NCBI GenBank assembly: GCA_963828195.1
Contig: CAWHDT010000007.1
Location: 1 to 64,000 of the forward strand
Reading direction: 5' to 3'
DNA from: Candidatus Bathyarchaeota archaeon
GTDB lineage: Archaea > Thermoproteota > Bathyarchaeia > Bathyarchaeales > Bathycorpusculaceae
DNA: 64,000 bases
Both the position numbers and the translations under genes were made by a program. Shown piece by piece: positions 1 to 64,000 of this stretch (its first letter is position 1; each line of letters starts with the position of its first letter). The notes under the pieces are model-generated. The model saw only the letters and a list, made by a program, of their open reading frames with translations, was not told the DNA's origin and did not search any database.

Positions 1-14
1 GGAGGAAAGCCTAG

Positions 15-452
15 GTGGCTGTAAATCAAGCCTTAACGGTTTCGGAGTTGCTGCAGGAGAATTGGGGGCTATCAAGTCCCCTGGCTGCTGCAAATATTTT
101 GTGGCCTATAACTCGCATGGATGCGATTGGGGTTACTCAGGGAAAAGGACCCTTGCAAGTAGCTGTCTATAACGCGAGCCCTAGCAAGCAGGTGGATGCG
201 CTTAGTCGCGAATGTTACTTGGTTACTGAAAAACTTGTCGTTGACATAATTGTTGTTAACGCTAGCCAAAGCACAGCCGATTTAGCCACTGCAGAATCCA
301 CTTTGGAAGCATTGCAGGCTGAAGTTACCCGCATCATACACTTACAAGACCCAAACTATGCAGTAACCGGAGAGCCGATTCACAGTAACGCAACTGAAGT
401 AACCCGCGTTATGATCAACATTGACGCCGTTTACTTCAGCATCTCAAGTTAA
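15..452 (+). CDS. Virion tail completion/terminator-like protein
   Basis: 145 aa, GGAGG RBS at 1-5, position upstream of tail genes; function inferred from position. Confidence 0.55.
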   Translation: MAVNQALTVSELLQENWGLSSPLAAANILWPITRMDAIGVTQGKGPLQVAVYNASPSKQVDALSRECYLVTEKLVVDIIVVNASQSTADLATAESTLEALQAEVTRIIHLQDPNYAVTGEPIHSNATEVTRVMINIDAVYFSISS

Positions 453-468
453 TAGGCAGGTGAAGTGA

Positions 469-588
469 ATGGCAGAACTAAAAAGGGCGGCAAACCAGAA
501 ATTTAAGACAAAATTTAGCTCTTGGATTGTGACTTACAAAAACGGTTCTCAGGTTCTTGTAGAGCACAGAGTAACGAAAATAGCTTAG
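469..588 (+). CDS. 39-aa basic micro-ORF (MAELKRAANQKFKTKFSSWIVTYKNGSQVLVEHRVTKIA)
   Basis: GGTGA RBS at 459-463, ATG at 469, TAG at 586-588; below the ORF-track cutoff. Confidence 0.5.
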   Translation: MAELKRAANQKFKTKFSSWIVTYKNGSQVLVEHRVTKIA

Positions 589-592
589 GAGA

Positions 593-618
593 ATGCAGCG
601 GGACTGCATCGTTTTTTT
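593..618 (+). terminator. Hairpin plus T-tract terminator-like element
   Basis: ATGCAG-CGGGA-CTGCAT stem followed by T7, between convergent genes. Confidence 0.45.
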
Positions 619-640
619 CAAGCTACTAAAAAGGAGACCT

Positions 641-1120
641 TTATATTGAATTTTTTAGCTTTGAAGCAAACTCTTCAGCGTGTTTGAGGTCTTCAGCGTT
701 AGGTCTGCCTTTATTCATTCCACCAAACCGACCATAGATGCGATTAGTGTTAAAGCCTTTGCAATTAAACTCATCAACAATAGTGTAGCCTTTAGATTGC
801 AGTTTCTCCCTAAGTGCTGTGTGAAATTTACCTGAAGTTTTCCCAAATAACAGCGAATCAACACCCACAAAACTTGTTGAGAAAATGAATGCATTTTTAT
901 CTGTGACTTGAGGGAGTTTATCAGCCAGTTCAAGCAGACTTTCGTGGTGTTTTTCTCCAAATATTCCTGAGCCGAACCCTACTAAGTCAAACTGTTGAAG
1001 CTCTTCGGGGTTTGTTTGTTGTGGAGTCTTTATTTGTGCATCGAGAACCTTTGCCATAGCTTCAGCTACCTTCTGAGTGTTATTGTGATGGAAAGAGTAA
1101 CAGACTATCAGAGACTTCAT
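641..1120 (-). CDS. Flavodoxin family protein (moron inside the tail module)
   Basis: YSFHHNNTQKVAEAMA FMN loop, LVGFGSGIF, GRPNAEDLKHAEEFA C-terminus. Confidence 0.9.
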   Translation of the reverse strand: MKSLIVCYSFHHNNTQKVAEAMAKVLDAQIKTPQQTNPEELQQFDLVGFGSGIFGEKHHESLLELADKLPQVTDKNAFIFSTSFVGVDSLLFGKTSGKFHTALREKLQSKGYTIVDEFNCKGFNTNRIYGRFGGMNKGRPNAEDLKHAEEFASKLKNSI

Positions 1121-1237
1121 AGTGTAATCGACCTATCCAGCTTCATTATCTGCGACTAGTATTAATTTTCTAGCTAAGTTATTTGCGTGTACCGGAAGAT
1201 TCGCTTCATTTTATTCCGATGGTTAGGGTGAATCAAT

Positions 1238-1600
1238 ATGGGTATTTCTCTCCAGGTTAATTTGTCGAATTTTGATGCAAAAAAGAATTGCCTGAGCTGT
1301 CTTTGTGAGCAGTATCCGGAGGCGGTTGGGCAAGCTATGATGAATGTTGCCCAGAATATTTTGGCGACTGCAAACACGTTAGTTCCAGTCAGAACAGGCT
1401 ATTTGAAAAGCACCATAGCGATTGAACAGCCCAGCAATTTTCAACTTAAGGTTAAGGCTACAGCGCCATACGCATATTATGTTGAGTTTGGAACAAGGAA
1501 AATGTCTGCGAGGCTTTTCCTTACAAACTCGGTTAATCAGCATCTTGGCGATTTGGCACCGGAGATTGAGCAGCAAATCCAAGATTTGCTCAAAGGCTAA
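1238..1600 (+). CDS. HK97 gp10-like tail completion protein
   Basis: PVRTGYLKSTI and APYAYYVEFGTRKM motifs. Confidence 0.9.
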   Translation: MGISLQVNLSNFDAKKNCLSCLCEQYPEAVGQAMMNVAQNILATANTLVPVRTGYLKSTIAIEQPSNFQLKVKATAPYAYYVEFGTRKMSARLFLTNSVNQHLGDLAPEIEQQIQDLLKG

Positions 1601-1641
1601 CTTTTCTTTATAGTAACCAAATGTAATCGAGGTGAAAAAAT

Positions 1642-2049
1642 ATGAGTACATCTACACCAGTCCTAAGTAGGTTAGCCGTCGTTCAGGTAGGCGGGACAGC
1701 AATCGGCTTTCTAACGGATTTTACAACTGACATCAAGGCAGAAGTGATCAAAGAATACGTTTGCCAAACAGCACCAACACCCGCTTTTTTGGCCAGCGGC
1801 AACCAATCCAACACATTCAAGGCTTCAGCACTCTTTGTCCCATCACTCTATGCAGCATTGCTAAATGATGTTCTAAACGGCACGGTCGTAACGGTTATTT
1901 GGGGACCACAAGGAACAACCACCGGAAACCCGAAAATCACATACAACAACGTTATCTTAACTGCTTACAGCGTAAAAAACGGGCAGAAAGGCACCATTGC
2001 AAACGATATCAGCGGCGAAGCCCAGACCATAACGCCAGGCTCATTCTGA
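1642..2049 (+). CDS. Major tail (tube) protein
   Basis: 135 aa, beta-rich, GAGGTGA RBS, directly upstream of the chaperone and tape measure genes. Confidence 0.7.
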   Translation: MSTSTPVLSRLAVVQVGGTAIGFLTDFTTDIKAEVIKEYVCQTAPTPAFLASGNQSNTFKASALFVPSLYAALLNDVLNGTVVTVIWGPQGTTTGNPKITYNNVILTAYSVKNGQKGTIANDISGEAQTITPGSF

Positions 2050-2092
2050 GTTTACTTTTTTTAAATTTTCGATTATAAACTAATGAGGTGAT

Positions 2093-2548
2093 TTGATGAG
2101 TGAAGAAAAATTTGATACCGAAGGTTTTGAGAAACTTAAAGCCGCATTTGATGAGTACGAAGCAGAGCAAAAAGAGCGTTTCAAAAATTTCAGCGTAGGC
2201 CTGCTTAAGAGCAGTAAGGTTCCGCAAGAGGCTAATGTGCCTGGCGCCGGATGGGTAAAATTCGTATTACTATCCCATAATGAACTGAGCGATTTAGCCA
2301 AGTTCTACAAGGACGATCAACGCGAATTTGAACTTCAAGCGCTTCTGATGATGATGAAGCCCTGCTACCCGGACTTAGCAGAGAAGGATTTGCGTGATGC
2401 TCCTTGGGATTTGGTGCGTGCTCTAGAGAAAGCTTTGTTGAATGAGGGTTTTTTACCGCGTCAGGTGAGGCGGTCAATGACTGGATTTACTGGAGCAGTG
2501 AAGCACAGCGGATCGCAGCCGTCATCAACCTCTACCACTACACCTTAG
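2093..2548 (+). CDS. Tail assembly chaperone (gpG-like)
   Basis: Lies between major tail and tape measure genes; slippery G GGT TTT TTA at 2446-2455. Confidence 0.8.
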   Translation: MMSEEKFDTEGFEKLKAAFDEYEAEQKERFKNFSVGLLKSSKVPQEANVPGAGWVKFVLLSHNELSDLAKFYKDDQREFELQALLMMMKPCYPDLAEKDLRDAPWDLVRALEKALLNEGFLPRQVRRSMTGFTGAVKHSGSQPSSTSTTTP

Positions 2549-2631
2549 AATACGCGGCAAGCTTGACGAGTTTTCAACTTGAGTTTTTGATTCAATCGGC
2601 AGTTTGGTATCATAAATTAACTGAGGGTTAA
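2446..2631 (+). CDS. -1 frameshift extension of the tail chaperone (gpGT-like)
   Basis: The -1 frame is open from the slippery site to TAA at 2629-2631, 2 nt before the tape measure start. Confidence 0.8.
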   Translation, partial: GFFTASGEAVNDWIYWSSEAQRIAAVINLYHYTLEYAASLTSFQLEFLIQSAVWYHKLTEG

Positions 2632-2633
2632 GT

Positions 2634-4019
2634 TTGAGTGGCGCTCCTGCAGAAATAGACATAGTTGCAACTGATGATGCCTCAGATATTTTCCAAGAAG
2701 TCAGCAGCAACTTTACTGAAATGAGCAGCAATGTCAGCGAAGCTTCTGGAACTATGAGCACCGACGTTTCAGATAGCATGCAACAAACTGCAAGCTCAGT
2801 TTCAACCATGGCGACAACGGTGACGGCTGACACTAGCCAAATGCAGGATTCCTTCAATCAAGCCGGAAGCACAGCCCAAGTAAGCATGAATCAAATAACC
2901 GTTAGCACCGGTGAAGCAAGCGATGCAACAGACGCATCAAGCCAAAGTTTTAGTCAAAACGCTATGCAGATGAACAGTGCAGCTATGAGCGGTGCCATGC
3001 TGTATATGGCTGTAAATAACATCGAGAACGCGCAAACATCGCTTGCCCGAGCAAACTTAACAGAAGAGAAAGCGGCTAACTCAGTTACTTTAGCGCAGCA
3101 AGCCTACAATGTTGCTGTTGCGAAATATGGTGAAACCAGCATTCAGGCACAGGATGCAGCGAATAAACTTAACTTAGCTATTGAAACTCAGCAAGTAGAT
3201 CAAGAACGGGTCTCTGAAGCGAGTCGAAATTACAACAGCACGTTAATGATGTCAGCATTGACGGTTATTCCCGCAGTCATTAACGTAATAACTCTTGCAA
3301 GCCATGCGACTCAAATGTGGGAAGGCGCCCAGGCTGCTCTTGATGTTGTTATGGATGCTAATCCGATTGGCTTAGTTGTACTTGCAATAGCTGCCTTAGT
3401 AGCTGGCGTAATTGCGGCTTACACCTATTGCAAGCCCTTCCGCGACGTCATTAACGACATAGGAAGCATCATAGGCGGAGCAGTTCTTTCAGCAGTTAAC
3501 ACTTTAAAAACTGCAGGAGATGCCTTATGGAACGGGCTCAGCTGGGCATACAACAATATTCTTTTGCCGGTAGCTAACTTTTTCAAAGAAGTTTTGGTCG
3601 CCGACTTGAACGTGGCGTTAATACCTGTTAAAGCCTTTGAGACAGCCATTGGCGCCGTCGCAAATGCAGTGAAGCCCTTGAGTGATTTAATCGGGGGCTT
3701 AGGCAGTGCACTTAGCCACTTGTGTTTTGCACATGCAGCACCTGCAGCTGAAGAATTCAACAAGCAAGTAACCCAGAGCATCTCTCTGAGCGACCAATTA
3801 ACCCATAAAACCAACACTCTTGGCTCATCGCTTCAAGGCTTAGCTGGAAACGTCTCAGTTAAAGGCGGAGGCGGAACAAGCAACATAACAATCGGCTCAC
3901 CCAACATCACAATCGGCAACATTACCGGCACAGCATCACTTAAGCAAACACGAGATGCAGTCAACAAAGGGATCTGCGATGCAATGTACAAGAAAGGCAT
4001 AATGAACAAGGTGACATAG
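2634..4019 (+). CDS. Tape measure protein
   Basis: Ala/Ser-rich helical protein; IDIVATDDAS N-terminus and ANPIGLVVLAIAALVAG motif. Confidence 0.9.
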   Translation: MSGAPAEIDIVATDDASDIFQEVSSNFTEMSSNVSEASGTMSTDVSDSMQQTASSVSTMATTVTADTSQMQDSFNQAGSTAQVSMNQITVSTGEASDATDASSQSFSQNAMQMNSAAMSGAMLYMAVNNIENAQTSLARANLTEEKAANSVTLAQQAYNVAVAKYGETSIQAQDAANKLNLAIETQQVDQERVSEASRNYNSTLMMSALTVIPAVINVITLASHATQMWEGAQAALDVVMDANPIGLVVLAIAALVAGVIAAYTYCKPFRDVINDIGSIIGGAVLSAVNTLKTAGDALWNGLSWAYNNILLPVANFFKEVLVADLNVALIPVKAFETAIGAVANAVKPLSDLIGGLGSALSHLCFAHAAPAAEEFNKQVTQSISLSDQLTHKTNTLGSSLQGLAGNVSVKGGGGTSNITIGSPNITIGNITGTASLKQTRDAVNKGICDAMYKKGIMNKVT

Positions 4020-4415
4020 ACGAGCTGGCAAATAACACAAGGATCCACAACAATCACGTTGCCTTATGCGCCACAGACTAACACTGATGAATCTCCGACA
4101 ATTGACGACTCTTCGATCAACATACCCGAGCAAGGAACTACGCTTATTTCAGTCTGCAATGACGTGCGCACTTTAACAATGGAGGGCTTTTTCTACATAG
4201 CAGGCTCTAGTAAAAGCACTATTGATACTACGTACATTATTCCCTTGCTCAGCATGCTTCACTTACTCGTCACTTTAACAACTCCACGACCCAGCCTTAA
4301 TGCCACATGGAAATTTGATAAAGCAACTTTCACAGAAACAAAAGACTACTCAAACCAACCCGCAATCAAATTTACCCTTGTCTTCAAATTTGCTGCAAAC
4401 TACGTGGTGCTATAG
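4020..4415 (+). CDS. Distal tail (Dit-like) protein; start probably at 4020 (ACG), track start 4059
   Basis: Directly follows the tape measure gene; GGTGA at 4010-4014; frame open from 4020. Confidence 0.65.
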   Translation, partial: TSWQITQGSTTITLPYAPQTNTDESPTIDDSSINIPEQGTTLISVCNDVRTLTMEGFFYIAGSSKSTIDTTYIIPLLSMLHLLVTLTTPRPSLNATWKFDKATFTETKDYSNQPAIKFTLVFKFAANYVVL

Positions 4416-4417
4416 CG

Positions 4418-6442
4418 ATGTCGTGGACCATTCAATATTTGTCTGGCAGCACCTGGGTAACAAAAACTGACGCGGTTATTGATCAGATAGTTGACGAGAT
4501 TAATGGCCAGCTGGGAGCAGCTGGAGAACAGGAACTTGACTTTGTTCTTCCAAATACTCCGGCGAACTTGGCTTTTGTTCAAACTGATCAGCAAATTCAA
4601 ATTCTCTGGGGAGCCACAAGCGTCTTTGCTGGATTACTACGGGCCTACAAAGCAAAATTCCTCAACATCACAGCGACGGTTTACAATAGCGTTTTTGAAT
4701 TAATGAAAAAGCAGACAATCACTGGCAAATACAATAATGTAGCTGCATCGTCAATATTGGCTGCAATTTGCGCGGCTTGTGGCATGACTGCTGGATCCTG
4801 CCCGACAACCGCCATTAGCACACAATTTAATTCCACGGACTGCTACACTGCAGGGCTTAATGTTGCCAATATTTTGGGCTTAAATTTGTTCAATTCTGGC
4901 AACACAGTAAATATCGCTGTTAAGGGCAATCAGACTCCCACGGCCATAACAATTGACACTGAAAGCGAAGTGGACATAGATAGAAGCAAATCGGGTTATG
5001 ATGGCGTAATTATCCGTGGTGTCGATCAGGCTGGGAACGTAATTACAGGTTCAGCGGGAAATACCGGTGCGGGTTACAGTGTCAAAACCTTAACCAACAA
5101 AATTGCTATGAGTCAATCTACTCTAAATAGCCTTGCAACTGAATATTTGCAAAGTCTCCAGCAGACCAACAGCGGCTCGCCTCTCGTATGCGATATTTCT
5201 CAAGCAGCACTGCTCAACAGTGGCGATTTAATTACTGTTACGAACGGCGCGGCTTTTGGGCTTTCTGGAAGCTACGAAATTGCGACCATAACGAAAACTT
5301 TGACTAAGGCAACTATTGAAATTGTGCATTCAGTTAACGATTTTAGTAACTTAGTTGATGCTCTGGCTTCTGCAACCACTGCTCTCAACACTTTGCCCAT
5401 AAGCAGCGATCAGGTCCAGGGTAGCAGTGTAAGTCTGCAAAGCTTACAGGCATTTTATCATCTGGGTGAAGGCTCCGGTGCAGTTGCCACCGATTCAAGC
5501 TCTGCAGGAAATAACGGATCTATAGGTTCTGGTTGCACTTGGGTTCCAGGACCTGAAACAAAAGTTTTAATGTTCAATGGCAACGGCAGCTACGTTGACA
5601 TACCAGGCAGTGACGTAAATTTTGGCGGCTTATCCGCAATGACTTTCACTGTATGGTTTTCGCCGACGTCTGCAGCTCAAGGCTACCTCGCGTATAAGCC
5701 TAACCAATTTTACGTTCAGGTAAATGCAAATGGCAGCATAATTTTCGCGCTCTACATTGGCGGAGCTTGGGTAACATTATCAGCTCCAGCTGGTTCAGCT
5801 ACGTTAAATGGTCGCCTCTTTTGCGCTTTCGTCTACGATGGAACTAACATGTACATTTATCTCAATGGACCTGTCCTTGTGCAGCAGGCTCAAACAGGCG
5901 CTATTGGAAGCAGCACAAATGATACCTACTTGGGCGCTGAAACTGCTTCTTTAGGCGGTTTTAGCGGAGTAATTTCAGAAGTTATGTTTTTTGGGCGTGC
6001 CCTCGGGGCGCAGGAGGTGTATTCGCTTTACTTTTTTCCCCTTATTAGCTACCTAAAAAGCGGTGGCATCGGAGCAACAACTTGGAGCGTTTACATCTTA
6101 GGCGATCCAAATGGCTCTTTGAGTTTAAGCGGATTGCAAACGATGGCCGCTGGATCACCCTGCACCGTGTCTGACTCTTTGAATGCTGGATTTAGCTTAA
6201 GCTATTGGCTTTTAGACGGAGTGCAAGTCACCGGGAACCCTTACACGATTCCAGCGCAAACTGCTGGGTCATGCCACGTTTTGCAGCCCGTATCCGCCGT
6301 TACTTCTCCACCTGTGTTTTGGTTTGCAAGCGTCACAACAGGCAACAGCGATATGAAAGAGGAAGGCGACATGGGCGACGCGATCCTTCTCAATGACACA
6401 AGCGCTGTGCGAGCTGAAACTAACGTAATCACAAATCATTAG
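4418..6442 (+). CDS. Tail hub/baseplate protein fused to a LamG/concanavalin-like domain
   Basis: Hub-like N-terminus; YHLGEGSGAVATDSS...VYDGTNMYIYLNG...FSGVISEVMFFGRAL LamG motifs. Confidence 0.8.
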   Translation: MSWTIQYLSGSTWVTKTDAVIDQIVDEINGQLGAAGEQELDFVLPNTPANLAFVQTDQQIQILWGATSVFAGLLRAYKAKFLNITATVYNSVFELMKKQTITGKYNNVAASSILAAICAACGMTAGSCPTTAISTQFNSTDCYTAGLNVANILGLNLFNSGNTVNIAVKGNQTPTAITIDTESEVDIDRSKSGYDGVIIRGVDQAGNVITGSAGNTGAGYSVKTLTNKIAMSQSTLNSLATEYLQSLQQTNSGSPLVCDISQAALLNSGDLITVTNGAAFGLSGSYEIATITKTLTKATIEIVHSVNDFSNLVDALASATTALNTLPISSDQVQGSSVSLQSLQAFYHLGEGSGAVATDSSSAGNNGSIGSGCTWVPGPETKVLMFNGNGSYVDIPGSDVNFGGLSAMTFTVWFSPTSAAQGYLAYKPNQFYVQVNANGSIIFALYIGGAWVTLSAPAGSATLNGRLFCAFVYDGTNMYIYLNGPVLVQQAQTGAIGSSTNDTYLGAETASLGGFSGVISEVMFFGRALGAQEVYSLYFFPLISYLKSGGIGATTWSVYILGDPNGSLSLSGLQTMAAGSPCTVSDSLNAGFSLSYWLLDGVQVTGNPYTIPAQTAGSCHVLQPVSAVTSPPVFWFASVTTGNSDMKEEGDMGDAILLNDTSAVRAETNVITNH

Positions 6443-6455
6443 GAGAAAAAACAAA

Positions 6456-7187
6456 TTGTCAACTGTAATTAGAGGCCAGCAGGGCGGCTCGACCGGAAAT
6501 GCTGTTGAAGGCGGAGGCTTCTGCTTTGCATCAACAACTTACTCCGAGGGATGCAGTAAAGGTCCGCTTGACGCAGCCCTTCTTGAAAATGGCACTAACA
6601 TAACTGAGGGATGCACGGCAGGTCCGCTTGACCTTGGGTTTCTTGACAATGGAGTTAATGCGGAGTGTGGAAATGATTCAGGGCCAAGTCGCTCTGATGC
6701 TCCCGCTTTTCCGACAACAGGCACATACGGAAACACCAACACTGGAGCAAGCTACACTCCCTGCATAAACGACATTGTTGGAAGCATCTTTACAACTCCA
6801 ACCGTATCGGGCGCGATCCATGTTACTGGAATCCACGCACTTGTACAATGCGACACAGCTAACAAAACCTTCAACGCTGCAATTTACACGGCTGCAGGCG
6901 CTTTAGTTGGACAATGCAACGCTCTGACAGTTGCCTATCAAGCAGGTTCACAACTCATTATGTTTACTCCAACAAACGCGATACAACTTACATCTAACAC
7001 AACCTACATCCTAGTTATTTGGTGCAACAGCGCCTCAGGAAACGGCGGTCTATTCTACATCGCTGGAAGCACAAATCAAGGCTACACCTACGCTTCGGCG
7101 TATTCGTCAACTTTTCCAAGCAGCCTCGGAACAATCACCTACAACAATGACGAGTATTGCGTTTACGCGGATTACTACGTGTTTTAA
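6456..7187 (+). CDS. Putative tail fibre/receptor-binding protein
   Basis: Gly/Thr/Ser-rich beta protein in the tail module; internal 20-aa repeat. Confidence 0.6.
   Translation: MSTVIRGQQGGSTGNAVEGGGFCFASTTYSEGCSKGPLDAALLENGTNITEGCTAGPLDLGFLDNGVNAECGNDSGPSRSDAPAFPTTGTYGNTNTGASYTPCINDIVGSIFTTPTVSGAIHVTGIHALVQCDTANKTFNAAIYTAAGALVGQCNALTVAYQAGSQLIMFTPTNAIQLTSNTTYILVIWCNSASGNGGLFYIAGSTNQGYTYASAYSSTFPSSLGTITYNNDEYCVYADYYVF
6541..6660 (+). repeat. Two 60-bp tandem units (EGCSKGPLDAALLENGTNIT / EGCTAGPLDLGFLDNGVNAE)
   Basis: GAGGGATGCA...AGGTCCGCTTGAC...TTCTTGA.AATGG repeated at a 60-bp period. Confidence 0.85.
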
Positions 7188-7205
7188 GGGGGTGAATAAG
7201 ATAAA

Positions 7206-7889
7206 ATGTTGACTTTTTATCAAAACTTGAAACCTCAGATAGCTAAGAAGTACAGAAACAAGCTGATGCTGCAGTGGTGGGCTGTTAAGCAACTTCTAAA
7301 AGGAAAGCTGCGGCTACGAAACACTTTCGGCGACGAGATCAGAGTCAAAGATGAAATCACATGTTGGCAAGGTGACAAACTTCAGTTCCGAACCAAAGGA
7401 CACATAGTTTCCTACGGCTTGACGTTGATTGTAAATTATCTTTCGTTCGCGGGTACCTCTTCATCAACGGCAGCCTATGGAATGATGTACTCATGGTATA
7501 TTCGATGTGGAACAGGAACAGGAGCCACTGGACAATCAACCATTGGGTTGGTAACGATTAACTCTACCGCGCCAAACACCATGTCTGGAACAAACAGTAA
7601 CCCAAGCGCCGGACAATACCGCATCGCTTGGACGGCAACGTGGAATTCAGGTACTCTTTCGGCAATCACTATTACGGAATTTGGAATGTGGTGGAATAAC
7701 GGTTTCGCTGGCAGCCCTACCGTACCAAGCTTACAGGGTTTTGGTTCTAACTATATCTACCAATCCGGCGGGGCTAACACTCAGTTTGCTTCTCGCATAA
7801 GCAGTACAGACGGCGACTTCACAAGCTTCACCGTAAATACATCCGTTCCTTTGACGCTTCAGTGGAACTTAACTTTCACTTTCGCTTAG
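7206..7889 (+). CDS. Putative tail fibre-associated virion protein
   Basis: GTGTG, ITEFG and TLQWNLTF motifs resemble tail-fibre N-terminal domains; GGGGTGA RBS. Confidence 0.6.
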   Translation: MLTFYQNLKPQIAKKYRNKLMLQWWAVKQLLKGKLRLRNTFGDEIRVKDEITCWQGDKLQFRTKGHIVSYGLTLIVNYLSFAGTSSSTAAYGMMYSWYIRCGTGTGATGQSTIGLVTINSTAPNTMSGTNSNPSAGQYRIAWTATWNSGTLSAITITEFGMWWNNGFAGSPTVPSLQGFGSNYIYQSGGANTQFASRISSTDGDFTSFTVNTSVPLTLQWNLTFTFA

Positions 7890-7963
7890 CTCGAGATAGA
7901 TACCAAAAAGGGCTTAACCTGAAAGTTTCTTGTTGAATAAAAGAAGTTGGTTTGTACAAGGGA

Positions 7964-8001
7964 TTGCTGCGTACAGCCGGGGCTCCGAATGTACGTGGTG
8001 G
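7964..8001. repeat. Degenerate palindromic B-type site (GTACA-N14-TGTAC)
   Basis: TTGCTGCGTACA GCCGGGGCTCCGAA TGTACGTGGTGG; same spacing as the half-sites at 11000 and 11504. Confidence 0.45.
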
Positions 8002-8061
8002 CATGATCTTGGTTTTTCCTAGTGATTTAATCACGCTATTTGATGGGAGGTGAAATCAAAA

Positions 8062-8322
8062 ATGAAAACTACAAATAAAATTATAGCTGTTCTTGGAGTA
8101 ATCGTTACAGTCTTAGGGATTACGGCTTCTGTTGCAACGGGCATAGGCTACTCAGGTATCGGATTAACAGTTGTTGGCGTTATCTCTATTGTTAAAGGCA
8201 GCGAAGAACTCATAGATGGCAATCTAACTGACGCAGTAACAGACATTGTTAACGGCTTCAATGCAGTCAAGCAGAATGTTCCACAAGCAACACAAGAAGC
8301 AAAAACTGCAACTGAAACTTAA
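8062..8322 (+). CDS. Small two-TM membrane protein (holin-like position)
   Basis: GGAGGTGA RBS, two hydrophobic segments, last gene of the structural module, followed by T-tracts. Confidence 0.6.
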   Translation: MKTTNKIIAVLGVIVTVLGITASVATGIGYSGIGLTVVGVISIVKGSEELIDGNLTDAVTDIVNGFNAVKQNVPQATQEAKTATET

Positions 8323-8548
8323 AGTTTCTTTTGTCTTTTCTTTTTTTTAATAAAGCAGCCTCATAAGTTTAAAAAACGGAGCTGATAGTAAGCTCGTTTT
8401 AAGTCTTTTTTTGACATTTAACTTGTTGTCTTAGCGGAAGCTACTTAACTTCATAGATCAAAAGAATAGATATAATAAGTACATATTAAATCGCGAAATT
8501 CTTTTTGACAGCTGTGATGAGACTAAACGGTAAAATTTTCATAATGAG

Positions 8549-8570
8549 AACCCTTAAATTTGCATAGCAT
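8549..8570 (+). repeat. Motif A, degenerate copy
   Basis: AACCCTTAAATTTGCATAGCAT. Confidence 0.55.
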
Positions 8571-8600
8571 TTTGATGTTAGTGGGTTTTTTTCAGTGGAT

Positions 8601-8894
8601 TTAGTTATTGCCTATAGGGTTACAGAGATTTTTGTTCACTTCACCTTTAGCAAGATTAAAGCCAAGTTTCAAGATTTCGCCAAAGACTACGGCGCCCCAG
8701 TTCCATTGTTTGAGTGGTTTCTCTTCTTCAGTTCTTAGCCAATTTTCCAAAGATTTTTCACCTAGATGAAGTATAGTGTACGCTACGTAATCTGAAGCTT
8801 CTGCTTTGCGACATTTCTCATTAAAGTTAAGTGGTAGCTTGACCAATCTTATCGGAACTTGCATGGGCGTTATTGGAACTATTTTGTACTCCAT
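8601..8894 (-). CDS. Hypothetical protein
   Basis: 97-aa ATG ORF, 22 bp downstream of the wHTH gene. Confidence 0.6.
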   Translation of the reverse strand: MEYKIVPITPMQVPIRLVKLPLNFNEKCRKAEASDYVAYTILHLGEKSLENWLRTEEEKPLKQWNWGAVVFGEILKLGFNLAKGEVNKNLCNPIGNN

Positions 8895-8916
8895 TTTTTT
8901 CCACGTTCATTTTTTT

Positions 8917-9258
8917 CTATAAATCAGTTCGTTGCCTTTGAAATTCTGCACCACATACCAATAATCCACTCATGTGATTTTCAACGTGGAATTTGTATGC
9001 TTGAGCATTTCCAATTTTCCTAGTTGGAATTGCAAATCCCATTTTGATAAGCTTTTCTAAGGCTTCTTTAGTTGTTTTATAGGATAGGTTTGCTGACTCA
9101 GCTAACATGGATATTGTTTGCTCCATGTTTCCTACAATTAGAGCCTGATCAAATAATCTGGCTGTAGGTCCTCCAAATATGCTTGAGAATGGTCCTCTTG
9201 TGGCATACTCTTCTGCATCATTTTTTTGTTCGTTTTGTTCTTTCGTTAATGTTTGCAA
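8917..9258 (-). CDS. Winged helix-turn-helix regulator
   Basis: TISMLAESANLSYKTTKEALEKLIKMG...RKIGNAQAYK; GAGGA RBS. Confidence 0.85.
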   Translation of the reverse strand: MQTLTKEQNEQKNDAEEYATRGPFSSIFGGPTARLFDQALIVGNMEQTISMLAESANLSYKTTKEALEKLIKMGFAIPTRKIGNAQAYKFHVENHMSGLLVCGAEFQRQRTDL

Positions 9259-9406
9259 TTTTTTTCCTCCTATAAGCCTTCTCTAATTACTTTACTACTA
9301 CCTACTATAACACCAGTAGATATAAATTTTACTATAATACAATGAGTTTGTAAAAAAATACAATGTATTCAAAGCTTTAAAACATACCGATTCATAATAG
9401 CTATCC

Positions 9407-9757
9407 ATGCCAGCCAAAAGCCTTTCATCCCTAAAACCAAGAGAGAGAAAATTCGCTGGCTTTATTCTTAATAAATTGTGGACTGATAACTATTGGTGTG
9501 GTGAAGGTAGACGACAACACTTAGGGCATACTTCAAAAACAAATTTGCCCAAAGGGCTCCCTCGCAGTGATGCTGGTGAAGTGCAAGAGGTCGCTGATAA
9601 ACTTATCAAATTGGGCTTTATTTGTAAAGTAAGTGCAACCGGAGATATTCATGTATGTGCTAGTAGATCACCTGAAAAAATAGACGATGGCCTTGTTGTG
9701 GTGAATGAATATAGGGCTTCAGTTGGTCTAGTTCTTTTGGAAAGAGACCAAATATAA
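9407..9757 (+). CDS. Hypothetical wHTH-like protein (GHTSxxNLPKG type)
   Basis: 116-aa ORF divergent from the wHTH gene. Confidence 0.65.
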   Translation: MPAKSLSSLKPRERKFAGFILNKLWTDNYWCGEGRRQHLGHTSKTNLPKGLPRSDAGEVQEVADKLIKLGFICKVSATGDIHVCASRSPEKIDDGLVVVNEYRASVGLVLLERDQI

Positions 9758-10009
9758 ACTTTAGACTACTACCTAATGCAAATTATCGTAAAAGCAACAT
9801 GAGAAATTAATTCTAGAGAAAACTGCATAAAACATTTTATATTTATTTGGATTCGTAGGGTCACTTATTATGCTCTCAGGTATTCCACGCTCTTGGGCGA
9901 CTACAAAGTAAAGTAGCACCCATAGGTATAACATCATTCTTCTTTTTCAATGATGTTTTCATAAATTAGAAGATACTTCCACTACTTTAAGCAACTTTTT
10001 GATGGTCAA

Positions 10010-10037
10010 AAGTCTTAAATCTGCATAGCATAGAAAA
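10010..10037 (+). repeat. Motif A copy
   Basis: AAGTCTTAAATCTGCATAGCATAGAAAA. Confidence 0.9.
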
Positions 10038-10097
10038 TAATCAGTGATTAGATTGATTGATATTTTCAATCACTTTATTGTCCATTGACCTAAACTT

Positions 10098-10937
10098 TTA
10101 GGATAAGGCTGTTTTCAGAAATTCAGCCAATTTAATAGTCTCGATTTCTAAATTGCAATATGGACATACTTTTAATTGTTCTAAACTCGTTTCTCTTTCA
10201 ACCTTTAGATTACCACCGCAGTGTGGGCATCGATACACAGCTACAATCCCTTCTTGTCGCAATTGGCGTAATAAGTCATTTACATCAATGTTCTTGATGA
10301 TTATTTCCTGTTTAATTGTTGGCGTCTTGGAATCAGGAGTGTATTTTCCTTGTTCCCAAGCCCCAATATTGAGAGATATTGGGGCAACGATAAATATTAA
10401 TTGGTTATTTGCAATTTGGATTGGATACATCTGGTTTTTATGTATGAAAACCTTGAGTTCCTTCCAACGAGTGCCAAAAATATCATTCATGCAATTTACA
10501 ACGCCATCAACCAATCTTCGGTCTACAATTGTTTTTCTTAGACCAACTATGGGTCCTCCGTTTGCATTGACTCCGCAATCAAGCGAATCCAAGGTTACTT
10601 GCAGGAAGTTTTGAAAATTGACGTTATTGACGTGCTCGATAAATGAACTTGATGTTATCATAATTATTCTCAATTCGTCGGTTGCATATTCAGTTAATAG
10701 AGGCTCAGGTAGTATAGCAAACGTCATTGGGTTGACCCTTATGTTCCATTTGCGTCCAGTCCACTCCGACATATATTGGATAACTTCTTTGTAGCGGGGA
10801 GCAGTCTTTATTGATACTTCGATAGAATTTTGTTGCTCTTCAACATGGCTTGTTGTTTGTTCTTTCTTTTTATTTGTTCCAAAGAGGGGTATCTCAAAGC
10901 ACCAGCAGTTTCCATTCACAAATGTGCGGATGTCCAA
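10098..10937 (-). CDS. Hypothetical protein with C-terminal Zn ribbon; true start probably downstream
   Basis: CPHCGG...CPYC motif. Confidence 0.7.
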   Translation of the reverse strand: MDIRTFVNGNCWCFEIPLFGTNKKKEQTTSHVEEQQNSIEVSIKTAPRYKEVIQYMSEWTGRKWNIRVNPMTFAILPEPLLTEYATDELRIIMITSSSFIEHVNNVNFQNFLQVTLDSLDCGVNANGGPIVGLRKTIVDRRLVDGVVNCMNDIFGTRWKELKVFIHKNQMYPIQIANNQLIFIVAPISLNIGAWEQGKYTPDSKTPTIKQEIIIKNIDVNDLLRQLRQEGIVAVYRCPHCGGNLKVERETSLEQLKVCPYCNLEIETIKLAEFLKTALS

Positions 10938-10999
10938 ATTAATTTATTGGTTCGTTTAAGTATTGTTGGGTTAAAATAGTTGGTCATGAACACGTTTGC

Positions 11000-11026
11000 T
11001 CAAGGGGTTAAAATGTACTCAGCAGC
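11000..11026 (+). repeat. B-type core plus right arm
   Basis: TCAAGGGGTTAAAA TGTACTCAGCAGC. Confidence 0.6.
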
Positions 11027-11044
11027 TAAGTATTCACAATCAAT

Positions 11045-11071
11045 AAGTCTTAAATCTGAAAAGCGTAGAAA
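11045..11071 (+). repeat. Motif A copy
   Basis: AAGTCTTAAATCTGAAAAGCGTAGAAA. Confidence 0.9.
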
Positions 11072-11115
11072 CAGCATTGAGTATAAAGAAGCACAATAGC
11101 CTTGGTAAAGGTAAC

Positions 11116-11409
11116 ATGCCAATTGAGCCTTTAAGATGTAAAGTATGCGGTGGAATGTTAGACGCTAACTTAAAGTGTCCCTACTGTGGAGCGCTTCACG
11201 TTAGAGTAAACAATATTATTATGGTAATGAAGATATGCCCTAAACACTTAATCGCTTATTCCGCTAACCTCTGTCCTAAATGCAGTCAAGAAAAAAAAGC
11301 AGAGTCGGAAAGAAAAGAAAAAGAAAAGCTTGAGTTTGAACACTGGAAACAACGCCATTCAGCTTTCCTAACTAAAGCAGGACTCGTTAAAGAGGAAACA
11401 TCAAAATGA
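11116..11409 (+). CDS. Zn-finger protein
   Basis: CKVCGG...CPYCG and CPKH...CPKC motifs; a hydrophobic 28-codon ORF at 11406-11492 overlaps its stop. Confidence 0.65.
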   Translation: MPIEPLRCKVCGGMLDANLKCPYCGALHVRVNNIIMVMKICPKHLIAYSANLCPKCSQEKKAESERKEKEKLEFEHWKQRHSAFLTKAGLVKEETSK

Positions 11410-11503
11410 CACTATCGAGCGCTGTTCTTATTCTTGTTGCCATTCCGATTGTAATATATGCAAAGACTCCTTATGAACTTAAAAGGCATTAAACGGTTAG
11501 GGC

Positions 11504-11530
11504 TATTACCGAGTACATTCAAGGGTTAAG
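11504..11530 (+). repeat. Motif B (left arm plus core)
   Basis: TATTACCGAGTACATTCAAGGGTTAAG; 25/27 identical to 29134-29160. Confidence 0.9.
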
Positions 11531-11535
11531 AATTT

Positions 11536-11580
11536 CGCTATTTAGAGAAGATAAGTCTTAAATCTGAATAGCGTAGAAAA
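11536..11580 (+). repeat. Motif A copy with palindromic arms
   Basis: CGCTATTTAGA-N16-TCTGAATAGCG (10/11 inverted match), containing AAGTCTTAAATCTG. Confidence 0.9.
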
Positions 11581-11598
11581 TACCACATTAGATAAGAA

Positions 11599-11835
11599 AT
11601 GAATTGGCATAGATGGTCACGACAAACTTGCAGAAATTGCAAACATTTCCCTCTAAACATGGATAGTGTTTGTTATGTAGATGAAATGGGCAGAAAAATT
11701 TTCACTCAATGTGTCTATGTGAAATATAATGTCTATCCAAATACACGGGCATGTGAACAATTTACAGCAATGAAGGGTAAAAGTAGAGAAGAACAATTCA
11801 GTAAACTATTAACTTCATTGATACCTAAAAAATAG
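11599..11835 (+). CDS. Small Cys-rich hypothetical protein
   Basis: CRNCKHF...C...ACEQF; 18 bp after motif A. Confidence 0.65.
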   Translation: MNWHRWSRQTCRNCKHFPLNMDSVCYVDEMGRKIFTQCVYVKYNVYPNTRACEQFTAMKGKSREEQFSKLLTSLIPKK

Positions 11836-11863
11836 CCCTACCTTTTGTTTTTTAAAGCATGAT

Positions 11864-11889
11864 AAGTCTTAAATCTGCATAGCATATAA
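11864..11889 (+). repeat. Motif A copy
   Basis: AAGTCTTAAATCTGCATAGCATATAA. Confidence 0.9.
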
Positions 11890-11918
11890 TAGAAAAATTG
11901 TGAGTGAGGGAATCAAAA

Positions 11919-12311
11919 ATGAGAGAAAAATCAACTACCGACTCTAAAAAACCAAAAGATAACGGTGACACTGCACCTTCGCATGACGAAATCAGATACT
12001 CAATCCTAACGATACTTTACAAAAAGGCAGAGAAAACTCCTTCCGACGCCACAGTAAGCAGAGAACAACTTGGAGAAATTTTAGGTGTAGAAGACAATAA
12101 AATTGACTTTAATTTAAAATATCTTGAACAAAAAAAACTCATAGACCGACCACAATTGTTTCAAGGTTCATATAAGTTGTCAGCAAGAATAACTGCCGAT
12201 GGAATAGACATTATAGAACATAAAGAAGAAAACAAGAAGCAATTTCCATTTTTAAGTGCGACAATCCCTATACAAATTCAAAATAAATTTTGTCTTATTA
12301 ACATCGGCTAA
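11919..12311 (+). CDS. Winged-helix domain protein
   Basis: ILTILY...LGEILG...NLKYLEQKKLI...ARITADGIDIIE. Confidence 0.75.
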   Translation: MREKSTTDSKKPKDNGDTAPSHDEIRYSILTILYKKAEKTPSDATVSREQLGEILGVEDNKIDFNLKYLEQKKLIDRPQLFQGSYKLSARITADGIDIIEHKEENKKQFPFLSATIPIQIQNKFCLINIG

Positions 12312-12406
12312 CATCGCTTAGATCATGTGTGACCGCTAAAGAAGTTTGATTAGCCGAAAATATAAGTATGGGTATGTTTTTTGGCTTTAAGCAGTTTGGC
12401 TTTTTT

Positions 12407-12706
12407 TTAATCAGTTGTTTGTCTTTGTGACCTTTTATATCTCTTTATTTCCCCAGAATCCCTTGTTTGAAACCCGATTTCGTCAAAGTTTATAACACCA
12501 TCATTGAGAATAATTATGTTATGAAACTTTGCAATTGTTACTGCCATCTGCTCTGGAACATGTCCAATTTCAGTAAACTCAGCGTCATTAAGGATTTCTT
12601 TTTGATATTTTGGATTTACGTAGATTTTTTCTATTTTCTTCCCTTTCGTTTCATTTGCTCGGATTAATTCCCTAATATCATCCGTTATGCTATTTTTATA
12701 TGGCAT
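12407..12706 (-). CDS. Hypothetical protein
   Basis: 99-aa ATG ORF with GAGG RBS, downstream of a minus-strand motif A. Confidence 0.65.
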   Translation of the reverse strand: MPYKNSITDDIRELIRANETKGKKIEKIYVNPKYQKEILNDAEFTEIGHVPEQMAVTIAKFHNIIILNDGVINFDEIGFQTRDSGEIKRYKRSQRQTTD

Positions 12707-12732
12707 TTTGAAACCTCTGTTTTGGCTCTTAT

Positions 12733-12756
12733 TGTTGCTGTGCAGATTTAAGACTT
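12733..12756 (-). repeat. Motif A copy (minus strand)
   Basis: Reverse complement reads AAGTCTTAAATCTGCACAGCAACA. Confidence 0.85.
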
Positions 12757-12835
12757 TGCACGTTTGGCTATTTTCAACTATTTTTAATCAAACTGTTTAA
12801 TTCGCAAAACATAGAAAAAATCAAAGAAAAGAGGT

Positions 12836-13111
12836 TTAAAATTCTGTTCGCTCTTTTGCCTTAGCGAATTTTTTAGCCATTGTCGGCAGAGCTAAAACTT
12901 TGCTCATGGTTTCAGTTGCTACGCTTATTTGAGTCGTGTTTGCTTCTATTTGCGCTTTCAGTTGCTTGTTTTCGGCTCGTAGTTCTGTGATTAGCTCGTT
13001 CTTTGTACTTGTCCCTATTGTGTGCGATTTCTTTATTATACATCTCAAGATCGATAACCAAATCGTCGAGAGGTCGCCCCATATCGCATTCCTGAACTTT
13101 TCTCTAAGCAT
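12836..13111 (-). pseudogene. Coiled-coil C-terminal gene fragment, possibly an integrase tail remnant
   Basis: ELITELRAENKQLKAQIE coiled coil; upstream frames are interrupted. Confidence 0.3.
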
Positions 13112-13317
13112 TAATAATCATACTACTTTCGGTGCAAAAGCTGTTGCGGAGCATGTGCGTTTTGCCATGCAAGTACTTCGATTGCAAGACCTTTAATAGT
13201 TCTTAAACACAAAAGACTATATTGTGCTTATTCGCATGGACAAGTTGCGTTTAGCTTGAGCTACTCCGTGAGCATGCCGCTAACATCAGCGAAGGGTTTG
13301 ACTGGTGAGATAAAAAA

Positions 13318-14910
13318 ATGAAGCAAGGAACAACAAAGACGTTGAGAGTTGGCTGCATACTTCTCGTTATCTTTTTCTTATCTTTCACATTATTGCAGCC
13401 AATTCGAGCGCAGACGGTAACGGCGACGGTACCCGTTGGAAGCTTCCCTGGCGGTGTGGCTGTAACACCCGACGGCGCATACACTTACGTAACAAATACT
13501 GGCAGCAACTCGGTTTCGGTGATTAGCACGGCTACGAACTCGGTGACAACGACGGTACCCGTTGGAAGCGATAGCGGTCCTAATGGTGTTGCTGTGACGC
13601 CCAACGGCGCATACGCCTACGTAACAAATGAGGTCGGTTCGGTGTCGGTGATAAGTACGGCTACGAACACGGTGACGGCATCAGTAACCGTTGGAAGCGA
13701 GCCTTACGGTGTGGCTGTAACGCCTAACGGCGCATATGCCTATGTTGCAAATGAAGCGCAACACTCGCCCAGCAGTACGGTGTCGGTGATAAGTACGGCT
13801 ACGAACACGGTCACATCGACGATAACCGTTGGAAGCTGGCCTTCTGGTGTGGCTTTTACGCCCAACGACGCATACGCCTATGTCACAAATTACAATAGCG
13901 GTTCGGTGTCGGTGATAAGCACGTCTTCAAATACGGTGACATCGACGATAACCGTTGGAAGCGAGCCTTACGGTGTGGCTGTAACGCCTAACGGCGCATA
14001 TGCCTATGTAACAAATAGCGGCGGCACTACGGTCTCGGTGATAAGTACGGCTACGAACACCGTGACGGCGACTATACCTGGTTTAAGCGGTCCTTACGGT
14101 GTGGCTGTAGCGCCCAACGGCGCATACGTCTATGTCACAGATGGCAGTGGCGTTCAGATGATAAGTACAGCTACGAACACGGTGACAGCGACGGTAACCG
14201 GTATAAGCGGTTCTGGTGTGGCTGTAACGCCCAACGGCGAATACGTCTACGTGACAAACGCCGCCAGCGGTACTGTCTCGGTGATAAGCACAACTGCTCC
14301 GACTGCGAGTCCAACTCCGTCTCCAACTTCAATCCCGACGCCAACACCATCTCCAACTGCCGCGACAACACCAGTCCCAACTTCAACGCTAACTCCCGGC
14401 CCGACAGCAACGCCAACACCAACTTCAACGACGTCTCCAACATCATCGCCCTCACCGACCCCAATCCCGACGCCTTCATCGACTTTATCCACAACACATT
14501 CACCAACTTCGCAATTTATTGACTATGTTTTGATCTCTGTAATCGCCTTTGTCGGGGTTTTCTTAATATCAATGACTGTAGTAATTGATAGGCAAAAAAA
14601 TAAACCAGAAAACAAAAAGCCAGGCACACAAACAAAACAAGAAGGAAAAGAAAGACAAAAAACTCAGCAAGATAATAAAGGGTCGTCAACGCAGCCAAAT
14701 CCAAGTTCTGGTAATCCGTATGAGATTTTTGGAGTTCCAAGAAACGCCACCAAAGATCAAGTCATAGAGGCATGGAGAACACTCTCCAAAAAATATCATC
14801 CAGACACTGTTACGGATAAAGAACCACGCGTGCAAGAACTTTTTGCTATAGAGTTCGATAAAATACAAAAAGCTAAGGAACAAATTTTTAAAGCTAGAGG
14901 TTGGAATTAA
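13318..14910 (+). CDS. Secreted YVTN beta-propeller - Pro/Thr linker - TM - C-terminal DnaJ domain protein
   Basis: Signal peptide, seven [15 protein letters not shown] repeats, PT linker, [10 protein letters not shown]...KKYHPD J-domain. Confidence 0.92.
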
Positions 14911-15397
14911 AAGCCTTTACAGCGCGACGGACGAAAGTTGTTGTAAACATTTTTTTTGATCTCAATCCTTAAGTTGTTAAATCTATTCCAATTTAAATTT
15001 AGGGTTGTCAATCACCATACGCTTGAATATCTTAAAGTGACCATAAAAACAGTATTAATAATAAATCCATGACGGAATAAATCTTCACTGGATGCAAGTA
15101 TTAATGAGAAACTTTGTGAGGTTTCACTCTGTGTCTATACAAATAAACGGTAATGCCCAGCTAGAATCACACACACCGAAAAGAAAGCAAATGACCAACC
15201 CAAGACATGATAGCGTTTCAAAACTTTTTGGGGTTCTGTCAAGTCTGCGGTTATAGTTATTCTTGTTCTTGCTGTAAATTTTCGGTTGACAGTTACTATC
15301 AAGAGTCGGTTGAAACATTACAAGCCCTCTTCCAAAGTTATTTAAGTCAGCGTAAACTGACTAGTCCGTTGAAAAGCAAGGGAGGCGGAAGGTCATC

Positions 15398-16090
15398 TTG
15401 GTAGGGGTAACTGACATGTATTATTCATTTCTCGAATACCTCGAGGAGCAGAAAGAAAAGATTTCGGTTCTACAGCTGTCTGGAAGAATAGAGGGTTTCC
15501 TTGTAAAAGAATTCGTTTATCATGTTTACAAAAAAACCAAAGGAAAAAATTTCGTTCTAACCAATTACGGTTGTGGAGAAGATAAGCAATACATAGATAT
15601 ATGCTTAATTCGAGAAAAAAGCAATTTCAAGCCAGAGAAAAATGATAAGATTGAAGCGAAATACGAGATTTATGGAATGATTGAAGCGAAATACATAAGA
15701 AATAGGCAGAGATTTTTCGATTATGATGCAAAGGACGAGATAACTGGTAGCTTGACAACCTCCAAGACAAGCCTCAAGAGACAGTTGCGTGCTTTTGAAG
15801 AATCACACCAAGGAAAATGCGATGTGAATTTACTATCCAAGACAAATAACATCTACGGATTAGTCTTTGCCTCCTATGTAAGCGAAGAAAAGGATGAGAA
15901 AGAAAAGAAGGGATTTTACCAACGGGTGCTGAAAGAGGCAAGTGATAGTTTCAGATACCACGACTTAACTAAACCCTATTTTAACGCCATTTTTGATGAT
16001 GCGGAAGTAAAAGTCTTAGAGTCTACTTATTACATTACCTTAAGAGCAGGCTTGTGGGTAAACGCACAGAACGCCTCAAGCTTTGGCTAA
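15398..16090 (+). CDS. PD-(D/E)xK restriction-endonuclease-like protein
   Basis: E (IEGF)...IDICL...MIEAKY catalytic pattern. Confidence 0.65.
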   Translation: MVGVTDMYYSFLEYLEEQKEKISVLQLSGRIEGFLVKEFVYHVYKKTKGKNFVLTNYGCGEDKQYIDICLIREKSNFKPEKNDKIEAKYEIYGMIEAKYIRNRQRFFDYDAKDEITGSLTTSKTSLKRQLRAFEESHQGKCDVNLLSKTNNIYGLVFASYVSEEKDEKEKKGFYQRVLKEASDSFRYHDLTKPYFNAIFDDAEVKVLESTYYITLRAGLWVNAQNASSFG

Positions 16091-16337
16091 TCGAACACTC
16101 CCAATCCGCATCAACCGATTTTTGACAGGCAGAGAAAAACTAGGGATTAACTGCAGACTTGACAGAGCCCATGAGAACATGCTATTTTAATGAAGTTAAT
16201 TTTCACTTTCACTAACCCCTCCACTGCTCCAAAAGTTCGTTTCAACATTTACTTTTTAAGCGATTTCACTCAAAAAAGGTAAGCCCCAAGTGAACGCCTA
16301 TGATAAAGAAATTAGATTGTCTGGAGGCTTAGCAAGC

Positions 16338-16715
16338 ATGGGTAAGACTGTTGAATCTTTCAGGATGGCTCTGGAGGGAGAGATTAACCGGTGGAGCGGC
16401 TTCGCTAGAGCCTTGCGCAAGCCTGATCGGGAAGCTTTTGATGAGCTGATGGATATGTGCAGAACGTATGCTTCAGAAAGCAGCTGTGCAACTAACCCAA
16501 TCGTCTTTGAGCCAATGGTGATGTCTATTTTGCTTTTTCAGCAAAAACGGATTAGGCAACTAGAGCGAGAACTGCAAACGATCGAGCCTAATGTAGCGGA
16601 TCCTGAACCAGCCAGCCCTTCAGAAAGCTGTGAAGCAAGCGTGCCACTCGAATCCAAACCTGAGAAGAACGTTCAAGCTGTTCCAAGTGGAGGTGAGCAA
16701 AGACGGTTGTTTTAA
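16338..16715 (+). CDS. Small helical protein of the PolB2-associated type (arCOG07300-like)
   Basis: MGKTVESFR...W..F.RALRKPDREAFDELM...FEPMVMSILL motif; GGAGG RBS. Confidence 0.7.
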   Translation: MGKTVESFRMALEGEINRWSGFARALRKPDREAFDELMDMCRTYASESSCATNPIVFEPMVMSILLFQQKRIRQLERELQTIEPNVADPEPASPSESCEASVPLESKPEKNVQAVPSGGEQRRLF

Positions 16716-16717
16716 TT

Positions 16718-17014
16718 GTGAGACGTACAGTTAGAAAACCTGTTTCAGAAGCAAGTAAGAAAGAGTGGTTTAGCCAGCTTGAGGATATTGAGTTTGTTTT
16801 TCCCAAGGAATACAGCAAAATTCTTAGCCCTGTGTTTAGCGAAGACTTTGACTTTGATGCTAGATCCGACAATGGCGTGTTAACGTTTACCTTGACGCCT
16901 GTGCCAAAACTGCCTGAAACAAACAAGTCAGAATGCAAAAAACCTACAAAACAGCGCATGAAACTGTACCAGTCATCAAAGATTCCACAGGTGAAATTAA
17001 GTTGCGTCAAATGA
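16718..17014 (+). CDS. Hypothetical protein (AbrB/swapped-hairpin-like)
   Basis: FVFPKE motif shared with the next ORF; ATGA coupling to it. Confidence 0.55.
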   Translation: MRRTVRKPVSEASKKEWFSQLEDIEFVFPKEYSKILSPVFSEDFDFDARSDNGVLTFTLTPVPKLPETNKSECKKPTKQRMKLYQSSKIPQVKLSCVK

Positions 17015-17214
17015 AGATCAAGCTCCAATTTAGCAAAAACAAAACAGACTACTTGCATGGCAAAGGCACCTATTTTTCAGACAGGGTATCACTTCATTTT
17101 CCCAAGGAAACGCATGAGTTTTTCGTACCGTTTAAGGGCAGACATTTAGCTATCGAGGTTTCCCGAAAAGACAAAACAGTTCTTATAATGCTAACAGAGT
17201 TAGATGAAGACTAA
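17011..17214 (+). CDS. Hypothetical protein (AbrB/swapped-hairpin-like)
   Basis: SLHFPKE motif; ATG overlaps the previous stop. Confidence 0.55.
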   Translation: MKIKLQFSKNKTDYLHGKGTYFSDRVSLHFPKETHEFFVPFKGRHLAIEVSRKDKTVLIMLTELDED

Positions 17215-17311
17215 GCCTCTGGATTTACTCCGTCTTTTTTAGAATGTCAAGTTTTTCCCCCGCATCATTTTTGTTTGCTCAGAAAAGCCTGAAATTGCAC
17301 CCGTGAAAACT

Positions 17312-17327
17312 TTCCTGTATACAGGAA
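17312..17327. promoter_or_regulatory. Perfect 16-bp palindrome; second copy at 17443-17457
   Basis: TTCCTGTATACAGGAA and TTCCTGTATACAGCA upstream of a wHTH gene. Confidence 0.6.
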
Positions 17328-17561
17328 TCAGCCTTTTGACCCTCGGCAAAATTCATCTTAAAGCCGGCAGCATCTCTGAACTTTTAACATAATAAATGCA
17401 ATTATGCAAGCCTAAAATCACTTCTGAATTTTGCCCAAGCCATTCCTGTATACAGCACAATTTTACCCCAGACAAAACGCTCCTCAAAACCTGAGCTAAC
17501 GTGATAACCTAGTTTCAACGCCTTCTTGTCCTCTCCAGAGTTGGAAGGGGAGCAGTAAACT

Positions 17562-17933
17562 TTGGCGCCGAAAAAATGCAATGGTACGCCGCTTAAGGTG
17601 TTTAGTGGCAAGGAGGCAAAACTAAATCGCATCATACTGCTCTTGATTCTGCTGAAAGTACTGACTAAGCACGAAGCATTCCTTGAAGTTAGGCGCATTA
17701 AGGGGTGTAGGCATAAGACGTCTGGGACGGTGGGTAGACGTATCAATGCGTTAAGCGAGGGCGGCTACATTACCTCTATTGGAACGAGGCCTTCAAAGAT
17801 TCAAGGAGAATGTGAATTATATGGAATAACCTTGAAGGGCAAAGCAGCGCTTCGATTTGATAAGAAAAGCAATCAAAAATTCTTAGATACGGCTAACAAC
17901 CAAGAACTGTCAACATTCCTGGATATTTACTAG
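17562..17933 (+). CDS. Winged-helix DNA-binding protein
   Basis: TVGRRINALSEGGYI...LYGITLKGKAAL. Confidence 0.7.
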   Translation: MAPKKCNGTPLKVFSGKEAKLNRIILLLILLKVLTKHEAFLEVRRIKGCRHKTSGTVGRRINALSEGGYITSIGTRPSKIQGECELYGITLKGKAALRFDKKSNQKFLDTANNQELSTFLDIY

Positions 17934-18075
17934 ATAGCTACACTCTGACACAGTTTTCCTGTCTTTTCCATGATGAAACTAACATGTCCGTTTTTGGACA
18001 GGTATCTTTGCGACCCCTCACAAAGATGCGCCATCTTTGCAGCGATAGATCATTTTTATTCTTAGCCTGCAAGAC

Positions 18076-18336
18076 ATGGAAGGTGACAACAAAGTGGTAA
18101 ATTTAATTGAGGACTGGGATGTCCTCGCGGAATATGCTGGGGAGAAACTTGGGTTTTATCAACTCCTTGGCAATGATGGAACCATCGAAATTAGAGTCCA
18201 AACAGGTCGGATCGGATATAGGAAGGAGTTCAAGACAGGCGACGATCCTGAGCTTTTGAGTATTCTTGATTTCTGCAAAAAACATCGCTACATCCAGATA
18301 AGCGAGCACCTTCGAGACGAAGAGTTCTTCAGATGA
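18076..18336 (+). CDS. Hypothetical protein
   Basis: 86-aa ATG ORF coupled to the next gene. Confidence 0.7.
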   Translation: MEGDNKVVNLIEDWDVLAEYAGEKLGFYQLLGNDGTIEIRVQTGRIGYRKEFKTGDDPELLSILDFCKKHRYIQISEHLRDEEFFR

Positions 18337-18701
18337 AACTGAGGGCAACAGCGATGTCTGAGGCAAACACCGATTTTCCAATGGGGTCTGCAATTAGCAG
18401 AGTAAAACTCAACCTTTACCGCTGCGTTGTCTGCGGCGAGTTAAGGGCAGGAGCTACAGGCTACGTTTTTTACCAAAGTGGAAGAACAAGACTGGGCGCT
18501 CCCTTCTGTAAAGCACATCTTGACGAAAGCCATCAATATGCTAAACCCGTTTTCGAAAATCAGCCAGCGCTAGAACTTTTCAAGCAAATGTTCCCGCAAA
18601 CTTACCGTGAAGACGTAGAAGGCAAACCCATTCTTTTCTTTAACACTTACAGGCTCAAAAAAGCTAACGAATACCTAAGAAAACTTGGAAAACTACGTTG
18701 A
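18333..18701 (+). CDS. Zn-finger hypothetical protein
   Basis: CVVCG...FCKAH. Confidence 0.65.
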   Translation: MKLRATAMSEANTDFPMGSAISRVKLNLYRCVVCGELRAGATGYVFYQSGRTRLGAPFCKAHLDESHQYAKPVFENQPALELFKQMFPQTYREDVEGKPILFFNTYRLKKANEYLRKLGKLR

Positions 18702-19164
18702 GAGGTGGGAGGGAATGGCTGAGCTTACAGATGCATCTACCCCAGATTGCATATTTGGCACCAAAGCCGGTTCGAACAACTGTAAGTCGGATGCTACCAT
18801 GTCCGCCGGCGCCAGCCCCCTAAACCCACTTCTCTACGTGCGTTACAAGGACCATGTCATTTACAAAAACATTCTTCAACCCAACCCTGAGGCTATTGAG
18901 CGGGAAACGGTTGGTTGGCTAACCCATCAGAACCAAGACATAATCCTCATCGAGCATGACAGAACCATTCAGTGCCAGGACGTTTCGAGCGGTAAAAGCA
19001 ACGGTATTATCATTTTAAAAAGCTGCATTCTGGAAATTCGACCATTACAAAAAAATTCAAAATGGAAATTAAATTGCCGACAGCCTATTGTTAAAGATGA
19101 GTATGCGTTCCGGACATCGGAGCGAAAAACTCACAGAGCAAAAAGCTCCAAAGGAGAGAACTAG
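18685..19164 (+). CDS. Hypothetical protein upstream of the integrase
   Basis: VRYKDH...ETVGWL...IILKSCI beta-barrel-like core. Confidence 0.6.
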   Translation: MENYVERWEGMAELTDASTPDCIFGTKAGSNNCKSDATMSAGASPLNPLLYVRYKDHVIYKNILQPNPEAIERETVGWLTHQNQDIILIEHDRTIQCQDVSSGKSNGIIILKSCILEIRPLQKNSKWKLNCRQPIVKDEYAFRTSERKTHRAKSSKGEN

Positions 19165-20599
19165 ATTGCTACAGCGCACAGCACCTTTAGCCTCCGCTAT
19201 AACCCGCAACCGCAACCTTACCGTTGAAGAACTAAAAAGCCTCAACCTACCGTTGATAATCCAAGGCGAAACCGTCACCATCGAAAGAAGTATAGACGGT
19301 TGGAAGCTCAGAAAACCGATCACAATACAACTTAGCAAAATCGTAGCTGCCCAAGAAAAAGGACTCGTTGACTACATCATACGCTCATGCCTAAAGGACC
19401 GCTCAAGCATAATCCCATACATCTTTGAATACCAAAGCATGCTAAAGATGGCACGACACTTTCTACGTCACTGTTCAGGCTCGCATGCCAGCTGCCTAAT
19501 GTATACAACCAAAACCAGAAAATACGCAGAATGGCTAGGCCATAATCCCGATGTAATAATCCAAGACGTCAAACCCGTCGGCGCAATCCCCGACCCCATA
19601 AAAGTACAGAGCCACTGTGAATTTCTAAGCGACTACTTAGCCTACCTCCAAGACTCAGACCTTAGCTCAGGTGCAGTCAGCAACTATGTAAAATCAGTAA
19701 AAACCTTCTACCATGCCAACGGAATCAAAAAAGTTGAACTCGACGAACCGCTTAGCCGAAAGGTAACATACAAAGACCGAGCGCCAAAACCAGAAGAAAT
19801 CGCATTGATGCTAGACAAAGCCGCCGTACGAGAAGCTTTCATCGTTGCAGCTATCGCATCAGGCGCCTTTCGCGAAGGAACCTTTACAAAACTCAAGTAC
19901 CGACACGTCAAAGAGGACTATGAAGCAGGCCGCGTACCTATCCACATTCATGTTGAAGCCGCCATAACTAAGGGAAAATACCACGATTACGATACCTTCA
20001 TCAATGCAGAAGCCAGCCAGCTCCTAAAACTCTACATCGAAGACAGACAACGAGGCGGAAGATCAATGCCCCCAGAACAGTTAACAGACGAATCCCCGCT
20101 CATCAGAAATAGCCAAGTCACAAACAGAGCATTAGGCGTCAGCGAGAAAACTATCGGAAAAATCGTCCACGACCTAGCAGTTGGCACTAAAGTCTCAAAG
20201 AAACTACCTAACAGTTGGATGTACAGCGTCAGAACACATAGTCTAAGAAAATTCTTCCGAAGCCAGCTCAGCGCAGCAAAAATCGACTCGGAAATCATTG
20301 AATACATGATGGGACATACAGTCAGCACCTATGAAGACGTACAGAGCTTAGGAATAGAAACCCTCAGAAACCTCTACGCAACAGCCGGGCTTGCGATCAG
20401 ACCAAAAACCCAAACAAACCGCATTGATCAACTCAAAGAAATCATACGAGCGTGGGGAGGAAACCCCGAAGAAATCCTATCTAAAGACGCCCTGCTTAGA
20501 GGCAACATCACAGAAGCACAGGACCAAACGCAGAACCATCAGCTCTCGATTCTTGCCGAAAATCTCAAGCAGATTATCCGTAAGGAGGCTACGGAATGA
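19088..20599 (+). CDS. Tyrosine recombinase/integrase; exact start uncertain
   Basis: SGAFREG (R), TKGK (K), HSLRK (HxxR), MMGH, STY catalytic residues; SAM-like N-terminal part. Confidence 0.93.
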   Translation: MLKMSMRSGHRSEKLTEQKAPKERTRLLQRTAPLASAITRNRNLTVEELKSLNLPLIIQGETVTIERSIDGWKLRKPITIQLSKIVAAQEKGLVDYIIRSCLKDRSSIIPYIFEYQSMLKMARHFLRHCSGSHASCLMYTTKTRKYAEWLGHNPDVIIQDVKPVGAIPDPIKVQSHCEFLSDYLAYLQDSDLSSGAVSNYVKSVKTFYHANGIKKVELDEPLSRKVTYKDRAPKPEEIALMLDKAAVREAFIVAAIASGAFREGTFTKLKYRHVKEDYEAGRVPIHIHVEAAITKGKYHDYDTFINAEASQLLKLYIEDRQRGGRSMPPEQLTDESPLIRNSQVTNRALGVSEKTIGKIVHDLAVGTKVSKKLPNSWMYSVRTHSLRKFFRSQLSAAKIDSEIIEYMMGHTVSTYEDVQSLGIETLRNLYATAGLAIRPKTQTNRIDQLKEIIRAWGGNPEEILSKDALLRGNITEAQDQTQNHQLSILAENLKQIIRKEATE

Positions 20600-20877
20600 C
20601 CCAACAATCTAGTACCTTTTCGCACATATGCCAGAAAGTACCGTCGGACCCGCCTCTCCAGAGGCGCATTCATCCCGCTTTTAAACTGCAAGGCTCGAGC
20701 GCAAAATTCATTGTGCCCTTTTTCAGATCTCTGTTGTTGTACTATAACAAGGGTTAAGATAATTTACCATGGTTTTCAAGAGGTTACATAGTTGCGGAGT
20801 CACCCAGTAAATAGAGCCATATCGACCGCTGGAATTTCAAATGGTTTTTATGTAAAGACTGCAATAGTTAGGTGTAG

Positions 20878-21168
20878 GTGTTTTGTATGGTTGAAGATTT
20901 TGAACAAGACGATTTCGATATGCTTGACCCGTCAGCAAAACAGGTGCTTATAGCGCTATCTCAATTTGAGAAAGGTTTGTTGGTGAAAGTGGACCTCATA
21001 CATAGAAAGACAGGTTTGATGCCTGAAGGCCTTAACGACGCAGTGAGGCACCTGTCAAAAGCCAAGCTCATCGACATACTTGAAACGCCCAAAAGAATGG
21101 GGCCCTACGAGTTCTACGCCGTCGAAATATCTGATTTCGGACGGGAAGTGCTCGCAAAATTCGGGTAA
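20878..21168 (+). CDS. Winged-helix protein
   Basis: IHRKTGL...LNDAVRHLSKAKLI...EISDFGREVL. Confidence 0.7.
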   Translation: MFCMVEDFEQDDFDMLDPSAKQVLIALSQFEKGLLVKVDLIHRKTGLMPEGLNDAVRHLSKAKLIDILETPKRMGPYEFYAVEISDFGREVLAKFG

Positions 21169-21287
21169 GCTACTTCAGCTTCAAGTTATTCACTATTTTT
21201 TTAAATAATTACTCTTATTTTTCCATCTTTGCCTTCTGAGGCAAGAGATTCAAAAAAAAACAGCTGTTTGCGTGTTTAGATTGATTT

Positions 21288-24200
21288 TCAAGTTTCATCG
21301 TCTACCATGGGGTCCCAATCGTCGGGCTCCACGACTTCTTCTTCGTTGTCGTCGGTTTTGTCGTCGTTTCCTTCAAATTTCGGCATCTTTCCACGTGCAA
21401 ACATAACTATAACAACTGCAACGACAATCACAGCAGCCACGGCTCCAAAAATTGCGTCCTGTGAAACATTTTGAGACGCTGTTTGACCCCCTACTGTTAG
21501 GGGATTTTGAGAGGGCGATGGCGTTGTTGCTGTTGCCGTTGTTGGTGTAGGTGATGATCCGGTTGTTTGTGGAGTGGCGGTTGGTGAAGGTGCGGGGCTT
21601 GAAGTGGGGGTTGGTGATGGAGATGGCGTGGGTGTCGCTGTGGGAGCTGGAGTAGAAGTAGGAGTTGTATCTGAGGCTGGCGAAAATCCCACGTAGATGT
21701 TGTATGAAGACTGAATGTTGGTGAAAGTGTACGAGTTGACGGCGCCAACTGAAACGCCATTCACTGCAACTTCAGCCACACTGTAGCCAGGGTCCGGTGT
21801 GAGAATGAAAGTTTGGCTGCCGCCGTAGCTAACGGAAAAAGTTCCATCGGGACTGATTGCTCCGTTGCCGCTTGAAGAAGCACTGATAGTCGGATCAACC
21901 GTAAATGAGTTGCTAACTCCAGTGTGAGAGCCATCAATCGCTGTTATGGTAACGCCTAAGCCAGGAGTCGCCACCGCAATTGAAGTTATTTCGACACCGT
22001 TAACGAAAGGACTCATAACACTTGGACTAACTGACCCTGCAGAAGACAAAGTTGGGGCGCCACTGTAGTTTGTAACCGTGTTCCCATATTGGTCTTCTGC
22101 TGTAACGGTTATGGTGAAGCTCCAGGAAGAAATCTGGGGACTGGGTATAGGGTTGAAAGCGAATTGTGTGAGAGCTCCAGGATTAACCGTGAAGTTCCCA
22201 CTTGCTCCTGTTATGCCTGAATCAGATGTGGAAATTGTAATTCCTGAACCGGCTCCCGTCACTGTCACGGAACCCGTCCAGACGCCGTTTTTGAAGGCGC
22301 CGCTGCTGGTTGGAGTAATGGTTCCCGTGGAAACGGTCAACGTGTTGGTTCCAGTGTAGTTTGTAATGGTGTCGCCGTATGCGTCTTTAGCCGTAATTGT
22401 TATGCTAAATGACGTACCCGCTGTCTGAGTGCTTATGGAGCTGAAAACGAATTGATTCAGCAGAGAAGCGTTGACTGTAACTGAGACAGCGGAGGAATTC
22501 ACAGAGACGCCTGTGTTGTCTTTCACTTGAAGAATGAAGCTCCATGAACCTGTTGCTGTGACGTTTGAGGTGGCAAAGCTGAAGGTGGCTGAGTTTGAAC
22601 CTGCCGTGACGTAGCTTCCGCCTGGAGCCCGTTCAAACCATTGATAGGTGTAGGGAGATGTTCCTGTTGTCACTGTTGACGAGGTTAAACTGCATGTCTG
22701 GCCCTGATTAACTGTGCTGGGAGACGGTGTTACGGTCGGCGGGGCCAATGTAGGGTTCACGGTGACCGAGACTGTGTTCGAGGCTGGAGATGTGACGGGG
22801 GTAGATGCACTATCGGTTACTTTGCATGTTACAGAATGCGTGCCTGCTGAAGCAGTGTAAGAGTAGCTTGCACTATTGGAGCCGACAGCACCGCCGTCGA
22901 TGTACCATTGATAGGAAAGGGTGCCTGAACCGCCGCTGGCAGTTGCAGCAAACGTTTGAGATTGGCCAGCATCCATTGTGATTGGACCAGCAGGAGCAAT
23001 ACTTACTGTCGGCGAAGCAGCTACGGTAACTGAAGCCGCGGCTGACTGCGGTGAAGTCGAGTTTAAGCTGTCAGTAACAGTCACAGTGATTGAATAGGTT
23101 CCCGCGGATGAAGGGACATAAATAAATGTTGAGTTCACCTGACCGCTCTGAAGTACAGAATTAACATACCATTGATAACTCTTGTAAGATCCTGATCCGC
23201 CGGCAGGGGAGGCAGTGAAAGTTTTGTTCTGTCCAAGATCCATTGTCCAGGAAGTAGGCGACACAGTAGCTGTCGGAGCAGTATTCACCGAAGCCGTGGC
23301 GGGGGCACTCAGAGCTGAGGTTTCATTTAAGCTGTCGGCAACTGTTACAGTGATTTGGTAGGTACCTGAAGCAGTGGGAGAATAACTAAACGTGGCAGCA
23401 GTCTGTCCGCTTTGACCGGTTCCGTTCACATACCACTGATATGATGAGTAGCTGCCTGAGCCGCCTGTGGCATTTGCTGAAAACGTTTGAGATTGACCAA
23501 CATTTAAAGTCACAGAAGCCGGCGACACGCTTACGGCTGGATCAGCAAAAACCGTTACCGAAACTGCTGTGGAATTAACGGCAACTTGGGAACCTGCGTT
23601 ATCTGTGACTTGAAGCTCAAAACTCCATGATCCCGCGGTTGTGGAGGTTAAGGTAACATAAGTGTAGTTAGCTGAAGTTGCACCTGTAATCGCTGAGTAA
23701 GAAATGGAGTTAGGAGCCTTCTGAAGCCATTCATAGACGTAGGGGCTTGTACCGCTGGTTACTGCGGTAGAGTTTAAAGCAAAAGTTTGACCCTGATCAA
23801 CAGAAACTTGGGAAGCAGAAACAGCCGGAGCAACCAGCGCAGAGTTTACAGTGATGTTTGCTGGGCCGGATTGAGGTGAAATGGCTCCTAAACTGTCAGT
23901 AACAGTCACGGTTATCAAGCGGGTTCCCGCAGAAGTTGAGGAATAATTAAATGTGGAGTCCACTTGGCCGCTCTGCAGCACAGAGTCCACGTACCACTGG
24001 TAACTCGCGTAAGATCCGGAGCCGCCAGAGGGAATAGCGGTGAAAGTCTTGTTCTGCCCAACATCCATCGCCCAAAAAGCAGGCGACACAACAGCTGCCG
24101 GAGCGGCATCCACAGTAATCGTTGCCGCGGTTGAGTTGACTGCTGCTTCCGTAGCATCGGTCACTTGGACCTGAAAAGTCCAGTCTCCAGTAGTTGAAGC

Positions 24201-24755
24201 GGTAAAGGTATAGCTCGGCAAAGTTGCGCCTGTAATCTGAGCGTAAGAGCCAGAGGCAACCTTAGAGTACCATTGATACGTGTATGGAGAAGTTCCCGTT
24301 GATACGGCGGTGATGCTTAAAGCGCTGTTTTGACCCGTGGCAATTGTGGTGGGTGAAGCGGACGAAGTTGGAGCGACCAGCGCAGGATTAACCGTTACCG
24401 AGATGGCAGTGGAATTCAATTGATCAGATGGATCGCCTAAGTCGGTTACTAAAACCTCAAACTGGTACACGCCCGCCGCCGTAGCCAAAAAACCGTAAGT
24501 TTGGCCAGTTGCGTCGGAAACGTCTGAGAAAACATTTGATCCCGGAGCCTCAATCATCCACTGGAAAGAGAAACCGTCGCTGGTGCCGCCGGAAACAGTA
24601 ACTGACAAACCAGAGGTTTCACCGATATCGATGGGTGAAGCAGAAGCAACCGCTGGACCCACGCTCAAATCGTCGGCTTTAACTTGTATATTTGTAAACG
24701 CGCATATTGATAACGAAAATAGTAAAACGAGTATGAGAACCTGTAGTTTTTTCAT
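21288..24755 (-). CDS. Large surface protein with tandem Ig/PKD-like repeats, PT linker and C-terminal TM anchor
   Basis: Signal peptide; repeated GG(S/T)..Y.YQWY...GTY..TVTVTD units; TM followed by an acidic tail. Confidence 0.9.
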   Translation of the reverse strand: MKKLQVLILVLLFSLSICAFTNIQVKADDLSVGPAVASASPIDIGETSGLSVTVSGGTSDGFSFQWMIEAPGSNVFSDVSDATGQTYGFLATAAGVYQFEVLVTDLGDPSDQLNSTAISVTVNPALVAPTSSASPTTIATGQNSALSITAVSTGTSPYTYQWYSKVASGSYAQITGATLPSYTFTASTTGDWTFQVQVTDATEAAVNSTAATITVDAAPAAVVSPAFWAMDVGQNKTFTAIPSGGSGSYASYQWYVDSVLQSGQVDSTFNYSSTSAGTRLITVTVTDSLGAISPQSGPANITVNSALVAPAVSASQVSVDQGQTFALNSTAVTSGTSPYVYEWLQKAPNSISYSAITGATSANYTYVTLTSTTAGSWSFELQVTDNAGSQVAVNSTAVSVTVFADPAVSVSPASVTLNVGQSQTFSANATGGSGSYSSYQWYVNGTGQSGQTAATFSYSPTASGTYQITVTVADSLNETSALSAPATASVNTAPTATVSPTSWTMDLGQNKTFTASPAGGSGSYKSYQWYVNSVLQSGQVNSTFIYVPSSAGTYSITVTVTDSLNSTSPQSAAASVTVAASPTVSIAPAGPITMDAGQSQTFAATASGGSGTLSYQWYIDGGAVGSNSASYSYTASAGTHSVTCKVTDSASTPVTSPASNTVSVTVNPTLAPPTVTPSPSTVNQGQTCSLTSSTVTTGTSPYTYQWFERAPGGSYVTAGSNSATFSFATSNVTATGSWSFILQVKDNTGVSVNSSAVSVTVNASLLNQFVFSSISTQTAGTSFSITITAKDAYGDTITNYTGTNTLTVSTGTITPTSSGAFKNGVWTGSVTVTGAGSGITISTSDSGITGASGNFTVNPGALTQFAFNPIPSPQISSWSFTITVTAEDQYGNTVTNYSGAPTLSSAGSVSPSVMSPFVNGVEITSIAVATPGLGVTITAIDGSHTGVSNSFTVDPTISASSSGNGAISPDGTFSVSYGGSQTFILTPDPGYSVAEVAVNGVSVGAVNSYTFTNIQSSYNIYVGFSPASDTTPTSTPAPTATPTPSPSPTPTSSPAPSPTATPQTTGSSPTPTTATATTPSPSQNPLTVGGQTASQNVSQDAIFGAVAAVIVVAVVIVMFARGKMPKFEGNDDKTDDNEEEVVEPDDWDPMVDDET

Positions 24756-25129
24756 ATTATTTCATCCACATTTGACTTGACTAAAATCGGCGCCTAACTC
24801 TTCAGATTGGAAAGTTTAGCTTTCTCGATGTACATGAATCCCAGAACTTGAATAGTTCCAGAAAACGCAATCGTTTTGCTCTTTTGAAAACCAGAAGGCT
24901 TCCTCTACGGTGCTTTCGCAATTCTTTTGTACATGCTGAAAAAGCGTCATCATACATTATGTAAAATGACTGTTAAAAGTTTTGCTATCGCTGCCCCTGC
25001 ATGCTTCCAAGCGAGCGGGTGAGCAAAAATGTTTCTTCATTGTCGTGCTCGCGGATTCAGAGGGATAGATTTTAAGAGGTAGCGCATAAATAATGTACCT
25101 TGAAATCCTTACTGTAAACGGTGGCTTGA

Positions 25130-26494
25130 ATGACTTGTGCTGAAGAATTGGCGAAGTTCGTGGTTTCATCTTCCTTTGAGGATTTGTCGGAGCAAGCTGT
25201 GAACCAGTTGAAAATCAGGGTTCTTGATGCGTTGGGCTGTGCAATCGGCGCCTTTTCGGGTCAACCAGTGCAGGCTGTGCGCAGGCTTGAGAGCGAGTTC
25301 GGCGGTTTACCCGTCTGCACTTTGATAGGAGGCGGAAAAAGCCCGCCGGACAGAGCAGCATTCTATAATGGCGCTTTAGTCAGGTATTTGGATTTTAACG
25401 ACAGCTTCCTCGCTAAGGGCGAAACATGTCACCCAAGCGACAACATTGCTTCCGCGCTTGCCGCGTCAGAATATGCTGATGCGTCAGGGAAGGAATTTTT
25501 GGTTTCGTTGGCGTTAGCGTATCAGGTTCAATGCAGACTAAGCGAGGTTGCGCCTGTAAGAGACAAGGGTTTTGACCATGTTACCCAAGGAGCATACGCG
25601 GTGGCGGCAGGCGTATCTAAGGCTCTCAGACTGAACGAAGCGCAAACTGCAAACGCTATAGCTATCAGCGGAACCGCACTTAACGCTTTACGTGTAACAC
25701 GCACCGGTGAACTCTCCAATTGGAAGGGGCTGGCGTACCCATTCATGTCTTTTTGCGCTTTGCAAGCTGTTTTTTTAGCGCGAGAGGGGATAACCGGTCC
25801 GCTTGAAGTTTTTGAGGGCAACAAGGGCTTCATGGATTCTGTAGCTGGGCACTTCAAGATTGACTGGAGCAAGGAAAATCTGGAGATAGTGAACCGAACC
25901 ATACTGAAAAAATACAATGCTGAGATACATTCTCAGTCGGCTATAGAATGCGTTTTGGCTATGAGGAATGTGGATGGCGTGAAAGCTGAAGATGTTGACT
26001 CGGTTAACGTGTCTATTTTTGATGTTGCTTACAGGATAATCGGGGGCGGAGAAGAGGGAGAAAAAAGGTTGGTTCGGACAAAGGAGGAGGCAGATCATAG
26101 TCTTCCATACATTTTGTCAGCCGCATTAATAGACGGCGAGGTTGGTCCCGAACAATACATGCCCCAGAGAATAACTCGAAGTGACGTGCAGACTCTTCTG
26201 AAGAAGATTCAAGTTTATCCTTCAAACGAATTCAGCAACAGATTTCCCGACGCTATGCCCTGCGTGATAACGGTTCATCTGAGAAGCGGAAGAACTGTTA
26301 CCCGAAAAGTTGATGATTATGAGGGCTTTTTAACTCGACCCATGAGCCTATCGCAGGCAACTGAAAAGTTTAGTGCACTCACTTCCCGGTTTATAGATCA
26401 AGATAGAAAAAACCTAATCGTGGATGCGGTTACTCAACTTGAAAACATAAAAATACGTCAAATGATGGAGCAGCTAAATTTCAATCCCAGCTGA
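25130..26494 (+). CDS. prpD: MmgE/PrpD family (2-methylcitrate dehydratase-like)
   Basis: RYLDFND, CHPSDN, WKG, ADHSLPY motifs. Confidence 0.9.
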   Translation: MTCAEELAKFVVSSSFEDLSEQAVNQLKIRVLDALGCAIGAFSGQPVQAVRRLESEFGGLPVCTLIGGGKSPPDRAAFYNGALVRYLDFNDSFLAKGETCHPSDNIASALAASEYADASGKEFLVSLALAYQVQCRLSEVAPVRDKGFDHVTQGAYAVAAGVSKALRLNEAQTANAIAISGTALNALRVTRTGELSNWKGLAYPFMSFCALQAVFLAREGITGPLEVFEGNKGFMDSVAGHFKIDWSKENLEIVNRTILKKYNAEIHSQSAIECVLAMRNVDGVKAEDVDSVNVSIFDVAYRIIGGGEEGEKRLVRTKEEADHSLPYILSAALIDGEVGPEQYMPQRITRSDVQTLLKKIQVYPSNEFSNRFPDAMPCVITVHLRSGRTVTRKVDDYEGFLTRPMSLSQATEKFSALTSRFIDQDRKNLIVDAVTQLENIKIRQMMEQLNFNPS

Positions 26495-26515
26495 CGCGCA
26501 CTAACGAGCATGATT

Positions 26516-27352
26516 TTATGGATAGTGCAGCTGCTTGCCCTTCCAGATTTCTGGGTCTCCCCACAACTTTGTTTTCCACGCTGTGAACTCGACAATCTGC
26601 GAGTGATCAATGAATAGATTTACGTTTCTTCCGAAGTTTTTGAGATACCACTTAAACACTGGAGGATCGGACGCTTCAAACATGAGGTTTTTGAATCCGA
26701 ATCGGTCAACAAGTTTCTTTATGGCATCGGTTTTCCACTCTTCTGGAGGCAAATCCTCAGTTAAGCCTTCTGACTCGATCATTATCATTTTTGCGCCAGC
26801 TTTCAAATGAGAATCAACCTCTTCAGAAAACTCGTCGAAGCTCTTCATTTTCATAGCCTCTTCGTATCCGGCAATGTGAGTTCCAGCGCCTGCGCCAATC
26901 ATCATTGAAACCTCCGGTTTCGGTTTCATACCCAACTTTTTAACTTGGCGAACAATCCTGATTTGGTCTTCCACAGGGATAGACGCTAAACCGCTTGAGA
27001 CCTCGACAACATCGAATCCGAGCATCTTACATTCTTCCAAGTACTTATCGACGGCTTCACCTCCCTCAACAATTACCCTCTCCACAAACCCGCCAGTAGA
27101 CACGTAAAGCTCGTGTTCGTGGCAGAGCTGGATTATCTTCTTCACTCTTTCTTTTGGAAGCAGCCTCATGGAGCCGCCTGCAAACTTGTACCCGTCCACG
27201 TAGAAAGCCCAGTCTTTAAGCAAATCCTTCAAATATCCATAGCTCACCGCTGAATAGTAAGGTCCTCTGAACTCGATAACGCCGACCTGTCTGGGTTTTG
27301 GCGGCGGCATGTCTATTTTCACAAATTCAAAAGCTAAATTATCAGAAGACAT
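26516..27352 (-). CDS. comA: Phosphosulfolactate synthase (ComA) family protein
   Basis: KPR..G..E.RGPYY, YVDGYKFAGGS, MIESEG, FEAS, VNLFIDHSQ. Confidence 0.85.
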   Translation of the reverse strand: MSSDNLAFEFVKIDMPPPKPRQVGVIEFRGPYYSAVSYGYLKDLLKDWAFYVDGYKFAGGSMRLLPKERVKKIIQLCHEHELYVSTGGFVERVIVEGGEAVDKYLEECKMLGFDVVEVSSGLASIPVEDQIRIVRQVKKLGMKPKPEVSMMIGAGAGTHIAGYEEAMKMKSFDEFSEEVDSHLKAGAKMIMIESEGLTEDLPPEEWKTDAIKKLVDRFGFKNLMFEASDPPVFKWYLKNFGRNVNLFIDHSQIVEFTAWKTKLWGDPEIWKGKQLHYP

Positions 27353-27656
27353 ACTAGAATCAAACCAAACTTTTTATTTATACGTTACGCAAGAGCTCAA
27401 TTACAAAATTCGTTTTTTGCAGTAAGGCTCTCGATTTTGGCCCCATATTTGTGTTGGTTTTTTGGTGTAAATACTAGACCGCCTCTTAGGGTAGGTTGGT
27501 CCGATTCAGAGCTTAATTCAGGTTGATTTCTTGGTTCAGGGCTTAAATCAAGCATTGAACACGGTGGCTCCTGAAAACATGCAATATAAAGCTCCGTAAA
27601 AGACGCAAGCGTCAAAAAAACAGGCAAGTCTTAAATCTGAAAAGCATAGAAAAACC

Positions 27657-27911
27657 TCAATTTTTAATTATTCTTTCCATTAGTAGTACGATTATACCAA
27701 TAATAGTTGAAAGAATCCCTATAGCTATCAAAAGCAATGCAATGGCAAATGGTAGGTGGGTTAACGGCTGCCATTCAGAAGAATCGGGTACATAAGTGAG
27801 TTTATTTTGAATATATTTTGTCAGCATAGGCACTGCCAAGAAGTTGAAAAGAAAACCAGCAGCCATCAGAATCAGCCCAAAAATGGTTATTATTACAGAT
27901 GGCTTAAGCAT
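27657..27911 (-). CDS. Small two-TM membrane protein
   Basis: Two hydrophobic segments; stop codon 2 bp from motif A. Confidence 0.7.
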   Translation of the reverse strand: MLKPSVIITIFGLILMAAGFLFNFLAVPMLTKYIQNKLTYVPDSSEWQPLTHLPFAIALLLIAIGILSTIIGIIVLLMERIIKN

Positions 27912-27998
27912 TTTCCTTAACCATTTGTTTTGAATTCTAACAATGCCTTTCTCATTCGGTGGAAACGATGAGAAGCTCTTATTGGCACTACCTATATT

Positions 27999-28823
27999 TT
28001 ACACCCCATCGTTTGAAACGGTTTGCTGACTTGAATTAATGGGCTTTCGTTTTCTCATATAAATTAGTAGAAAAATAATAATTGCCAACAAGAATGCAAT
28101 TACTATAAGAGCTATAGTGGTTATTAGCAAAGGAGATGCGTAAGAAGCACTGCTAACAGTCGTTAAAGTTGGAATTGAGGTTAGCGTTGGAGTTGAAGTT
28201 GAAGAGGATGGGATAGAGGTAGGGCTTAAGGGGATGCTAGCGGGTATGCTTATTGTTTGTGTACTGCTCCAAGCGCTTGTTTGACCAACAAAAACATAAT
28301 ATGAAGGATAACCATTGGTGAATGTCTGAATGATATATCCTATCATTGCTTGAACTTGGTAATCAAGTGAATAGCTGACACCATTATCCCCTATAGGAAA
28401 TGATAGATTAGTATAATCGGAACCTGTTGATTGTGTTGGAAAGTTTCCGCCATTATAAGTGCTGAAAAGGTCATCGAAACTGCCACTTAAATTCGGTTCT
28501 TTGTTTTGAACATTATAGTAGAATACATTACTATCGGTGGGCGCGAAAGGTTGGTTTTTGATAGTTAGCACTATGTAGCTGTATTTGTCATAATAGCCAA
28601 TTTTAGCTACAATCTGTCCTGAACTTTGGTTTAATGAGTAAGTTGTAGGCACAGTGTAGGAAGGACCAGCAAGCTGTATAGTGAATGTTGGAACGGAAGG
28701 CGTGGGTATTGTTGAAGGCGTAGGCGTTGGTGTCTGAGCAAATGCTGGTTTAGCCATTATTAGACTTGAGGCGGCTAAGAAAACGATAAGAAGCAACGGA
28801 AAACTCTTGCTGATACGACCCAT
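27999..28823 (-). CDS. Secreted, C-terminally anchored protein
   Basis: Signal peptide ending PAFAQT, PSVPTFT, YQVQAMIG, WSSTQT motifs, TM plus RKRK. Confidence 0.8.
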   Translation of the reverse strand: MGRISKSFPLLLIVFLAASSLIMAKPAFAQTPTPTPSTIPTPSVPTFTIQLAGPSYTVPTTYSLNQSSGQIVAKIGYYDKYSYIVLTIKNQPFAPTDSNVFYYNVQNKEPNLSGSFDDLFSTYNGGNFPTQSTGSDYTNLSFPIGDNGVSYSLDYQVQAMIGYIIQTFTNGYPSYYVFVGQTSAWSSTQTISIPASIPLSPTSIPSSSTSTPTLTSIPTLTTVSSASYASPLLITTIALIVIAFLLAIIIFLLIYMRKRKPINSSQQTVSNDGV

Positions 28824-28934
28824 ACTCAGTCTTACAGACGGTGTGATGATAAAAGGATTCTCGTAAAAGTTTCTTGACTACCCTTGGTCAAAATTTATTG
28901 ACTAACTGCTCTCTTGCTTTTTGCCATCGCTTGG

Positions 28935-29061
28935 TTACTCAATAAGAAATAGAGTAGGCACTGTTTGAGCATTTGCAGGGTTAATTATTAGCAAACTTGC
29001 ACGTGATATAGCCCTGATTAGAACCAGAATTAATGCAAAACCTCTTGTTGATACTACCCAT
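28935..29061 (-). pseudogene. Frameshifted signal-peptide remnant paralogous to 27999..28823
   Basis: MGSINK/GFALILVLI...NPANAQT; upstream region 29040-29115 resembles 28801-28878. Confidence 0.7.
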
Positions 29062-29292
29062 ACTTAGCCGTAGAGACGGTTGACGATAAAAGAGTTCCTG
29101 TAAAGATTTCTTGACACAAAAAACATGCGACAATATTACCGAGTACATTCAAAGGTTTAGGCTCCATTTTCTTCTATGGTCTAATTTAAATATTAACGAT
29201 GTTGCTCTTGTCACTTTGAGATTTTATTTTGTAGTCAAGGCTTAATGTCTGCAAAACTTTTTTAGAAGCCTTCACTTTGAAATTAGTGAGAG

Positions 29293-30621
29293 TTGGCTAG
29301 CCAATTCTTAAAGCACCATATGGATGTTTTATATTTGAAGTTTATCTGTGCATTTTGCGACACTTTCACTTTTGACGAGGAAAAAGGCGACTTAAGAGCA
29401 GAATTGCCGCCGAAAATCAGTTTGGAGCAAATACCGTCGGATTGGCGGTGCCCAGTCTGTGGACATTGGAGGGGCAACCTCAAAGAAATCAGCGATGAAG
29501 AATACACTGAGAAAAGAGCGAAATATGAAAAAAATTATCCACCAACAAATGAAAACCCCGTGAAAGACATCGTTTATTATCGTGACATCGCCAGAAAGCA
29601 GCTTGCACGGGTCTGCGCCGTCAACAAAGTCTGCGACGGAGACCCTGACAGGCTCTGCCAAGGCATGAAGTATGGTAAACCCGTCGGTTTCGGAGGCGCA
29701 GGACAAGGAAAAACCTGGAGCGCAAACTTTGAAGCTCTCTCGCAGTACAAGTTGAAAATGCGTGTTATCAAGGAACACCGTGAACCCCAATTTGAAACCT
29801 CATTTCTCGGAAACAAAATCGCGATTCCCGTGTTGGCGTCAAGCGTCAGTGGAGCCTTCCTGAATATGAACAATGCTTTAAGCGAAGAGGAATTTCAGCG
29901 GGGCATGATTGAGGGCGCTAAGCAAGCTGGCACAATTGGCTTAAGCGGCAACACCGTTGATGCACCCGATCATCCTGGAATAGAAGTTGTTGGCAGAAAC
30001 GGCGGCTGGGGCATCCCAGTTTTTAAAACTCAATCGCAAGAGAGGCTTCTGGAGCTGTTCAAGCGGTGTGAGGAAGCTAACGTTTTGGCTATCGGGGTTG
30101 ACCTGGACGGTTACGGATCCACGAATTGGGCGATGAGGGGCAAGCCGCTGTATCGGAAAAGCGAGCGTGAACTCAAGGAGCTTGTGGACTCCACAGAGAA
30201 GCCGGTGGTCTATAAGGGCATCATGAACGTTGAGGACGCGGGCAAAGTGGTTGATTCAGGTGCTCAAGCATTGGATGTCAGCAATCACGCAGGCAGAGTA
30301 ATGGATTGTGGGCAAGGCGTGGCAGAAGTTCTCCCAGACATAGCAGAAGTTTACAGGGGAAAAATAGCGATTATGGCTGATGGCGCCGTGCGAACGGGCT
30401 TTGACGTCCTGAAGCTGTTGGCTTTAGGCGCGGATGTGGCGTTGATTGGCAGGCCGCTGGCGTGGATGAGCCTTGCGGGCGGACCTGAAGCAGTTGCTAA
30501 GTATCTCGACTACGTGAAGAAGGATTTGCGGATGGCTATGGTGATGACGTGTTGTGACACGCTGGACGAAATCAGCCGAAAAATCTTGGTTTCAAATAAA
30601 TGGAGTGAAAACAAAACATGA
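29293..30621 (+). CDS. Rubredoxin-fused FMN-dependent alpha-hydroxy-acid dehydrogenase; start probably near 29335
   Basis: CAFC...[10 protein letters not shown] rubredoxin; [26 protein letters not shown] motifs. Confidence 0.9.
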
Positions 30622-32342
30622 TTCGTGAGTATGATGCGGTGATAGTTGGCGCGGGAATCGCAGGGTTAACAGCTGCTCTTAAAGCCTCAGAAACCTGCAA
30701 TGTAGCTGTCATCAGCAAAGTGTATGCTTCCCGCTCTCACAGTGGTTCAGCTCAGGGTGGTATGGCGGCGGCTCTTGGCAATGAGGAGGAGGACCGCTGG
30801 GAATGGCACATGTTCGACACGGTGAAAGGCGGCGACTACCTAAGTGACCAGGACGTATGCGAAATTCTTGCGCGTGAAGCGCCCCAAAGAGTAATTGAAT
30901 TGGAGCATCTTGGCGTGCCTTTTAGCCGCAACGGCGAAGGCAAAATTGAGCAGCGCCGCTTCGGAGGGCACACTAGGAACTTTGGGGAGGCACCTGTTCG
31001 GCGTGCTTGTTACGCGTCCGATAGGACTGGGCGCGTGATTATGGATGCCCTGTATGACCACTGTTTGGTGCGGGGGGTAAAAATTTTCAACGAAGTCTTC
31101 GTTAACTCGCTGATGACGTCTGAGGGCAGATGCTGCGGCGTGTCAGGTTACGAGTTGGCGACTGGTAAGCCAGCGGTTTTCCATGCAAAAGCGGTTTTGC
31201 TTGCCACGGGCGGCTGCGGGAGAATCTTCAAAACAACGTCGATGTCTTTTGCTGCTACAGGCGACGGCTTTGCTTTAGCCTTCGACGCGGGGATTCCTCT
31301 TGAAGACATGGAGTTTGTCCAATTTCACCCTACAGGTATCCACGGTTTAGGCATCTTGGTTAGCGAAGCGGCAAGGGCGGAAGGAGGCATCCTGCGGAAC
31401 GGAGTAGGCGAGCGGTTTATGGAACGGTACGCGCCGACATTAAAGGACCTCGCTCCGCGAGACATTATTTCAAGAGCCATCTTAACTGAGGTCGCAGAGG
31501 GTAGAGGCGTCGAAGGTTCAGACTACGTTTATTTGGATTTGACTCATCTTGGCAAAGAACAACTGCAACTGAAGCTTTCGGAAGTTACCTCGTTTGTGAA
31601 GACATATCTCGGCATAGATGCAAGTGTATCGCCGATTCCTGTGGCGCCGACATGCCACTACATGATGGGAGGAATTCCTACTGATGCACTGGGACGTGTG
31701 CTGGCAGACGGGAAATCAGCCGTCATGCCGGGGCTGTATGCGGCTGGAGAATGCGCGTGCGTAAGTGTTCATGGAGCCAATAGGCTGGGCACGAATTCGC
31801 TGGTTGATCTGGTGGTTTTCGGCAAACGAGCAGGAGCAGACATCATGGAATACGCAGATAGGAACCCGTTGCCACCTTTACCTGCAGACGCAGAATATGC
31901 TGTTTCATCAAAAATTGCCAGAATACTGGGCACGGCTGGAGGGGAACGCGTGGCAGAGGTTCGTGACAACATGCAGAGGACAATGACTCAATTGTGCAGC
32001 GTCTTCCGTGACAGAAAGGGCTTGGAGCAGGCGCTGGAGAGAATTCGCGAGTTTCAAAGTAGAGCAGCTAATTTGGAGTTAACGTACAAGGGAAAACGTT
32101 TCAATTATGAGTTAGAGGAAGCGCTGGAGTTTGAAAACATGCTTAAGCTAGCAGAAGTCATTGTTTACTCTGCTTTGCAGCGTGAAGAAAGCCGCGGAGC
32201 GCATTACCGCAACGATTTTCCCGCCCGAAATGACGAGGCTTGGCTTAAGCATACCTTAGTTTTTCCTACGCCAATAGGTCTTGAGGTGCAGCATAAGCCT
32301 GTGGTTGTTACGCGTTTTGAACCTAAAGCAAGGGTGTATTAA
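30618..32342 (+). CDS. sdhA: Succinate dehydrogenase/fumarate reductase flavoprotein subunit
   Basis: [39 protein letters not shown]. Confidence 0.96.
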
Positions 32343-32344
32343 TA

Positions 32345-33067
32345 ATGATGGTTAAATTGAAAATTTTCCGTTTCGAACCCCAAAACGACAGAGAACCCCA
32401 CTACGACGCCTTCACGGTGGAGGCTAAACCGACGGATAGACTGCTGGATTGCCTCAACAAAATACGCTGGGAACAAGACGGCAGCTTAGCATACCGAATG
32501 AGTTGCGCACACGGCATATGCGGCTCAGACGGCATGACTATTAACGGTGTTTCAGCGTTGGCTTGCCAGAAACTGGTCAAAGACTACGACGCCGACAAAG
32601 AAATCCTAGTTGAACCGCTAAGCGTTTTTCCAGTCGTTAAGGATTTGGTGGTGGATATGGAACCGTTTTTTGAGAGAGAAAAATCAGTGCATCCTCCAAG
32701 CGGCATAATGCTGACCGACGCTGCAGAGGGCAAAGAACACCTGCAAACCGTTGAGCAGCGCCTCCAGTTTGACGACGACATAAAATGCATAATGTGCGCC
32801 TGCTGCGTCTCTGCCTGCCCCGTAAACCAGAAAGAAGACCCAGCATATGTGGGTCCGGCGGCGATTGTTCGAGCGCACAGGTACATCTTTGATAGCCGCG
32901 TCAAAGACATGTTAGAGCGCCTGCAGATCATGGATAAGCCACATGGTGCCTGGAGCTGCAAAAGCTACTACAAATGCACAAGGGTTTGCCCCAAAGAAAT
33001 CCAAGTAACAAAGCACATTCTGGAAGTAAAAGCCAAAATTCTCAGCGAGCTACGTCCAAAGAAGTAG
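32345..33067 (+). CDS. sdhB: Succinate dehydrogenase/fumarate reductase Fe-S subunit
   Basis: SCAHGICGSD, CIMCACCVSACP, C.....C...CP. Confidence 0.95.
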   Translation: MMVKLKIFRFEPQNDREPHYDAFTVEAKPTDRLLDCLNKIRWEQDGSLAYRMSCAHGICGSDGMTINGVSALACQKLVKDYDADKEILVEPLSVFPVVKDLVVDMEPFFEREKSVHPPSGIMLTDAAEGKEHLQTVEQRLQFDDDIKCIMCACCVSACPVNQKEDPAYVGPAAIVRAHRYIFDSRVKDMLERLQIMDKPHGAWSCKSYYKCTRVCPKEIQVTKHILEVKAKILSELRPKK

Positions 33068-33113
33068 CATCTGAAGTGAGCAGCGGTACAGAATTTGAAC
33101 CCGCGTACAATGC

Positions 33114-34307
33114 TTATTTGAGAGCTATTGCCCGCTTTGAGAGGGGAACGTATTGGCAGCCGATTTTTCCGCAGTAGTTGCCTCTGTATTCTGATGTTGG
33201 GCGGTAAAGTTCGGGTTTGATGGGTGGCTCAGGAAACTTTTCTTCAATTATGTGTGCTGCCCACCCTGGAATTCTAGCTACTGCAAAAACTGGCGTGAAC
33301 AAATCGTCAGGAATCCCCATCATGTGGTAGACCGAGGCGCTGTACAGGTCAACGTTGGCGTAGATTTCGCCGCCCTTGCGTTTCCGATACTCACGTTGCG
33401 TGATATCCTCAATCTCTTTAGTGATAAGGTACCATTTGGGGTCACCCGTGTCCCTTGCAAGTTTCTCAGAAATATGCCTAAGCAAATCCGCACGTGGGTC
33501 TAAGGCTTTGTAAACTGCGTGCCCCATCCCCATAACTCTTTCATGGCGGTCAAACTTTGATTTGACCCAAGCCTCAACGTTAGCTGGGTCTCCGATTTCT
33601 ACAAGGTTCCGCATGGTCTGCATGTTGGCGCCTCCATGCAACTCGCCCGAGAGTGACCCAACCGCAGCGCCGACGGCAGCGTACATGTGCGCCCTAGTTG
33701 AAGCAACCACTCTAGCCGCGAAAGTTGACGCGTTAAACGAGTGCTCGGCATGCAAAACCAAAGCCGTGTCAAAATCTTTAGCGATTCCTTCATCAGGCGC
33801 CTGCCCCGTGAGCATATAGAGGAAGTTTGCGGCGCGGTTGAGCTTTGAGTCTGGGTCGATGGGGGAGAGGTTTTTTCTTATTCTATCCCAAGCCGCCACC
33901 ACCGTGGGTAACGCCGCTATGAGCCTTATGGCACGTTTCAGGTTGGCTTCTTTTGAGTCATCTTGCCTTTCAGGGTCAAAGCTTGCCAACAAAGACACAG
34001 TGGCTTGCAGAACATCCATAGGCGAAGCCGTGTGTGGAAGCTTCTTTAATACTTCGATAATGCTGTCAGGAAGCTTTCTTTCCGCCGCAAGTTTCTTTGA
34101 GAACTCTTCAAGCTCAGCGCCTAAGGGCAAAGTGCCGTACAATAGGAGATAAGCGACTTCTTCATCTGAGGCATAAGCCGCTAAGTCATGAATGTCAAAG
34201 CCCCGGTAAGAAAGCTCGCCTTTAGCACCGTCGATAAGAGAGATGGCGGTGTCGGCGACAAGAACTCCACGCAGCCCAATGTCCTTTGTAGAAGATGAAG
34301 CAGCCAT
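33114..34307 (-). CDS. Citrate/methylcitrate synthase
   Basis: GLRGV, EHSFNASTF, LHGGAN, GMGHAVYK..DPRA, NVDLYS. Confidence 0.93.
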   Translation of the reverse strand: MAASSSTKDIGLRGVLVADTAISLIDGAKGELSYRGFDIHDLAAYASDEEVAYLLLYGTLPLGAELEEFSKKLAAERKLPDSIIEVLKKLPHTASPMDVLQATVSLLASFDPERQDDSKEANLKRAIRLIAALPTVVAAWDRIRKNLSPIDPDSKLNRAANFLYMLTGQAPDEGIAKDFDTALVLHAEHSFNASTFAARVVASTRAHMYAAVGAAVGSLSGELHGGANMQTMRNLVEIGDPANVEAWVKSKFDRHERVMGMGHAVYKALDPRADLLRHISEKLARDTGDPKWYLITKEIEDITQREYRKRKGGEIYANVDLYSASVYHMMGIPDDLFTPVFAVARIPGWAAHIIEEKFPEPPIKPELYRPTSEYRGNYCGKIGCQYVPLSKRAIALK

Positions 34308-34667
34308 AATTTCAATCAACCCTTGCCCGTAGAAAGATGGGTTTTTGCGCGGCTGAAAGCAAGCGAGCTTTGCTGCCGCAGTTTAGGCAGTTTAAACGTA
34401 AAAATTGCGTTTCAAAACACCATTCGGTATGTTGCTTGGCGGGCAATAAAAGAGTTTGTTGTAGTAGCTAGGCGACCACAGTCTTGTTACGCCAAATTAT
34501 CTGAGCGAGGGCTTACTTACGGCTTTAGAACTAAACCCCCAACTGCGCTAACTCTTTGTCCAAATAAGTTACTCAAATCCGACCAAAATTTTTGTTTAAC
34601 TTTTCTTCCTCAGCAAGAAATCCGAAAAAGTTATAGCTCCAAGAAAAGATACTTAAGGTGTGATTTT

Positions 34668-35095
34668 ATGCAGTTTTTAACCGTAAGCGACGAATCCGGC
34701 GTTCAACATAAAGTTCTTGTTGTTTCTTTAGGCGAAACTGAAATGAATCACCTTACAGGTCAATGCAAACTATGCCGTCTATTTCCGTTTAACCGTTGGT
34801 TCAAAGTGGGCACCCCTATGTTATTGTCGATTTTGGCGGTGCTGACTCTTGGAAAACGGTAATAGCTCTCGACGAAGTGTCTGAGAACGGGGAGAGGGTG
34901 GGCGATGAATTGGCGGTTGGAGACGTTTTAACGGTGATTTTAACTTCTAATCCAAAAGCAGTAAACATCTCTAAAGATAAGGTTTACATGAGCGTGCTGC
35001 CGGAAGAGGTTTTAGCCTTCAGTTTCCTCTACACGGCGGATATGGCAGAAAACTACGCGGTGTTCAAAATGTTCAAGCAGCCCAAAAGCGAATAA
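34668..35095 (+). pseudogene. Hypothetical gene interrupted by two apparent frameshifts near 34745 and 34795
   Basis: AAGGTGTGA RBS and ATG at 34668; three overlapping coding-like frames. Confidence 0.45.
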
Positions 35096-35120
35096 AAGCA
35101 GGGCTAACTTCAAGACACAT

Positions 35121-35771
35121 CTATTTCAGGTAACGTAGAAACCAGTCTGCCGCCAGTTTAGAGACCTCTTCAAGTTTCCCAGGTTCCTCAAAGAGATGAG
35201 TTGCGCCTGGAATAATTACTAGTTTTTTTTCAGCAGACATTTGCTCCATAGCCTGCTTATTTAACTCTATAACCTCTTCATCTAACCCTCCCACCAACAG
35301 AAGAGTTGGCGCCGCCACTCTGCGTAGATAATCAGATGCTAGATCAGGTCGCCCTCCACGCGAAACCACAGCGGCAATGTCGGTTGGAAGCTCAGCAGCC
35401 GCGATTAAAGCTGCAGCAGCGCCCGTGCTTGCGCCGAAGTAGCCGAACGAGCAGTTTTTTGTCTGCGGGTCTTTTCTAAGCCATGTCGTGGCACCTACCA
35501 GGCGTTGAGCTAGCAACCTGATGTTGAACCGGTACTCGCCCGTTTCTATGTCCGCTTGGTCTTCTTCATCGGTAAGCAGGTCAAACAGTAATGTCGCGAT
35601 TTTTTGAGCGTTGAAAACTTTTGCCACATACTGATTTCTTGGGCTGAATCTACTGCTGCCGCTTCCATGCGCGAATAACACGACGCCTCTGGCGCCTGAA
35701 GGAACAGTTAAGTCGCCGGCTACAACTACGCCGCCGACGGGAATTCTAACGGCGGTTTCTTTATGAATCAT
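35121..35771 (-). CDS. Dienelactone hydrolase-like alpha/beta hydrolase
   Basis: FAHGSGSSRFSPRN, GASTG, SRGGRPDL, ATHLFEE. Confidence 0.92.
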   Translation of the reverse strand: MIHKETAVRIPVGGVVVAGDLTVPSGARGVVLFAHGSGSSRFSPRNQYVAKVFNAQKIATLLFDLLTDEEDQADIETGEYRFNIRLLAQRLVGATTWLRKDPQTKNCSFGYFGASTGAAAALIAAAELPTDIAAVVSRGGRPDLASDYLRRVAAPTLLLVGGLDEEVIELNKQAMEQMSAEKKLVIIPGATHLFEEPGKLEEVSKLAADWFLRYLK

Positions 35772-36442
35772 GCCGTCACCATCCCCGCTGGCTTCTCACG
35801 GCTTTTCTGTTTGCTTTTTTTAAGCAGCTCTATTACTTCCTCGTCTGTGGTTTGGCTAAAATCCGAGTAGAATTGCCCTATAGCTTCGAAGTATTCGGGA
35901 GTGTAGAGGCATACGACGCGGTCAGCTTGTTTCTTTAACTCTGTAATGGTTGAAGGTGGACCAACGGGAACAGCCACTGTGACAGTTTTTGCGCCCCTGT
36001 TTTTGACCGAAGCCAAAGCCGCCTTCATGGTTGAGCCTGTGGCAATCCCATCATCAACAACTATAACGTCGCGACCTTTCAAGTTGGGGTAAGGCTCGTT
36101 CTGCCTGTAAAATTTTAGTCTGCGCTCGATTTCGAGTTTTTGCCGTTTACTTTCCTCTTTAATATAGTCCCGTGGGGCACCAATATAGTTTATTAGGTTT
36201 TCATCAAGGATTATGGTGCCGTCCTCAGTCATTGCGCCAATAGCCAACTCAGGATTGTCTGGAGCACCAATTTTACGGGGAATAATAACGTCCAAAGGAA
36301 GATTCAGGGCTCGGGCAATTTCATAGCCGACAACCACGCCGCCCCTTGGGATAGCTAAAACAATCGCGTTTTTGCCAGCGAAACCTGCTAAGGCTGACGC
36401 TAAACGCTTTCCAGCTTCAATCCTATCACCAAAATAAGCCAT
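35768..36442 (-). CDS. Phosphoribosyltransferase family protein
   Basis: AIPRGGV, VVDDGIATGST. Confidence 0.92.
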   Translation of the reverse strand: MAYFGDRIEAGKRLASALAGFAGKNAIVLAIPRGGVVVGYEIARALNLPLDVIIPRKIGAPDNPELAIGAMTEDGTIILDENLINYIGAPRDYIKEESKRQKLEIERRLKFYRQNEPYPNLKGRDVIVVDDGIATGSTMKAALASVKNRGAKTVTVAVPVGPPSTITELKKQADRVVCLYTPEYFEAIGQFYSDFSQTTDEEVIELLKKSKQKSREKPAGMVTA

Positions 36443-36701
36443 AATTTCTTCCTCAGAAAATTCTCTGTACACATTAAAGCCCCTTGAAGTATAAAAGCAG
36501 TATTATTCCGTTTACAGGCACCTCTTACATCAAAGCTTCATCCTTGAGATCTTTAAGTGCGGATTTAAAACGGCTTGAAATCAAATTATTGGTAGACTTG
36601 GCTTTTAAAAAACGGGGACTCATCTTAAAGCAAAGCCAAAGAAATTGAACGTTAAGAATTCCACTTTTCGCCGATAAACCCGAAAACAAAAAACAATTGT
36701 T

Positions 36702-39107
36702 TTAGGGCTTTTTGGTCAGCACCTGGTTTTCTTTGTCGAAAGCGAATTCGCTGAATCTCTGCGTGTAGTAGATCTTCAGGTATTCGCCTGCAAACTTTGC
36801 TTCAAACGGAAGATCTTTAGGTGAAAGAGCCTTTTTCTGTTTTAATTGTTCTTCAATGGCTGCTTCCGCCGTTGGATAGTTAAGCAGAAACTCTTTCCAC
36901 TCATTGTAAGCCGCTAATGTCTTCACTGCTTCATCAACGTAAGTCAGGTAGAGGGGCAAGTTTTCCATTATTTGGTTAATCTTGTAGTTAGATGGGTTTG
37001 AGAGTGTTTCTGCCGCCTTCTTTAAGCGTTCACGCAGGGTGCTGTTTTTCTCCCACAGATAATCTTTTGTCGGTAGCAAACGTTCAATCGAGTCTTCCTC
37101 GCTGATCAATTCAGAATACAGCATGGAGAGCACGTCTTTGGAGATGTTGAGGAAAGATTGGATGTCATCGTTTAATTCGACAACATCCACGATGTTTAAC
37201 TGGTCCTTCTCAATCTTGTTCTCAGCTGTCAACTTCATTGACTCTGCTTTTTTGGAGTAATCCAGTACTTTCGGCAGGTTCTCGCCGAAAATCGCGGGCA
37301 AAACCTCATTTTCACTGTTTAAGTCCGCAATCGGCGTTAAGGAGGTTTTAAGGTACTTCATCGAATCCAAAATTTCAGCGCCGTACTGTCTCTTCCAATT
37401 ATTCAAAGAGCTGTACAGTGCCTCAATGGCAATCCAAGGCGACTCTTTTTGCTCAAGCTTCTGCAGCGTGAACTCTATTGCTCTGCTTTTCTCTGGAAGA
37501 TCTGGGTCATACAGTGGTCGAATGATTCCATAAATTGGCTCGGCAACTTGAACAACGTCTTTGGCAAGAACTCTTCCGCCGTCCAAGATTTGTTTGATGG
37601 CGTCTATTCTTGCATCAAGAGCCATCTCTTTTTGAAAATCAGGGTTCACCGTTGATTTCACTTGTAAGCCGCTGCCTTTTAGTTTTCCAACCCAGTCAGA
37701 AAATTCACAGTTAACAAAAATCTGGTATTCCGACAGTATCGCGTTTAGTTCCGATTCTAAACCGTCAATGTTTTTGCTTAACTTGCCCAGCTCCTCCAGT
37801 TTCTCATTTAAATCTGCTGGTTCGAAGTAGTGCATCGCCGATTTTTTCAATGTGTCTTCAAGAGAGTCTTTGATAACCAGCATTTTTCCTTCCGGAGCAC
37901 TTACGTCAACTGGAATGTTTTGTTTAACGGTGTCTAGTTGTTCCTCAAAAGTCTTCAGTCGATCCATGAGGGCTTGAGTTTTCTCCACTATCTCTGGGTC
38001 TGTCGCTATTTGCTTAGGAGTGTACTCGATGAAGGCAACTGGTAGGGTAAAGAGAAGCGTCGCTAAAGTACCGAACAGTATTGTGCCGCCGCCGACGTCA
38101 GCGGTGTAAGCCAAAGGCGCTTGGAGAGCGCTTAAAAGAATAAAGAACAAGGCGGCTGCAATGGTGGCGGTGAAGCAGGGAAAAAGCTTGTTGCCTTCGC
38201 CAATCAGGCTTTCTTTAACGAAAAGTCTTGTAAAGAAAACAAGTGCAATAGCAAGCCCTGCAACTATAACGATGAACATGATTAAGCCGGGGGCAGAGTC
38301 AAGATACTGCGATAACGCCGCGCTGAGGGTGCGCCCGTTGAAATTTGGAGTCCAAGTGAGTTGACCCGCAATTGAATAGACAACTTGCGACGTGTCGTAG
38401 AGTCGAAACTGACTGATTGTTGTATTTAGATTAGTGAAAATTAAGTTTAAGGCGGTGAAAAGCGGTGGGCTTGAACCGGGCGTGTTCCACCAGTCTGATC
38501 TCAGGATTGGGGCTACAGTGTAGGTGTAGTACTGGAGAATCTGAAGTGGCACAGAGATTAATGTGTAATAAATGATTGTTAGGGAGACGTATCGTTTGAA
38601 GTATACTGCTGAAGCCAAAATAATTGGGATAGCTAAAAAATATGTTGACCCTGAGAAAAGCATGGTAACAGCTAATAAGCCGAAATCAATTGCGAGAGCA
38701 CTTCTGTAACGGTGAAAAATAATGGGTAACCCAACAAACAGCGCCATCCACACAACTACTACAGCAAGACGATCTGTTGTGCTTCCAAGAAACGAAATAA
38801 AATAGAGTTCGGCAAGATGATACAGCAGACCTATCCCAACGATGGCGCCGCCGACAGGCATTCCGAACAGTGGATTTTGAAAAGTGAGAAATGCAACTAA
38901 AACGGCGAGGATAATCGGCAGGGGTTGAGGAAAAAGAGGCAGATAAGACATCGCCAACGCCATTGCGACAAGTGTTACTAGAAAAGTAAGTATTTTCAGC
39001 GGTTGAGATTCAAGGCTGCGGTCCTGTGCCTCCTTATCTTTTCGCTTCTGGCTCGCTGTTTTGAACCAAGATATCAAGCCTTTTTTAGCGGAGGAGGGCT
39101 TCGTCAA
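36702..39107 (-). CDS. Polytopic membrane protein with a long helical/coiled-coil C-terminal half
   Basis: About 9-10 hydrophobic segments in the first 360 aa, then a charged helical region. Confidence 0.85.
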   Translation of the reverse strand: MTKPSSAKKGLISWFKTASQKRKDKEAQDRSLESQPLKILTFLVTLVAMALAMSYLPLFPQPLPIILAVLVAFLTFQNPLFGMPVGGAIVGIGLLYHLAELYFISFLGSTTDRLAVVVVWMALFVGLPIIFHRYRSALAIDFGLLAVTMLFSGSTYFLAIPIILASAVYFKRYVSLTIIYYTLISVPLQILQYYTYTVAPILRSDWWNTPGSSPPLFTALNLIFTNLNTTISQFRLYDTSQVVYSIAGQLTWTPNFNGRTLSAALSQYLDSAPGLIMFIVIVAGLAIALVFFTRLFVKESLIGEGNKLFPCFTATIAAALFFILLSALQAPLAYTADVGGGTILFGTLATLLFTLPVAFIEYTPKQIATDPEIVEKTQALMDRLKTFEEQLDTVKQNIPVDVSAPEGKMLVIKDSLEDTLKKSAMHYFEPADLNEKLEELGKLSKNIDGLESELNAILSEYQIFVNCEFSDWVGKLKGSGLQVKSTVNPDFQKEMALDARIDAIKQILDGGRVLAKDVVQVAEPIYGIIRPLYDPDLPEKSRAIEFTLQKLEQKESPWIAIEALYSSLNNWKRQYGAEILDSMKYLKTSLTPIADLNSENEVLPAIFGENLPKVLDYSKKAESMKLTAENKIEKDQLNIVDVVELNDDIQSFLNISKDVLSMLYSELISEEDSIERLLPTKDYLWEKNSTLRERLKKAAETLSNPSNYKINQIMENLPLYLTYVDEAVKTLAAYNEWKEFLLNYPTAEAAIEEQLKQKKALSPKDLPFEAKFAGEYLKIYYTQRFSEFAFDKENQVLTKKP

Positions 39108-39152
39108 GCAATCAACCTAAAGCCTTATTTTAACTAACTCTTCTTAAAGGTT

Positions 39153-40313
39153 ATGCAGGTACCTCGGATGAGTAATGAAAAAATCGATTTCGACGTTTTA
39201 GAAAGCATCAAGAAGCATACAGAAACCTTAAAACCGCTACTGCCTAAGCAAGCATTGGTTTGCATTGGCGAATACCCCATTAAGATATTGTTAAAAAAAC
39301 CCTACGTAAACGACACTAACCTAATGTCGCCGATTCTCCTTGGGAAATCCAGCGAGGAGATGTTTAAATGGATTCCAAAAGGCTTTGACCCGCTTCTTGT
39401 TTTAGGATTCGAAGACGCAAAAATTGATACTCACTTTTGGTATAATGTATTGCCATTTATTTCTCAAGACGAAACGTTGATCGAAGGTATAAAGAAAAAA
39501 CCCATTGAAAAACTGCAGGGCGCAATAATGGTTGCGTCCGTTTGGGATGGAATCGGCAGCGCTTCACTGCCAGCGCTTATATCGAAATTTAAGGCTTCAA
39601 ACATAAATTCGCTGTCCTTAGCTATATTGCCGTCAAAAATACAGACTACAGACGCATACTTCAACGCTCTTGCATCGTTGGGGATGTGTGCGTCCAGTGA
39701 TGCAGCGGTTGTAGTGCTTTTGGAGAGAGACTTGCTTGAAAACTATGAAGGAGTCGATAGAAACGGCGTCCTCATAAAAGGTAGTGCGGTTGCCAATTAC
39801 CTGATAAACCTGTTCATAACTAAGGAAACACTTGTCCAAGAAATATCAGAGTTTTCCAGGACATTTAACGTCAAAATGTACTCTGTTTTAGTGGCGACAG
39901 GTGCAAGCATAAAAATTTACGGTTCCTTAGAAAACATGTTAAACACAATGTTGCTGAAGCCTTTTTTAACTTTTGATTTATCAAGCGCTTCACTGCTTTA
40001 CGTTCTTCTTCGCATGCCCAAAAGTCTCAAAGATAAGGTTCCGAGAGAAAAAATCGAGTTAGCAACAGCAAGCTGGTTTAAAGAAAAAGCTAACCTTAAA
40101 TCCATATACATAACTGAACCCGTCTACGTTGAAGACCCAAGCGACCGAATCGACATAATCTTATTCATCGGCGGCTTCGACACTGAAAAAATGGTCACTG
40201 AATTAAATAATAAGGTCAAAAACATGAAAAATCGAGCTGTACAAAAAGGATTCTTAAAAGAGGAAGATTGGCAAGCATTTATGAAAAATTTAGAAGAGCA
40301 GAAGGAGCAATAA
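39153..40313 (+). CDS. Degenerate FtsZ/tubulin-fold protein (putative pseudo-GTPase)
   Basis: ASVWDGIGSASLP in place of GGGTG(S/T)G; SLAILP, VVLLERDLL, PFLTFDLSSA, RIDIILFIGG align with FtsZ elements. Confidence 0.7.
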   Translation: MQVPRMSNEKIDFDVLESIKKHTETLKPLLPKQALVCIGEYPIKILLKKPYVNDTNLMSPILLGKSSEEMFKWIPKGFDPLLVLGFEDAKIDTHFWYNVLPFISQDETLIEGIKKKPIEKLQGAIMVASVWDGIGSASLPALISKFKASNINSLSLAILPSKIQTTDAYFNALASLGMCASSDAAVVVLLERDLLENYEGVDRNGVLIKGSAVANYLINLFITKETLVQEISEFSRTFNVKMYSVLVATGASIKIYGSLENMLNTMLLKPFLTFDLSSASLLYVLLRMPKSLKDKVPREKIELATASWFKEKANLKSIYITEPVYVEDPSDRIDIILFIGGFDTEKMVTELNNKVKNMKNRAVQKGFLKEEDWQAFMKNLEEQKEQ

Positions 40314-40327
40314 AATCCTTCTAAAGT

Positions 40328-42988
40328 TTACTTTTTGTTTTGGCTGCCGTTGACGCGTTCGTTGCCGTTATTTATTTCCTTGATGATCTGCGTTGCGTGG
40401 ACTCCGTGTTCAAGTAGGTATGATCTGGATAGGTGTCTTTCGAAATCACTAGATTTGTTGTAGAGCAACGCCATTTCGTCGAAGGCTTCCATGTCTTCGG
40501 GTTTTCCTCTGCCGCCAAGAACAAGCACTCTTGTTTCCCAGGGATCGCGTGATTCAATGACTCGCACTGTGATTGTTCTTGACACTTCGCTGGTTACGTA
40601 GCCTGCTAATGCAACATAAACTTCCTGAGACATTTCTTCAGTCCACAATTTTGGAGGTGATTGCACGGTTACCCAAAGGTAATCGGTTTTGTAAACTGGT
40701 TTATAGCCCATAACGCTTGGTGTTTTGAAGGTTCTGATTACGCTTTTCATGTAGTCTTTAAAGTGTTCCATGTCAAGTATGTCTTTGAATATGACATCTT
40801 TTGTGAGGCTTTCTTCTTGTTCAGTAAGTATTTTGAAGATTATTTTTAGTTGCTCGCTTTCGGTGAGGTCAGCTGACTTTACGTAGTATTTCTTAGGCGC
40901 AGCGATTTCTGCTATCTTTTCTTTGTATTCGCTGTGCAAATCCACAATCTTATTGAGACGTTTCCGATAGTCAGATACAAGTTCAAATCTTTTTGCTAAT
41001 TTCTCGTAGAGTTTAATTGTACTGTCAACTTTGGCGAGGCTGTCAAGCGCGTAAGATTCTTCTTCTTCTATCCTCTTCAGGTCGCGGTCAAGCTCCATTA
41101 GTTGTTCTCGGGCATAACGTTTTGAACTGAAGGTTTTTCTCATTTGCCGCTCCATTTTTGATTTGTCGAATTCTTTGCGTTTCTTTGTCTCTTGCACCCT
41201 CATGACTTCGTTGTCGAAGTTACCTCTTTTCTTCATACGGTTTGACATTATTTCGTTTATGTATGTTACGTGTTCATCGATCATTCTTGACTCGTCAGAT
41301 GGAGTTCTAAGAATCATCTGAATGACAAGGTAGATTGTTGCAAGCTCCGCTTGTATGTCTTTTAAGTCTTCTAGTTCAGCTTGCGATTCTGGAAGAGCTT
41401 CATAATATCTTATTAATGCTTCAGTGATGTACCTGGTTTCGTCATAGAATTTCAAGATGTTCAAGGATTTTTCTGCAAGCTCGGCAAGATTTACTAAATC
41501 CTCCAAAATCTTCTTTTGCCTCAAAGTGAAGACTTGCGAGCTGGGAATCAACTGCTTTAGCCGATCTAAAATAACTGCTTTTTTCTCAGAGAATTCTAAA
41601 TGCGTTTTTGTCAGGGTAGTGAGTAACGTTTCTAGATTGTCCAGTTTTCTTGAGCCTTCTTTACGTAAGGTCAAATTGATTATGGCGTCCTCGATTGGCC
41701 CTGTTTTGGACATCAACTTTATTGTGGAAAGGAACTTCATGATTTCGCTTAACCAGTTTTTAACCTGTAACTCAACGCCTTTGACATGTAATTCTCTGTC
41801 ATCTTCAAGCCGCGGATTACTGTTAATGATTGTCTTAAGTTTTTCATCGAACTGCTCTTCATTGTAAGTGCCTGTTTTTATAAGATAATTCTTGAACAGG
41901 TCGCGTGTTACTTCAGAATCCACTTTTATAATGTCGTTAACTTCGTCAAGAACATCGAGTTTTTCTTTTCTAAGTTCTTGGAGAAGTTCAAGTCCCTCAA
42001 AATTCAGTTTGTACGCTGATAGATATTCTTCCACTGGGTAAACTACCTTAACCATGCCTAAGGTGTGCGCTGAATTGTTGGTAAGTCCAACTTCTGTACC
42101 GATTCCGCCTAGGAGATCTGCCAAGTCAAAATCCATTAAGGTGTAGAGCATGTCCACAACCATATCGTCGAGTTCTTTTCGGGCACTAACGATGTTGCCT
42201 ACTTTTGAGAAAGCAGGTAAAAGCGGCAAGTAAATTAGTGCGTTTAAAGGATTTCTATAGTAGTCCCCGTAGTTTTGTATGACAAAGTCATTGTAATCCT
42301 TATTCAACAGCAAGGTAAGCTCGTTCATTGATACGAATGCGGAGCATCCTTTTGCAGGCGGATCATCCCCGCCGCATGGAGTCACAACGAAGGCTATGAT
42401 CGGTACCCCTGAACCTAAAACTTTTCGCAGGTGCCGGGCAAAATCAAAGAAAATGCCGCTTCCTGTCCCCCCGCCTAATCCGTAAACCACAACCACCGTC
42501 GGCGTAATTATTGAGGATAAAGCCTGCTCTTTGAACGAGTTTATGCAGCTTCTAACGATTCCAAGTTGATAATAGTTTAAGGCATAGATCGCTTTGGCTA
42601 AGGCTCTTCTTCTTCCAGCCCCGCCTGCCATTGGCGGAATAGCCATGGTTGATTGGAGCCATGGACTGAAGTTTTCAAGTTTTGCCCCTTCGCCTACGAG
42701 GTACTCATTGTATTTTTGGTTGATGAAATCAAACATTGCTTCAGCAGTTGGAAACTTTATCGACTGGGCAATCAGCCGCAATCTTTCGCTAGGGATGCCT
42801 GCTTTCACCATTTGCTTCTGTATTTGTTCATTGGTTTCTTGTAAGTCTCTGATTTCGGGGTCAGCTATGTCTATGGCTAAAAGGGAAAGCCTGGTAAGAT
42901 CGTTCCCCATGAGTTCCATGGTTTTTTTGCTTTTCAGGAAAGCTTCTACGATATTAGTTCCAGCTGAACCAAGTCCAATGAGTTGCAC
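40328..42988 (-). CDS. Tubulin/FtsZ-like GTPase with a long coiled-coil insertion (Tubulin_2/FtsZ-like type)
   Basis: IGLGSAG, GGAG, GLGGGTGSG signature, DFDLADL T7-like loop. Confidence 0.9.
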   Translation of the reverse strand: MQLIGLGSAGTNIVEAFLKSKKTMELMGNDLTRLSLLAIDIADPEIRDLQETNEQIQKQMVKAGIPSERLRLIAQSIKFPTAEAMFDFINQKYNEYLVGEGAKLENFSPWLQSTMAIPPMAGGAGRRRALAKAIYALNYYQLGIVRSCINSFKEQALSSIITPTVVVVYGLGGGTGSGIFFDFARHLRKVLGSGVPIIAFVVTPCGGDDPPAKGCSAFVSMNELTLLLNKDYNDFVIQNYGDYYRNPLNALIYLPLLPAFSKVGNIVSARKELDDMVVDMLYTLMDFDLADLLGGIGTEVGLTNNSAHTLGMVKVVYPVEEYLSAYKLNFEGLELLQELRKEKLDVLDEVNDIIKVDSEVTRDLFKNYLIKTGTYNEEQFDEKLKTIINSNPRLEDDRELHVKGVELQVKNWLSEIMKFLSTIKLMSKTGPIEDAIINLTLRKEGSRKLDNLETLLTTLTKTHLEFSEKKAVILDRLKQLIPSSQVFTLRQKKILEDLVNLAELAEKSLNILKFYDETRYITEALIRYYEALPESQAELEDLKDIQAELATIYLVIQMILRTPSDESRMIDEHVTYINEIMSNRMKKRGNFDNEVMRVQETKKRKEFDKSKMERQMRKTFSSKRYAREQLMELDRDLKRIEEEESYALDSLAKVDSTIKLYEKLAKRFELVSDYRKRLNKIVDLHSEYKEKIAEIAAPKKYYVKSADLTESEQLKIIFKILTEQEESLTKDVIFKDILDMEHFKDYMKSVIRTFKTPSVMGYKPVYKTDYLWVTVQSPPKLWTEEMSQEVYVALAGYVTSEVSRTITVRVIESRDPWETRVLVLGGRGKPEDMEAFDEMALLYNKSSDFERHLSRSYLLEHGVHATQIIKEINNGNERVNGSQNKK

Positions 42989-43015
42989 ACTGTTTTGGTA
43001 AATTCTCGTAGGTTG

Positions 43016-43987
43016 TCACATCCCAACTAATCTTTTCAATCTGTCCTTAACTGACTCAAGATTCGACGACATTGTCCTATCGATCTTTTTAGCCCGCATC
43101 GTTAAGCCTTCCAAGTCTTTGATTTGGTCTTCAACGACGAGTTGGAAGTAGCTTATTTTGCCGCGTATTCTCATGAACAGAAACGCGAAAACAACTGCGA
43201 CAGCCGCTAAGACACCTGCTACAGGCAGGAACAAGGCTTGAGTTGCTGAACTTGGTGGCGCATTAGAGGGATTCAAATTATTGAGCATAGCTGTGGCGTC
43301 GGCAACATCTCCCGCGTCAGCAACGGCCAAAGATTCGTTAAGAAAAGTCTTGTAGAGTTGAGTGTATCCTGAATTAACTCCTGAAGATACAAGATGGTTT
43401 AACTCCGAATTCTGTTGGCTGTACAACGTCAGAAAAGCAGCCATTTGCGAACCAACTGACCATACAGAGATTTGAGCAAGCGGCAGACCACCATTTGGAC
43501 CATACAAGGTGACCAAATCGACTGGCGTTTGTTGTAGACCAGAGGATGGCGTTGGAACGACACCGATAACTGTCATAGTAAATGTTCCCTGTGTCCAAGT
43601 GAACCGGGCTGGATTTGCACTTGCACTAAAGTCGCTGCCTAAATTGTAGCTGCTTTGATTTGTGAGTTGCCAGAATTGTCCTTGCAAAAGGGATTGCAAG
43701 CTAGTTGAGAGTGAAAGATCACCAGACCCGCCAGTGAAAACGTTGACTGTGAAAGTTACTTCAAGGCTTTCTCCTGGGGACGGCGAGGAAATATTCTCAA
43801 CAAGGTTTGTTGTAGAATCATAGCTTTCGAGAAGTTTTCCCGTGTTATAGTCATTGATTTGGTAGCTAGTTATCCAGCCACCGCTTGCTGGAGCGGCTTG
43901 CGCTTTGACTGTTGAAACCGCTATTGAAGAAATAATAATTGTTGTTAATAATAGAACAAGGCTTAGGGCTAATATTTTCTTATTCAA
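43016..43987 (-). CDS. Secreted protein with C-terminal TM and short cytoplasmic coiled coil
   Basis: Signal peptide ending VKAQA, beta domain, TM, charged helical tail. Confidence 0.85.
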   Translation of the reverse strand: MNKKILALSLVLLLTTIIISSIAVSTVKAQAAPASGGWITSYQINDYNTGKLLESYDSTTNLVENISSPSPGESLEVTFTVNVFTGGSGDLSLSTSLQSLLQGQFWQLTNQSSYNLGSDFSASANPARFTWTQGTFTMTVIGVVPTPSSGLQQTPVDLVTLYGPNGGLPLAQISVWSVGSQMAAFLTLYSQQNSELNHLVSSGVNSGYTQLYKTFLNESLAVADAGDVADATAMLNNLNPSNAPPSSATQALFLPVAGVLAAVAVVFAFLFMRIRGKISYFQLVVEDQIKDLEGLTMRAKKIDRTMSSNLESVKDRLKRLVGM

Positions 43988-44190
43988 GTTTATGCACCAA
44001 GATTTGTTTTGCAATGGTTTCTAGTGCATGATGCATATAACACTTGCGCTAAACCGCCTAAACTGAGGATACCATAGCTAAACGGGTCATTTAGCTGCTG
44101 ACTGGTTGTTGCTTAAGCTGAAAATCGGTCGCTTCTATGGCAAAGAATAAAGATTAACCTGGCATTACGGTTGGTGTAAGAGGGTTAATT

Positions 44191-45120
44191 GTGGAGATTG
44201 TAAATGTTCGCTTACCCGACAAAGTTATTTCAGACATCGATAAACTTGCAGAAAAGCACAGTCTCAGTCGATCTGAGGTCATGCGGCAAGCACTAACCGT
44301 TTATCTGCATCTAGTAGAGAACGTTGGCACAATGCTGCGTCCCATAGTTTTCCAAGTGAAACCTGCCCAAATAAATTATACGCGAAGAGGCGACGTTTCA
44401 ATCCTTAAAGTCCCCACAGGACACGCAATCGTTGCGGGTTCAACGTCATCAGGAGCGGTGGGTCCAAAAACTATGGATAAAGTCAAAGTTGATGGACGCG
44501 TGCTGGGAAAGTTTTTGGCAAGGGTTGCCCTAATGGATGTGATAGCGACAGGCGCGTTTCCTCTTCTCTTATCAGTCACCTTAGGGGTAGAGAAAGAGCC
44601 AACAGGCAACGAGATATTAGAGGGCATTCGACGGGAAGCAAGAAGCATTGGACTAGACCCAAACCAGGTGCTTATGGAAAACACAGAGGACAATTTTGAA
44701 ACAGTGCAAACGGGCGCTGGCTTAACGGTGATTGGCTTTGCAAATGAGGAAGAGTTAAGGCTTGGAAAAACGATGCCGGGCGACTTAATAGTTGCCGTCG
44801 GCAAGCCTAAAGTTGGTGACGAAGTGATTTTGGCTGAAGCAAAAGGGGAAATCGCCGACCTCAAAAACGTAACTCAACTTTCCCAGAAAAAATATGTTCA
44901 TGACGTCGCGGCTGTTGGCACATTCGGAATTGCAGATGAAGCAAGAATGATGGCGTATGCCGTGGGTAGGCAGCTGAAGCTCGCTGAAGTGAAAGAGTTG
45001 GATTTAAACAAGTCTGCTGGTCCAGCCACGGTATTTCTTGTAACTGTGCCTAAAGAAAACCTTGAGGATTTAACCGCATTAATCAGTAAACCAGTAAATG
45101 TTGTGGGAGAAATATTGTAG
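44191..45120 (+). CDS. RHH (CopG-like) domain fused to an AIR-synthase-like (alpha-ribazole kinase-like) domain
   Basis: VNVRLP...SRSEVMRQAL; GAVGPK..D, RVALMDV.ATGA, KSAGPAT. Confidence 0.8.
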   Translation: MEIVNVRLPDKVISDIDKLAEKHSLSRSEVMRQALTVYLHLVENVGTMLRPIVFQVKPAQINYTRRGDVSILKVPTGHAIVAGSTSSGAVGPKTMDKVKVDGRVLGKFLARVALMDVIATGAFPLLLSVTLGVEKEPTGNEILEGIRREARSIGLDPNQVLMENTEDNFETVQTGAGLTVIGFANEEELRLGKTMPGDLIVAVGKPKVGDEVILAEAKGEIADLKNVTQLSQKKYVHDVAAVGTFGIADEARMMAYAVGRQLKLAEVKELDLNKSAGPATVFLVTVPKENLEDLTALISKPVNVVGEIL

Positions 45121-45131
45121 AAAACAAGAAA

Positions 45132-45617
45132 TCACTCTTTTTGTTTGCTCCCGAGGACGTGACCATTTCGGTCGATTTCTCCGCTTCTTATCCGTGTGGT
45201 GGAGATTGGGTTGCAGTTTTCGGCTGGAATCATACTTATCGCAACAATTTTTAGCTCTGGAAGCCCAGCTTCAACTCGGATTTTGTTGATTTTACTAGTT
45301 ATCGATTCCGTTTCTTCACTAACGATCAGAGCGTCTAAGCCCTTGCCAGACAGGGTGAGTCCGTAAGGATCCTTCAGCGGAACAATTTCTGCTCTTTCAG
45401 CTAAGCCGTTTTTCTTCAAGAAATTCGTTAATTCCTTGAGCCTTTCATCGTAAGATGCTGTTTTATGTGGTTTACCCATTTTGGAGACGAATTCGTCCGA
45501 GGATAAGCCGATTACAACCTTTTCACCGATTTCAAAAGCCTTCGTCAGTAGGGCTTTGTGTCCCTTATGAAGCTGGTCAAATGTTCCGCCGACGGCTACT
45601 TTCTCATACTTCTTCAT
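45132..45617 (-). CDS. coaD: Archaeal phosphopantetheine adenylyltransferase
   Basis: GGTFDQLHKGH, VSEET, ISTTRIR. Confidence 0.92.
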   Translation of the reverse strand: MKKYEKVAVGGTFDQLHKGHKALLTKAFEIGEKVVIGLSSDEFVSKMGKPHKTASYDERLKELTNFLKKNGLAERAEIVPLKDPYGLTLSGKGLDALIVSEETESITSKINKIRVEAGLPELKIVAISMIPAENCNPISTTRIRSGEIDRNGHVLGSKQKE

Positions 45618-46551
45618 GACCTACCAGTCTAACTCCTTGAAAATCAATTTTGCTCACAATCACTTTTCCAGAGGGTAAAACTTGCTTAAAAGCTTCTGCC
45701 ACCTCTTCGACGTTTTCTTTAAGCACCAATGCATGCACCGCCTCGCCCAGCATGTTTTGCGCCGCACCAACCGCGCCAGCCTTCCTCGCCGATTTAACCA
45801 GTTGCCGAACATTCTGCGTTGCAAAGCCTGTCTTTTGAGAAAAGTTCCAGCAGCATTCTAGAAAATTCTCCAAGGTAGGGTCGGCAAGAATTGCCTCCAT
45901 GGTTTTCCTGCCGTAGCGGTTAATCACCTGTTTTTTTTCGGGGTCAGTTAATACGATTTTAGGCGTGTTTGATTCAAAAAAGCCAGCCACAACCATATGG
46001 TCAGGTGTTATGGGTATGCGGTCGATTTGGCAGATACCTGGCGCTCCTGGCTCCACAACCAGTACGCAGCCGCCTGTGAATGTTAATGAGCTAACAGTGC
46101 CCAAGCCAGTTTGACACTTGATCTCGGCGATGTGGGCGATTTTACCTATTTGGTTATAGGTCAGGGGTAATCCCAACGCTGCTTTAAGCGCTAAACCCGC
46201 CGTCAAGGCTCCCCCAGCGCTTGTGCCAAACCCTGCTCCAATCGGCACTTCAATGTGGTGCTCAACCGTAACATCGTATTTCGCGGCTCTTTCGCCTAGG
46301 AGCAGTTCGATTACTTTCCTTGTTGTTTTTGCTTCTGAGGCGGGTTTGGAGTTGATGAAAATGTTGATGCTGTTTTTTTCTGCTTCTCGGGTCGTTACTT
46401 GGGTCAGGACGCCTTTTTGAAGACCAAATCCCCCGCCTCTCGCGCCGACTCTTTCCAATTCAGCAATCGGCTTACTGCCTTCGGTGTCGTGGATTTCAAA
46501 GAAGCTGGAAATTGCCGCCGGAGCAAAAGCTTTTGCGGTTTTTAGAGGCAA
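45604..46551 (-). CDS. Pantoate kinase (GHMP family)
   Basis: AFAPAAISSFF, PIGAGFGTSAG, AHIAE...TGLG. Confidence 0.88.
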   Translation of the reverse strand: MPLKTAKAFAPAAISSFFEIHDTEGSKPIAELERVGARGGGFGLQKGVLTQVTTREAEKNSINIFINSKPASEAKTTRKVIELLLGERAAKYDVTVEHHIEVPIGAGFGTSAGGALTAGLALKAALGLPLTYNQIGKIAHIAEIKCQTGLGTVSSLTFTGGCVLVVEPGAPGICQIDRIPITPDHMVVAGFFESNTPKIVLTDPEKKQVINRYGRKTMEAILADPTLENFLECCWNFSQKTGFATQNVRQLVKSARKAGAVGAAQNMLGEAVHALVLKENVEEVAEAFKQVLPSGKVIVSKIDFQGVRLVGHEEV

Positions 46552-46560
46552 TTACTTCGC

Positions 46561-47325
46561 CTATTCTATTGTTTCGTGGCGGCGTCTAATAAATGGAAAT
46601 GCGGCTTGACATGCTTTTACAACTGGAGGTGAGACAAGAAGCACAAAGGGTACTTCAGTTACGAAAGTCCAAACGAAAACAAGCGACGCCAAAGATGCTG
46701 ATAATGGTGCTGTAAAGTATGCGTGTGGTGCAAAGAACAGCTGGCTATATGCCCAAACTCCAAAGGCTATTATCATAGCGCCGGCAGCCATTCCGATAAT
46801 TGAACCTACCCCAAAACTTCTGAATTCTTTCCAATATTTTGCGATACCTACAAATAGAATTAAGGACACCGCCATAAGAGAACTGAAAAGGATAACTGTG
46901 GTTTCGGTTGATAATCCAGTATAACCCTTAGATAAACTTGAAAGAAATACTGTCGGTAACAAAAGGCCTGCGAGGATGATCGCGGTACCGATGACTAAGC
47001 TGATCAAAGTTTTCGTTCTATCAAGCTTTTTGTGTGCAAAATAGCCAATTAAAAAAAACGCCACAAAATTTGCAGGAACCCCAACGGTAAAACTCAGCAG
47101 GGGTTGTCCAATAACTGCAATATCGCGGATGAATATTCCAATTGCAGCTCCAATGCCTCCTTCCCAAGGACCAAACAAAACGGCGAAAATAGCTGGAACA
47201 AACGCCGCAGGCCAAAAAGCAACTCCTCCAAAACTCACACCGAAACTTGTTAGGTAACCAATAACTGCGTACAGGGCAGCGCTTAGAGCAATAATTGCCA
47301 CATCAAAAGCACTAAATTTTCGCAT
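46561..47325 (-). CDS. ECF transporter S-component-like membrane protein
   Basis: AALYA...FWPA..VP.IFAVLFGPW.GGIGAAIG; upstream of CoA genes. Confidence 0.75.
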   Translation of the reverse strand: MRKFSAFDVAIIALSAALYAVIGYLTSFGVSFGGVAFWPAAFVPAIFAVLFGPWEGGIGAAIGIFIRDIAVIGQPLLSFTVGVPANFVAFFLIGYFAHKKLDRTKTLISLVIGTAIILAGLLLPTVFLSSLSKGYTGLSTETTVILFSSLMAVSLILFVGIAKYWKEFRSFGVGSIIGMAAGAMIIAFGVWAYSQLFFAPHAYFTAPLSASLASLVFVWTFVTEVPFVLLVSPPVVKACQAAFPFIRRRHETIE

Positions 47326-47532
47326 TCCAGTTTTACTCCATTTTTCAGGTTATAACCCTGTTGAAACAAGGGCTTTGTAGATAAAACTTCCCTATGAACT
47401 GTTTAAACATGTTTAAACTTAGTCAGGCTTTACTAAATATTAAGGATGAAAAATCAAAATAAAAACATTAATTTCCTCGGCAGATAGGCATCTCGGAATT
47501 CAAGATTAGCCTAATCGGGATGAACAAGCAGG

Positions 47533-47877
47533 TTATTTTTTGTGTCTTTTTATTCTTTCTTGCCGCTGCGTTTTCTTGCGCCAATCTTTCTTTCGCTGGG
47601 TCTGCATGGAAAACCGTTCTTGGCGGGGCACGTCTAGTTTTCTGTAGTGTGAAATGTTTAGGTAGAATGTTTCGTAGTCTATTTTGTTCTCTTTTAAGTC
47701 TTCAAGGTTCTGGTTCAGATCCTTTTTCGCCTGCGCGTCAGTTACCACATCAAACGTGTCTGAGTAAACCATGTAGGCAGCATGAAACTGGAAGTGGGAG
47801 GGATCATCGACTAAAAGTTTCTCTATTTGGGGTGCTGATTGGTTATGGTTGTTTTGCTCGTTTGGTTCTTGGGTCAT
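47533..47877 (-). CDS. Hypothetical protein with a basic C-terminus
   Basis: 114-aa ATG ORF with protein-like composition. Confidence 0.7.
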   Translation of the reverse strand: MTQEPNEQNNHNQSAPQIEKLLVDDPSHFQFHAAYMVYSDTFDVVTDAQAKKDLNQNLEDLKENKIDYETFYLNISHYRKLDVPRQERFSMQTQRKKDWRKKTQRQERIKRHKK

Positions 47878-48142
47878 GTTTATCCAGCTTTTGAATAAAG
47901 CAATGTTGTTTTTCCCTCTTTTATAGGTGTGCCCGTAAAAACTAGTTTAGTTAAGGGTTGGTACGTTCCTTTGCGTTTCTGCCCAATGGAAATAGAGCAC
48001 ACAAACGAGTAGCCGACCATTTTATTCGATGATTCTTCCAGCTAAATTAAAGAGCGGAGAGAAAGAAATTTTTGTCCAGTGAAAAAAAGTTTTTGAAATG
48101 AAAAGGATAAGAAAGATTAATCAAAAAATTAAGTTACCGCTT

Positions 48143-48547
48143 TTAGAGGCGCTGCCTTATTTTTTCGGCATCCTTATCAAGCAACTCTACAGTTCGGAAG
48201 CCATGTTCATGCCCAAGCTGACCTAGGGGCTTCATGGGAATAATATGGACGTGCAGGTGAAAAACGACTTGTCCAGCGTCTTTTCCGTTGTTCTGAACTA
48301 TTCGGATGCCTTCAACTCCTGTTGCGTCTTTAATAGCAGGTGCAATCTTCTTGGCGATTTTAAACAGGCAAGCTGCTTCTTCGTCGGGAATCTCATAAAT
48401 GTTCTCGTAGTGCTTTTTGGGCGCCACAAGTGTGTGCCCGGCATTAACAGGATGATTACTCAAAAAAGCAACGACCTGCGCATCCGCGTAAACTATGCTT
48501 GCAGGCGCTTCCCTGCGGATTATCTGGCAAAATATGCATTCAGACAT
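48143..48547 (-). CDS. HIT family hydrolase
   Basis: CIFC, GQVVFHLHVHIIP. Confidence 0.95.
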   Translation of the reverse strand: MSECIFCQIIRREAPASIVYADAQVVAFLSNHPVNAGHTLVAPKKHYENIYEIPDEEAACLFKIAKKIAPAIKDATGVEGIRIVQNNGKDAGQVVFHLHVHIIPMKPLGQLGHEHGFRTVELLDKDAEKIRQRL

Positions 48548-48618
48548 CGAATTTCAACCTTTAAGCGGTTTAAAGATGGGATTAGCTTTAATAGAATTCT
48601 GTGACTCAATAATACTTT

Positions 48619-49656
48619 ATGGAGACTTTAGTTGATGACATAGGCAGTTTCCCGTTGCCGTTTGGAGTTGGAAGAGAAGCTTTCAGCAGAGCGTATAAGC
48701 TTGCAAGAGAAGCAATATTCCAAGGCAAAGATATAACGAAGGATAATTTTTTACAGAGAAATTTCAACGAATTAATACTTGATTCATTTAGGAAAAAAAA
48801 TGCGTCCGGCTTAGATGTCGTAAATTTTCCGCAACATTACGATGGGATAAAGCAAGTCGGTGATGCAATCCACTTGGCAATGGCGAATGGCTCTTTTGTT
48901 GTCGAACAGGACAAAGCGTTTTTCCCAGAAGTGCACCTGATCAGTCAACAAGCTAAAGTTCTCAGCGAAGAATTCGGCAAAAAAATCCAGTTGCGCGTAT
49001 CAATTTTTGGTCCACTTGAACAGTACCTGCATGAGGTTGGAAAAACAGCGTACCCAGATGTGCTGGAAGGGTTTGCCGAGACAATTAAACGGTTCGCAAA
49101 AAACGCGCTCTTAAACAACAAATATATTGAAACAAAAGTTGTTTCGATTGATGAGCCTAGCTTCGGCTTCAACAACATCCAAGCGGCACCTGACTTGATC
49201 TGCGAGGTGCTTGAAAAAACATTTGATTTCCAAGGAGCCATAAAGCAGATTCATTTGCATTCAGCTTCAGGACTGCATGATTTGCTCCGCGTCAAAAACC
49301 TTGATGTGTTATCGTTTGAGTATGCTGCTTCGCCAAGCAACATTGAAGCAGTTCCCAAAAGCATGCTGGAAAAGGCGGATAAGCAAATCAGAGTCGGCAT
49401 CTCAAGAACAGACATAGACAGCATTTTAGCAGAACTCTACGAGAAAGGCGTGGCTAAACCTTCATCTGAACAATTGGTTGAACCAGAAGAAACGATAAGG
49501 AAAAGATACATGGTTGCCGAAGAAAAATATGGCGACCGAATGACGTTTACGGGTCCTGACTGCGGGTTAGGCGGGTGGCCAAGCCAAGAAGCGGCCCAGC
49601 TTTTGTTGGAGCGCACAGTGAAAGCGGCGAAATCAGCTTCGAAAACACCTGCGTAA
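48619..49656 (+). CDS. Cobalamin-independent methionine synthase-like catalytic barrel
   Basis: DIGSFP, SIDEP, IHLH, GPDCGLG. Confidence 0.75.
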   Translation: METLVDDIGSFPLPFGVGREAFSRAYKLAREAIFQGKDITKDNFLQRNFNELILDSFRKKNASGLDVVNFPQHYDGIKQVGDAIHLAMANGSFVVEQDKAFFPEVHLISQQAKVLSEEFGKKIQLRVSIFGPLEQYLHEVGKTAYPDVLEGFAETIKRFAKNALLNNKYIETKVVSIDEPSFGFNNIQAAPDLICEVLEKTFDFQGAIKQIHLHSASGLHDLLRVKNLDVLSFEYAASPSNIEAVPKSMLEKADKQIRVGISRTDIDSILAELYEKGVAKPSSEQLVEPEETIRKRYMVAEEKYGDRMTFTGPDCGLGGWPSQEAAQLLLERTVKAAKSASKTPA

Positions 49657-49680
49657 AGAAAAGAAAAAAAGATTTGCTTA

Positions 49681-50550
49681 CTAAGGTTGTTCGGATGGCG
49701 GCTGCTGTGATGACGGTTGTGGTGGCATTGTTTTCTTCCTTGCTGCTGCCTGTGCTTGTTGGGCGTTAGTTAAGTCTTTGAATCCGTAGGTTCCGACTGG
49801 AGGCCAGCCTGCTTCAGGCATGACTGCGGGCACTAACATGATTGTGTTTGTTTGTGATTGCTGGCCCAACTCGTAGAGTATGTTCATCCATCTGAGTCTC
49901 AGTCCGTCTGGGCTTGCCTCGTAGGCTTTTGCTGCTTCAATCATTTTTTGTGACGCTTCAAACTCTGCTGTGGCTAACGTAACTCTCGCAATGCGTTCCC
50001 GTTCAGCTTGGGCTTGGCGGCTCATGGCGTCTTGCAGGTTGCTTGGTATTATGACATCGCGGACTTCCACGGAGGTAACTTTGATTCCCCATGCCTCAGT
50101 TTTTTCATCGATGATTTCGCGCAGTTTAGCCCCGACTTTTTCTCGTTCCGCGAGCAACTCGTTGAGGCTTTGTTTACCGATGACTTCCCGCAGGGTTGTT
50201 TGAGATGCCAATTGTGTCGCTTGGTAGTAGTTTTCAACTTGCAGCACTGCCTTCTCTAAATCCACGGGCCTCATGTATAAAACTGAATCAACGTTTACTG
50301 GAACGTTATCTTTAGTTAACGTTGACTCAGTGCGGAATTGTATAGTATCTAGTCTTGTGGAGATTGTCAGGGGCGCCCTGTCAATTAAAGGAATAAGATA
50401 GACGATGCCGGGACCCTTCAAGCCAACATAGCGTCCGAGCCTTAAAACTGGCATCCGCTGCCACTCTTTCAGAACACGAATACCGCTTAACAGGAAAAGT
50501 ACAACAACTATAGCTATAAATCCAATTACACCCTCAACAACTGCCGACAT
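49681..50550 (-). CDS. SPFH/stomatin family protein
   Basis: TKDNV.V.VD, QTTLREVIG, WGIKVTSVE, QAQAERER. Confidence 0.95.
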   Translation of the reverse strand: MSAVVEGVIGFIAIVVVLFLLSGIRVLKEWQRMPVLRLGRYVGLKGPGIVYLIPLIDRAPLTISTRLDTIQFRTESTLTKDNVPVNVDSVLYMRPVDLEKAVLQVENYYQATQLASQTTLREVIGKQSLNELLAEREKVGAKLREIIDEKTEAWGIKVTSVEVRDVIIPSNLQDAMSRQAQAERERIARVTLATAEFEASQKMIEAAKAYEASPDGLRLRWMNILYELGQQSQTNTIMLVPAVMPEAGWPPVGTYGFKDLTNAQQAQAAARKKTMPPQPSSQQPPSEQP

Positions 50551-50590
50551 TTAATTCACACCTTCAATCATTATTCTGCGCTCTTAAGAG

Positions 50591-50995
50591 TTAAGCTTTT
50601 TGCTGCGCTGGTTTAACCACAAGATACACGCCTTCCATGCTTACAACTTCCACCGCTTCACCAGCAGCTATTGCCCCATCTTTGGCGGTTGCTTCCCAGA
50701 ACTCGCCCATAACGCGGACTTCACCTTTAGGGTTAAGGTCACTTGTCGCTACGCCTCTGGCTCCAATCAAGGCTTCTTTGCCTGTTTTTACCCGTTTAAA
50801 CTGGGCTTTGAATCCAGCGGCGAATATGAGGATGATGACTGCTGCGACGACAAACAGCGTTGCCGCAAGAGCTACGTCGTCTGATGCGCCCAGCCCCATG
50901 AAGCTTACTCCGTAGACTGCTAAGACAACGAGGAAGGCTCCAACGGCTACTAAGACTCCGACGAGTAAACCCAGCGAAACATGCATCCAAATCAC
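50591..50995 (-). CDS. NfeD family protein
   Basis: TGKEALIG, G.VRVMGEFWEA; upstream of SPFH. Confidence 0.9.
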   Translation of the reverse strand: MIWMHVSLGLLVGVLVAVGAFLVVLAVYGVSFMGLGASDDVALAATLFVVAAVIILIFAAGFKAQFKRVKTGKEALIGARGVATSDLNPKGEVRVMGEFWEATAKDGAIAAGEAVEVVSMEGVYLVVKPAQQKA

Positions 50996-51515
50996 TTGCT
51001 TACTGAAATAGTCAGAATCAGCTTATAAGACAATTGCTTGAATCAGTGGGGTTTCTGGGGATTTTTGTCCTTTGTGTTATGGCTTGTTTTTTTGGTTTAG
51101 GGCTTGAAGCGGTTGCAGGTTGTTTTTTTTTGCGTTCCAACCCATTCCTCCGCGTTGTTTTTCGTCGTTTTTTGTTCCTTTCCGTCTCTTGCCGACTTTC
51201 CCCCTTTCTAAACCTCTAACCCCGAAAATTACCGTCACAACAACGCCAAAACGGCAAATGCGCGCAAAATTCCAAAGTCCCTTAACTCACAATGCGACAT
51301 AAGTTTTATTGCCCTCATGAAAAGAAAAATGAATTAACTTTAATGTTTGAGAAGAAAAAAAGAGCTCCATCCATCTTAATCAAAAACAGATGGAAAAGGG
51401 GCTATTGAAGCAACTGCGATTGCATTGCTGAGCTGCGGAATCGGATGGGGGTTGCGTCGAAGTGGCGGCGACGGCATGGGTGAGGGCGGTTCAATCTCTA
51501 GTGGGGAACGATTTA

Positions 51516-52445
51516 TCAGTCTTCTTCGCCTCCGTGAACGGTGGGAACTATTGTTAGTTCAATCAGGTTTTCTCTTCGGATGATGGTTAGAGTGGTTTCT
51601 TTGTTTATCACGTCTTCTGAGAGCAGTCTGGGTAGGTCGTAGAAGTCAGTGACGGGTTTGCCGTTGAATTTAACTAGTACGTCGCCCATGGCTAAGCCTG
51701 CTTTGCGTGCCGGGGAGCCTGCTTCAACGCTGAAAATCATTACAGCTGTTTCCTGTTCTAAGCCTGCTTGCTCAGCGATTTCCTCTGGAATGGCAACGGT
51801 GTTCGCGATTATGCCGAGGTAACCTTTCTGCGCTACTTTTCCAGTCATCAGCCTGTCTGCAACTGCTTTTACCTTGTTTATTGGGATAGCGATGCCTCTT
51901 TGCCAAACGTACGCCGCGTTTATACCGATGATTTTGCCATCTACATCTACGAGTGGTCCGCCGCTGAATCCTGGATTAAGCTGGGCATCGGTGGCGATTA
52001 CGTTTTCCATTTGTGTTCCACGCCAACCTCTAAGACTGCTGTTTACGTTGGTTACGATGCCTGTGGTGGCGGTGGGTTGCTGTCTATTAAATGGGTTAGC
52101 AAGAGCGAAAACGTATTGTCCGACGCTTAGTTTTTCTGAATCGCCTAGTTCTATGGGTGTAAATTCGCCTTTCTCCGCTTTTAAGAGGGCTATGTCATTG
52201 TAGGGGTCGGATCCGACGATTTTTGCGTTGAAGGTTTTTTCTCCTTGGCCTACTTTAACTGTGTTGGCTCCTGCGGTAACGTGGTTGCAGGTTACGATGT
52301 AGCCGTCTTTGGTTAATACGACGCCTGTGCCGTGTGACATTTGCGATTTTACGCTAACTACTGACTGCGAAATTTTCTTGATTAGCATGCTTGTTGCTTC
52401 TGAGAGGGATTTCAAAACTTCTAATGGATTAGATAGTTGACTCAT
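51516..52445 (-). CDS. HtrA/DegP-like serine protease with PDZ domain, no signal peptide
   Basis: TCNHV, DIALL, NPGFSGGPL, GSPARKAGL..GDV. Confidence 0.93.
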   Translation of the reverse strand: MSQLSNPLEVLKSLSEATSMLIKKISQSVVSVKSQMSHGTGVVLTKDGYIVTCNHVTAGANTVKVGQGEKTFNAKIVGSDPYNDIALLKAEKGEFTPIELGDSEKLSVGQYVFALANPFNRQQPTATTGIVTNVNSSLRGWRGTQMENVIATDAQLNPGFSGGPLVDVDGKIIGINAAYVWQRGIAIPINKVKAVADRLMTGKVAQKGYLGIIANTVAIPEEIAEQAGLEQETAVMIFSVEAGSPARKAGLAMGDVLVKFNGKPVTDFYDLPRLLSEDVINKETTLTIIRRENLIELTIVPTVHGGEED

Positions 52446-52638
52446 TTTGTTTTTCACCGCAAAATACTGTAGCAAAATAGTATTTGTTGACTAAGGAACA
52501 GGCATAGTCAGTCACGAATTTTGAGGGACCGGTGGAAGTTTTCAAAAATGAAAGAAACTTTGTTTAGCCACGTTTCACATGGAAAAAGTCTTTGTGCTAA
52601 AGTGAATATTTAATTCTCCGCTCAAAATCTATTTAATT

Positions 52639-53314
52639 ATGCGAAGATTGCACGTTTTCCTCATTCTTCTGACCTTAGCCGTAGTCTTGCTTCTTATTCT
52701 CGTCACAATCAGCGTGTACCTAGCTCGCTAGCACACCTTCTTCTTACCAGTCAAGCTGGATAGGGCAGATGTGGCAGAGCATGGGCATAGGCAAATCAAC
52801 AAGTAGCGGAAGCAACGGCGGCATGGGAGGAATGATGGGGGGCAACGGCACGGGAACCACCTCAGCAGCGTCCAACCTCTGGATAATTCCTGTAGCTCTA
52901 ATAGCGGCAGTGGCAATAGGCCTCGTTGGCTTTGGCTTCTACGTGGTTTATCCCGAGATCAGAAACATCGGAAGAACCTGCGAACCAAGCAAAATAGGGC
53001 CTACTTCCGCAAGCCCCGTCCAAACCGCAAGTTTAAACATTCCGACCACAAATACGGCACCTAACTCTTGCGACGTAATTTTAAAGACTATGACGCCTGA
53101 AGAACAAAAAGTCCTCACTGTATTAATTGCTCATCAAGGAAAGTACCTGCAAAAATATGTTGGGAAAGAAGCCGGGCTCAGTCGGCTTAAAACCCATCGC
53201 ATTGTAGCTCGGTTCGCGGAACGCGGAATCGTCACTGTGAAACCTCTGGGAAACACAAATGAAGTCACGGTCTCAGACTGGGTTAGCAGCTCAAAGCCAC
53301 AAAGCTCCAAATAA
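52639..53314 (+). CDS. Membrane-anchored wHTH regulator with GGMM motif; apparent frameshift near 52720
   Basis: TM ORF 52639-52731 continues in the +1 frame into 52769..53314; QKYV...GLSRLKTHRIVARFAERG HTH. Confidence 0.75.
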
Positions 53315-53334
53315 GCTGTTTTAGCCCCTAAAAA

Positions 53335-53361
53335 AACTGTTTCATGACTGTTTCAGCCAAC
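53335..53361 (+). promoter_or_regulatory. Tandem operator motif, copy 1
   Basis: AACTGTTTCATGACTGTTTCAGCCAAC, ending about 47 bp before ATG 53408. Confidence 0.7.
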
Positions 53362-53407
53362 TTCTATACCAAACGCAGCCATGGATGTATTGTAGAGGTA
53401 AATTGAA

Positions 53408-53731
53408 ATGAAAACTTTGAAAATAATTGCCGTATTGACCCTTGTAGCGTTGGCTGCTACGCTGTTAATCGCGTCGGCTTACGCTTACACGGGTGGACGC
53501 GTCGGTACGTCCGCTACAACAAACTCCCCAAACAGCGTAACATCCTACGGGGGCTATGCTGGCGGAATGATGGGAAATGGTGGCATGATGAGAGGCTACG
53601 GAGACTCTGGTGCAGTCGGAACAGCCCAACAACAATCGAGCACACCTTTGACAACTACCAGCAACATCTTCAAACCAATGTACAATTGGATGGCTGGGTT
53701 TTGCAGAGGCATGATGAGCCGAATTCGATAG
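53408..53731 (+). CDS. Secreted Gly/Met-rich small protein
   Basis: Signal peptide, GGMMGNGGMMRG, CRGMM. Confidence 0.8.
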   Translation: MKTLKIIAVLTLVALAATLLIASAYAYTGGRVGTSATTNSPNSVTSYGGYAGGMMGNGGMMRGYGDSGAVGTAQQQSSTPLTTTSNIFKPMYNWMAGFCRGMMSRIR

Positions 53732-53743
53732 GGATGCCCTAAC

Positions 53744-53899
53744 ATGTGTGGGTGTGGATGCGGTTGTGGCTCAGAATCCGATGATGACAACAAAGAAGCT
53801 ATCCCAGAAGATATTATGGCGCCGTGCAAATACTGCGCAACTCTTTTTCCTTGGACCTTGACGATATGTCCAAATTGCGGAGCCAAAAGAACCGCCTAA
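53744..53899 (+). CDS. 51-aa Cys-rich microprotein (CGCGCGC plus Zn ribbon)
   Basis: MCGCGCGCG...CKYC...CPNCGA; not in the ORF track. Confidence 0.8.
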   Translation: MCGCGCGCGSESDDDNKEAIPEDIMAPCKYCATLFPWTLTICPNCGAKRTA

Positions 53900-54020
53900 G
53901 TTTTTTATTTGTTTTTCGTGAGGTTTGGTTTGTGGATGTGAAAACGCCTATAAGCAGCCTATGACACGTGTCATATCAGGTAAGTCGAAAACACAGTCTT
54001 GCCTGAAGGGCAAAAAGCGA

Positions 54021-54047
54021 AACTGTTTCAATCTTGTATCAGCAAAC
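54021..54047 (+). promoter_or_regulatory. Tandem operator motif, copy 2
   Basis: AACTGTTTCAATCTTGTATCAGCAAAC, ending about 51 bp before ATG 54098. Confidence 0.7.
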
Positions 54048-54097
54048 CATCAAATCACTTGTCACCCTTAAGGCAAGTATCAAGGAGAAGTGAAAAA

Positions 54098-54835
54098 ATG
54101 AACACAAAGAAAATAATCATCATATTAACCGTCGCTGTTATCGCAACAGCGTTAGTAACCGCTTCAGTATTCGCATTTCTATTCATACCCACGACAACAA
54201 GCTCAAACCCAACGCCACCCTCCACAGCAGGAATAGAAGCCCAGGCCACTCCTACGGCACCATCAACAACGACAGCGGCGTTAACAATTAATGATGCGGC
54301 CACTATAGCCCAAAACTACATAACGCAAATTAGCAACTCTAATCTTTCGGTTGCGGAAGTGGACCAATACTCAACATGCTTCTATGTACAAGTCGTGGAG
54401 AAAAACACTGGGGCAGGAGCATTCGAACTAGTAATCAACAACGTTACAGGCGCGGTCACAGCCGAGCAGGGCGCAATGATGGAGTGGAACACCAAGTACG
54501 GAATCTCCAGCAGCACAGGTATGATGGGCTACTTGACCACGGGAACAAATGGAGGCATGATGGGCTCAGGCGGCATGATGACGTGGCTTAGAGGAACACC
54601 GACAACAAATATGGCTGTCTCAATGGATCAAGCTAAAACTGAGGCGCAGCAATACCTAAACACCAACTACTCAGGAACCACAGTCGGACAAACGACAGCT
54701 TTCTACGGATACTACGAGATGCAAGTCCTCAAAGGAACCAACTATTACGGCATGATAACTGTAAACGGTCAAACTGGACAAGTCTTATATTGCTCATGGC
54801 TGGGCACACTCATGCAGCAAATGATAATCGGTTAA
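54098..54835 (+). CDS. Membrane-anchored double PepSY-like protein with GMMG linker
   Basis: N-terminal TM; A..IAQNY...GAFELVIN..TG, WNTKYG, FYGYY...VNGQTGQV. Confidence 0.8.
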   Translation: MNTKKIIIILTVAVIATALVTASVFAFLFIPTTTSSNPTPPSTAGIEAQATPTAPSTTTAALTINDAATIAQNYITQISNSNLSVAEVDQYSTCFYVQVVEKNTGAGAFELVINNVTGAVTAEQGAMMEWNTKYGISSSTGMMGYLTTGTNGGMMGSGGMMTWLRGTPTTNMAVSMDQAKTEAQQYLNTNYSGTTVGQTTAFYGYYEMQVLKGTNYYGMITVNGQTGQVLYCSWLGTLMQQMIIG

Positions 54836-54985
54836 GCCGCTTTTGTGGTTCAACTGCCTTTTAGTTTTTTGGAAACTTTTTTATTTCCTTGACACCCTCG
54901 CTTTCGGTCGGACTAAAGAAACCGATGATTTTTCAAGGAACAAAAACCTTTAGAAACCCCTCAAACCTAGCTTCTTTGTGGAATA

Positions 54986-55306
54986 ATGGAGAAAGTCTGG
55001 GACGAACTGAAAAAAATTGAAGCTCAAGCCGACCAAATTTGCAGCCAAGCTCAGGATAAAGCCAAAGAAATGACGGCTCTTGCACAGCAGGAAGCCGAGA
55101 AGCTGTTAGCTAACGCCAAAGCATATGGTGAAGAGGAGGCTCAGCAAATTTATGACCGCACCGTTCAGGAAGCCAACCGCAAACGTGAAGAACAGCTAAA
55201 AGCAAGTCAAGAAGCCCAAACGAATCTAAGGGCGCAAGCAGAAAAACAGTTGAAGACGGCAGTCAACACAGTTGTGAACCGAGTGCTCGGGGAAACCAAG
55301 TTTTGA
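54986..55306 (+). CDS. atpH: A/V-type ATP synthase subunit H (G-like stalk)
   Basis: Charged helical 106 aa, first gene of the ATP synthase cluster. Confidence 0.75.
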   Translation: MEKVWDELKKIEAQADQICSQAQDKAKEMTALAQQEAEKLLANAKAYGEEEAQQIYDRTVQEANRKREEQLKASQEAQTNLRAQAEKQLKTAVNTVVNRVLGETKF

Positions 55307-56355
55307 CTCAGACGACAGTTTACTCGTCCGTTTTAGCGAAAATCGGAGCAGAAAGAAGCAAACTGCTCAACGAAACCAAACTCAAAGCTTTAACAGAATG
55401 CAAAAATCTTTCAGAGCTCACGACTCAACTTCGTGACACCACTTATCAAGAGCAACTTGCTAAGGCACCGTTACCGCTTAACAGCCGCAAGCTCGAAAGA
55501 GCCTTCCGCGAAAACCTCATTTCAACTTATGCAAAGATGATTAAAAATTCACCAAAGACCGCGTCAAAATACCTTAGTTTATATCTGTTAAAGTTCGAGG
55601 TAGAAAACATCAAGGTGCTTATAAAAGCAACTAACGCCGAGGTAAGCCCTGAACAGAAACTAGACAAAATCTATCTTCGCGTAGAAGATTTTCTTAAAAA
55701 CCGAGTGGTTATAGAGGAAACTGCAAAAGCCCCAACTGTCCAACAAGTGGTGAAAACATTAAAAAAGACTGATTACGCGGCAGCCTTGAACATGGGACTT
55801 CAAAGTTACGAGGAAGACGGCTCAACCACGTGCCTTGACGTACTAATTGATAAGACATTTCACGAAAAACTCTATGATGGGTATGAACGTCTTCCCAAAA
55901 AAGAAAAACCGCATGCGCAGTTTTATGCGAGCTCAGAAAACGACAGCTTCACATTGCTGACGCTGTTGAGAGGAAAAATCCTGAATTATGAACCCAATTG
56001 GCTAAGACTTGCGGTGCCGCCTAACAATTTTTGCCTTGAAAGGGAAAACGTTGAGGCTATGGTGACAGCCGCTGATTTTGACTCAGCCCTAAAAGTTGCC
56101 CTCGATAGCCATTATGCTGGTTTCTTTGTTAAAGCCCAAAGCCCAGAAGAAATAATTGCTAACGCTGAAAAATCCTTCAAGAAAGCCGTCTTGAACCATG
56201 CTAAAGCAAGCAAAATACCTGAAAACTTCAATATCGGTGCACCCATTGCCTTCATGACTCAGAAAGAAGCCGAAGTGCATAATCTTATTGCAGTTGGCTC
56301 AGGTGTAGAAGCAGAAGTTAAACCTGAGAGTATGCAAAGCCGACTGCTGCTTTAA
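55303..56355 (+). CDS. atpC: A/V-type ATP synthase subunit C
   Basis: RSKLL, FEVENIK, KEAEVHNL. Confidence 0.88.
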   Translation: MTQTTVYSSVLAKIGAERSKLLNETKLKALTECKNLSELTTQLRDTTYQEQLAKAPLPLNSRKLERAFRENLISTYAKMIKNSPKTASKYLSLYLLKFEVENIKVLIKATNAEVSPEQKLDKIYLRVEDFLKNRVVIEETAKAPTVQQVVKTLKKTDYAAALNMGLQSYEEDGSTTCLDVLIDKTFHEKLYDGYERLPKKEKPHAQFYASSENDSFTLLTLLRGKILNYEPNWLRLAVPPNNFCLERENVEAMVTAADFDSALKVALDSHYAGFFVKAQSPEEIIANAEKSFKKAVLNHAKASKIPENFNIGAPIAFMTQKEAEVHNLIAVGSGVEAEVKPESMQSRLLL

Positions 56356-58367
56356 GCTTGTTTTGAATCAAGAACAACTTCGGTGTAGACATGGTTCTGC
56401 TTAAACGGCTTAAACACTGTACCGCTATCCTGATAGAATTTGCTAAACCACTCGTAAAAGTGCAGTCTTAGCGTGTGAATGAAAACTATTAAGCCTTCAA
56501 GCGCAATCACGAAAATGTTTCCGCCAACGATGATTACGCCGCTGAGAATCAACGCTGGAACCGAAGCGAAACCTATCTCGCCAGCTATAGTGTAGGTTGC
56601 AAGAAGCAATGCAAAGTGAGCCATAAGCAAAGCAAGAATTCGCGCGTAAGAAATACTGTTGCTAAGCAAACGAGTCAAGAAATCCCCGCTCTCAAAAATT
56701 CTTTCCCCAAACGAGGTTTCTCCCCCTTTTTTGCTTTGGCTTCCAATGGAACGTTGCGAAAATTTCGCCGCAGTCAAGAAAATGGGTTTGCCAAGAGCTA
56801 AAACCAAAAAGGGTACGATGATCAGCAGGATTGGACCGGAAAACCATAAGCTAATATTTAACTTGTAAACTGCAATAAGAGAAACTCCGCCAAGATACAA
56901 CACCATTTGAGGCACGGCTGTTAAAACTGCATCTATCACATTATGCTTAAGCAAAAAGTTCACGAGCTGCAAAACCAAACCGATCATGATTTGTATTACG
57001 CCTACGATGAGGCTGAAAATTAGGAAATCAAAGACATTACTGACCGGATTGAAAGGACTGAACCATAAAGGAGCAAACAAGGGCTTCCCAAAAAAATCGC
57101 CATACATTATTCCCATAACAAGGGCGCTGGCGCCGCATGATGCCATAATCCAGCAGACATTTTTTATTGCTTGGTTCTTTTTGATCAATATCGCAAGCGT
57201 TAACCCGCCGACCAGGAGGATTAAGCCGTGTCCAACGTCGCCGAACATTAACCCGAAAATAATGGGGAACGTGATTGCAATAAGAAAAGTCGGATCTATT
57301 TCGTCGTAAAATGGTAGACCCCAGAGTTTGGTCAACTCTTCAAAAGGCGCGACAAATCTGTTGTGGCTCATCTTAGTTGGCGGGTCTTTAGCCTCAGCTA
57401 CGTCAGTTTCCAGCACCAAAACTTTTTCGCCCAGCAGCGAATGGACTTTTCTGTTAAGTGCATGAAACTTTTTCGTGGGCACAAAACCTTTAACAGTTGC
57501 GAGGCGCCCGGATTCAAGGATTTTTCTTTTCGCTTGCAACAAAGCCAGAATATTTTCGGTGGTTTCATGCCAACATGCAAGCTTGTTTTTGTATTCTTTA
57601 CCTAACTTGCTTAGTGAACTTAAAACTGTTTTTTCCTCATGCGCGTTTTCTTTTGTTTTTTTATTAACTTCTTTGAGTGCCTCGGATGTGTTGTGCGGCA
57701 GATCTTCAGGAATCGTAAATATGCGGGCGCGGTGTATCTTGAGGATTCTTTCAACTTCTTCCCGCTGTTTGCTTGGCATGGCTAAATATACAAAGTCAAA
57801 GTCCTTGGTTAAGTAAGAACGATGCAGAACAATCGGGAACCCCTTAAGCGCCACTGTTAATCCATCAAAATTTTTGTGTGGAACGCTTGCGATGGAGACA
57901 TGAATTAATTTTAGTTCTCCGAAGGCTGCAAGGTCCATGCCCATCTTATCCATCGTCGTAAGCATGTATTGGAGGTGATTGAGCTGAGAGGCTTTTTCTC
58001 GCAGACTTGATAGGGAAACATTGAATTCGTCGGCTTCTTTTTTCAGAGCGTAGATTTCTTGGCGGGTGGATTCCAGCAGGGCTTGCCAATTTTCGGCGGT
58101 TACATGCATTTTAGTGGGTTGTGATGCCTCGAAAATGTCAAAAAAACCTGGTTTTTCTTGGATAAGCTGTTTAGTCAACTCGTTAATGGTTGAGAGGGAA
58201 TCCTCAACCCGCTGGATGCGTTGGTTATATTCAGAGGGGCCTGTGTTAGCTTCGGCTGCTTGTTCCACGTGGAATTCTCCGAAGCTGCTTAGCGCTTCCA
58301 GTACCGATTCGACGTCTTTTCTGACGCAGATTATCGACGTAAAAGTCATTCTTTCTGGTCGAAGCAT
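56352..58367 (-). CDS. atpI: A/V-type ATP synthase subunit I (inverted)
   Basis: PPT, EIDPT, FGLMFGDVGHG, SISYARILAL, HTLRLHFYEWFSKFY. Confidence 0.93.
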   Translation of the reverse strand: MLRPERMTFTSIICVRKDVESVLEALSSFGEFHVEQAAEANTGPSEYNQRIQRVEDSLSTINELTKQLIQEKPGFFDIFEASQPTKMHVTAENWQALLESTRQEIYALKKEADEFNVSLSSLREKASQLNHLQYMLTTMDKMGMDLAAFGELKLIHVSIASVPHKNFDGLTVALKGFPIVLHRSYLTKDFDFVYLAMPSKQREEVERILKIHRARIFTIPEDLPHNTSEALKEVNKKTKENAHEEKTVLSSLSKLGKEYKNKLACWHETTENILALLQAKRKILESGRLATVKGFVPTKKFHALNRKVHSLLGEKVLVLETDVAEAKDPPTKMSHNRFVAPFEELTKLWGLPFYDEIDPTFLIAITFPIIFGLMFGDVGHGLILLVGGLTLAILIKKNQAIKNVCWIMASCGASALVMGIMYGDFFGKPLFAPLWFSPFNPVSNVFDFLIFSLIVGVIQIMIGLVLQLVNFLLKHNVIDAVLTAVPQMVLYLGGVSLIAVYKLNISLWFSGPILLIIVPFLVLALGKPIFLTAAKFSQRSIGSQSKKGGETSFGERIFESGDFLTRLLSNSISYARILALLMAHFALLLATYTIAGEIGFASVPALILSGVIIVGGNIFVIALEGLIVFIHTLRLHFYEWFSKFYQDSGTVFKPFKQNHVYTEVVLDSKQA

Positions 58368-58424
58368 GTTCCCTAACAAAATGTTGATTAACCTAAGAAT
58401 TAAAAGTTTCATTAGGAACACAAG

Positions 58425-58733
58425 ATGCTTGGTTACGTTATCGGCGACAGCGACATGGTAACTGGCTTTAGGCTTGTCGGCATTGACGGAGTCGAAGTAA
58501 CTTCAGCCGATGAGACAGTGCAGGCTTTAAATAAAGCGCTTGCGCGCAGTGACCTAGCAGTCATAATCATAAGTGAAGAATATTCCAATAAACCGCAGTT
58601 GCATCAAACAATCGACCAAGTTCGCCGGGAACGCAGGAGCCCGCTAATCGTTGAGATACCTGGAAGCAAAGGAAAACCAACTGAAATCCGCATGTCTGAC
58701 TTAATAAGCAAAACCTTAGGCGTTAGATTGTAG
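58425..58733 (+). CDS. atpF: A/V-type ATP synthase subunit F
   Basis: VIGDSDMVTGFRLVGI, PLIVEIP. Confidence 0.92.
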   Translation: MLGYVIGDSDMVTGFRLVGIDGVEVTSADETVQALNKALARSDLAVIIISEEYSNKPQLHQTIDQVRRERRSPLIVEIPGSKGKPTEIRMSDLISKTLGVRL

Positions 58734-58745
58734 AGGCGTTTAAAC

Positions 58746-59366
58746 GTGAGTGTCAAAGATGGTTTGTTTGCGATTACAAGTGAAGTTTTAGCGGATGTGC
58801 AAAAAGAAGCAGAAGCCATAATTTTGGCGGCTGAAAATGAAGCGAAAGAAACATTAAAAACAGCCAAAAAACAAGCAGACCAAAACTACCAGGATATAAT
58901 TAATGATGAGAAGACAAATGCTGAAAACGAAAAGCGGAAAATAACCTCGGTTACGGAAGTTGAGATAAGGAATAATCTGCTTCAAACCAAAGAAGAGTTA
59001 GTTGACAGCGTTTTCGAGAAAGCTGTCGAGAAACTGGAAGATTTTGTTAAAACTGAGGAATACCGAAAGTATCTGCTTAAAATTATAGAAGAAGTGGTTA
59101 AAAAAATCGGCAGAAAAAACGTTGTTGTGAAAGTTAACGGCAAAGATAAAACTTGGCTCACGCAAGAAATGCTGAACCGTTTGTCTAAGAAGCTACGTAG
59201 GCAATTGACGCTGTCTGACGAAAAAGAAGATTTCATTGGCGGCTGCAAAATCCAAACCATAGACGGCAAAATAACCTGCGATAGCACCATAGATAATCGG
59301 TTGCAAGAACTCAAGCCTACCTTACGGGTTGAAGCGGCAAAAATACTGTTCGGGAAGGAGGCCTAG
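58746..59366 (+). CDS. atpE: A/V-type ATP synthase subunit E
   Basis: Helical N-terminus, IGGCKI...DGKI..DST..NRL. Confidence 0.9.
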   Translation: MSVKDGLFAITSEVLADVQKEAEAIILAAENEAKETLKTAKKQADQNYQDIINDEKTNAENEKRKITSVTEVEIRNNLLQTKEELVDSVFEKAVEKLEDFVKTEEYRKYLLKIIEEVVKKIGRKNVVVKVNGKDKTWLTQEMLNRLSKKLRRQLTLSDEKEDFIGGCKIQTIDGKITCDSTIDNRLQELKPTLRVEAAKILFGKEA

Positions 59367-59371
59367 AAAAC

Positions 59372-61141
59372 ATGCTGGTTAAAGGAAGCGTAATTCGAGT
59401 TGCGGGGCCAGTTGTTGAAGCCAAAGGCATGGCACGAGCCGTTATGCATGAACTTGTTGAAGTAGGTAAAGAGGGCTTAATAGGTGAAATTATTCGTTTA
59501 GAAGGGGAACGTGCAACAATTCAAGTTTACCAGAACACTTCTGGACTTAAACTTAACGAGCCTGTGATAGGAACTGGAAACCCTCTTTCAGTGGAGCTTG
59601 CTCCGGGATTAGTGGGAAACGTTTTCGACGGCATCCAAAGACCATTAGAAGTGTTGAAGACACTTACTGGACCATTTATTAAACAAGTGCACGGAGTGTC
59701 ACCCCTTTCAACTGATAAAAAATGGGCTTTTATACCCAAGGCAACAGTGGGAAATAAGCTTGGAAGTGGCGATGTCATTGGAACAGTGTCAGAAACCGAT
59801 TTGGTTGAACACCGCATACTTGTCCCACCGACCATGCAGGGCAAACTAGTCCAAATTGCACCGCAAGGCAACTACACAATCATAGAAACCATCGCCACCA
59901 TAGAAGAAAACGGAAAAAAAACTGACCTGAAAATGCTTCAGAAATGGCCGGTACGGGAGCCTAGGCCGTACAGCCGAAGGCTTCCTGCATCTGCTCCTTT
60001 AATCACGGGGCAACGTGTAATTGACACTTTCTTTCCAATAGCTAAGGGCGGAAGCGCTTCTATTCCAGGCGGTTTTGGCACTGGAAAAACTATTACTCAG
60101 CAACAGCTTGCCAAATGGTCAGATGCAGACTTGGTAATTTACGTGGGCTGCGGTGAAAGGGGCAACGAAATGGTAGATGTGTTGACTAGCTTTCCCAAGT
60201 TAACTGACCCTACAACTGGGCACCCGCTTATGGAGCGAACCATACTTATCGCTAACACAAGCAACATGCCAGTCTCTGCCCGTGAAGCCAGCATCTACAC
60301 AGGAATAACCATAGCTGAATACTATCGAGACATGGGTTACGCAGTGGCTTTGATGGCGGATTCCACAAGCAGGTGGGCAGAAGCGCTGAGAGAAATTTCA
60401 GGGAGGCTTGAGGAGATGCCTGCAGAGGAAGGCTTCCCAAGCTATTTGCCGTCTCGCCTAGCGGAATTTTATGAGCGTACAGGCGTCGTGGAACCATTAG
60501 GTGCAGAAAAACGCGTCGGCTCAATTTGTGCAATTGGAGCGGTTTCTCCTCCCGGCGGCGACTTTACTGAGCCAGTGACTCAGCATACTAAACGTTTCAC
60601 ACGGGTTTTCTGGGCTTTAGACCCTGAATTGGCAGATGCTAGGCATTATCCCGCGATTAATTGGGTTCAAAGCTACAGCGGATACATAGGTGAACTTGCA
60701 GGTTGGTGGCAAGACAAAGTGGATAAAGACTGGAATAGCTATCGAGAACAGGCAATGCGCATACTGCAGACGGAGGACGAATTGAAAAACATCGTTAAAC
60801 TGGTCGGTCCAGAAGCTTTGCCTGATAAACAGCGCTTAATTTTAGAGACAGCCCGAATAATCCGCACGGCTTTTTTGCAGCAGAATGCCTTGGATCCAGT
60901 GGATACTTACTGCTCTCCTCAAAAACAATTCAAAATGCTTAAAATAATTATGGATTTCAACAGTTTAGCCGAGCGTGTTGTAAACAAGGGCGCACCAATC
61001 TTCAAGATTACACAGCTGCCAATCACAGAGGAGATCATGCGCATGAAAACTTCAGTGGCAAACGACAAAGTAAATCTTTTAGACGATTTGGAAACACGAA
61101 TGAATCAGATCTTCGAAATGTTGGAGGCAAGTTTGAGGTAA
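59372..61141 (+). CDS. atpA: A/V-type ATP synthase subunit A
   Basis: [42 protein letters not shown]. Confidence 0.98.
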
Positions 61142-61146
61142 AGCGT

Positions 61147-62544
61147 ATGGCAGGCACAGGATTAGAGTATAAAGGTGTAGCCTCGATTTCAGGCCCAATA
61201 ATCATAGTAGAAAATGTAGGAGAAGTAAGTTTCGACGAACTTGTATCGGTGAAAACCCAGACTGGAGAAATGCGCCTAGGCAAAGTTATTGAGGTAACTC
61301 AGAAAGCCGTAACCGTCCAAGTCTTCGAAGGCACAACAGGTCTGTCGCCTTCGGAAACGCGTACTCGGTTTCTTGGAAGACCGCTGGAAGTGCCTGTATC
61401 TACAGAGATGCTTGGGCGCGTAATGAACAGTTTCGGCGAACCCATTGACGGTCACCCCCGATTTTTTACGGAAGAGAGACTTGACGTGAATGGTTTCCCT
61501 TTGAATCCGACTGCTCGCGAATATCCAAGAGACTTCATCCAGACGGGCATATCTGCAATTGACGGCTTAACCAGTCTTGTCCGTGGGCAGAAGCTTCCAA
61601 TCTTTAGCGGTCCAGGCTTATCTCACAACGAGCTTGCCGCTCAAATTGTGAGGCAATCGCAGATTCGAGGCGGAAGCGAAGAATTCTATATTGTTTTCAT
61701 TGCAATGGGGTTAGAGCATGATGATGCCGCTTTTTTCCAAAAAAGCTTCGAGGAAACCGGCGCAATAAAAAACGTGGCGATGTTCCTTAACTTAGCTGAG
61801 GACCCGCCTGTGGAACGAATTATTACGCCCAGAGCTGGTTTGACTTTGGCGGAGTATTTGGCGTTTGAGAAGGAATCGCATGTGCTTGTGCTCTTGACAG
61901 ATATGACAAATTACTGCGAAGCACTGCGTGAAGTTAGCGCTTCAATGGAGGAAGTGCCTAGTAGAAAGGGTTATCCTGGTTACATGTACAGTGACCTTGC
62001 AAGCTTATACGAGCGTGCAGGCAGAATCGCTGGCAAGAAGGGCTCCATAACTCAGATGCCTATTTTGACCATGCCAAACGATGACATAACGCATCCTATC
62101 CCCGACTTAACAGGCTATATTACTGAAGGGCAAATTGTCTTGTCCCGCGCCCTGGAAAAACAGAGCATTTATCCCCCAATCAACATAACCACGAGCCTCT
62201 CCAGATTGATGAAGGATGGCATAGGAAAAGACAGCACGCGGGAAGACCACGCTGACGTTGCAAGTCAACTATACGCAGCTTATGCTCAGTACAATGCTGT
62301 GAAATCTTTAGCTACAATTATCGGCGAAGAGGGGTTAGGAAACAGAGATAAAGATTATTTGCGCTTTGGTGAAAATTTCGAGCGGACGCTTATTAATCAA
62401 GGTAAAAACGAGAACAGGTCAATTGAGCAAACTCTTTCGATTGCTTGGGATGCCCTGTCAATTTTGCAGGAAGAAGAATTAACAAGAATCCATCCTGAAT
62501 TAATCAAGAAGTATTTTCCAAAAATTGTTCAAGAGGTAACGTGA
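61147..62544 (+). CDS. atpB: A/V-type ATP synthase subunit B
   Basis: [36 protein letters not shown]. Confidence 0.98.
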
Positions 62545-62548
62545 CAAA

Positions 62549-63184
62549 ATGTCTCTTGAGAACGTTAGTCCAACAAGAATTAATCTCATTCAAACAAAAA
62601 AGACCCTGAGTTTAGCCGAGTCCGGGCGTGAGGTACTTGAACGTAAACGTGACATTTTGCTCCGCGAGCTAAGAAACAGCATTTATGACGCTGAAAAAAA
62701 CCGAGAAGAGTTATTGGAGGCTCTCGCGAGAGCCTACCAGAGTTTAAAGGAGGCAAATATGGCTAAGGGATCGGAAACAGTTGCTAACGTGGCTTTGGGC
62801 TCAAGTTATGAAGCGGATTTCCTCATGGATTTTAGAAGCATTATGGGCGTGACTGTTCCTACCGTGGAGTTTCAAAACGAGTCTGACGCAAAGCCTGATT
62901 ATGGTTTCGCTAATACTAGCGCGGAGCTTGATAAAGCGTTTAAGCAGTTCTACAGTGTGCTGGGATTAATTGCTAATTTAGCTAGAGCTGAGGGCACCAC
63001 GTTTCAGATTGCTAATGATGTGCGAAGGACTCAGCGGCGAGTAAACGCTTTGAATAACGTACTTATCCCCATGTACCGTAACATTACTAAGCGGATTGAA
63101 CTTGTTTTGGAAGAAAAGGACCGCGAAGAGTTTGTTCGAACTAAGCGAATTAAGCACATGATTAAGGAGCATGGAATAAGATGA
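62549..63184 (+). CDS. atpD: A/V-type ATP synthase subunit D
   Basis: PTRINL, LERKRD, TQRRVNAL, EEKDREEF. Confidence 0.95.
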   Translation: MSLENVSPTRINLIQTKKTLSLAESGREVLERKRDILLRELRNSIYDAEKNREELLEALARAYQSLKEANMAKGSETVANVALGSSYEADFLMDFRSIMGVTVPTVEFQNESDAKPDYGFANTSAELDKAFKQFYSVLGLIANLARAEGTTFQIANDVRRTQRRVNALNNVLIPMYRNITKRIELVLEEKDREEFVRTKRIKHMIKEHGIR

Positions 63185-63624
63185 GTGCAGATTTCAAGAA
63201 TGTGAAAAAAATTTTGATTCCCATTGACGGCTCAGATTACAGCATACGTGCTGCAGAGTACGGTATCAGCGTTGCCAAAATGCTTGATGCCGAAATTATG
63301 GTTGTTTACGTCATGGATCAGATTGTTCTTGACCAAATTTCCAAAGCAACCGACCGTGAGGATGTTGAACGGGATCTAAAGAAAGATGGTCAACAATACA
63401 TCAATTATGTTCTTAGTGAAGCGCAAAAAGAAGGCATTAAAGCTGCTTCTTTGCTTGCGAAAGGAAGACCGTTTGAACAGATTGTTCATTTAGCTAAAGG
63501 TTTAAACATGGATTTAATTGTAATGGGCACTTATGGGCTAAGAGGCGCAGAGAGAATTCTTATCGGCAGCGTTGCCGAACGAGTAATTGAATACTCACCT
63601 TGCCCTGTGTTAGTCGTTAAATGA
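63181..63624 (+). CDS. Universal stress protein
   Basis: ILIPIDGS, DLIVMGT.G, GSVAERV. Confidence 0.95.
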   Translation: MSADFKNVKKILIPIDGSDYSIRAAEYGISVAKMLDAEIMVVYVMDQIVLDQISKATDREDVERDLKKDGQQYINYVLSEAQKEGIKAASLLAKGRPFEQIVHLAKGLNMDLIVMGTYGLRGAERILIGSVAERVIEYSPCPVLVVK

Positions 63625-63644
63625 CAGCGGTAGGAGCGTAACCA

Positions 63645-63842
63645 ATGTCGAAAAACCCAAAGTTAGAAAAAGACTACAAGAAATTTAACAAAAGCATAGA
63701 ACGTGAGGCTGAAGATGAAATAAAGAAAATCCAACAAGAAACCACTGCACTTAAAGAAGAAGCCGGCAAAATAGGCGAAGCTGCCGAACGCTCCATTAAA
63801 GCAAATGAAGCCAAGACAACCAAGAAAAAAGTTAATACCTAG
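63645..63842 (+). CDS. Small charged helical hypothetical protein
   Basis: 65-aa ATG ORF with GGAG RBS. Confidence 0.55.
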   Translation: MSKNPKLEKDYKKFNKSIEREAEDEIKKIQQETTALKEEAGKIGEAAERSIKANEAKTTKKKVNT

Positions 63843-63874
63843 ACAAGCGTTGTTTTTATTGGAGCTAGGTTGCT

Positions 63875-64000
63875 TTGAAACATAGACTATTAATTTTGCT
63901 TTTTTTGATTCCGCTGGCACTTCTGCCTCTTCTCGGAGTAGCCGCAGCATTCACAATTTCCACACTTCAAACGACTACAACAACAACGGCGACTGGACCA
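63875..64000 (+). CDS. Partial CDS, possibly the N-terminus of ATP synthase proteolipid subunit K
   Basis: TTG start, MKHRLLILLFLIPLALLPLLGVAAA...TTTTT signal-like leader, open to the window end; K is otherwise absent. Confidence 0.45.
   Translation, partial: MKHRLLILLFLIPLALLPLLGVAAAFTISTLQTTTTTTATGP

Follow-up and report, generated by a model that had tools for sequence, protein, structure and literature searches.

A recurring, probable archaeal promoter motif, probably also a recombination patch, ahead of small accessory genes in a Bathyarchaeia genus and its proviruses

Following the comparisons below, motif A, a recurring 27-bp site, is most probably a conserved, directional archaeal core promoter that heads accessory genes in a genus of Bathyarchaeia and in its proviruses, while the module around it probably doubles as a patch for recombination. 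The motif combines BRE-side bases, a TATA box after them (TTAAAT at motif positions 6-11) and then a conserved CTG-MAW-AGCRTAGAAA, with conservation extending to about −10. Start site and promoter strength are both predictions: transcription would begin ~8-10 nt past the motif, so that genes of one class, whose ATG would coincide with the start site, should be leaderless; another class is expected to have only a very short leader carrying a GAGG-like box, and long leaders are expected for a small number of secreted proteins.

In the window (i.e. the whole stretch of 64,000 nucleotides that was analysed), the 14-mer core AAGTCTTAAATCTG occurs exactly at 10010, 11045, 11553, 11864 and 27626 on the plus strand and at 12756 on the minus strand, which makes six exact matches versus 0.83 expected at up to two mismatches. 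These six cores recover the repeated 27-bp site that a first-pass annotation of this DNA had reported at these positions. The full 27-mer pattern with at most three mismatches finds the five plus-strand copies, and none of 100 shuffled control sequences contained any such match; the minus-strand copy (first base 12756) was found via the 14-mer core. The copy at 8549, already described as degenerate, scores 16.3 with the position weight matrix (PWM), versus 33.6-42.0 for the other six. The copies and their surroundings are as follows.

8549-8575 (+): degenerate motif A copy, AACCCTTAAATTTGCATAGCATTTTGA, with a T7 run directly after it
10010-10036 (+): motif A copy without a downstream gene, followed by a 14-codon frame and a hairpin, beyond which convergent ORF 10098-10937(−) has its stop
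10041-10088 (+): terminator-like hairpin (inner stem TGATTGA/TCAATCA), then a T-rich stretch; −12.7 kcal/mol, z −3.0
11045-11071 (+): motif A copy (pattern match), predicted promoter of the zinc-ribbon gene 11116-11409
11487-11552 (+): "block 1" and a spacer, which extend the 11553 copy upstream; matched by blastn in copies of 86-100% identity
11536-11573 (no strand): inverted arms CGCTATTTAGA-N16-TCTGAATAGCG around the TATA box, read from sequence
11553-11579 (+): motif A copy (pattern match), predicted promoter of gene 11599-11835
11864-11890 (+): motif A copy that differs from the 27-mer pattern at 2 positions; gene 11919-12311 is its predicted target as a promoter
12730-12756 (−): motif A copy with a diverged 3' half (PWM 33.6), predicted promoter of gene 12407-12706(−)
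27626-27652 (+): motif A copy outside the provirus, on the upstream side of comA, gene-less here

Four copies do lie shortly before a start codon on their own strand, as had been claimed: the ATGs at 11116, 11599, 11919 and 12706 follow the ends of the 11045, 11553, 11864 and 12756 copies by 44, 19, 28 and 23 nt, respectively, and a TTG at 11077 and a GTG at 11904 stand 5 and 13 nt past the 11045 and 11864 copies. In 49 of 89 copies, an ORF of at least 40 aa begins 5-24 nt past the motif (5-11 nt in 22 cases, 12-24 nt in the other 27), compared to 6/89 on the reverse strand and 433/2460 for random positions; the loci had been picked for holding the motif or matching the window, and a simple rule was used to call ORFs. 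Counting against a promoter, 20 of the 89 copies lack any ORF of this length within 120 nt, and for 20 further copies it lies solely outside the 5-24 nt range. Copies of the 5-11 nt class have the sequence TAGNCTAACATG, with the ATG 8-10 nt past the motif, which places the ATG ~28 nt after the TATA centre, in agreement with the usual archaeal distance of about 25-30 nt from TATA box to start site; this is the spacing expected of leaderless mRNAs, the start site itself being predicted.

Besides its fixed orientation and distance, the motif has a TATA box of the form found at other promoters, CTTAAAT or TTTAAAT-type boxes being present upstream of tRNA genes in the same genome. At the other YTTAAAT sites (n=1158) the flanks are not conserved, and CTTAAATCTG was counted 22 times versus once for its reversed form; motif A is a discrete class, distinct from the general promoter consensus. 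Block 1 and its spacer are common to 18 other aligned copies in relatives. The conservation from the TATA box to −10, together with the ~70-nt block 1 (19 aligned copies), exceeds the needs of a core promoter.

This brings up a possible, albeit doubtful, addition to the promoter, with which it is compatible: CTG-N3-AGCRTAGAAA (plus the left arm in block-1 copies) could be the site of one transcription factor that co-switches the accessory genes. In archaea, repressors commonly sit over the TATA box or the start site or in the stretch between the two, and the conservation past the TATA box is specific to the motif A class. The inverted arms noticed earlier are indeed present (11536-11546 and 11563-11573) and flank the TATA box, with the left arm being retained in the aligned block-1 copies; most motif A copies, however, bear one arm only. 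No candidate factor was identified either: the TrmB-like gene at 8917-9258 has DNA-level relatives in five genomes (G116, G106, G044, G104 and G072) with 0 motif matches in all of them, whereas motif-rich genomes have no DNA match to this gene.

The copies that head no gene call for a separate explanation. Three of them lie near the stop of a convergent gene, with gaps from the motif end of 61 nt (10010 copy, ORF 10098-10937(−)), 4 nt (27626 copy, ORF 27657-27911(−)) and 25 nt (8549 copy, ORF 8601-8894(−)). The first-pass annotation, which had pointed this out, held that a simple promoter does not explain it; these copies can be read as leftover promoter modules, or as modules with a hairpin or T-run directly after, and the 27626 copy would drive a leaderless gene in a close relative. 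Only 3 of 200 shuffles fold as well as the hairpin at 10041-10088, and the relative L036 has the same motif-plus-hairpin layout ahead of a different convergent gene. Folding of five gene-less copies gave a significant result for the 10010 copy, modest ones for C3 (z −1.8) and L036 (z −1.0), and no hairpin but T-runs only for the remaining two (z +1.15 and +1.27). Just before the degenerate copy, at 8546, homology to a related provirus segment begins (blastn block 8546-9814, 94% to L020).

The genes in the window that are headed by motif A are listed here.

11116-11409 (+): cassette gene, 97 aa, zinc-ribbon-like (weak zinc-ribbon Pfam matches), frame open from the TTG at 11077
11599-11835 (+): cassette gene, 78 aa, Cys-rich, no family match
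11919-12311 (+): cassette gene, 130 aa, with one relative (L038_8327-), likewise behind motif A, in genome L038
12407-12706 (−): cassette gene, 99 aa, no family match

That the genes between the copies are unrelated was borne out by blastp clustering, in which no two cassette proteins of the window grouped together. More widely, 69 proteins downstream of motif A fell into 62 blastp clusters (median length 124 aa), and 32 of 39 further downstream proteins had no Pfam match at E 1e-3, which contradicts an ordinary promoter of stable core genes. Judged from their sequences, the downstream genes are small and mostly unrelated ORFans, which fits the earlier suggestion of a TATA-containing site that heads single unrelated small genes. 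A 180-nt RNA-library contig spans 11106-11285 without differences, which is no proof of transcription; such contigs cover only 8587-9195, 11106-11285 and 13085-13300, and starts and strand are not readable from them.

A genome-wide scan found 14 copies of motif A in this genome. Within the genus, TCTTAAATCTGNNNAGC has 290 matches in 57 of 120 genomes, while the reversed control has 0 matches across all 120; in other families of the order, the exact 14-mer is present in 1 of 12 genomes. The host genus comprises uncultured soil and peat Bathyarchaeia. In relatives, the motif A arrays (mostly co-oriented one-gene units, 8 in L031, 5 in L033 and 3-4 in L032) occupy chromosomal hot spots or variable slots, and the window array lies in a tailed provirus, of which two parts are relevant.

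1238-7889 (+): tail module of the provirus in which the array lies (neck or tail-completion, tape-measure-like and lectin-fold protein)
19088-20599 (+): tyrosine-integrase-like gene of the provirus, 503 aa, not linked to motif A

The tail module matches Pfam HK97-gp10_like and Laminin_G_3 as well as PHROGs phrog_5 and tape-measure families; the integrase-like gene matches Pfam Phage_integrase (E 7.7e-5, under the curated cut-off) and PHROGs integrase (E 1.5e-8). Between these tail genes and the integrase, the window units appear to be moron-like. In loci from three related proviruses both ends are shared and the window array is without a counterpart; no motif A reached a PWM score of at least 22 in these loci except for a single copy, which the G040 provirus has in its tail module. 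This copy is part of a ~0.9 kb insert that carries an oppositely oriented motif A unit and separates two tail-side genes, homologues of window genes 1642-2049 and 2093-2548 (the window spacer there is 43 bp), and the same unit is also found on 3 IMG/VR viral contigs. Since the insert brings ~95 nt of its own sequence upstream of the motif, the motif is not the insertion boundary here, and the empty site has no motif.

It had been proposed that the copies are recombination or end sites served by the integrase at 19088, i.e. that motif A (with block 1) is attC-like and that a tyrosine recombinase moves one-gene cassettes. The co-oriented arrays of unrelated units, the breakpoints at motif edges (see below) and the integrase-like gene ~6.3 kb from the window array are in line with this. 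That gene is the provirus's own, and related proviruses hold its homologue with no motif A beside it. The ORFs scanned around three chromosomal arrays (L031, L032 and L033), up to some 7-8 kb away, include no integrase or transposase family, the empty sites of one orthologous hot spot hold no resident copy, and neither deletion nor circle joints were seen in four sequencing runs. The alignment of 19 intergenic units (the block-1 copies) yielded no RNA structure (consensus fold −1.66 kcal/mol, no covariation), an attC being an imperfect inverted repeat that folds single-stranded and has conserved R and L boxes; the earlier annotation had likewise noted that GTTRRRY ends are missing, and an Rfam search of the window gave no family that reached threshold. 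Taken together with the promoter-like ATG spacing and strand bias, and with the upstream sequence in the G040 insert, this makes a site-specific cassette system highly improbable.

Comparison of relatives, which had been suggested at the outset, showed several cases in which genes differ by gain, loss or replacement and the break lies at the motif edge. Window positions 25061-27652 align to a close relative at 81% identity, and the alignment stops at the last base of the motif; in this relative, the 27626-type copy leads into TAGACTGACATG and a 160-aa ORF, which would be leaderless, whereas the window has the following segment, with a block-1-like fragment inside it at 29134-29157.

27653-29207 (−): segment replacing the close relative's cassette, with ORFs 27657-27911(−) and 27999-28823(−)

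Between L001 and L032, the left homology runs up to the beginning of the first motif and stops at its first bases. Pairs with a common upstream and a differing downstream side have homology left/right of the motif of 191/3, 117/−1 and 210/−6 nt, pairs with a common downstream and a differing upstream side −1/400 and 65/293 nt, and a metagenome contig is identical over 11548-11759, but the 107 nt that it has upstream of this point are unrelated. Because alignments of repeat copies end at the repeat edge by construction, these breakpoints cannot separate recombination within the module from independent insertion of promoter-plus-gene units.

Alternatively, the ~110-bp module could be a small non-autonomous element that inserts before pre-existing genes. 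The extended upstream parts shared within subfamilies, namely block 1 (19 aligned copies) and AAGTTTTCATWRAKGAT (further copies, by eye), do imply copying by descent rather than convergence. At the filled and empty sites that were read, however, neither terminal inverted repeats nor target duplications were noticed, and the downstream genes are variable and missing from relatives, so that gene and module seem to travel together; a mobile promoter of this kind is therefore unlikely. The core promoter remains the preferred reading, with the module standing before small accessory genes, either singly or arrayed in variable chromosomal slots, and in the window provirus in a moron-like manner. Its recurrence as the same 30-110 bp stretch probably makes the module a homologous patch as well, at which recombination can exchange, remove or add the genes alongside.

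With respect to known systems, the closest are the promoter modules (PeSLs) and morons of phages, not integrons. Integrons and CALINs likewise have unrelated, mostly co-oriented single-gene units parted by a recurring site; here, however, each unit has its own TATA-containing promoter module, set at a constant spacing from its start codon, whereas integron cassettes are promoterless, and there is no IntI, attI, Pc platform or attC fold. Putative mobile promoters of prokaryotes, i.e. near-identical 5' regulatory regions before non-homologous genes, have reportedly been described by Matus-Garcia et al. in 2012, but motif A is concentrated in ORFan arrays and proviruses of one archaeal genus. Prophage morons are similar in being independent promoter-gene(-terminator) units among conserved prophage genes that are missing from related proviruses, as in the G040 insert and the window array. 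Unlike the morons of a single phage, which do not as a rule have a near-identical promoter in common, the units here do, and they form chromosomal arrays too.

In the archaeal tailed-virus context, the haloarchaeal myovirus HGTV-1 has a conserved TATA-like box plus inverted repeat before many ORFs, likened by its authors to PeSLs (PMC3950731). The likeness extends to the TATA and inverted-repeat motif before ORFs, whereas phylum and sequence are different and motif A is also found in host chromosomal slots across the 57 motif-bearing genus genomes. The PeSLs of T4-type phages are conserved modules of ~100 bp with a strong host-type promoter directly before ORFan genes; they lie in hyperplastic regions, from the upstream gene's stop codon to the next gene's start, form subclasses, and differences between close relatives fall at the modules (PMC2839356). 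Motif A modules likewise stand before ORFans in variable regions and in subclasses, and shuffling at the module by homology would proceed as proposed for PeSLs. By comparison, motif A is an archaeal TATA-type promoter instead of a sigma-70 one, a stem-loop is seen at some copies only, no mini-circles were observed, promoter and terminator activity are predicted, and the modules occur not just in a provirus but also in cellular chromosomes. Whether the promoter-bearing one-gene units amount to a genus-wide pool of exchangeable accessory genes, moving between proviruses and chromosomal hot spots through recombination at the module, is a tentative extension of these results; if true, this pool would be a cellular archaeal counterpart of PeSL shuffling, integron-like without an integrase.

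The 27-mer pattern of motif A, a recurring site with the TATA box TTAAAT, matches the forward strand of the window at 10010, 11045, 11553, 11864 and 27626 (at most 3 mismatches) and had no match in 100 shuffles. Its 14-mer core AAGTCTTAAATCTG, for which 0.83 matches are expected at up to 2 mismatches, is exact at the same five positions and at 12743-12756 on the reverse strand. This confirms the site reported in the first-pass annotation, with the copy at 8549 being degenerate (weight-matrix (PWM) score 16.3 versus 33.6-42.0 in the six other window copies). The inverted arms at 11536-11546 and 11563-11573, as well as the distances from the copies to gene starts and to convergent stops, are also as described there. 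The setting of the copies is as follows.

Main features of the window
1-20600: piece of a tailed provirus, with genes for a neck or tail-completion protein, a tape-measure-like protein and a lectin-fold tail protein
8549-12756: motif array, between the provirus tail genes and the integrase-like gene
11487-11552: block 1, an upstream extension of about 70 nt
19088-20599: integrase-like gene, part of the provirus
27626 (forward): motif A copy beyond the provirus, adjoining comA

The close relatives of ComA come from soil and peat MAGs titled Bathyarchaeia or Bathyarchaeota. Searches of the window gave no tRNA gene and no Rfam-type RNA family at the gathering threshold. A hydrophobic micro-ORF of 28 codons (11406-11492) shares an ATGA overlap with the stop of gene 11116-11409 and extends to the first bases of block 1.

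A weight matrix was made from the 14 copies in the organism's own genome (2.83 Mb, 44% GC, 9 contigs; contig C7 begins with the 64 kb of the window) and scanned at a PWM score of at least 24 over the window, six loci of that genome and 34 loci of relatives, giving 89 copies (14 own, 75 from relatives). The spacing of the open reading frames behind these copies is given below, for loci that were picked via the motif or via matches to the window and ORFs that were called by a simple rule.

ORFs of at least 40 aa starting at a given distance after motif A
Forward strand: 5-11 nt, 22; 12-24 nt, 27; 5-24 nt, 49 of 89
Same sites read in reverse: 5-11 nt, 4; 12-24 nt, 2; 5-24 nt, 6 of 89
Random positions: 5-11 nt, 157; 12-24 nt, 276; 5-24 nt, 433 of 2460

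In the 5-11 nt class the motif is followed by TAGNCTAACATG, and the A of the ATG lies about 28 nt past the TTAAAT centre, which is the spacing expected of archaeal promoters when transcription starts at the ATG; this class is therefore predicted to be leaderless. Genes of the 12-24 nt class carry GAGG- or GAGAT-like boxes ahead of the ATG, and a few secreted-protein genes have leaders of 75-110 nt containing AGTCAAGAAAC repeats. These AGTCAAGAAAC(N)TTGAC-type repeats form a second recurring element, found in long 5' leaders of secreted-protein genes with a MxSISKSFxLLL-type signal peptide (window 28860-28905 and 29100-29116; C5:246499, C8:145123 and C9:108477 in the own genome). The leader and first codons of gene 27999-28823 (reverse strand) are duplicated upstream, at about 29040-29116.

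The tRNA genes of the own genome have CTTAAAT or TTTAAAT-type boxes upstream, so that the TATA part of motif A is of an ordinary type. The flanks of 1158 other YTTAAAT sites are flat, which rules out that motif A is the top of a continuum of ordinary promoters and, together with the 22 occurrences of CTTAAATCTG versus 1 for its reversed form, points to a discrete promoter class. In three peat metatranscriptome runs, 6% of the sampled words were present. The assembled contigs of two of these runs span no more than parts of 8587-9195, 11106-11285 and 13085-13300, and give no information on starts or strand. The TrmB-like gene at 8917-9258 was considered as a regulator and showed no DNA-level co-occurrence with motif counts. 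Judged from sequence, motif A can be read with high confidence as a promoter module with a predicted start site.

The first-pass annotation had held that copies close to convergent stops are not explained by a simple promoter. Behind the copy at 10010 come a hairpin (-12.7 kcal/mol, z -3.0) and a T-rich stretch, a matching motif-plus-hairpin stands ahead of a different convergent gene in a relative, and the copy on contig C3 of the own genome has a smaller hairpin (z -1.8), while T-runs without a hairpin follow the copies at 27626 (T5) and 8549 (T7). This answers the objection, the gene-less copies being read as promoter modules that lack cargo and border on terminator-like sequence. Alignment of 19 copies carrying block 1 gave no RNA fold (-1.66 kcal/mol, no covariation), which rules out a structured RNA or attC-like fold there. 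A further set of copies has AAGTTTTCATWRAKGAT immediately upstream in common (judged by eye), and such subfamilies with common upstream extensions show that the modules spread by copying.

Across the genus, TCTTAAATCTGNNNAGC is matched 290 times, in 57 of 120 genomes and at most 22 times in any one of them, whereas the reversed control has no match in all 120; among 12 genomes that represent other families in the order, one has the exact 14-mer. Many genomes that are at least 95% complete lack any match, and the motif class is therefore patchy. In several genomes many matches are no more than a few hundred bases away from a contig end (e.g. G038:C44:93, G066:C11:375 and G068:C6:431), and it may be that the repeated modules or their variable arrays break assemblies.

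Clustering of the 69 proteins encoded behind a copy (blastp, E 1e-5) gave 62 clusters; the proteins have a median length of 124 aa, and 29 of them have a long hydrophobic run. In a Pfam scan of 39 downstream proteins (E 1e-3), 32 were unmatched and the rest were mostly zinc ribbons, while the cassette genes of the window itself gave weak family matches or none. Motif A heads moron-like accessory genes, i.e. genes resembling the autonomous promoter-gene units of prophages. One copy of the own genome (C5:72849; L002 5001-5400) has a counterpart in another species (L042 9244) that matches it at 94%, including 400 nt of flank on either side; the copy heads a leader of about 160 nt before a zinc-ribbon-like ORF of 68 aa, and an Rfam search downstream gave no family at E 0.1.

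Tail-side and integrase-side genes of the provirus are common to the window and to loci in three related genomes (G016:C5, G040:C30 and G117:C5), in which motif A is absent at a PWM score of at least 22, except for one copy in the tail module of G040. The G040 copy sits in an insert of about 0.9 kb that comprises a motif A unit with a membrane-protein gene, in opposite orientation, and also some 95 nt of sequence ahead of the motif. In the window, genes 1642-2049 and 2093-2548, whose homologues flank the insert, are separated by a 43-bp spacer. The same unit is found on three IMG/VR viral contigs (a fourth match, with 34% GC and a PWM score of 23, looks like chance), and inserted units of this kind are morons in the classical sense. 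The provirus in the window also encodes a 530-aa protein (13318-14910) with a beta-propeller (lactonase/YncE-like) and a C-terminal DnaJ domain, homologues of which occupy a different position in related proviruses. In the own genome (C5:662092-665677), a motif A unit and a block 1 copy separate ftr from a neighbouring terminase large-subunit gene, and this locus probably marks where a second provirus remnant ends.

Outside the window, the arrays are chromosomal.

Motif A arrays in relatives
L031 (genome G062): 8 co-oriented copies in 3.8 kb, flanked by fwdBD-like genes and glnA, beside a HEPN/nucleotidyltransferase pair and a restriction-modification pair
L032 (genome G068): 3-4 copies, flanked by a GDPD gene and an NAD-synthase-like/LarC pair
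L033 (genome G088): 5 copies, flanked by cobD and a P-type ATPase

Among named families, these three arrays gave just an EVE domain and DUF1878. The ORFs scanned in and around them include none of an integrase or transposase family, and an integrase-driven cassette system is not supported. In L031 (G062:C11), a 94-aa C-terminal glutamine synthetase fragment (12272-12556) lies 3.3 kb from the intact glnA (15901-17268), with a DNA methylase and an EcoO109I-type restriction enzyme between them, which looks like an element integrated into the 3' end of glnA, duplicating that end.

The L032 slot is orthologous to that of the gene-less copy at C3:89954 in the own genome, and 20 further genomes were compared with the three already examined.

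Content of the C3/L032 slot
Empty (20-41 bp): G066, G070
1.3-1.6 kb without motif: G016, G067
One motif unit: G000
Two motif units: G091
Three to four motif units: G068

In 13 of the 20 added genomes the left side is not syntenic and the motif is absent within 8 kb; of the remaining three, one locus is rearranged, one ends with its contig and one has no detectable left flank. Since slot content differs among genomes, the units are cargo in a variable slot and do not belong to a fixed platform. A supposed decayed motif at the left edge of the C3 slot (L001:3553) was rejected: the sequence also occurs in another genome and is no motif copy. Contig C3 also carries a predicted tRNA-Sec gene (100933-101016, anticodon TCA), so that the organism may use selenocysteine.

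Window 25061-27652 aligns with a close relative at 81% identity up to the last base of the 27626 copy, after which TAGACTGACATG and a 160-aa ORF follow in the relative and two opposite-strand genes in the window, until homology returns at 29208. A metagenome contig is identical to 11548-11759, but the 107 nt that it has upstream of 11548 are unrelated. When 88 units with 400-nt flanks were compared all against all, further pairs with one-sided homology were found.

Extent of homology left and right of the motif
Upstream only: L031_9830 vs L038_8327, 191 nt left, 3 right
Upstream only: L033_9080 vs L075_4509, 117 left, -1 right
Upstream only: C9_106413 vs L063_3790, 210 left, -6 right
Downstream only: L038_14140 vs L073_4103, -1 left, 400 right
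Downstream only: L031_7590 vs L039_8143, 65 left, 293 right

These breakpoints are compatible with recombination at the module, for which a role as recombination patch is plausible. They may also reflect whole promoter-plus-gene units having been inserted independently, because alignments of repeat pairs end at the repeat edge regardless of mechanism and the G040 insert brought along its sequence 5' of the motif. Deletion or circle joints were absent from two DNA and two RNA runs, which weighs little because contigs drop rare variants.

Bathyarchaeia are abundant, and very few of them are represented in culture. The module offers a concrete promoter for the whole genus, for which a start site and a class of leaderless genes are predicted and which could help to annotate small ORFan genes and to build expression tools, and it also marks a pool of variable accessory genes. 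Since genes of proviruses and of chromosomal slots alike stand behind this module, it is suggested that viruses and hosts draw on a common set of plug-in units, with homology at the promoter as a proposed simple route for swapping such genes. One search of a limited collection of papers gave none treating Bathyarchaeia promoters and leaderless genes together.

The proposal of a cassette system served by the integrase at 19088 is not supported, and features of integrons are lacking: the chromosomal arrays scanned have no adjacent integrase or attI, block 1 shows no attC fold, and the units carry a predicted promoter, whereas integron cassettes are promoterless. Of the described systems, the promoter-early stem-loop (PeSL) modules of T4-type phages come closest. 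They combine a promoter with a stem-loop in about 100 bp and stand ahead of ORFans in hyperplastic regions; mini-circles and recombination from one module to another are described for them (PMC2839356). For the haloarchaeal virus HGTV-1, a conserved motif made up of a TATA box and an inverted repeat has likewise been compared to PeSLs (PMC3950731).

Follow-up and report, generated by a model that had tools for sequence, protein, structure and literature searches.

The locus occupies positions 36702–44014 of the window, the whole 64,000-nucleotide stretch of Bathyarchaeota DNA that was analysed, and consists of four open reading frames (ORFs) of 801, 386, 886 and 332 aa, which encode the proteins TM801, pseudo381, tub886 and surf332 (Table 1). 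The ORF coordinates leave intergenic gaps of 45, 14 and 27 bp, in agreement with the tightly packed locus of the preliminary description, which had overlooked that pseudo381 is encoded on the plus strand, divergent from TM801 and convergent with tub886. With this change of strand, the locus is not one co-directional operon but falls into about three transcription units, so that co-expression of all four genes is an assumption.

The pseudo381 gene more likely starts at the second ATG (39168), giving a protein of 381 aa and a gap of 60 bp, because the extension is interrupted by a stop at codon 2 in 3 of the 27 orthologous stretches and most database entries have a length of 381 aa. The two A/T-rich boxes in the divergent intergenic region each lie ~20–27 nt from one start codon; both are kept in the 12 same-family and same-order loci compared and differ in the 3 loci compared from another family. 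Their arrangement suggests back-to-back archaeal promoters, which would give rise to leaderless or short-leader mRNAs.

Measured against the nearest usable ortholog, dN/dS ranges from 0.07 to 0.24 across the four genes (tub886 0.07, TM801 0.12, pseudo381 0.15; surf332 highest, 0.24–0.27), which indicates purifying selection; the genes are far more than chance ORFs. Searches of the four proteins against NCBIfam gave nothing meaningful, and PADLOC-DB models yielded no family at E ≤ 0.01, the sole match being LmuB on the TM801 tail (11 bits, E 0.029).

Table 1. Genes, intergenic region and protein parts of the locus, in window coordinates
Feature	Position	Strand	Description
TM801	36702..39107	-	Polytopic membrane protein with charged, predicted cytoplasmic tail, 801 aa; without known family
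Divergent intergenic region TM801/pseudo381	39108..39167	.	Two A/T-rich boxes
pseudo381	39168..40313 (ORF from 39153)	+	Degenerate tubulin-superfamily protein
tub886	40328..42988	-	Full-length FtsZl1/Tubulin_2-type predicted GTPase, 886 aa
tub886 residues 1-316	42041..42988	-	Nucleotide-binding domain, H7, T7-like motif, H8, S7
tub886 helical insertion, residues ~319-770	40679..42034	-	From the model; less conserved part of tub886
tub886 residues 771-886	40331..40678	-	Completes tubulin C-terminal domain
surf332	43016..44014	-	Type-I surface protein, 332 aa
surf332 tail, residues 282-332	43019..43171	-	Cytoplasmic, predicted amphipathic helix

The tubulin-like GTPase tub886

The reading of the 886-aa protein as a tubulin-like GTPase is borne out by its Pfam match and its modelled fold. 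It matches Tubulin_2 (PF13809) at 59.7 bits (cut-off 27) over residues 3–204, and at 61.4 bits in the genome search; the PF00091 score of 31.9 bits falls under the cut-off of 33, and Pfam reports no FtsZ_C match. Foldseek with the predicted structure (pLDDT 88, pTM 0.76) gave CetZ1 as top match (E 8.8e-6, probability 1.00). In VIA-align comparisons CetZ1 superposed with Z 27.0 and rmsd 3.6 (323 of 330 residues aligned, model range 1..848), tubulins with Z 23–24 over model range 1..873, and FtsZ (2r6r) with Z 23.2. The middle of the protein is extra, because CetZ and tubulin chains span 1..848–873 of the model with only 323–356 residues aligned. The model thus shows a complete two-domain tubulin/FtsZ fold that is split by a helical insertion of ~450 residues in the C-terminal domain.

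Three parts can be distinguished in the model, namely a head, an all-helical stretch and a mixed C-terminal part (Table 1), and conservation is 0.42–0.47 for residues 346–700 versus 0.56–0.71 for residues 1–345 and 701–870. The head ends in H7 (266–285), a T7-like motif (DFD/LAD, 286–291), H8 and strand S7 (307–316), with H7, loop and H8 in the expected order. Across 40 orthologs, down to 25% identity, the T1 glycines G5, G7 and G10, the T4 residues G170, G172–174, G176, S177 and G178, and the T7-like acidic pair D288 and D291 are invariant. Judging from the motif, its position in the model and general knowledge of FtsZ, we take D288 and D291 to be the catalytic T7 aspartates. All three motifs are intact, and GTPase activity is predicted. 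Residues 771–886 contribute modelled strands and helices that close the tubulin C-terminal domain, followed by a pair of C-terminal helices and a disordered terminus; W772, W782 and E860 are invariant in this part. In FtsZ and tubulin, longitudinal contacts are provided by the very domain that carries the insertion here, and the insertion might block canonical polymerisation.

The degenerate partner pseudo381

The Pfam Tubulin match of the 386-aa ORF is weak (19 bits, cut-off 33), and the single-sequence model of this form, at a pLDDT of 42, is not usable. A profile built from 28 orthologs retrieved mostly tubulins from the PDB, led by AtubB2 (E 5e-7), followed by CetZ (3e-5 and 2e-4) and BtubB (6e-3), with matches of ~100 residues. 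Aligned by hhalign with the tub886 family, it gave a probability of 80% and E 1.4e-5 in one comparison and 73% over 191 columns in another, whereas neither the insertion of tub886 nor its C-terminal part was matched; with the FtsZ alignment of the genus, whose diversity is very low, the probability was 2.4%.

Only G34 is invariant at the T1 position and only G128 and P135 at T4 (consensus WDGVGSA), and the T7-like motif lacks its second acidic residue. We call the protein degenerate because the glycine loops of T1 and T4 are not kept. Profile and motif comparisons place pseudo381 in the tubulin superfamily, with degenerate GTP loops. The earlier designation as a degenerate FtsZ-fold protein holds for superfamily membership and loop loss, over a homologous region of ~100–190 of the 381 residues. 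A complex prediction for tub886 residues 1–345 with pseudo381, both supplied as alignments, scored 0.02 against a mark of 0.32, a value that speaks neither for binding nor for its absence.

Membrane partners

TM801 shows 8 hydropathy peaks within residues 39–360 (the count is uncertain for 161–273), followed by a charged tail of 441 residues. The membrane part and the long tail had been recognised before; that the tail is helical is suggested by its composition, and the even number of peaks would put it in the cytoplasm. No Pfam, NCBIfam or PADLOC family was found for TM801, and its PDB profile search returned no significant relative, coiled-coil noise at most. In the protein Atlas, TM801 and surf332 fall only into clusters of Bathyarchaeota hypothetical proteins. 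The TM801 gene is kept beside the GTPase gene across the loci compared.

According to hydropathy, surf332 has an N-terminal signal/anchor, an ectodomain of ~220 residues, a Pro/Ser linker, a transmembrane segment (261–279) and a cytoplasmic tail of ~52 residues; its start codon is uncertain by ~9 codons. This agrees with the surface protein first described, the presumed cytoplasmic coil being here a short tail predicted to form an amphipathic helix. Neither a Pfam or NCBIfam family nor, by profile search, a PDB relative was found for surf332. A gap of 27 bp separates its stop codon from the tub886 start downstream, and wherever the surf332 gene was found it immediately precedes the GTPase gene. 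The ectodomain is the fastest-evolving part (mean identity 0.28–0.35) and the tail the best conserved (0.63), which makes the tail a candidate docking site for cytoplasmic partners.

Synteny and distribution

Within the genus, 11 of 13 loci have the same gene order and strands, the remaining two being cut by contig ends, and the block occupies one fixed chromosomal site between housekeeping genes. Order and strands also agree in 18 of 20 loci outside the genus, which come from further genera and families and have different flanking genes. Among 401 Bathyarchaeia genomes, 70 carry both tubulin-like genes, eight tub886 alone and three pseudo381 alone, so that 70 of the 81 genomes with at least one of them have the pair. 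In one congener (G001), exactly this four-gene block is missing between the same flanking genes. A search of the resulting 272-bp gap for remnants found none, and insertion and deletion are therefore indistinguishable at this site. The four-gene set is inherited, lost or gained, and rearranged as a unit. Synteny across Bathyarchaeia, proposed earlier as a check, accordingly speaks for one module of genes that co-occur and adjoin well beyond the window.

Protein queries did not find the block in 9 of 24 congeners. The profile search gave no match in 13 of 40 congeners and only a weak FtsZ-type match in three more; these include one-contig genomes. Apparent broken copies in four congeners were considered as decay and rejected, two being located in assemblies with split neighbours and two at contig ends. 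In our sample of the phylum Thermoproteota, only two families outside Bathyarchaeia were matched; outside the class, all four loci retrieved, from two families, have a colinear five-gene operon of surf, tub and TM genes followed by genes for ~330 aa and ~240 aa.

Relation to FtsZ and cell division

The genome of the window (96% complete) has no PF00091 match beyond the two tubulin-like genes, and of the 61 genomes of the genus just 12 have a canonical FtsZ of ~330–370 aa. Replacement of FtsZ by the module was considered and rejected, as the distributions are not complementary: 10 of the 12 FtsZ-bearing congeners also carry the module, and many genomes have neither, among them some complete one-contig congeners. 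Four Snf7/ESCRT-III matches were found in the window's genome. Given these matches and the absence of the module from many congeners, it is most likely not the cell-division apparatus. Since many congeners can do without it, the module may act only under certain conditions, and its function may be difficult to observe.

The earlier view that tub886 is distinct from FtsZ is supported by its sub-cut-off PF00091 score, its Tubulin_2/FtsZl1 match and a quick tree, in which FtsZ of the genus lies outside the tub886 clade. In this tree the ~880-aa group forms a clade apart from FtsZl1 proteins of 700–1150 aa. An 882-aa relative, named Saccharolobus in public records, is 42% identical to tub886 over the 345-residue head.

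Discussion

FtsZl1 was described in 2010 by Makarova and Koonin, who proposed membrane remodelling on the basis of membrane-rich gene neighbourhoods and noted that the family may not form filaments (PMC2875224, here and below in the part available to us). In that account many neighbours are lineage-specific, vWA, P-loop GTPase, OmpA and Ser/Thr kinase proteins are typical, the diverged Sulfolobus protein SSO1376 is the likely first member of a crenarchaeal FtsZl1 subfamily, and neither T6-H7-T7 nor a tubulin-like C-terminal domain was found. tub886 likewise combines an N-terminal FtsZ-like head, a long helical region and a conserved C-terminal part, retains the GGGTGSG signature and has lineage-specific neighbours rich in membrane proteins. 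It differs from the family as portrayed there in that H7 and a T7-like motif are present in its model, where the insertion divides an otherwise complete C-terminal domain. Moreover, no vWA, P-loop GTPase, OmpA or kinase was found in the four proteins or 17 flanking ORFs, the partners being a degenerate tubulin-fold paralog and two proteins without family, some of which may be listed in supplementary families A1–A2 of that paper. Our literature search on FtsZl1 proteins found no study of interaction, GTPase activity, polymer, localisation, biochemistry or structure.

Compared by structure and one local profile match, CetZ is the closest solved fold to the tub886 model: 4b46, 4b45 and 3zid are its best structural matches (Z 26.3–27.0, rmsd 3.1–3.6, 306–323 residues), and CetZ 4b46 is the best PDB sequence-profile match of the tub886 family (E 4.4e-6). 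A non-essential, non-division role is plausible for CetZ and the module alike. However, CetZ proteins have ~330–400 aa and lack the 450-residue insertion, sequence similarity is confined to the T4 region, and we know of no conserved membrane-protein cassette for CetZ. Alpha/beta-tubulin, BtubA/B and Asgard AtubA/B resemble the locus in having two linked tubulin-fold genes, one with full and one with altered catalytic motifs, and Asgard AtubB2 is the best PDB profile match of pseudo381. In those pairs, as far as the accessible part of the source goes, both subunits bind GTP and are of similar size (PMC13394414), whereas pseudo381 has lost its glycine-rich loops and is 500 residues smaller than tub886, which makes any heterodimer putative. 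FtsZ with FtsA, ZipA or SepF offers an analogy for a cytoplasmic tubulin-family polymer held at the membrane through short conserved peptide contacts, with the surf332 tail as possible tether; in the present case, however, the membrane protein and not the polymer would carry the tether, the module is dispensable, and FtsZ of the genus is a separate ~330–370-aa protein.

The reading we put forward, with about an even chance of being correct, is that of an accessory Bathyarchaeia module, with relatives in a few other Thermoproteota, whose products form a tubulin-type GTPase machine attached to the membrane and not a division apparatus. In such a machine, tub886 would bind GTP and assemble head to tail, with the active site of each subunit completed by the T7 loop of its neighbour, and pseudo381 could serve as a non-hydrolysing subunit (cap, nucleator or alternating partner). 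Through its helical arm and C-terminal parts, tub886 may link the assembly to the TM801 tail and the conserved surf332 tail, so that cytoplasmic GTP-driven assembly would position, cluster or move surf332, or locally reshape the envelope.

Alternatively, tub886 could be a non-polymerising mechanochemical GTPase in the style of dynamin or atlastin, a dimer or small oligomer whose arm swings with nucleotide state, with pseudo381 as a regulatory pseudo-enzyme and the membrane proteins as substrates or anchors for fusion, fission or vesicle formation. Pairs of active and degenerate GTPases are a common regulatory design, and the membrane partners as well as the large helical insertion in the longitudinal-contact domain would suit such a mechanism. 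The view that FtsZl1 may not form filaments (Makarova and Koonin 2010, PMC2875224, as available) points the same way. Against it, tub886 retains a complete modelled tubulin fold and the acidic pair of its T7-like motif is invariant. In the tubulin superfamily this pair acts in trans across the polymer interface, and we regard a dynamin-style mechanism as unlikely. The structural matches, best with CetZ1, CetZ2 and CetZ, the rarity of canonical FtsZ in the genus and the lack of any other PF00091 match in the window's genome could instead mean that the module is the organism's main tubulin-family cytoskeleton for shape or division. This seems rather improbable to us, as the module went unmatched in 9 of 24 congeners by protein queries and by profile gave a weak FtsZ-type match at best in 16 of 40, including complete one-contig genomes that also lack FtsZ; the absence of a complementary pattern with FtsZ and the ESCRT-III homologs likewise argue against it. 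A conditional shape role of the CetZ type may still apply to the module.

The patchy presence in the genus, with loss or gain as a block, and the fast-evolving surf332 ectodomain, in the gene with the highest dN/dS, would also suit a conflict, defence or surface-sensing system in which the ectodomain senses a virus or neighbouring cell and triggers a cytoplasmic GTPase response. Such a system is quite improbable: the block occupies a fixed site between housekeeping genes rather than a variable island, dN/dS is well under 1, the four proteins have no PADLOC family, and Pfam and NCBIfam reveal no nuclease, protease or other effector domain in them.

Building on the membrane-attached GTPase machine, a more specific and unlikely proposal is a previously unrecognised device that couples cytoskeleton to surface: split-fold tub886 and pseudo381 would form a polar heteropolymer that grips the tails of surf332 and TM801, with the arm as lever or spacer, and GTP turnover would move or pattern the outside protein. 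If true, adhesion–cytoskeleton links would have a tubulin-based counterpart in prokaryotes, one inherited from the common ancestor of several Thermoproteota lineages.

No branch of the tubulin superfamily is more divergent than FtsZl1/Tubulin_2, and the locus provides a compact, well-conserved version of this family with a clear parts list. What appeared in 2010 as a coiled coil plus an unrelated C-terminal domain is, according to a confident model, an entire tubulin fold interrupted by a large insertion, and the pairing of intact and degenerate tubulin-fold genes bears on the origin of unequal two-subunit tubulins. The surf332 tail peptide, the tub886 arm and the pseudo-subunit offer testable contacts. 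Because many Bathyarchaeia genomes show neither FtsZ nor the module, it constitutes a natural presence/absence experiment in the little-explored cell biology of uncultured archaea that are abundant in soil and sediment.

Results

Gene layout of the module

The module encodes TM801 (a polytopic membrane protein), pseudo381 (a degenerate tubulin-superfamily protein), tub886 (a tubulin-like GTPase) and surf332 (a type-I surface protein), and is flanked by housekeeping genes (citrate synthase, succinate dehydrogenase subunits, a phosphoribosyltransferase, a GHMP kinase and others). The genome of the window (2.83 Mb, 9 contigs, 96% complete) belongs to the Bathyarchaeia, and close relatives of its proteins are labeled, for example, Candidatus Bathyarchaeia, Bathycorpusculum or 'miscellaneous Crenarchaeota group-6'. 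The ORF coordinates at 36702-44014 reproduced exactly the gaps of 45, 14 and 27 bp reported in the preliminary description, which had omitted that the second gene is encoded on the opposite strand, where it diverges from TM801 and converges on tub886. This orientation implies about three transcription units (surf332-tub886, the pseudo gene and TM801).

The most likely start of the pseudo gene is position 39168, giving 381 aa, because in three orthologous stretches codon 2 of the five-codon extension is a stop and because 381 aa is the length of most database entries. The 60-bp divergent spacer contains two A/T-rich boxes, one 20-27 nt from each start codon, which are kept in 12 compared loci of the same taxonomic family and order and differ in three loci of a more distant family; they are candidate back-to-back promoters. 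Elsewhere in the window, an SPFH/Band 7 gene adjoins an NfeD-like gene 6 kb from the module, a classic membrane-scaffold pair, and a stretch with few long ORFs has a G+C content of 0.355-0.359 (0.41-0.53 elsewhere) and may be foreign or non-coding DNA.

Coordinates of the module genes and of additional features (L, fetched comparison loci)
Feature	Location	Strand	Length	Remark
TM801	window 36702-39107	-	801 aa	ORF call
pseudo386	window 39153-40313	+	386 aa	ORF call
tub886	window 40328-42988	-	886 aa	ORF call
surf332	window 43016-44014	-	332 aa	ORF call
SPFH/Band 7 and NfeD-like genes	window 49681-50995	-
Low-G+C stretch	window 8001-12000
pseudo381 ortholog	L016 6428-7822			C-terminal extension
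pseudo381 ortholog	L017 6677-8083			C-terminal extension
tub886 homolog	L146 8008-10890	+	960 aa	most divergent class homolog
Protein with fifth-gene-like N-terminus	L175 5794-8319 (G000, the window's genome, contig C3, about 181.8-184.3 kb)	-	841 aa	far from window

A GTPase with a predicted split tubulin fold

tub886 matched Pfam Tubulin_2 with 59.7 bits (cut-off 27) and Tubulin PF00091 with 31.9 bits, slightly below the family cut-off of 33. Tubulin_2 is the Pfam counterpart of the FtsZl1 family (Makarova & Koonin 2010, PMC2875224; PMC9871819). A full HMMER pass over 1.84 billion cluster representatives, with residues 1-345 as query, returned only 119 representatives at E ≤ 0.001 and 23 at E ≤ 1e-30. 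About 14 of the matches are orthologs of ~860-915 aa at 35-60% identity, followed by ~450-590-aa proteins at about 30% and then by classical FtsZl1 proteins of 700-1150 aa. A quick maximum-likelihood tree (53 rows, midpoint root, SH-aLRT only, search incomplete) resolved the ~880-aa group as a clade (91) with the short group as its sister (join supported at 95); the FtsZ of the genus and the long FtsZl1 proteins fell outside this pair. Public names on the relatives include Saccharolobus, Geothermarchaeales and 'Bathyarchaeota B24', among others; these names fit the remark made in 2010 that a Sulfolobus protein points to a crenarchaeal FtsZl1 subfamily (PMC2875224).

Across 40 orthologs, down to 25% identity, the glycines G5, G7 and G10 of loop T1, the T4 residues G170, G172-174, G176, S177 and G178, and the aspartates D288 and D291 are invariant. 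None of the four proteins is more conserved than tub886, whose dN/dS of 0.05-0.07 is similar to that of the housekeeping flank.

An AlphaFold2 model built from the 40-row ortholog alignment reached a mean pLDDT of 88 and a pTM of 0.76. Foldseek ranked CetZ1, CetZ2, TubZ and FtsZ at the top (E 9e-6 to 7e-5, probability 1.00), and VIA-align superposed the model on CetZ1 (4b46) with Z 27.0 and an rmsd of 3.6 Å (323 of 330 residues aligned, model range 1..848), on tubulins with Z 23-24 (350-356 residues, range 1..873) and on Aquifex FtsZ with Z 23.2. Because only ~320-355 residues align though the aligned range spans the whole chain, the all-helical middle of the model (about 319 to 770) is an insertion: strand S7 (307-316) precedes it, and it is followed by the strands (771-828) with which the C-terminal domain is completed. 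In the H7-T7-H8 order known from FtsZ, the model has a 20-residue core helix (266-285), then a DFD/LAD motif (286-291), then a short helix (289-296). Judged by position and by general knowledge of FtsZ, D288 and D291 probably correspond to the acidic T7 residues, which in FtsZ polymers complete the active site of the neighboring subunit. For FtsZl1, the 2010 paper had been unable to recognize T6-H7-T7 or a C-terminal domain of the tubulin type (PMC2875224), whereas the model predicts both for the tub886 subfamily.

A degenerate tubulin-superfamily partner

On its own, the pseudo381 sequence gave a weak Pfam Tubulin match (19 bits). A profile of 28 orthologs (24-82% identical) searched against solved chains matched tubulin-superfamily members almost exclusively: Asgard AtubB2 (E 5e-7), CetZ 3zid (E 3e-5), CetZ2 4b45 (E 2e-4) and BtubB (E 6e-3), followed by OdinTubulin and gamma-tubulins, with all matches confined to the T4-H5-S6 region. 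Compared profile to profile, pseudo381 and the tub886 family reached a probability of 80% over 77 columns; with the N-terminal 320 residues of tub886 the value was 73% over 191 columns, and at the end of that alignment the pseudo381 motif FDLS..A is paired with FDLAD of tub886. pseudo381 may have a tubulin fold over its full length; a single-sequence model of the gene product had a pLDDT of 42, too low to be of use.

The glycine loops are gone, leaving a single invariant glycine at T1 and G128 and P135 at T4 among the 28 orthologs, and the T7-like motif has lost its second acidic residue. The dN/dS of 0.10-0.15 indicates a maintained gene and not a decaying copy. Some orthologs (L016, L017) carry Pro/Glu/Lys-rich C-terminal extensions of 80-100 residues that the window copy lacks.

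Two membrane proteins of the lineage

TM801 has a basic N-terminus, eight clear hydropathy peaks (residues 39-360), possibly more within 161-273, and an acidic C-terminal tail of 441 residues. surf332 comprises a signal/anchor, an ectodomain of ~220 residues, a Pro/Ser linker, a TM segment (261-279) and a 52-residue tail. Searches of Pfam, NCBIfam, PADLOC, Atlas and PDB found no relative of either protein outside its own lineage. Among 25 orthologs, conservation in surf332 is far higher in the tail than in any other part (mean identity 0.63 vs 0.28-0.35 for the ectodomain), a pattern expected if the tail docks, putatively, on a conserved cytoplasmic partner.

Co-occurrence and variants

A protein query detected tub886 in 15 of 24 other genomes of the genus. 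Eleven of 13 fetched genus loci hold the four genes in identical order and on identical strands between identical flanking genes, and the other two stop at contig ends; two seemingly fragmented copies lie in assemblies whose neighboring genes are split as well. In the congener G001 (98% complete), the two flanking genes are separated by 272 bp that contain no part of the block, and no remnant of it was found in this gap.

Beyond the genus, 20 loci of the class, drawn from other genera and families, were compared, and 18 of them contain the full block in unchanged arrangement, with different flanks and tub886 identity down to 50%. The remaining two are variants: in L145, surf, tub and TM share a strand and precede a gene for a 346-aa zinc-ribbon protein, and L146 holds a tub886 homolog alone. 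The latter has a C-terminal zinc-ribbon extension and lies beside an Orc1/Cdc6-like gene, without the membrane partners.

Among 401 genomes of the class, tub886 matched strongly in 78 and pseudo381 in 73, both in 70, tub886 only in 8 and pseudo381 only in 3, and the two are adjacent wherever they share a contig. Five of these exceptions represent the two variant lineages, several others lie at contig ends, and one genome's candidates were partly scored.

A fifth conserved gene (~300-312 aa, soluble) occurs in 16 of the 20 non-genus loci (L136-L144, L147-L151, L154, L155), directly after TM801 in 13 of them and ahead of surf in the other 3; L152, L153 and the window's genus lack it. Its sole homolog in this genus is the N-terminal half (~390 residues) of an 841-aa protein, where it is fused to a different polytopic membrane domain.

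Among 401 genomes of the phylum, matches outside the class at E ≤ 1e-30 were restricted to two families (4 of 8 genomes of one, one genome of the other). All four extra-class loci fetched are colinear, overlapping five-gene operons, in the order surf (311-315 aa), tub (873-883 aa), polytopic TM protein (806-821 aa), a soluble protein of ~320-330 aa and one of ~234-245 aa; the ~320-330-aa protein weakly matched the pseudo profile in two of the four. Module orthologs (P0245, P0111/P0213; L055, L079) also appeared in MAGs labeled Dehalococcoidia, Limnocylindrales and Sulfotelmatobacter, reflecting either mis-binned archaeal contigs or transfer to bacteria.

Discussion

What the loci establish is an inventory of parts and a very close evolutionary linkage of the block genes. 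The FtsZl1 family and the idea of its role in membrane remodeling date from 2010 (PMC2875224). In full-text searches we found no paper on the cassette of this subfamily, though the 2010 supplementary neighborhood tables may list some neighbors, none on the degenerate partner or the split fold, and none with any experiment on FtsZl1.

A PF00091 search of the window's genome matched only the tub886 and pseudo genes and no canonical FtsZ. Of 61 genomes examined from the genus, only 12 have canonical FtsZ (ORFs of 331-369 aa, GGGTGTG signature, NLDYAD T7 loop), and many carry no gene of the tubulin family. This scarcity does not cast the module as the division machinery: many congeners, one-contig genomes included, have neither FtsZ nor the module, 10 of the 12 FtsZ-bearing genomes also have the module, and the window's genome contains four ESCRT-III/Snf7 matches, two of them above cut-off. 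The main rival keeps identical parts and makes tub886 a non-filamentous mechanochemical GTPase; the location of the insertion in the domain used for longitudinal contacts speaks for it, and we regard it as unlikely. A CetZ-like role in cell shape seems rather improbable. A role in sensing or defense is least plausible, as no defense-system model matched the block proteins and the block occupies a fixed housekeeping site within the genus.

The reading we favor is a filament-type assembly. Given its intact T1/T4/T7 set and complete fold, tub886 would assemble head-to-tail in a GTP-dependent manner, and pseudo381, as a degenerate paralog, would serve as the non-hydrolyzing subunit, whether as cap, nucleator or alternating partner. 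The conserved surf332 tail and the two membrane topologies suggest that the assembly would be anchored at the membrane and coupled to the surface protein. Overall, we place about even confidence in the module being a GTP-driven tub886 assembly with a non-hydrolyzing pseudo381, anchored at the membrane and coupled to a protein of the cell surface.
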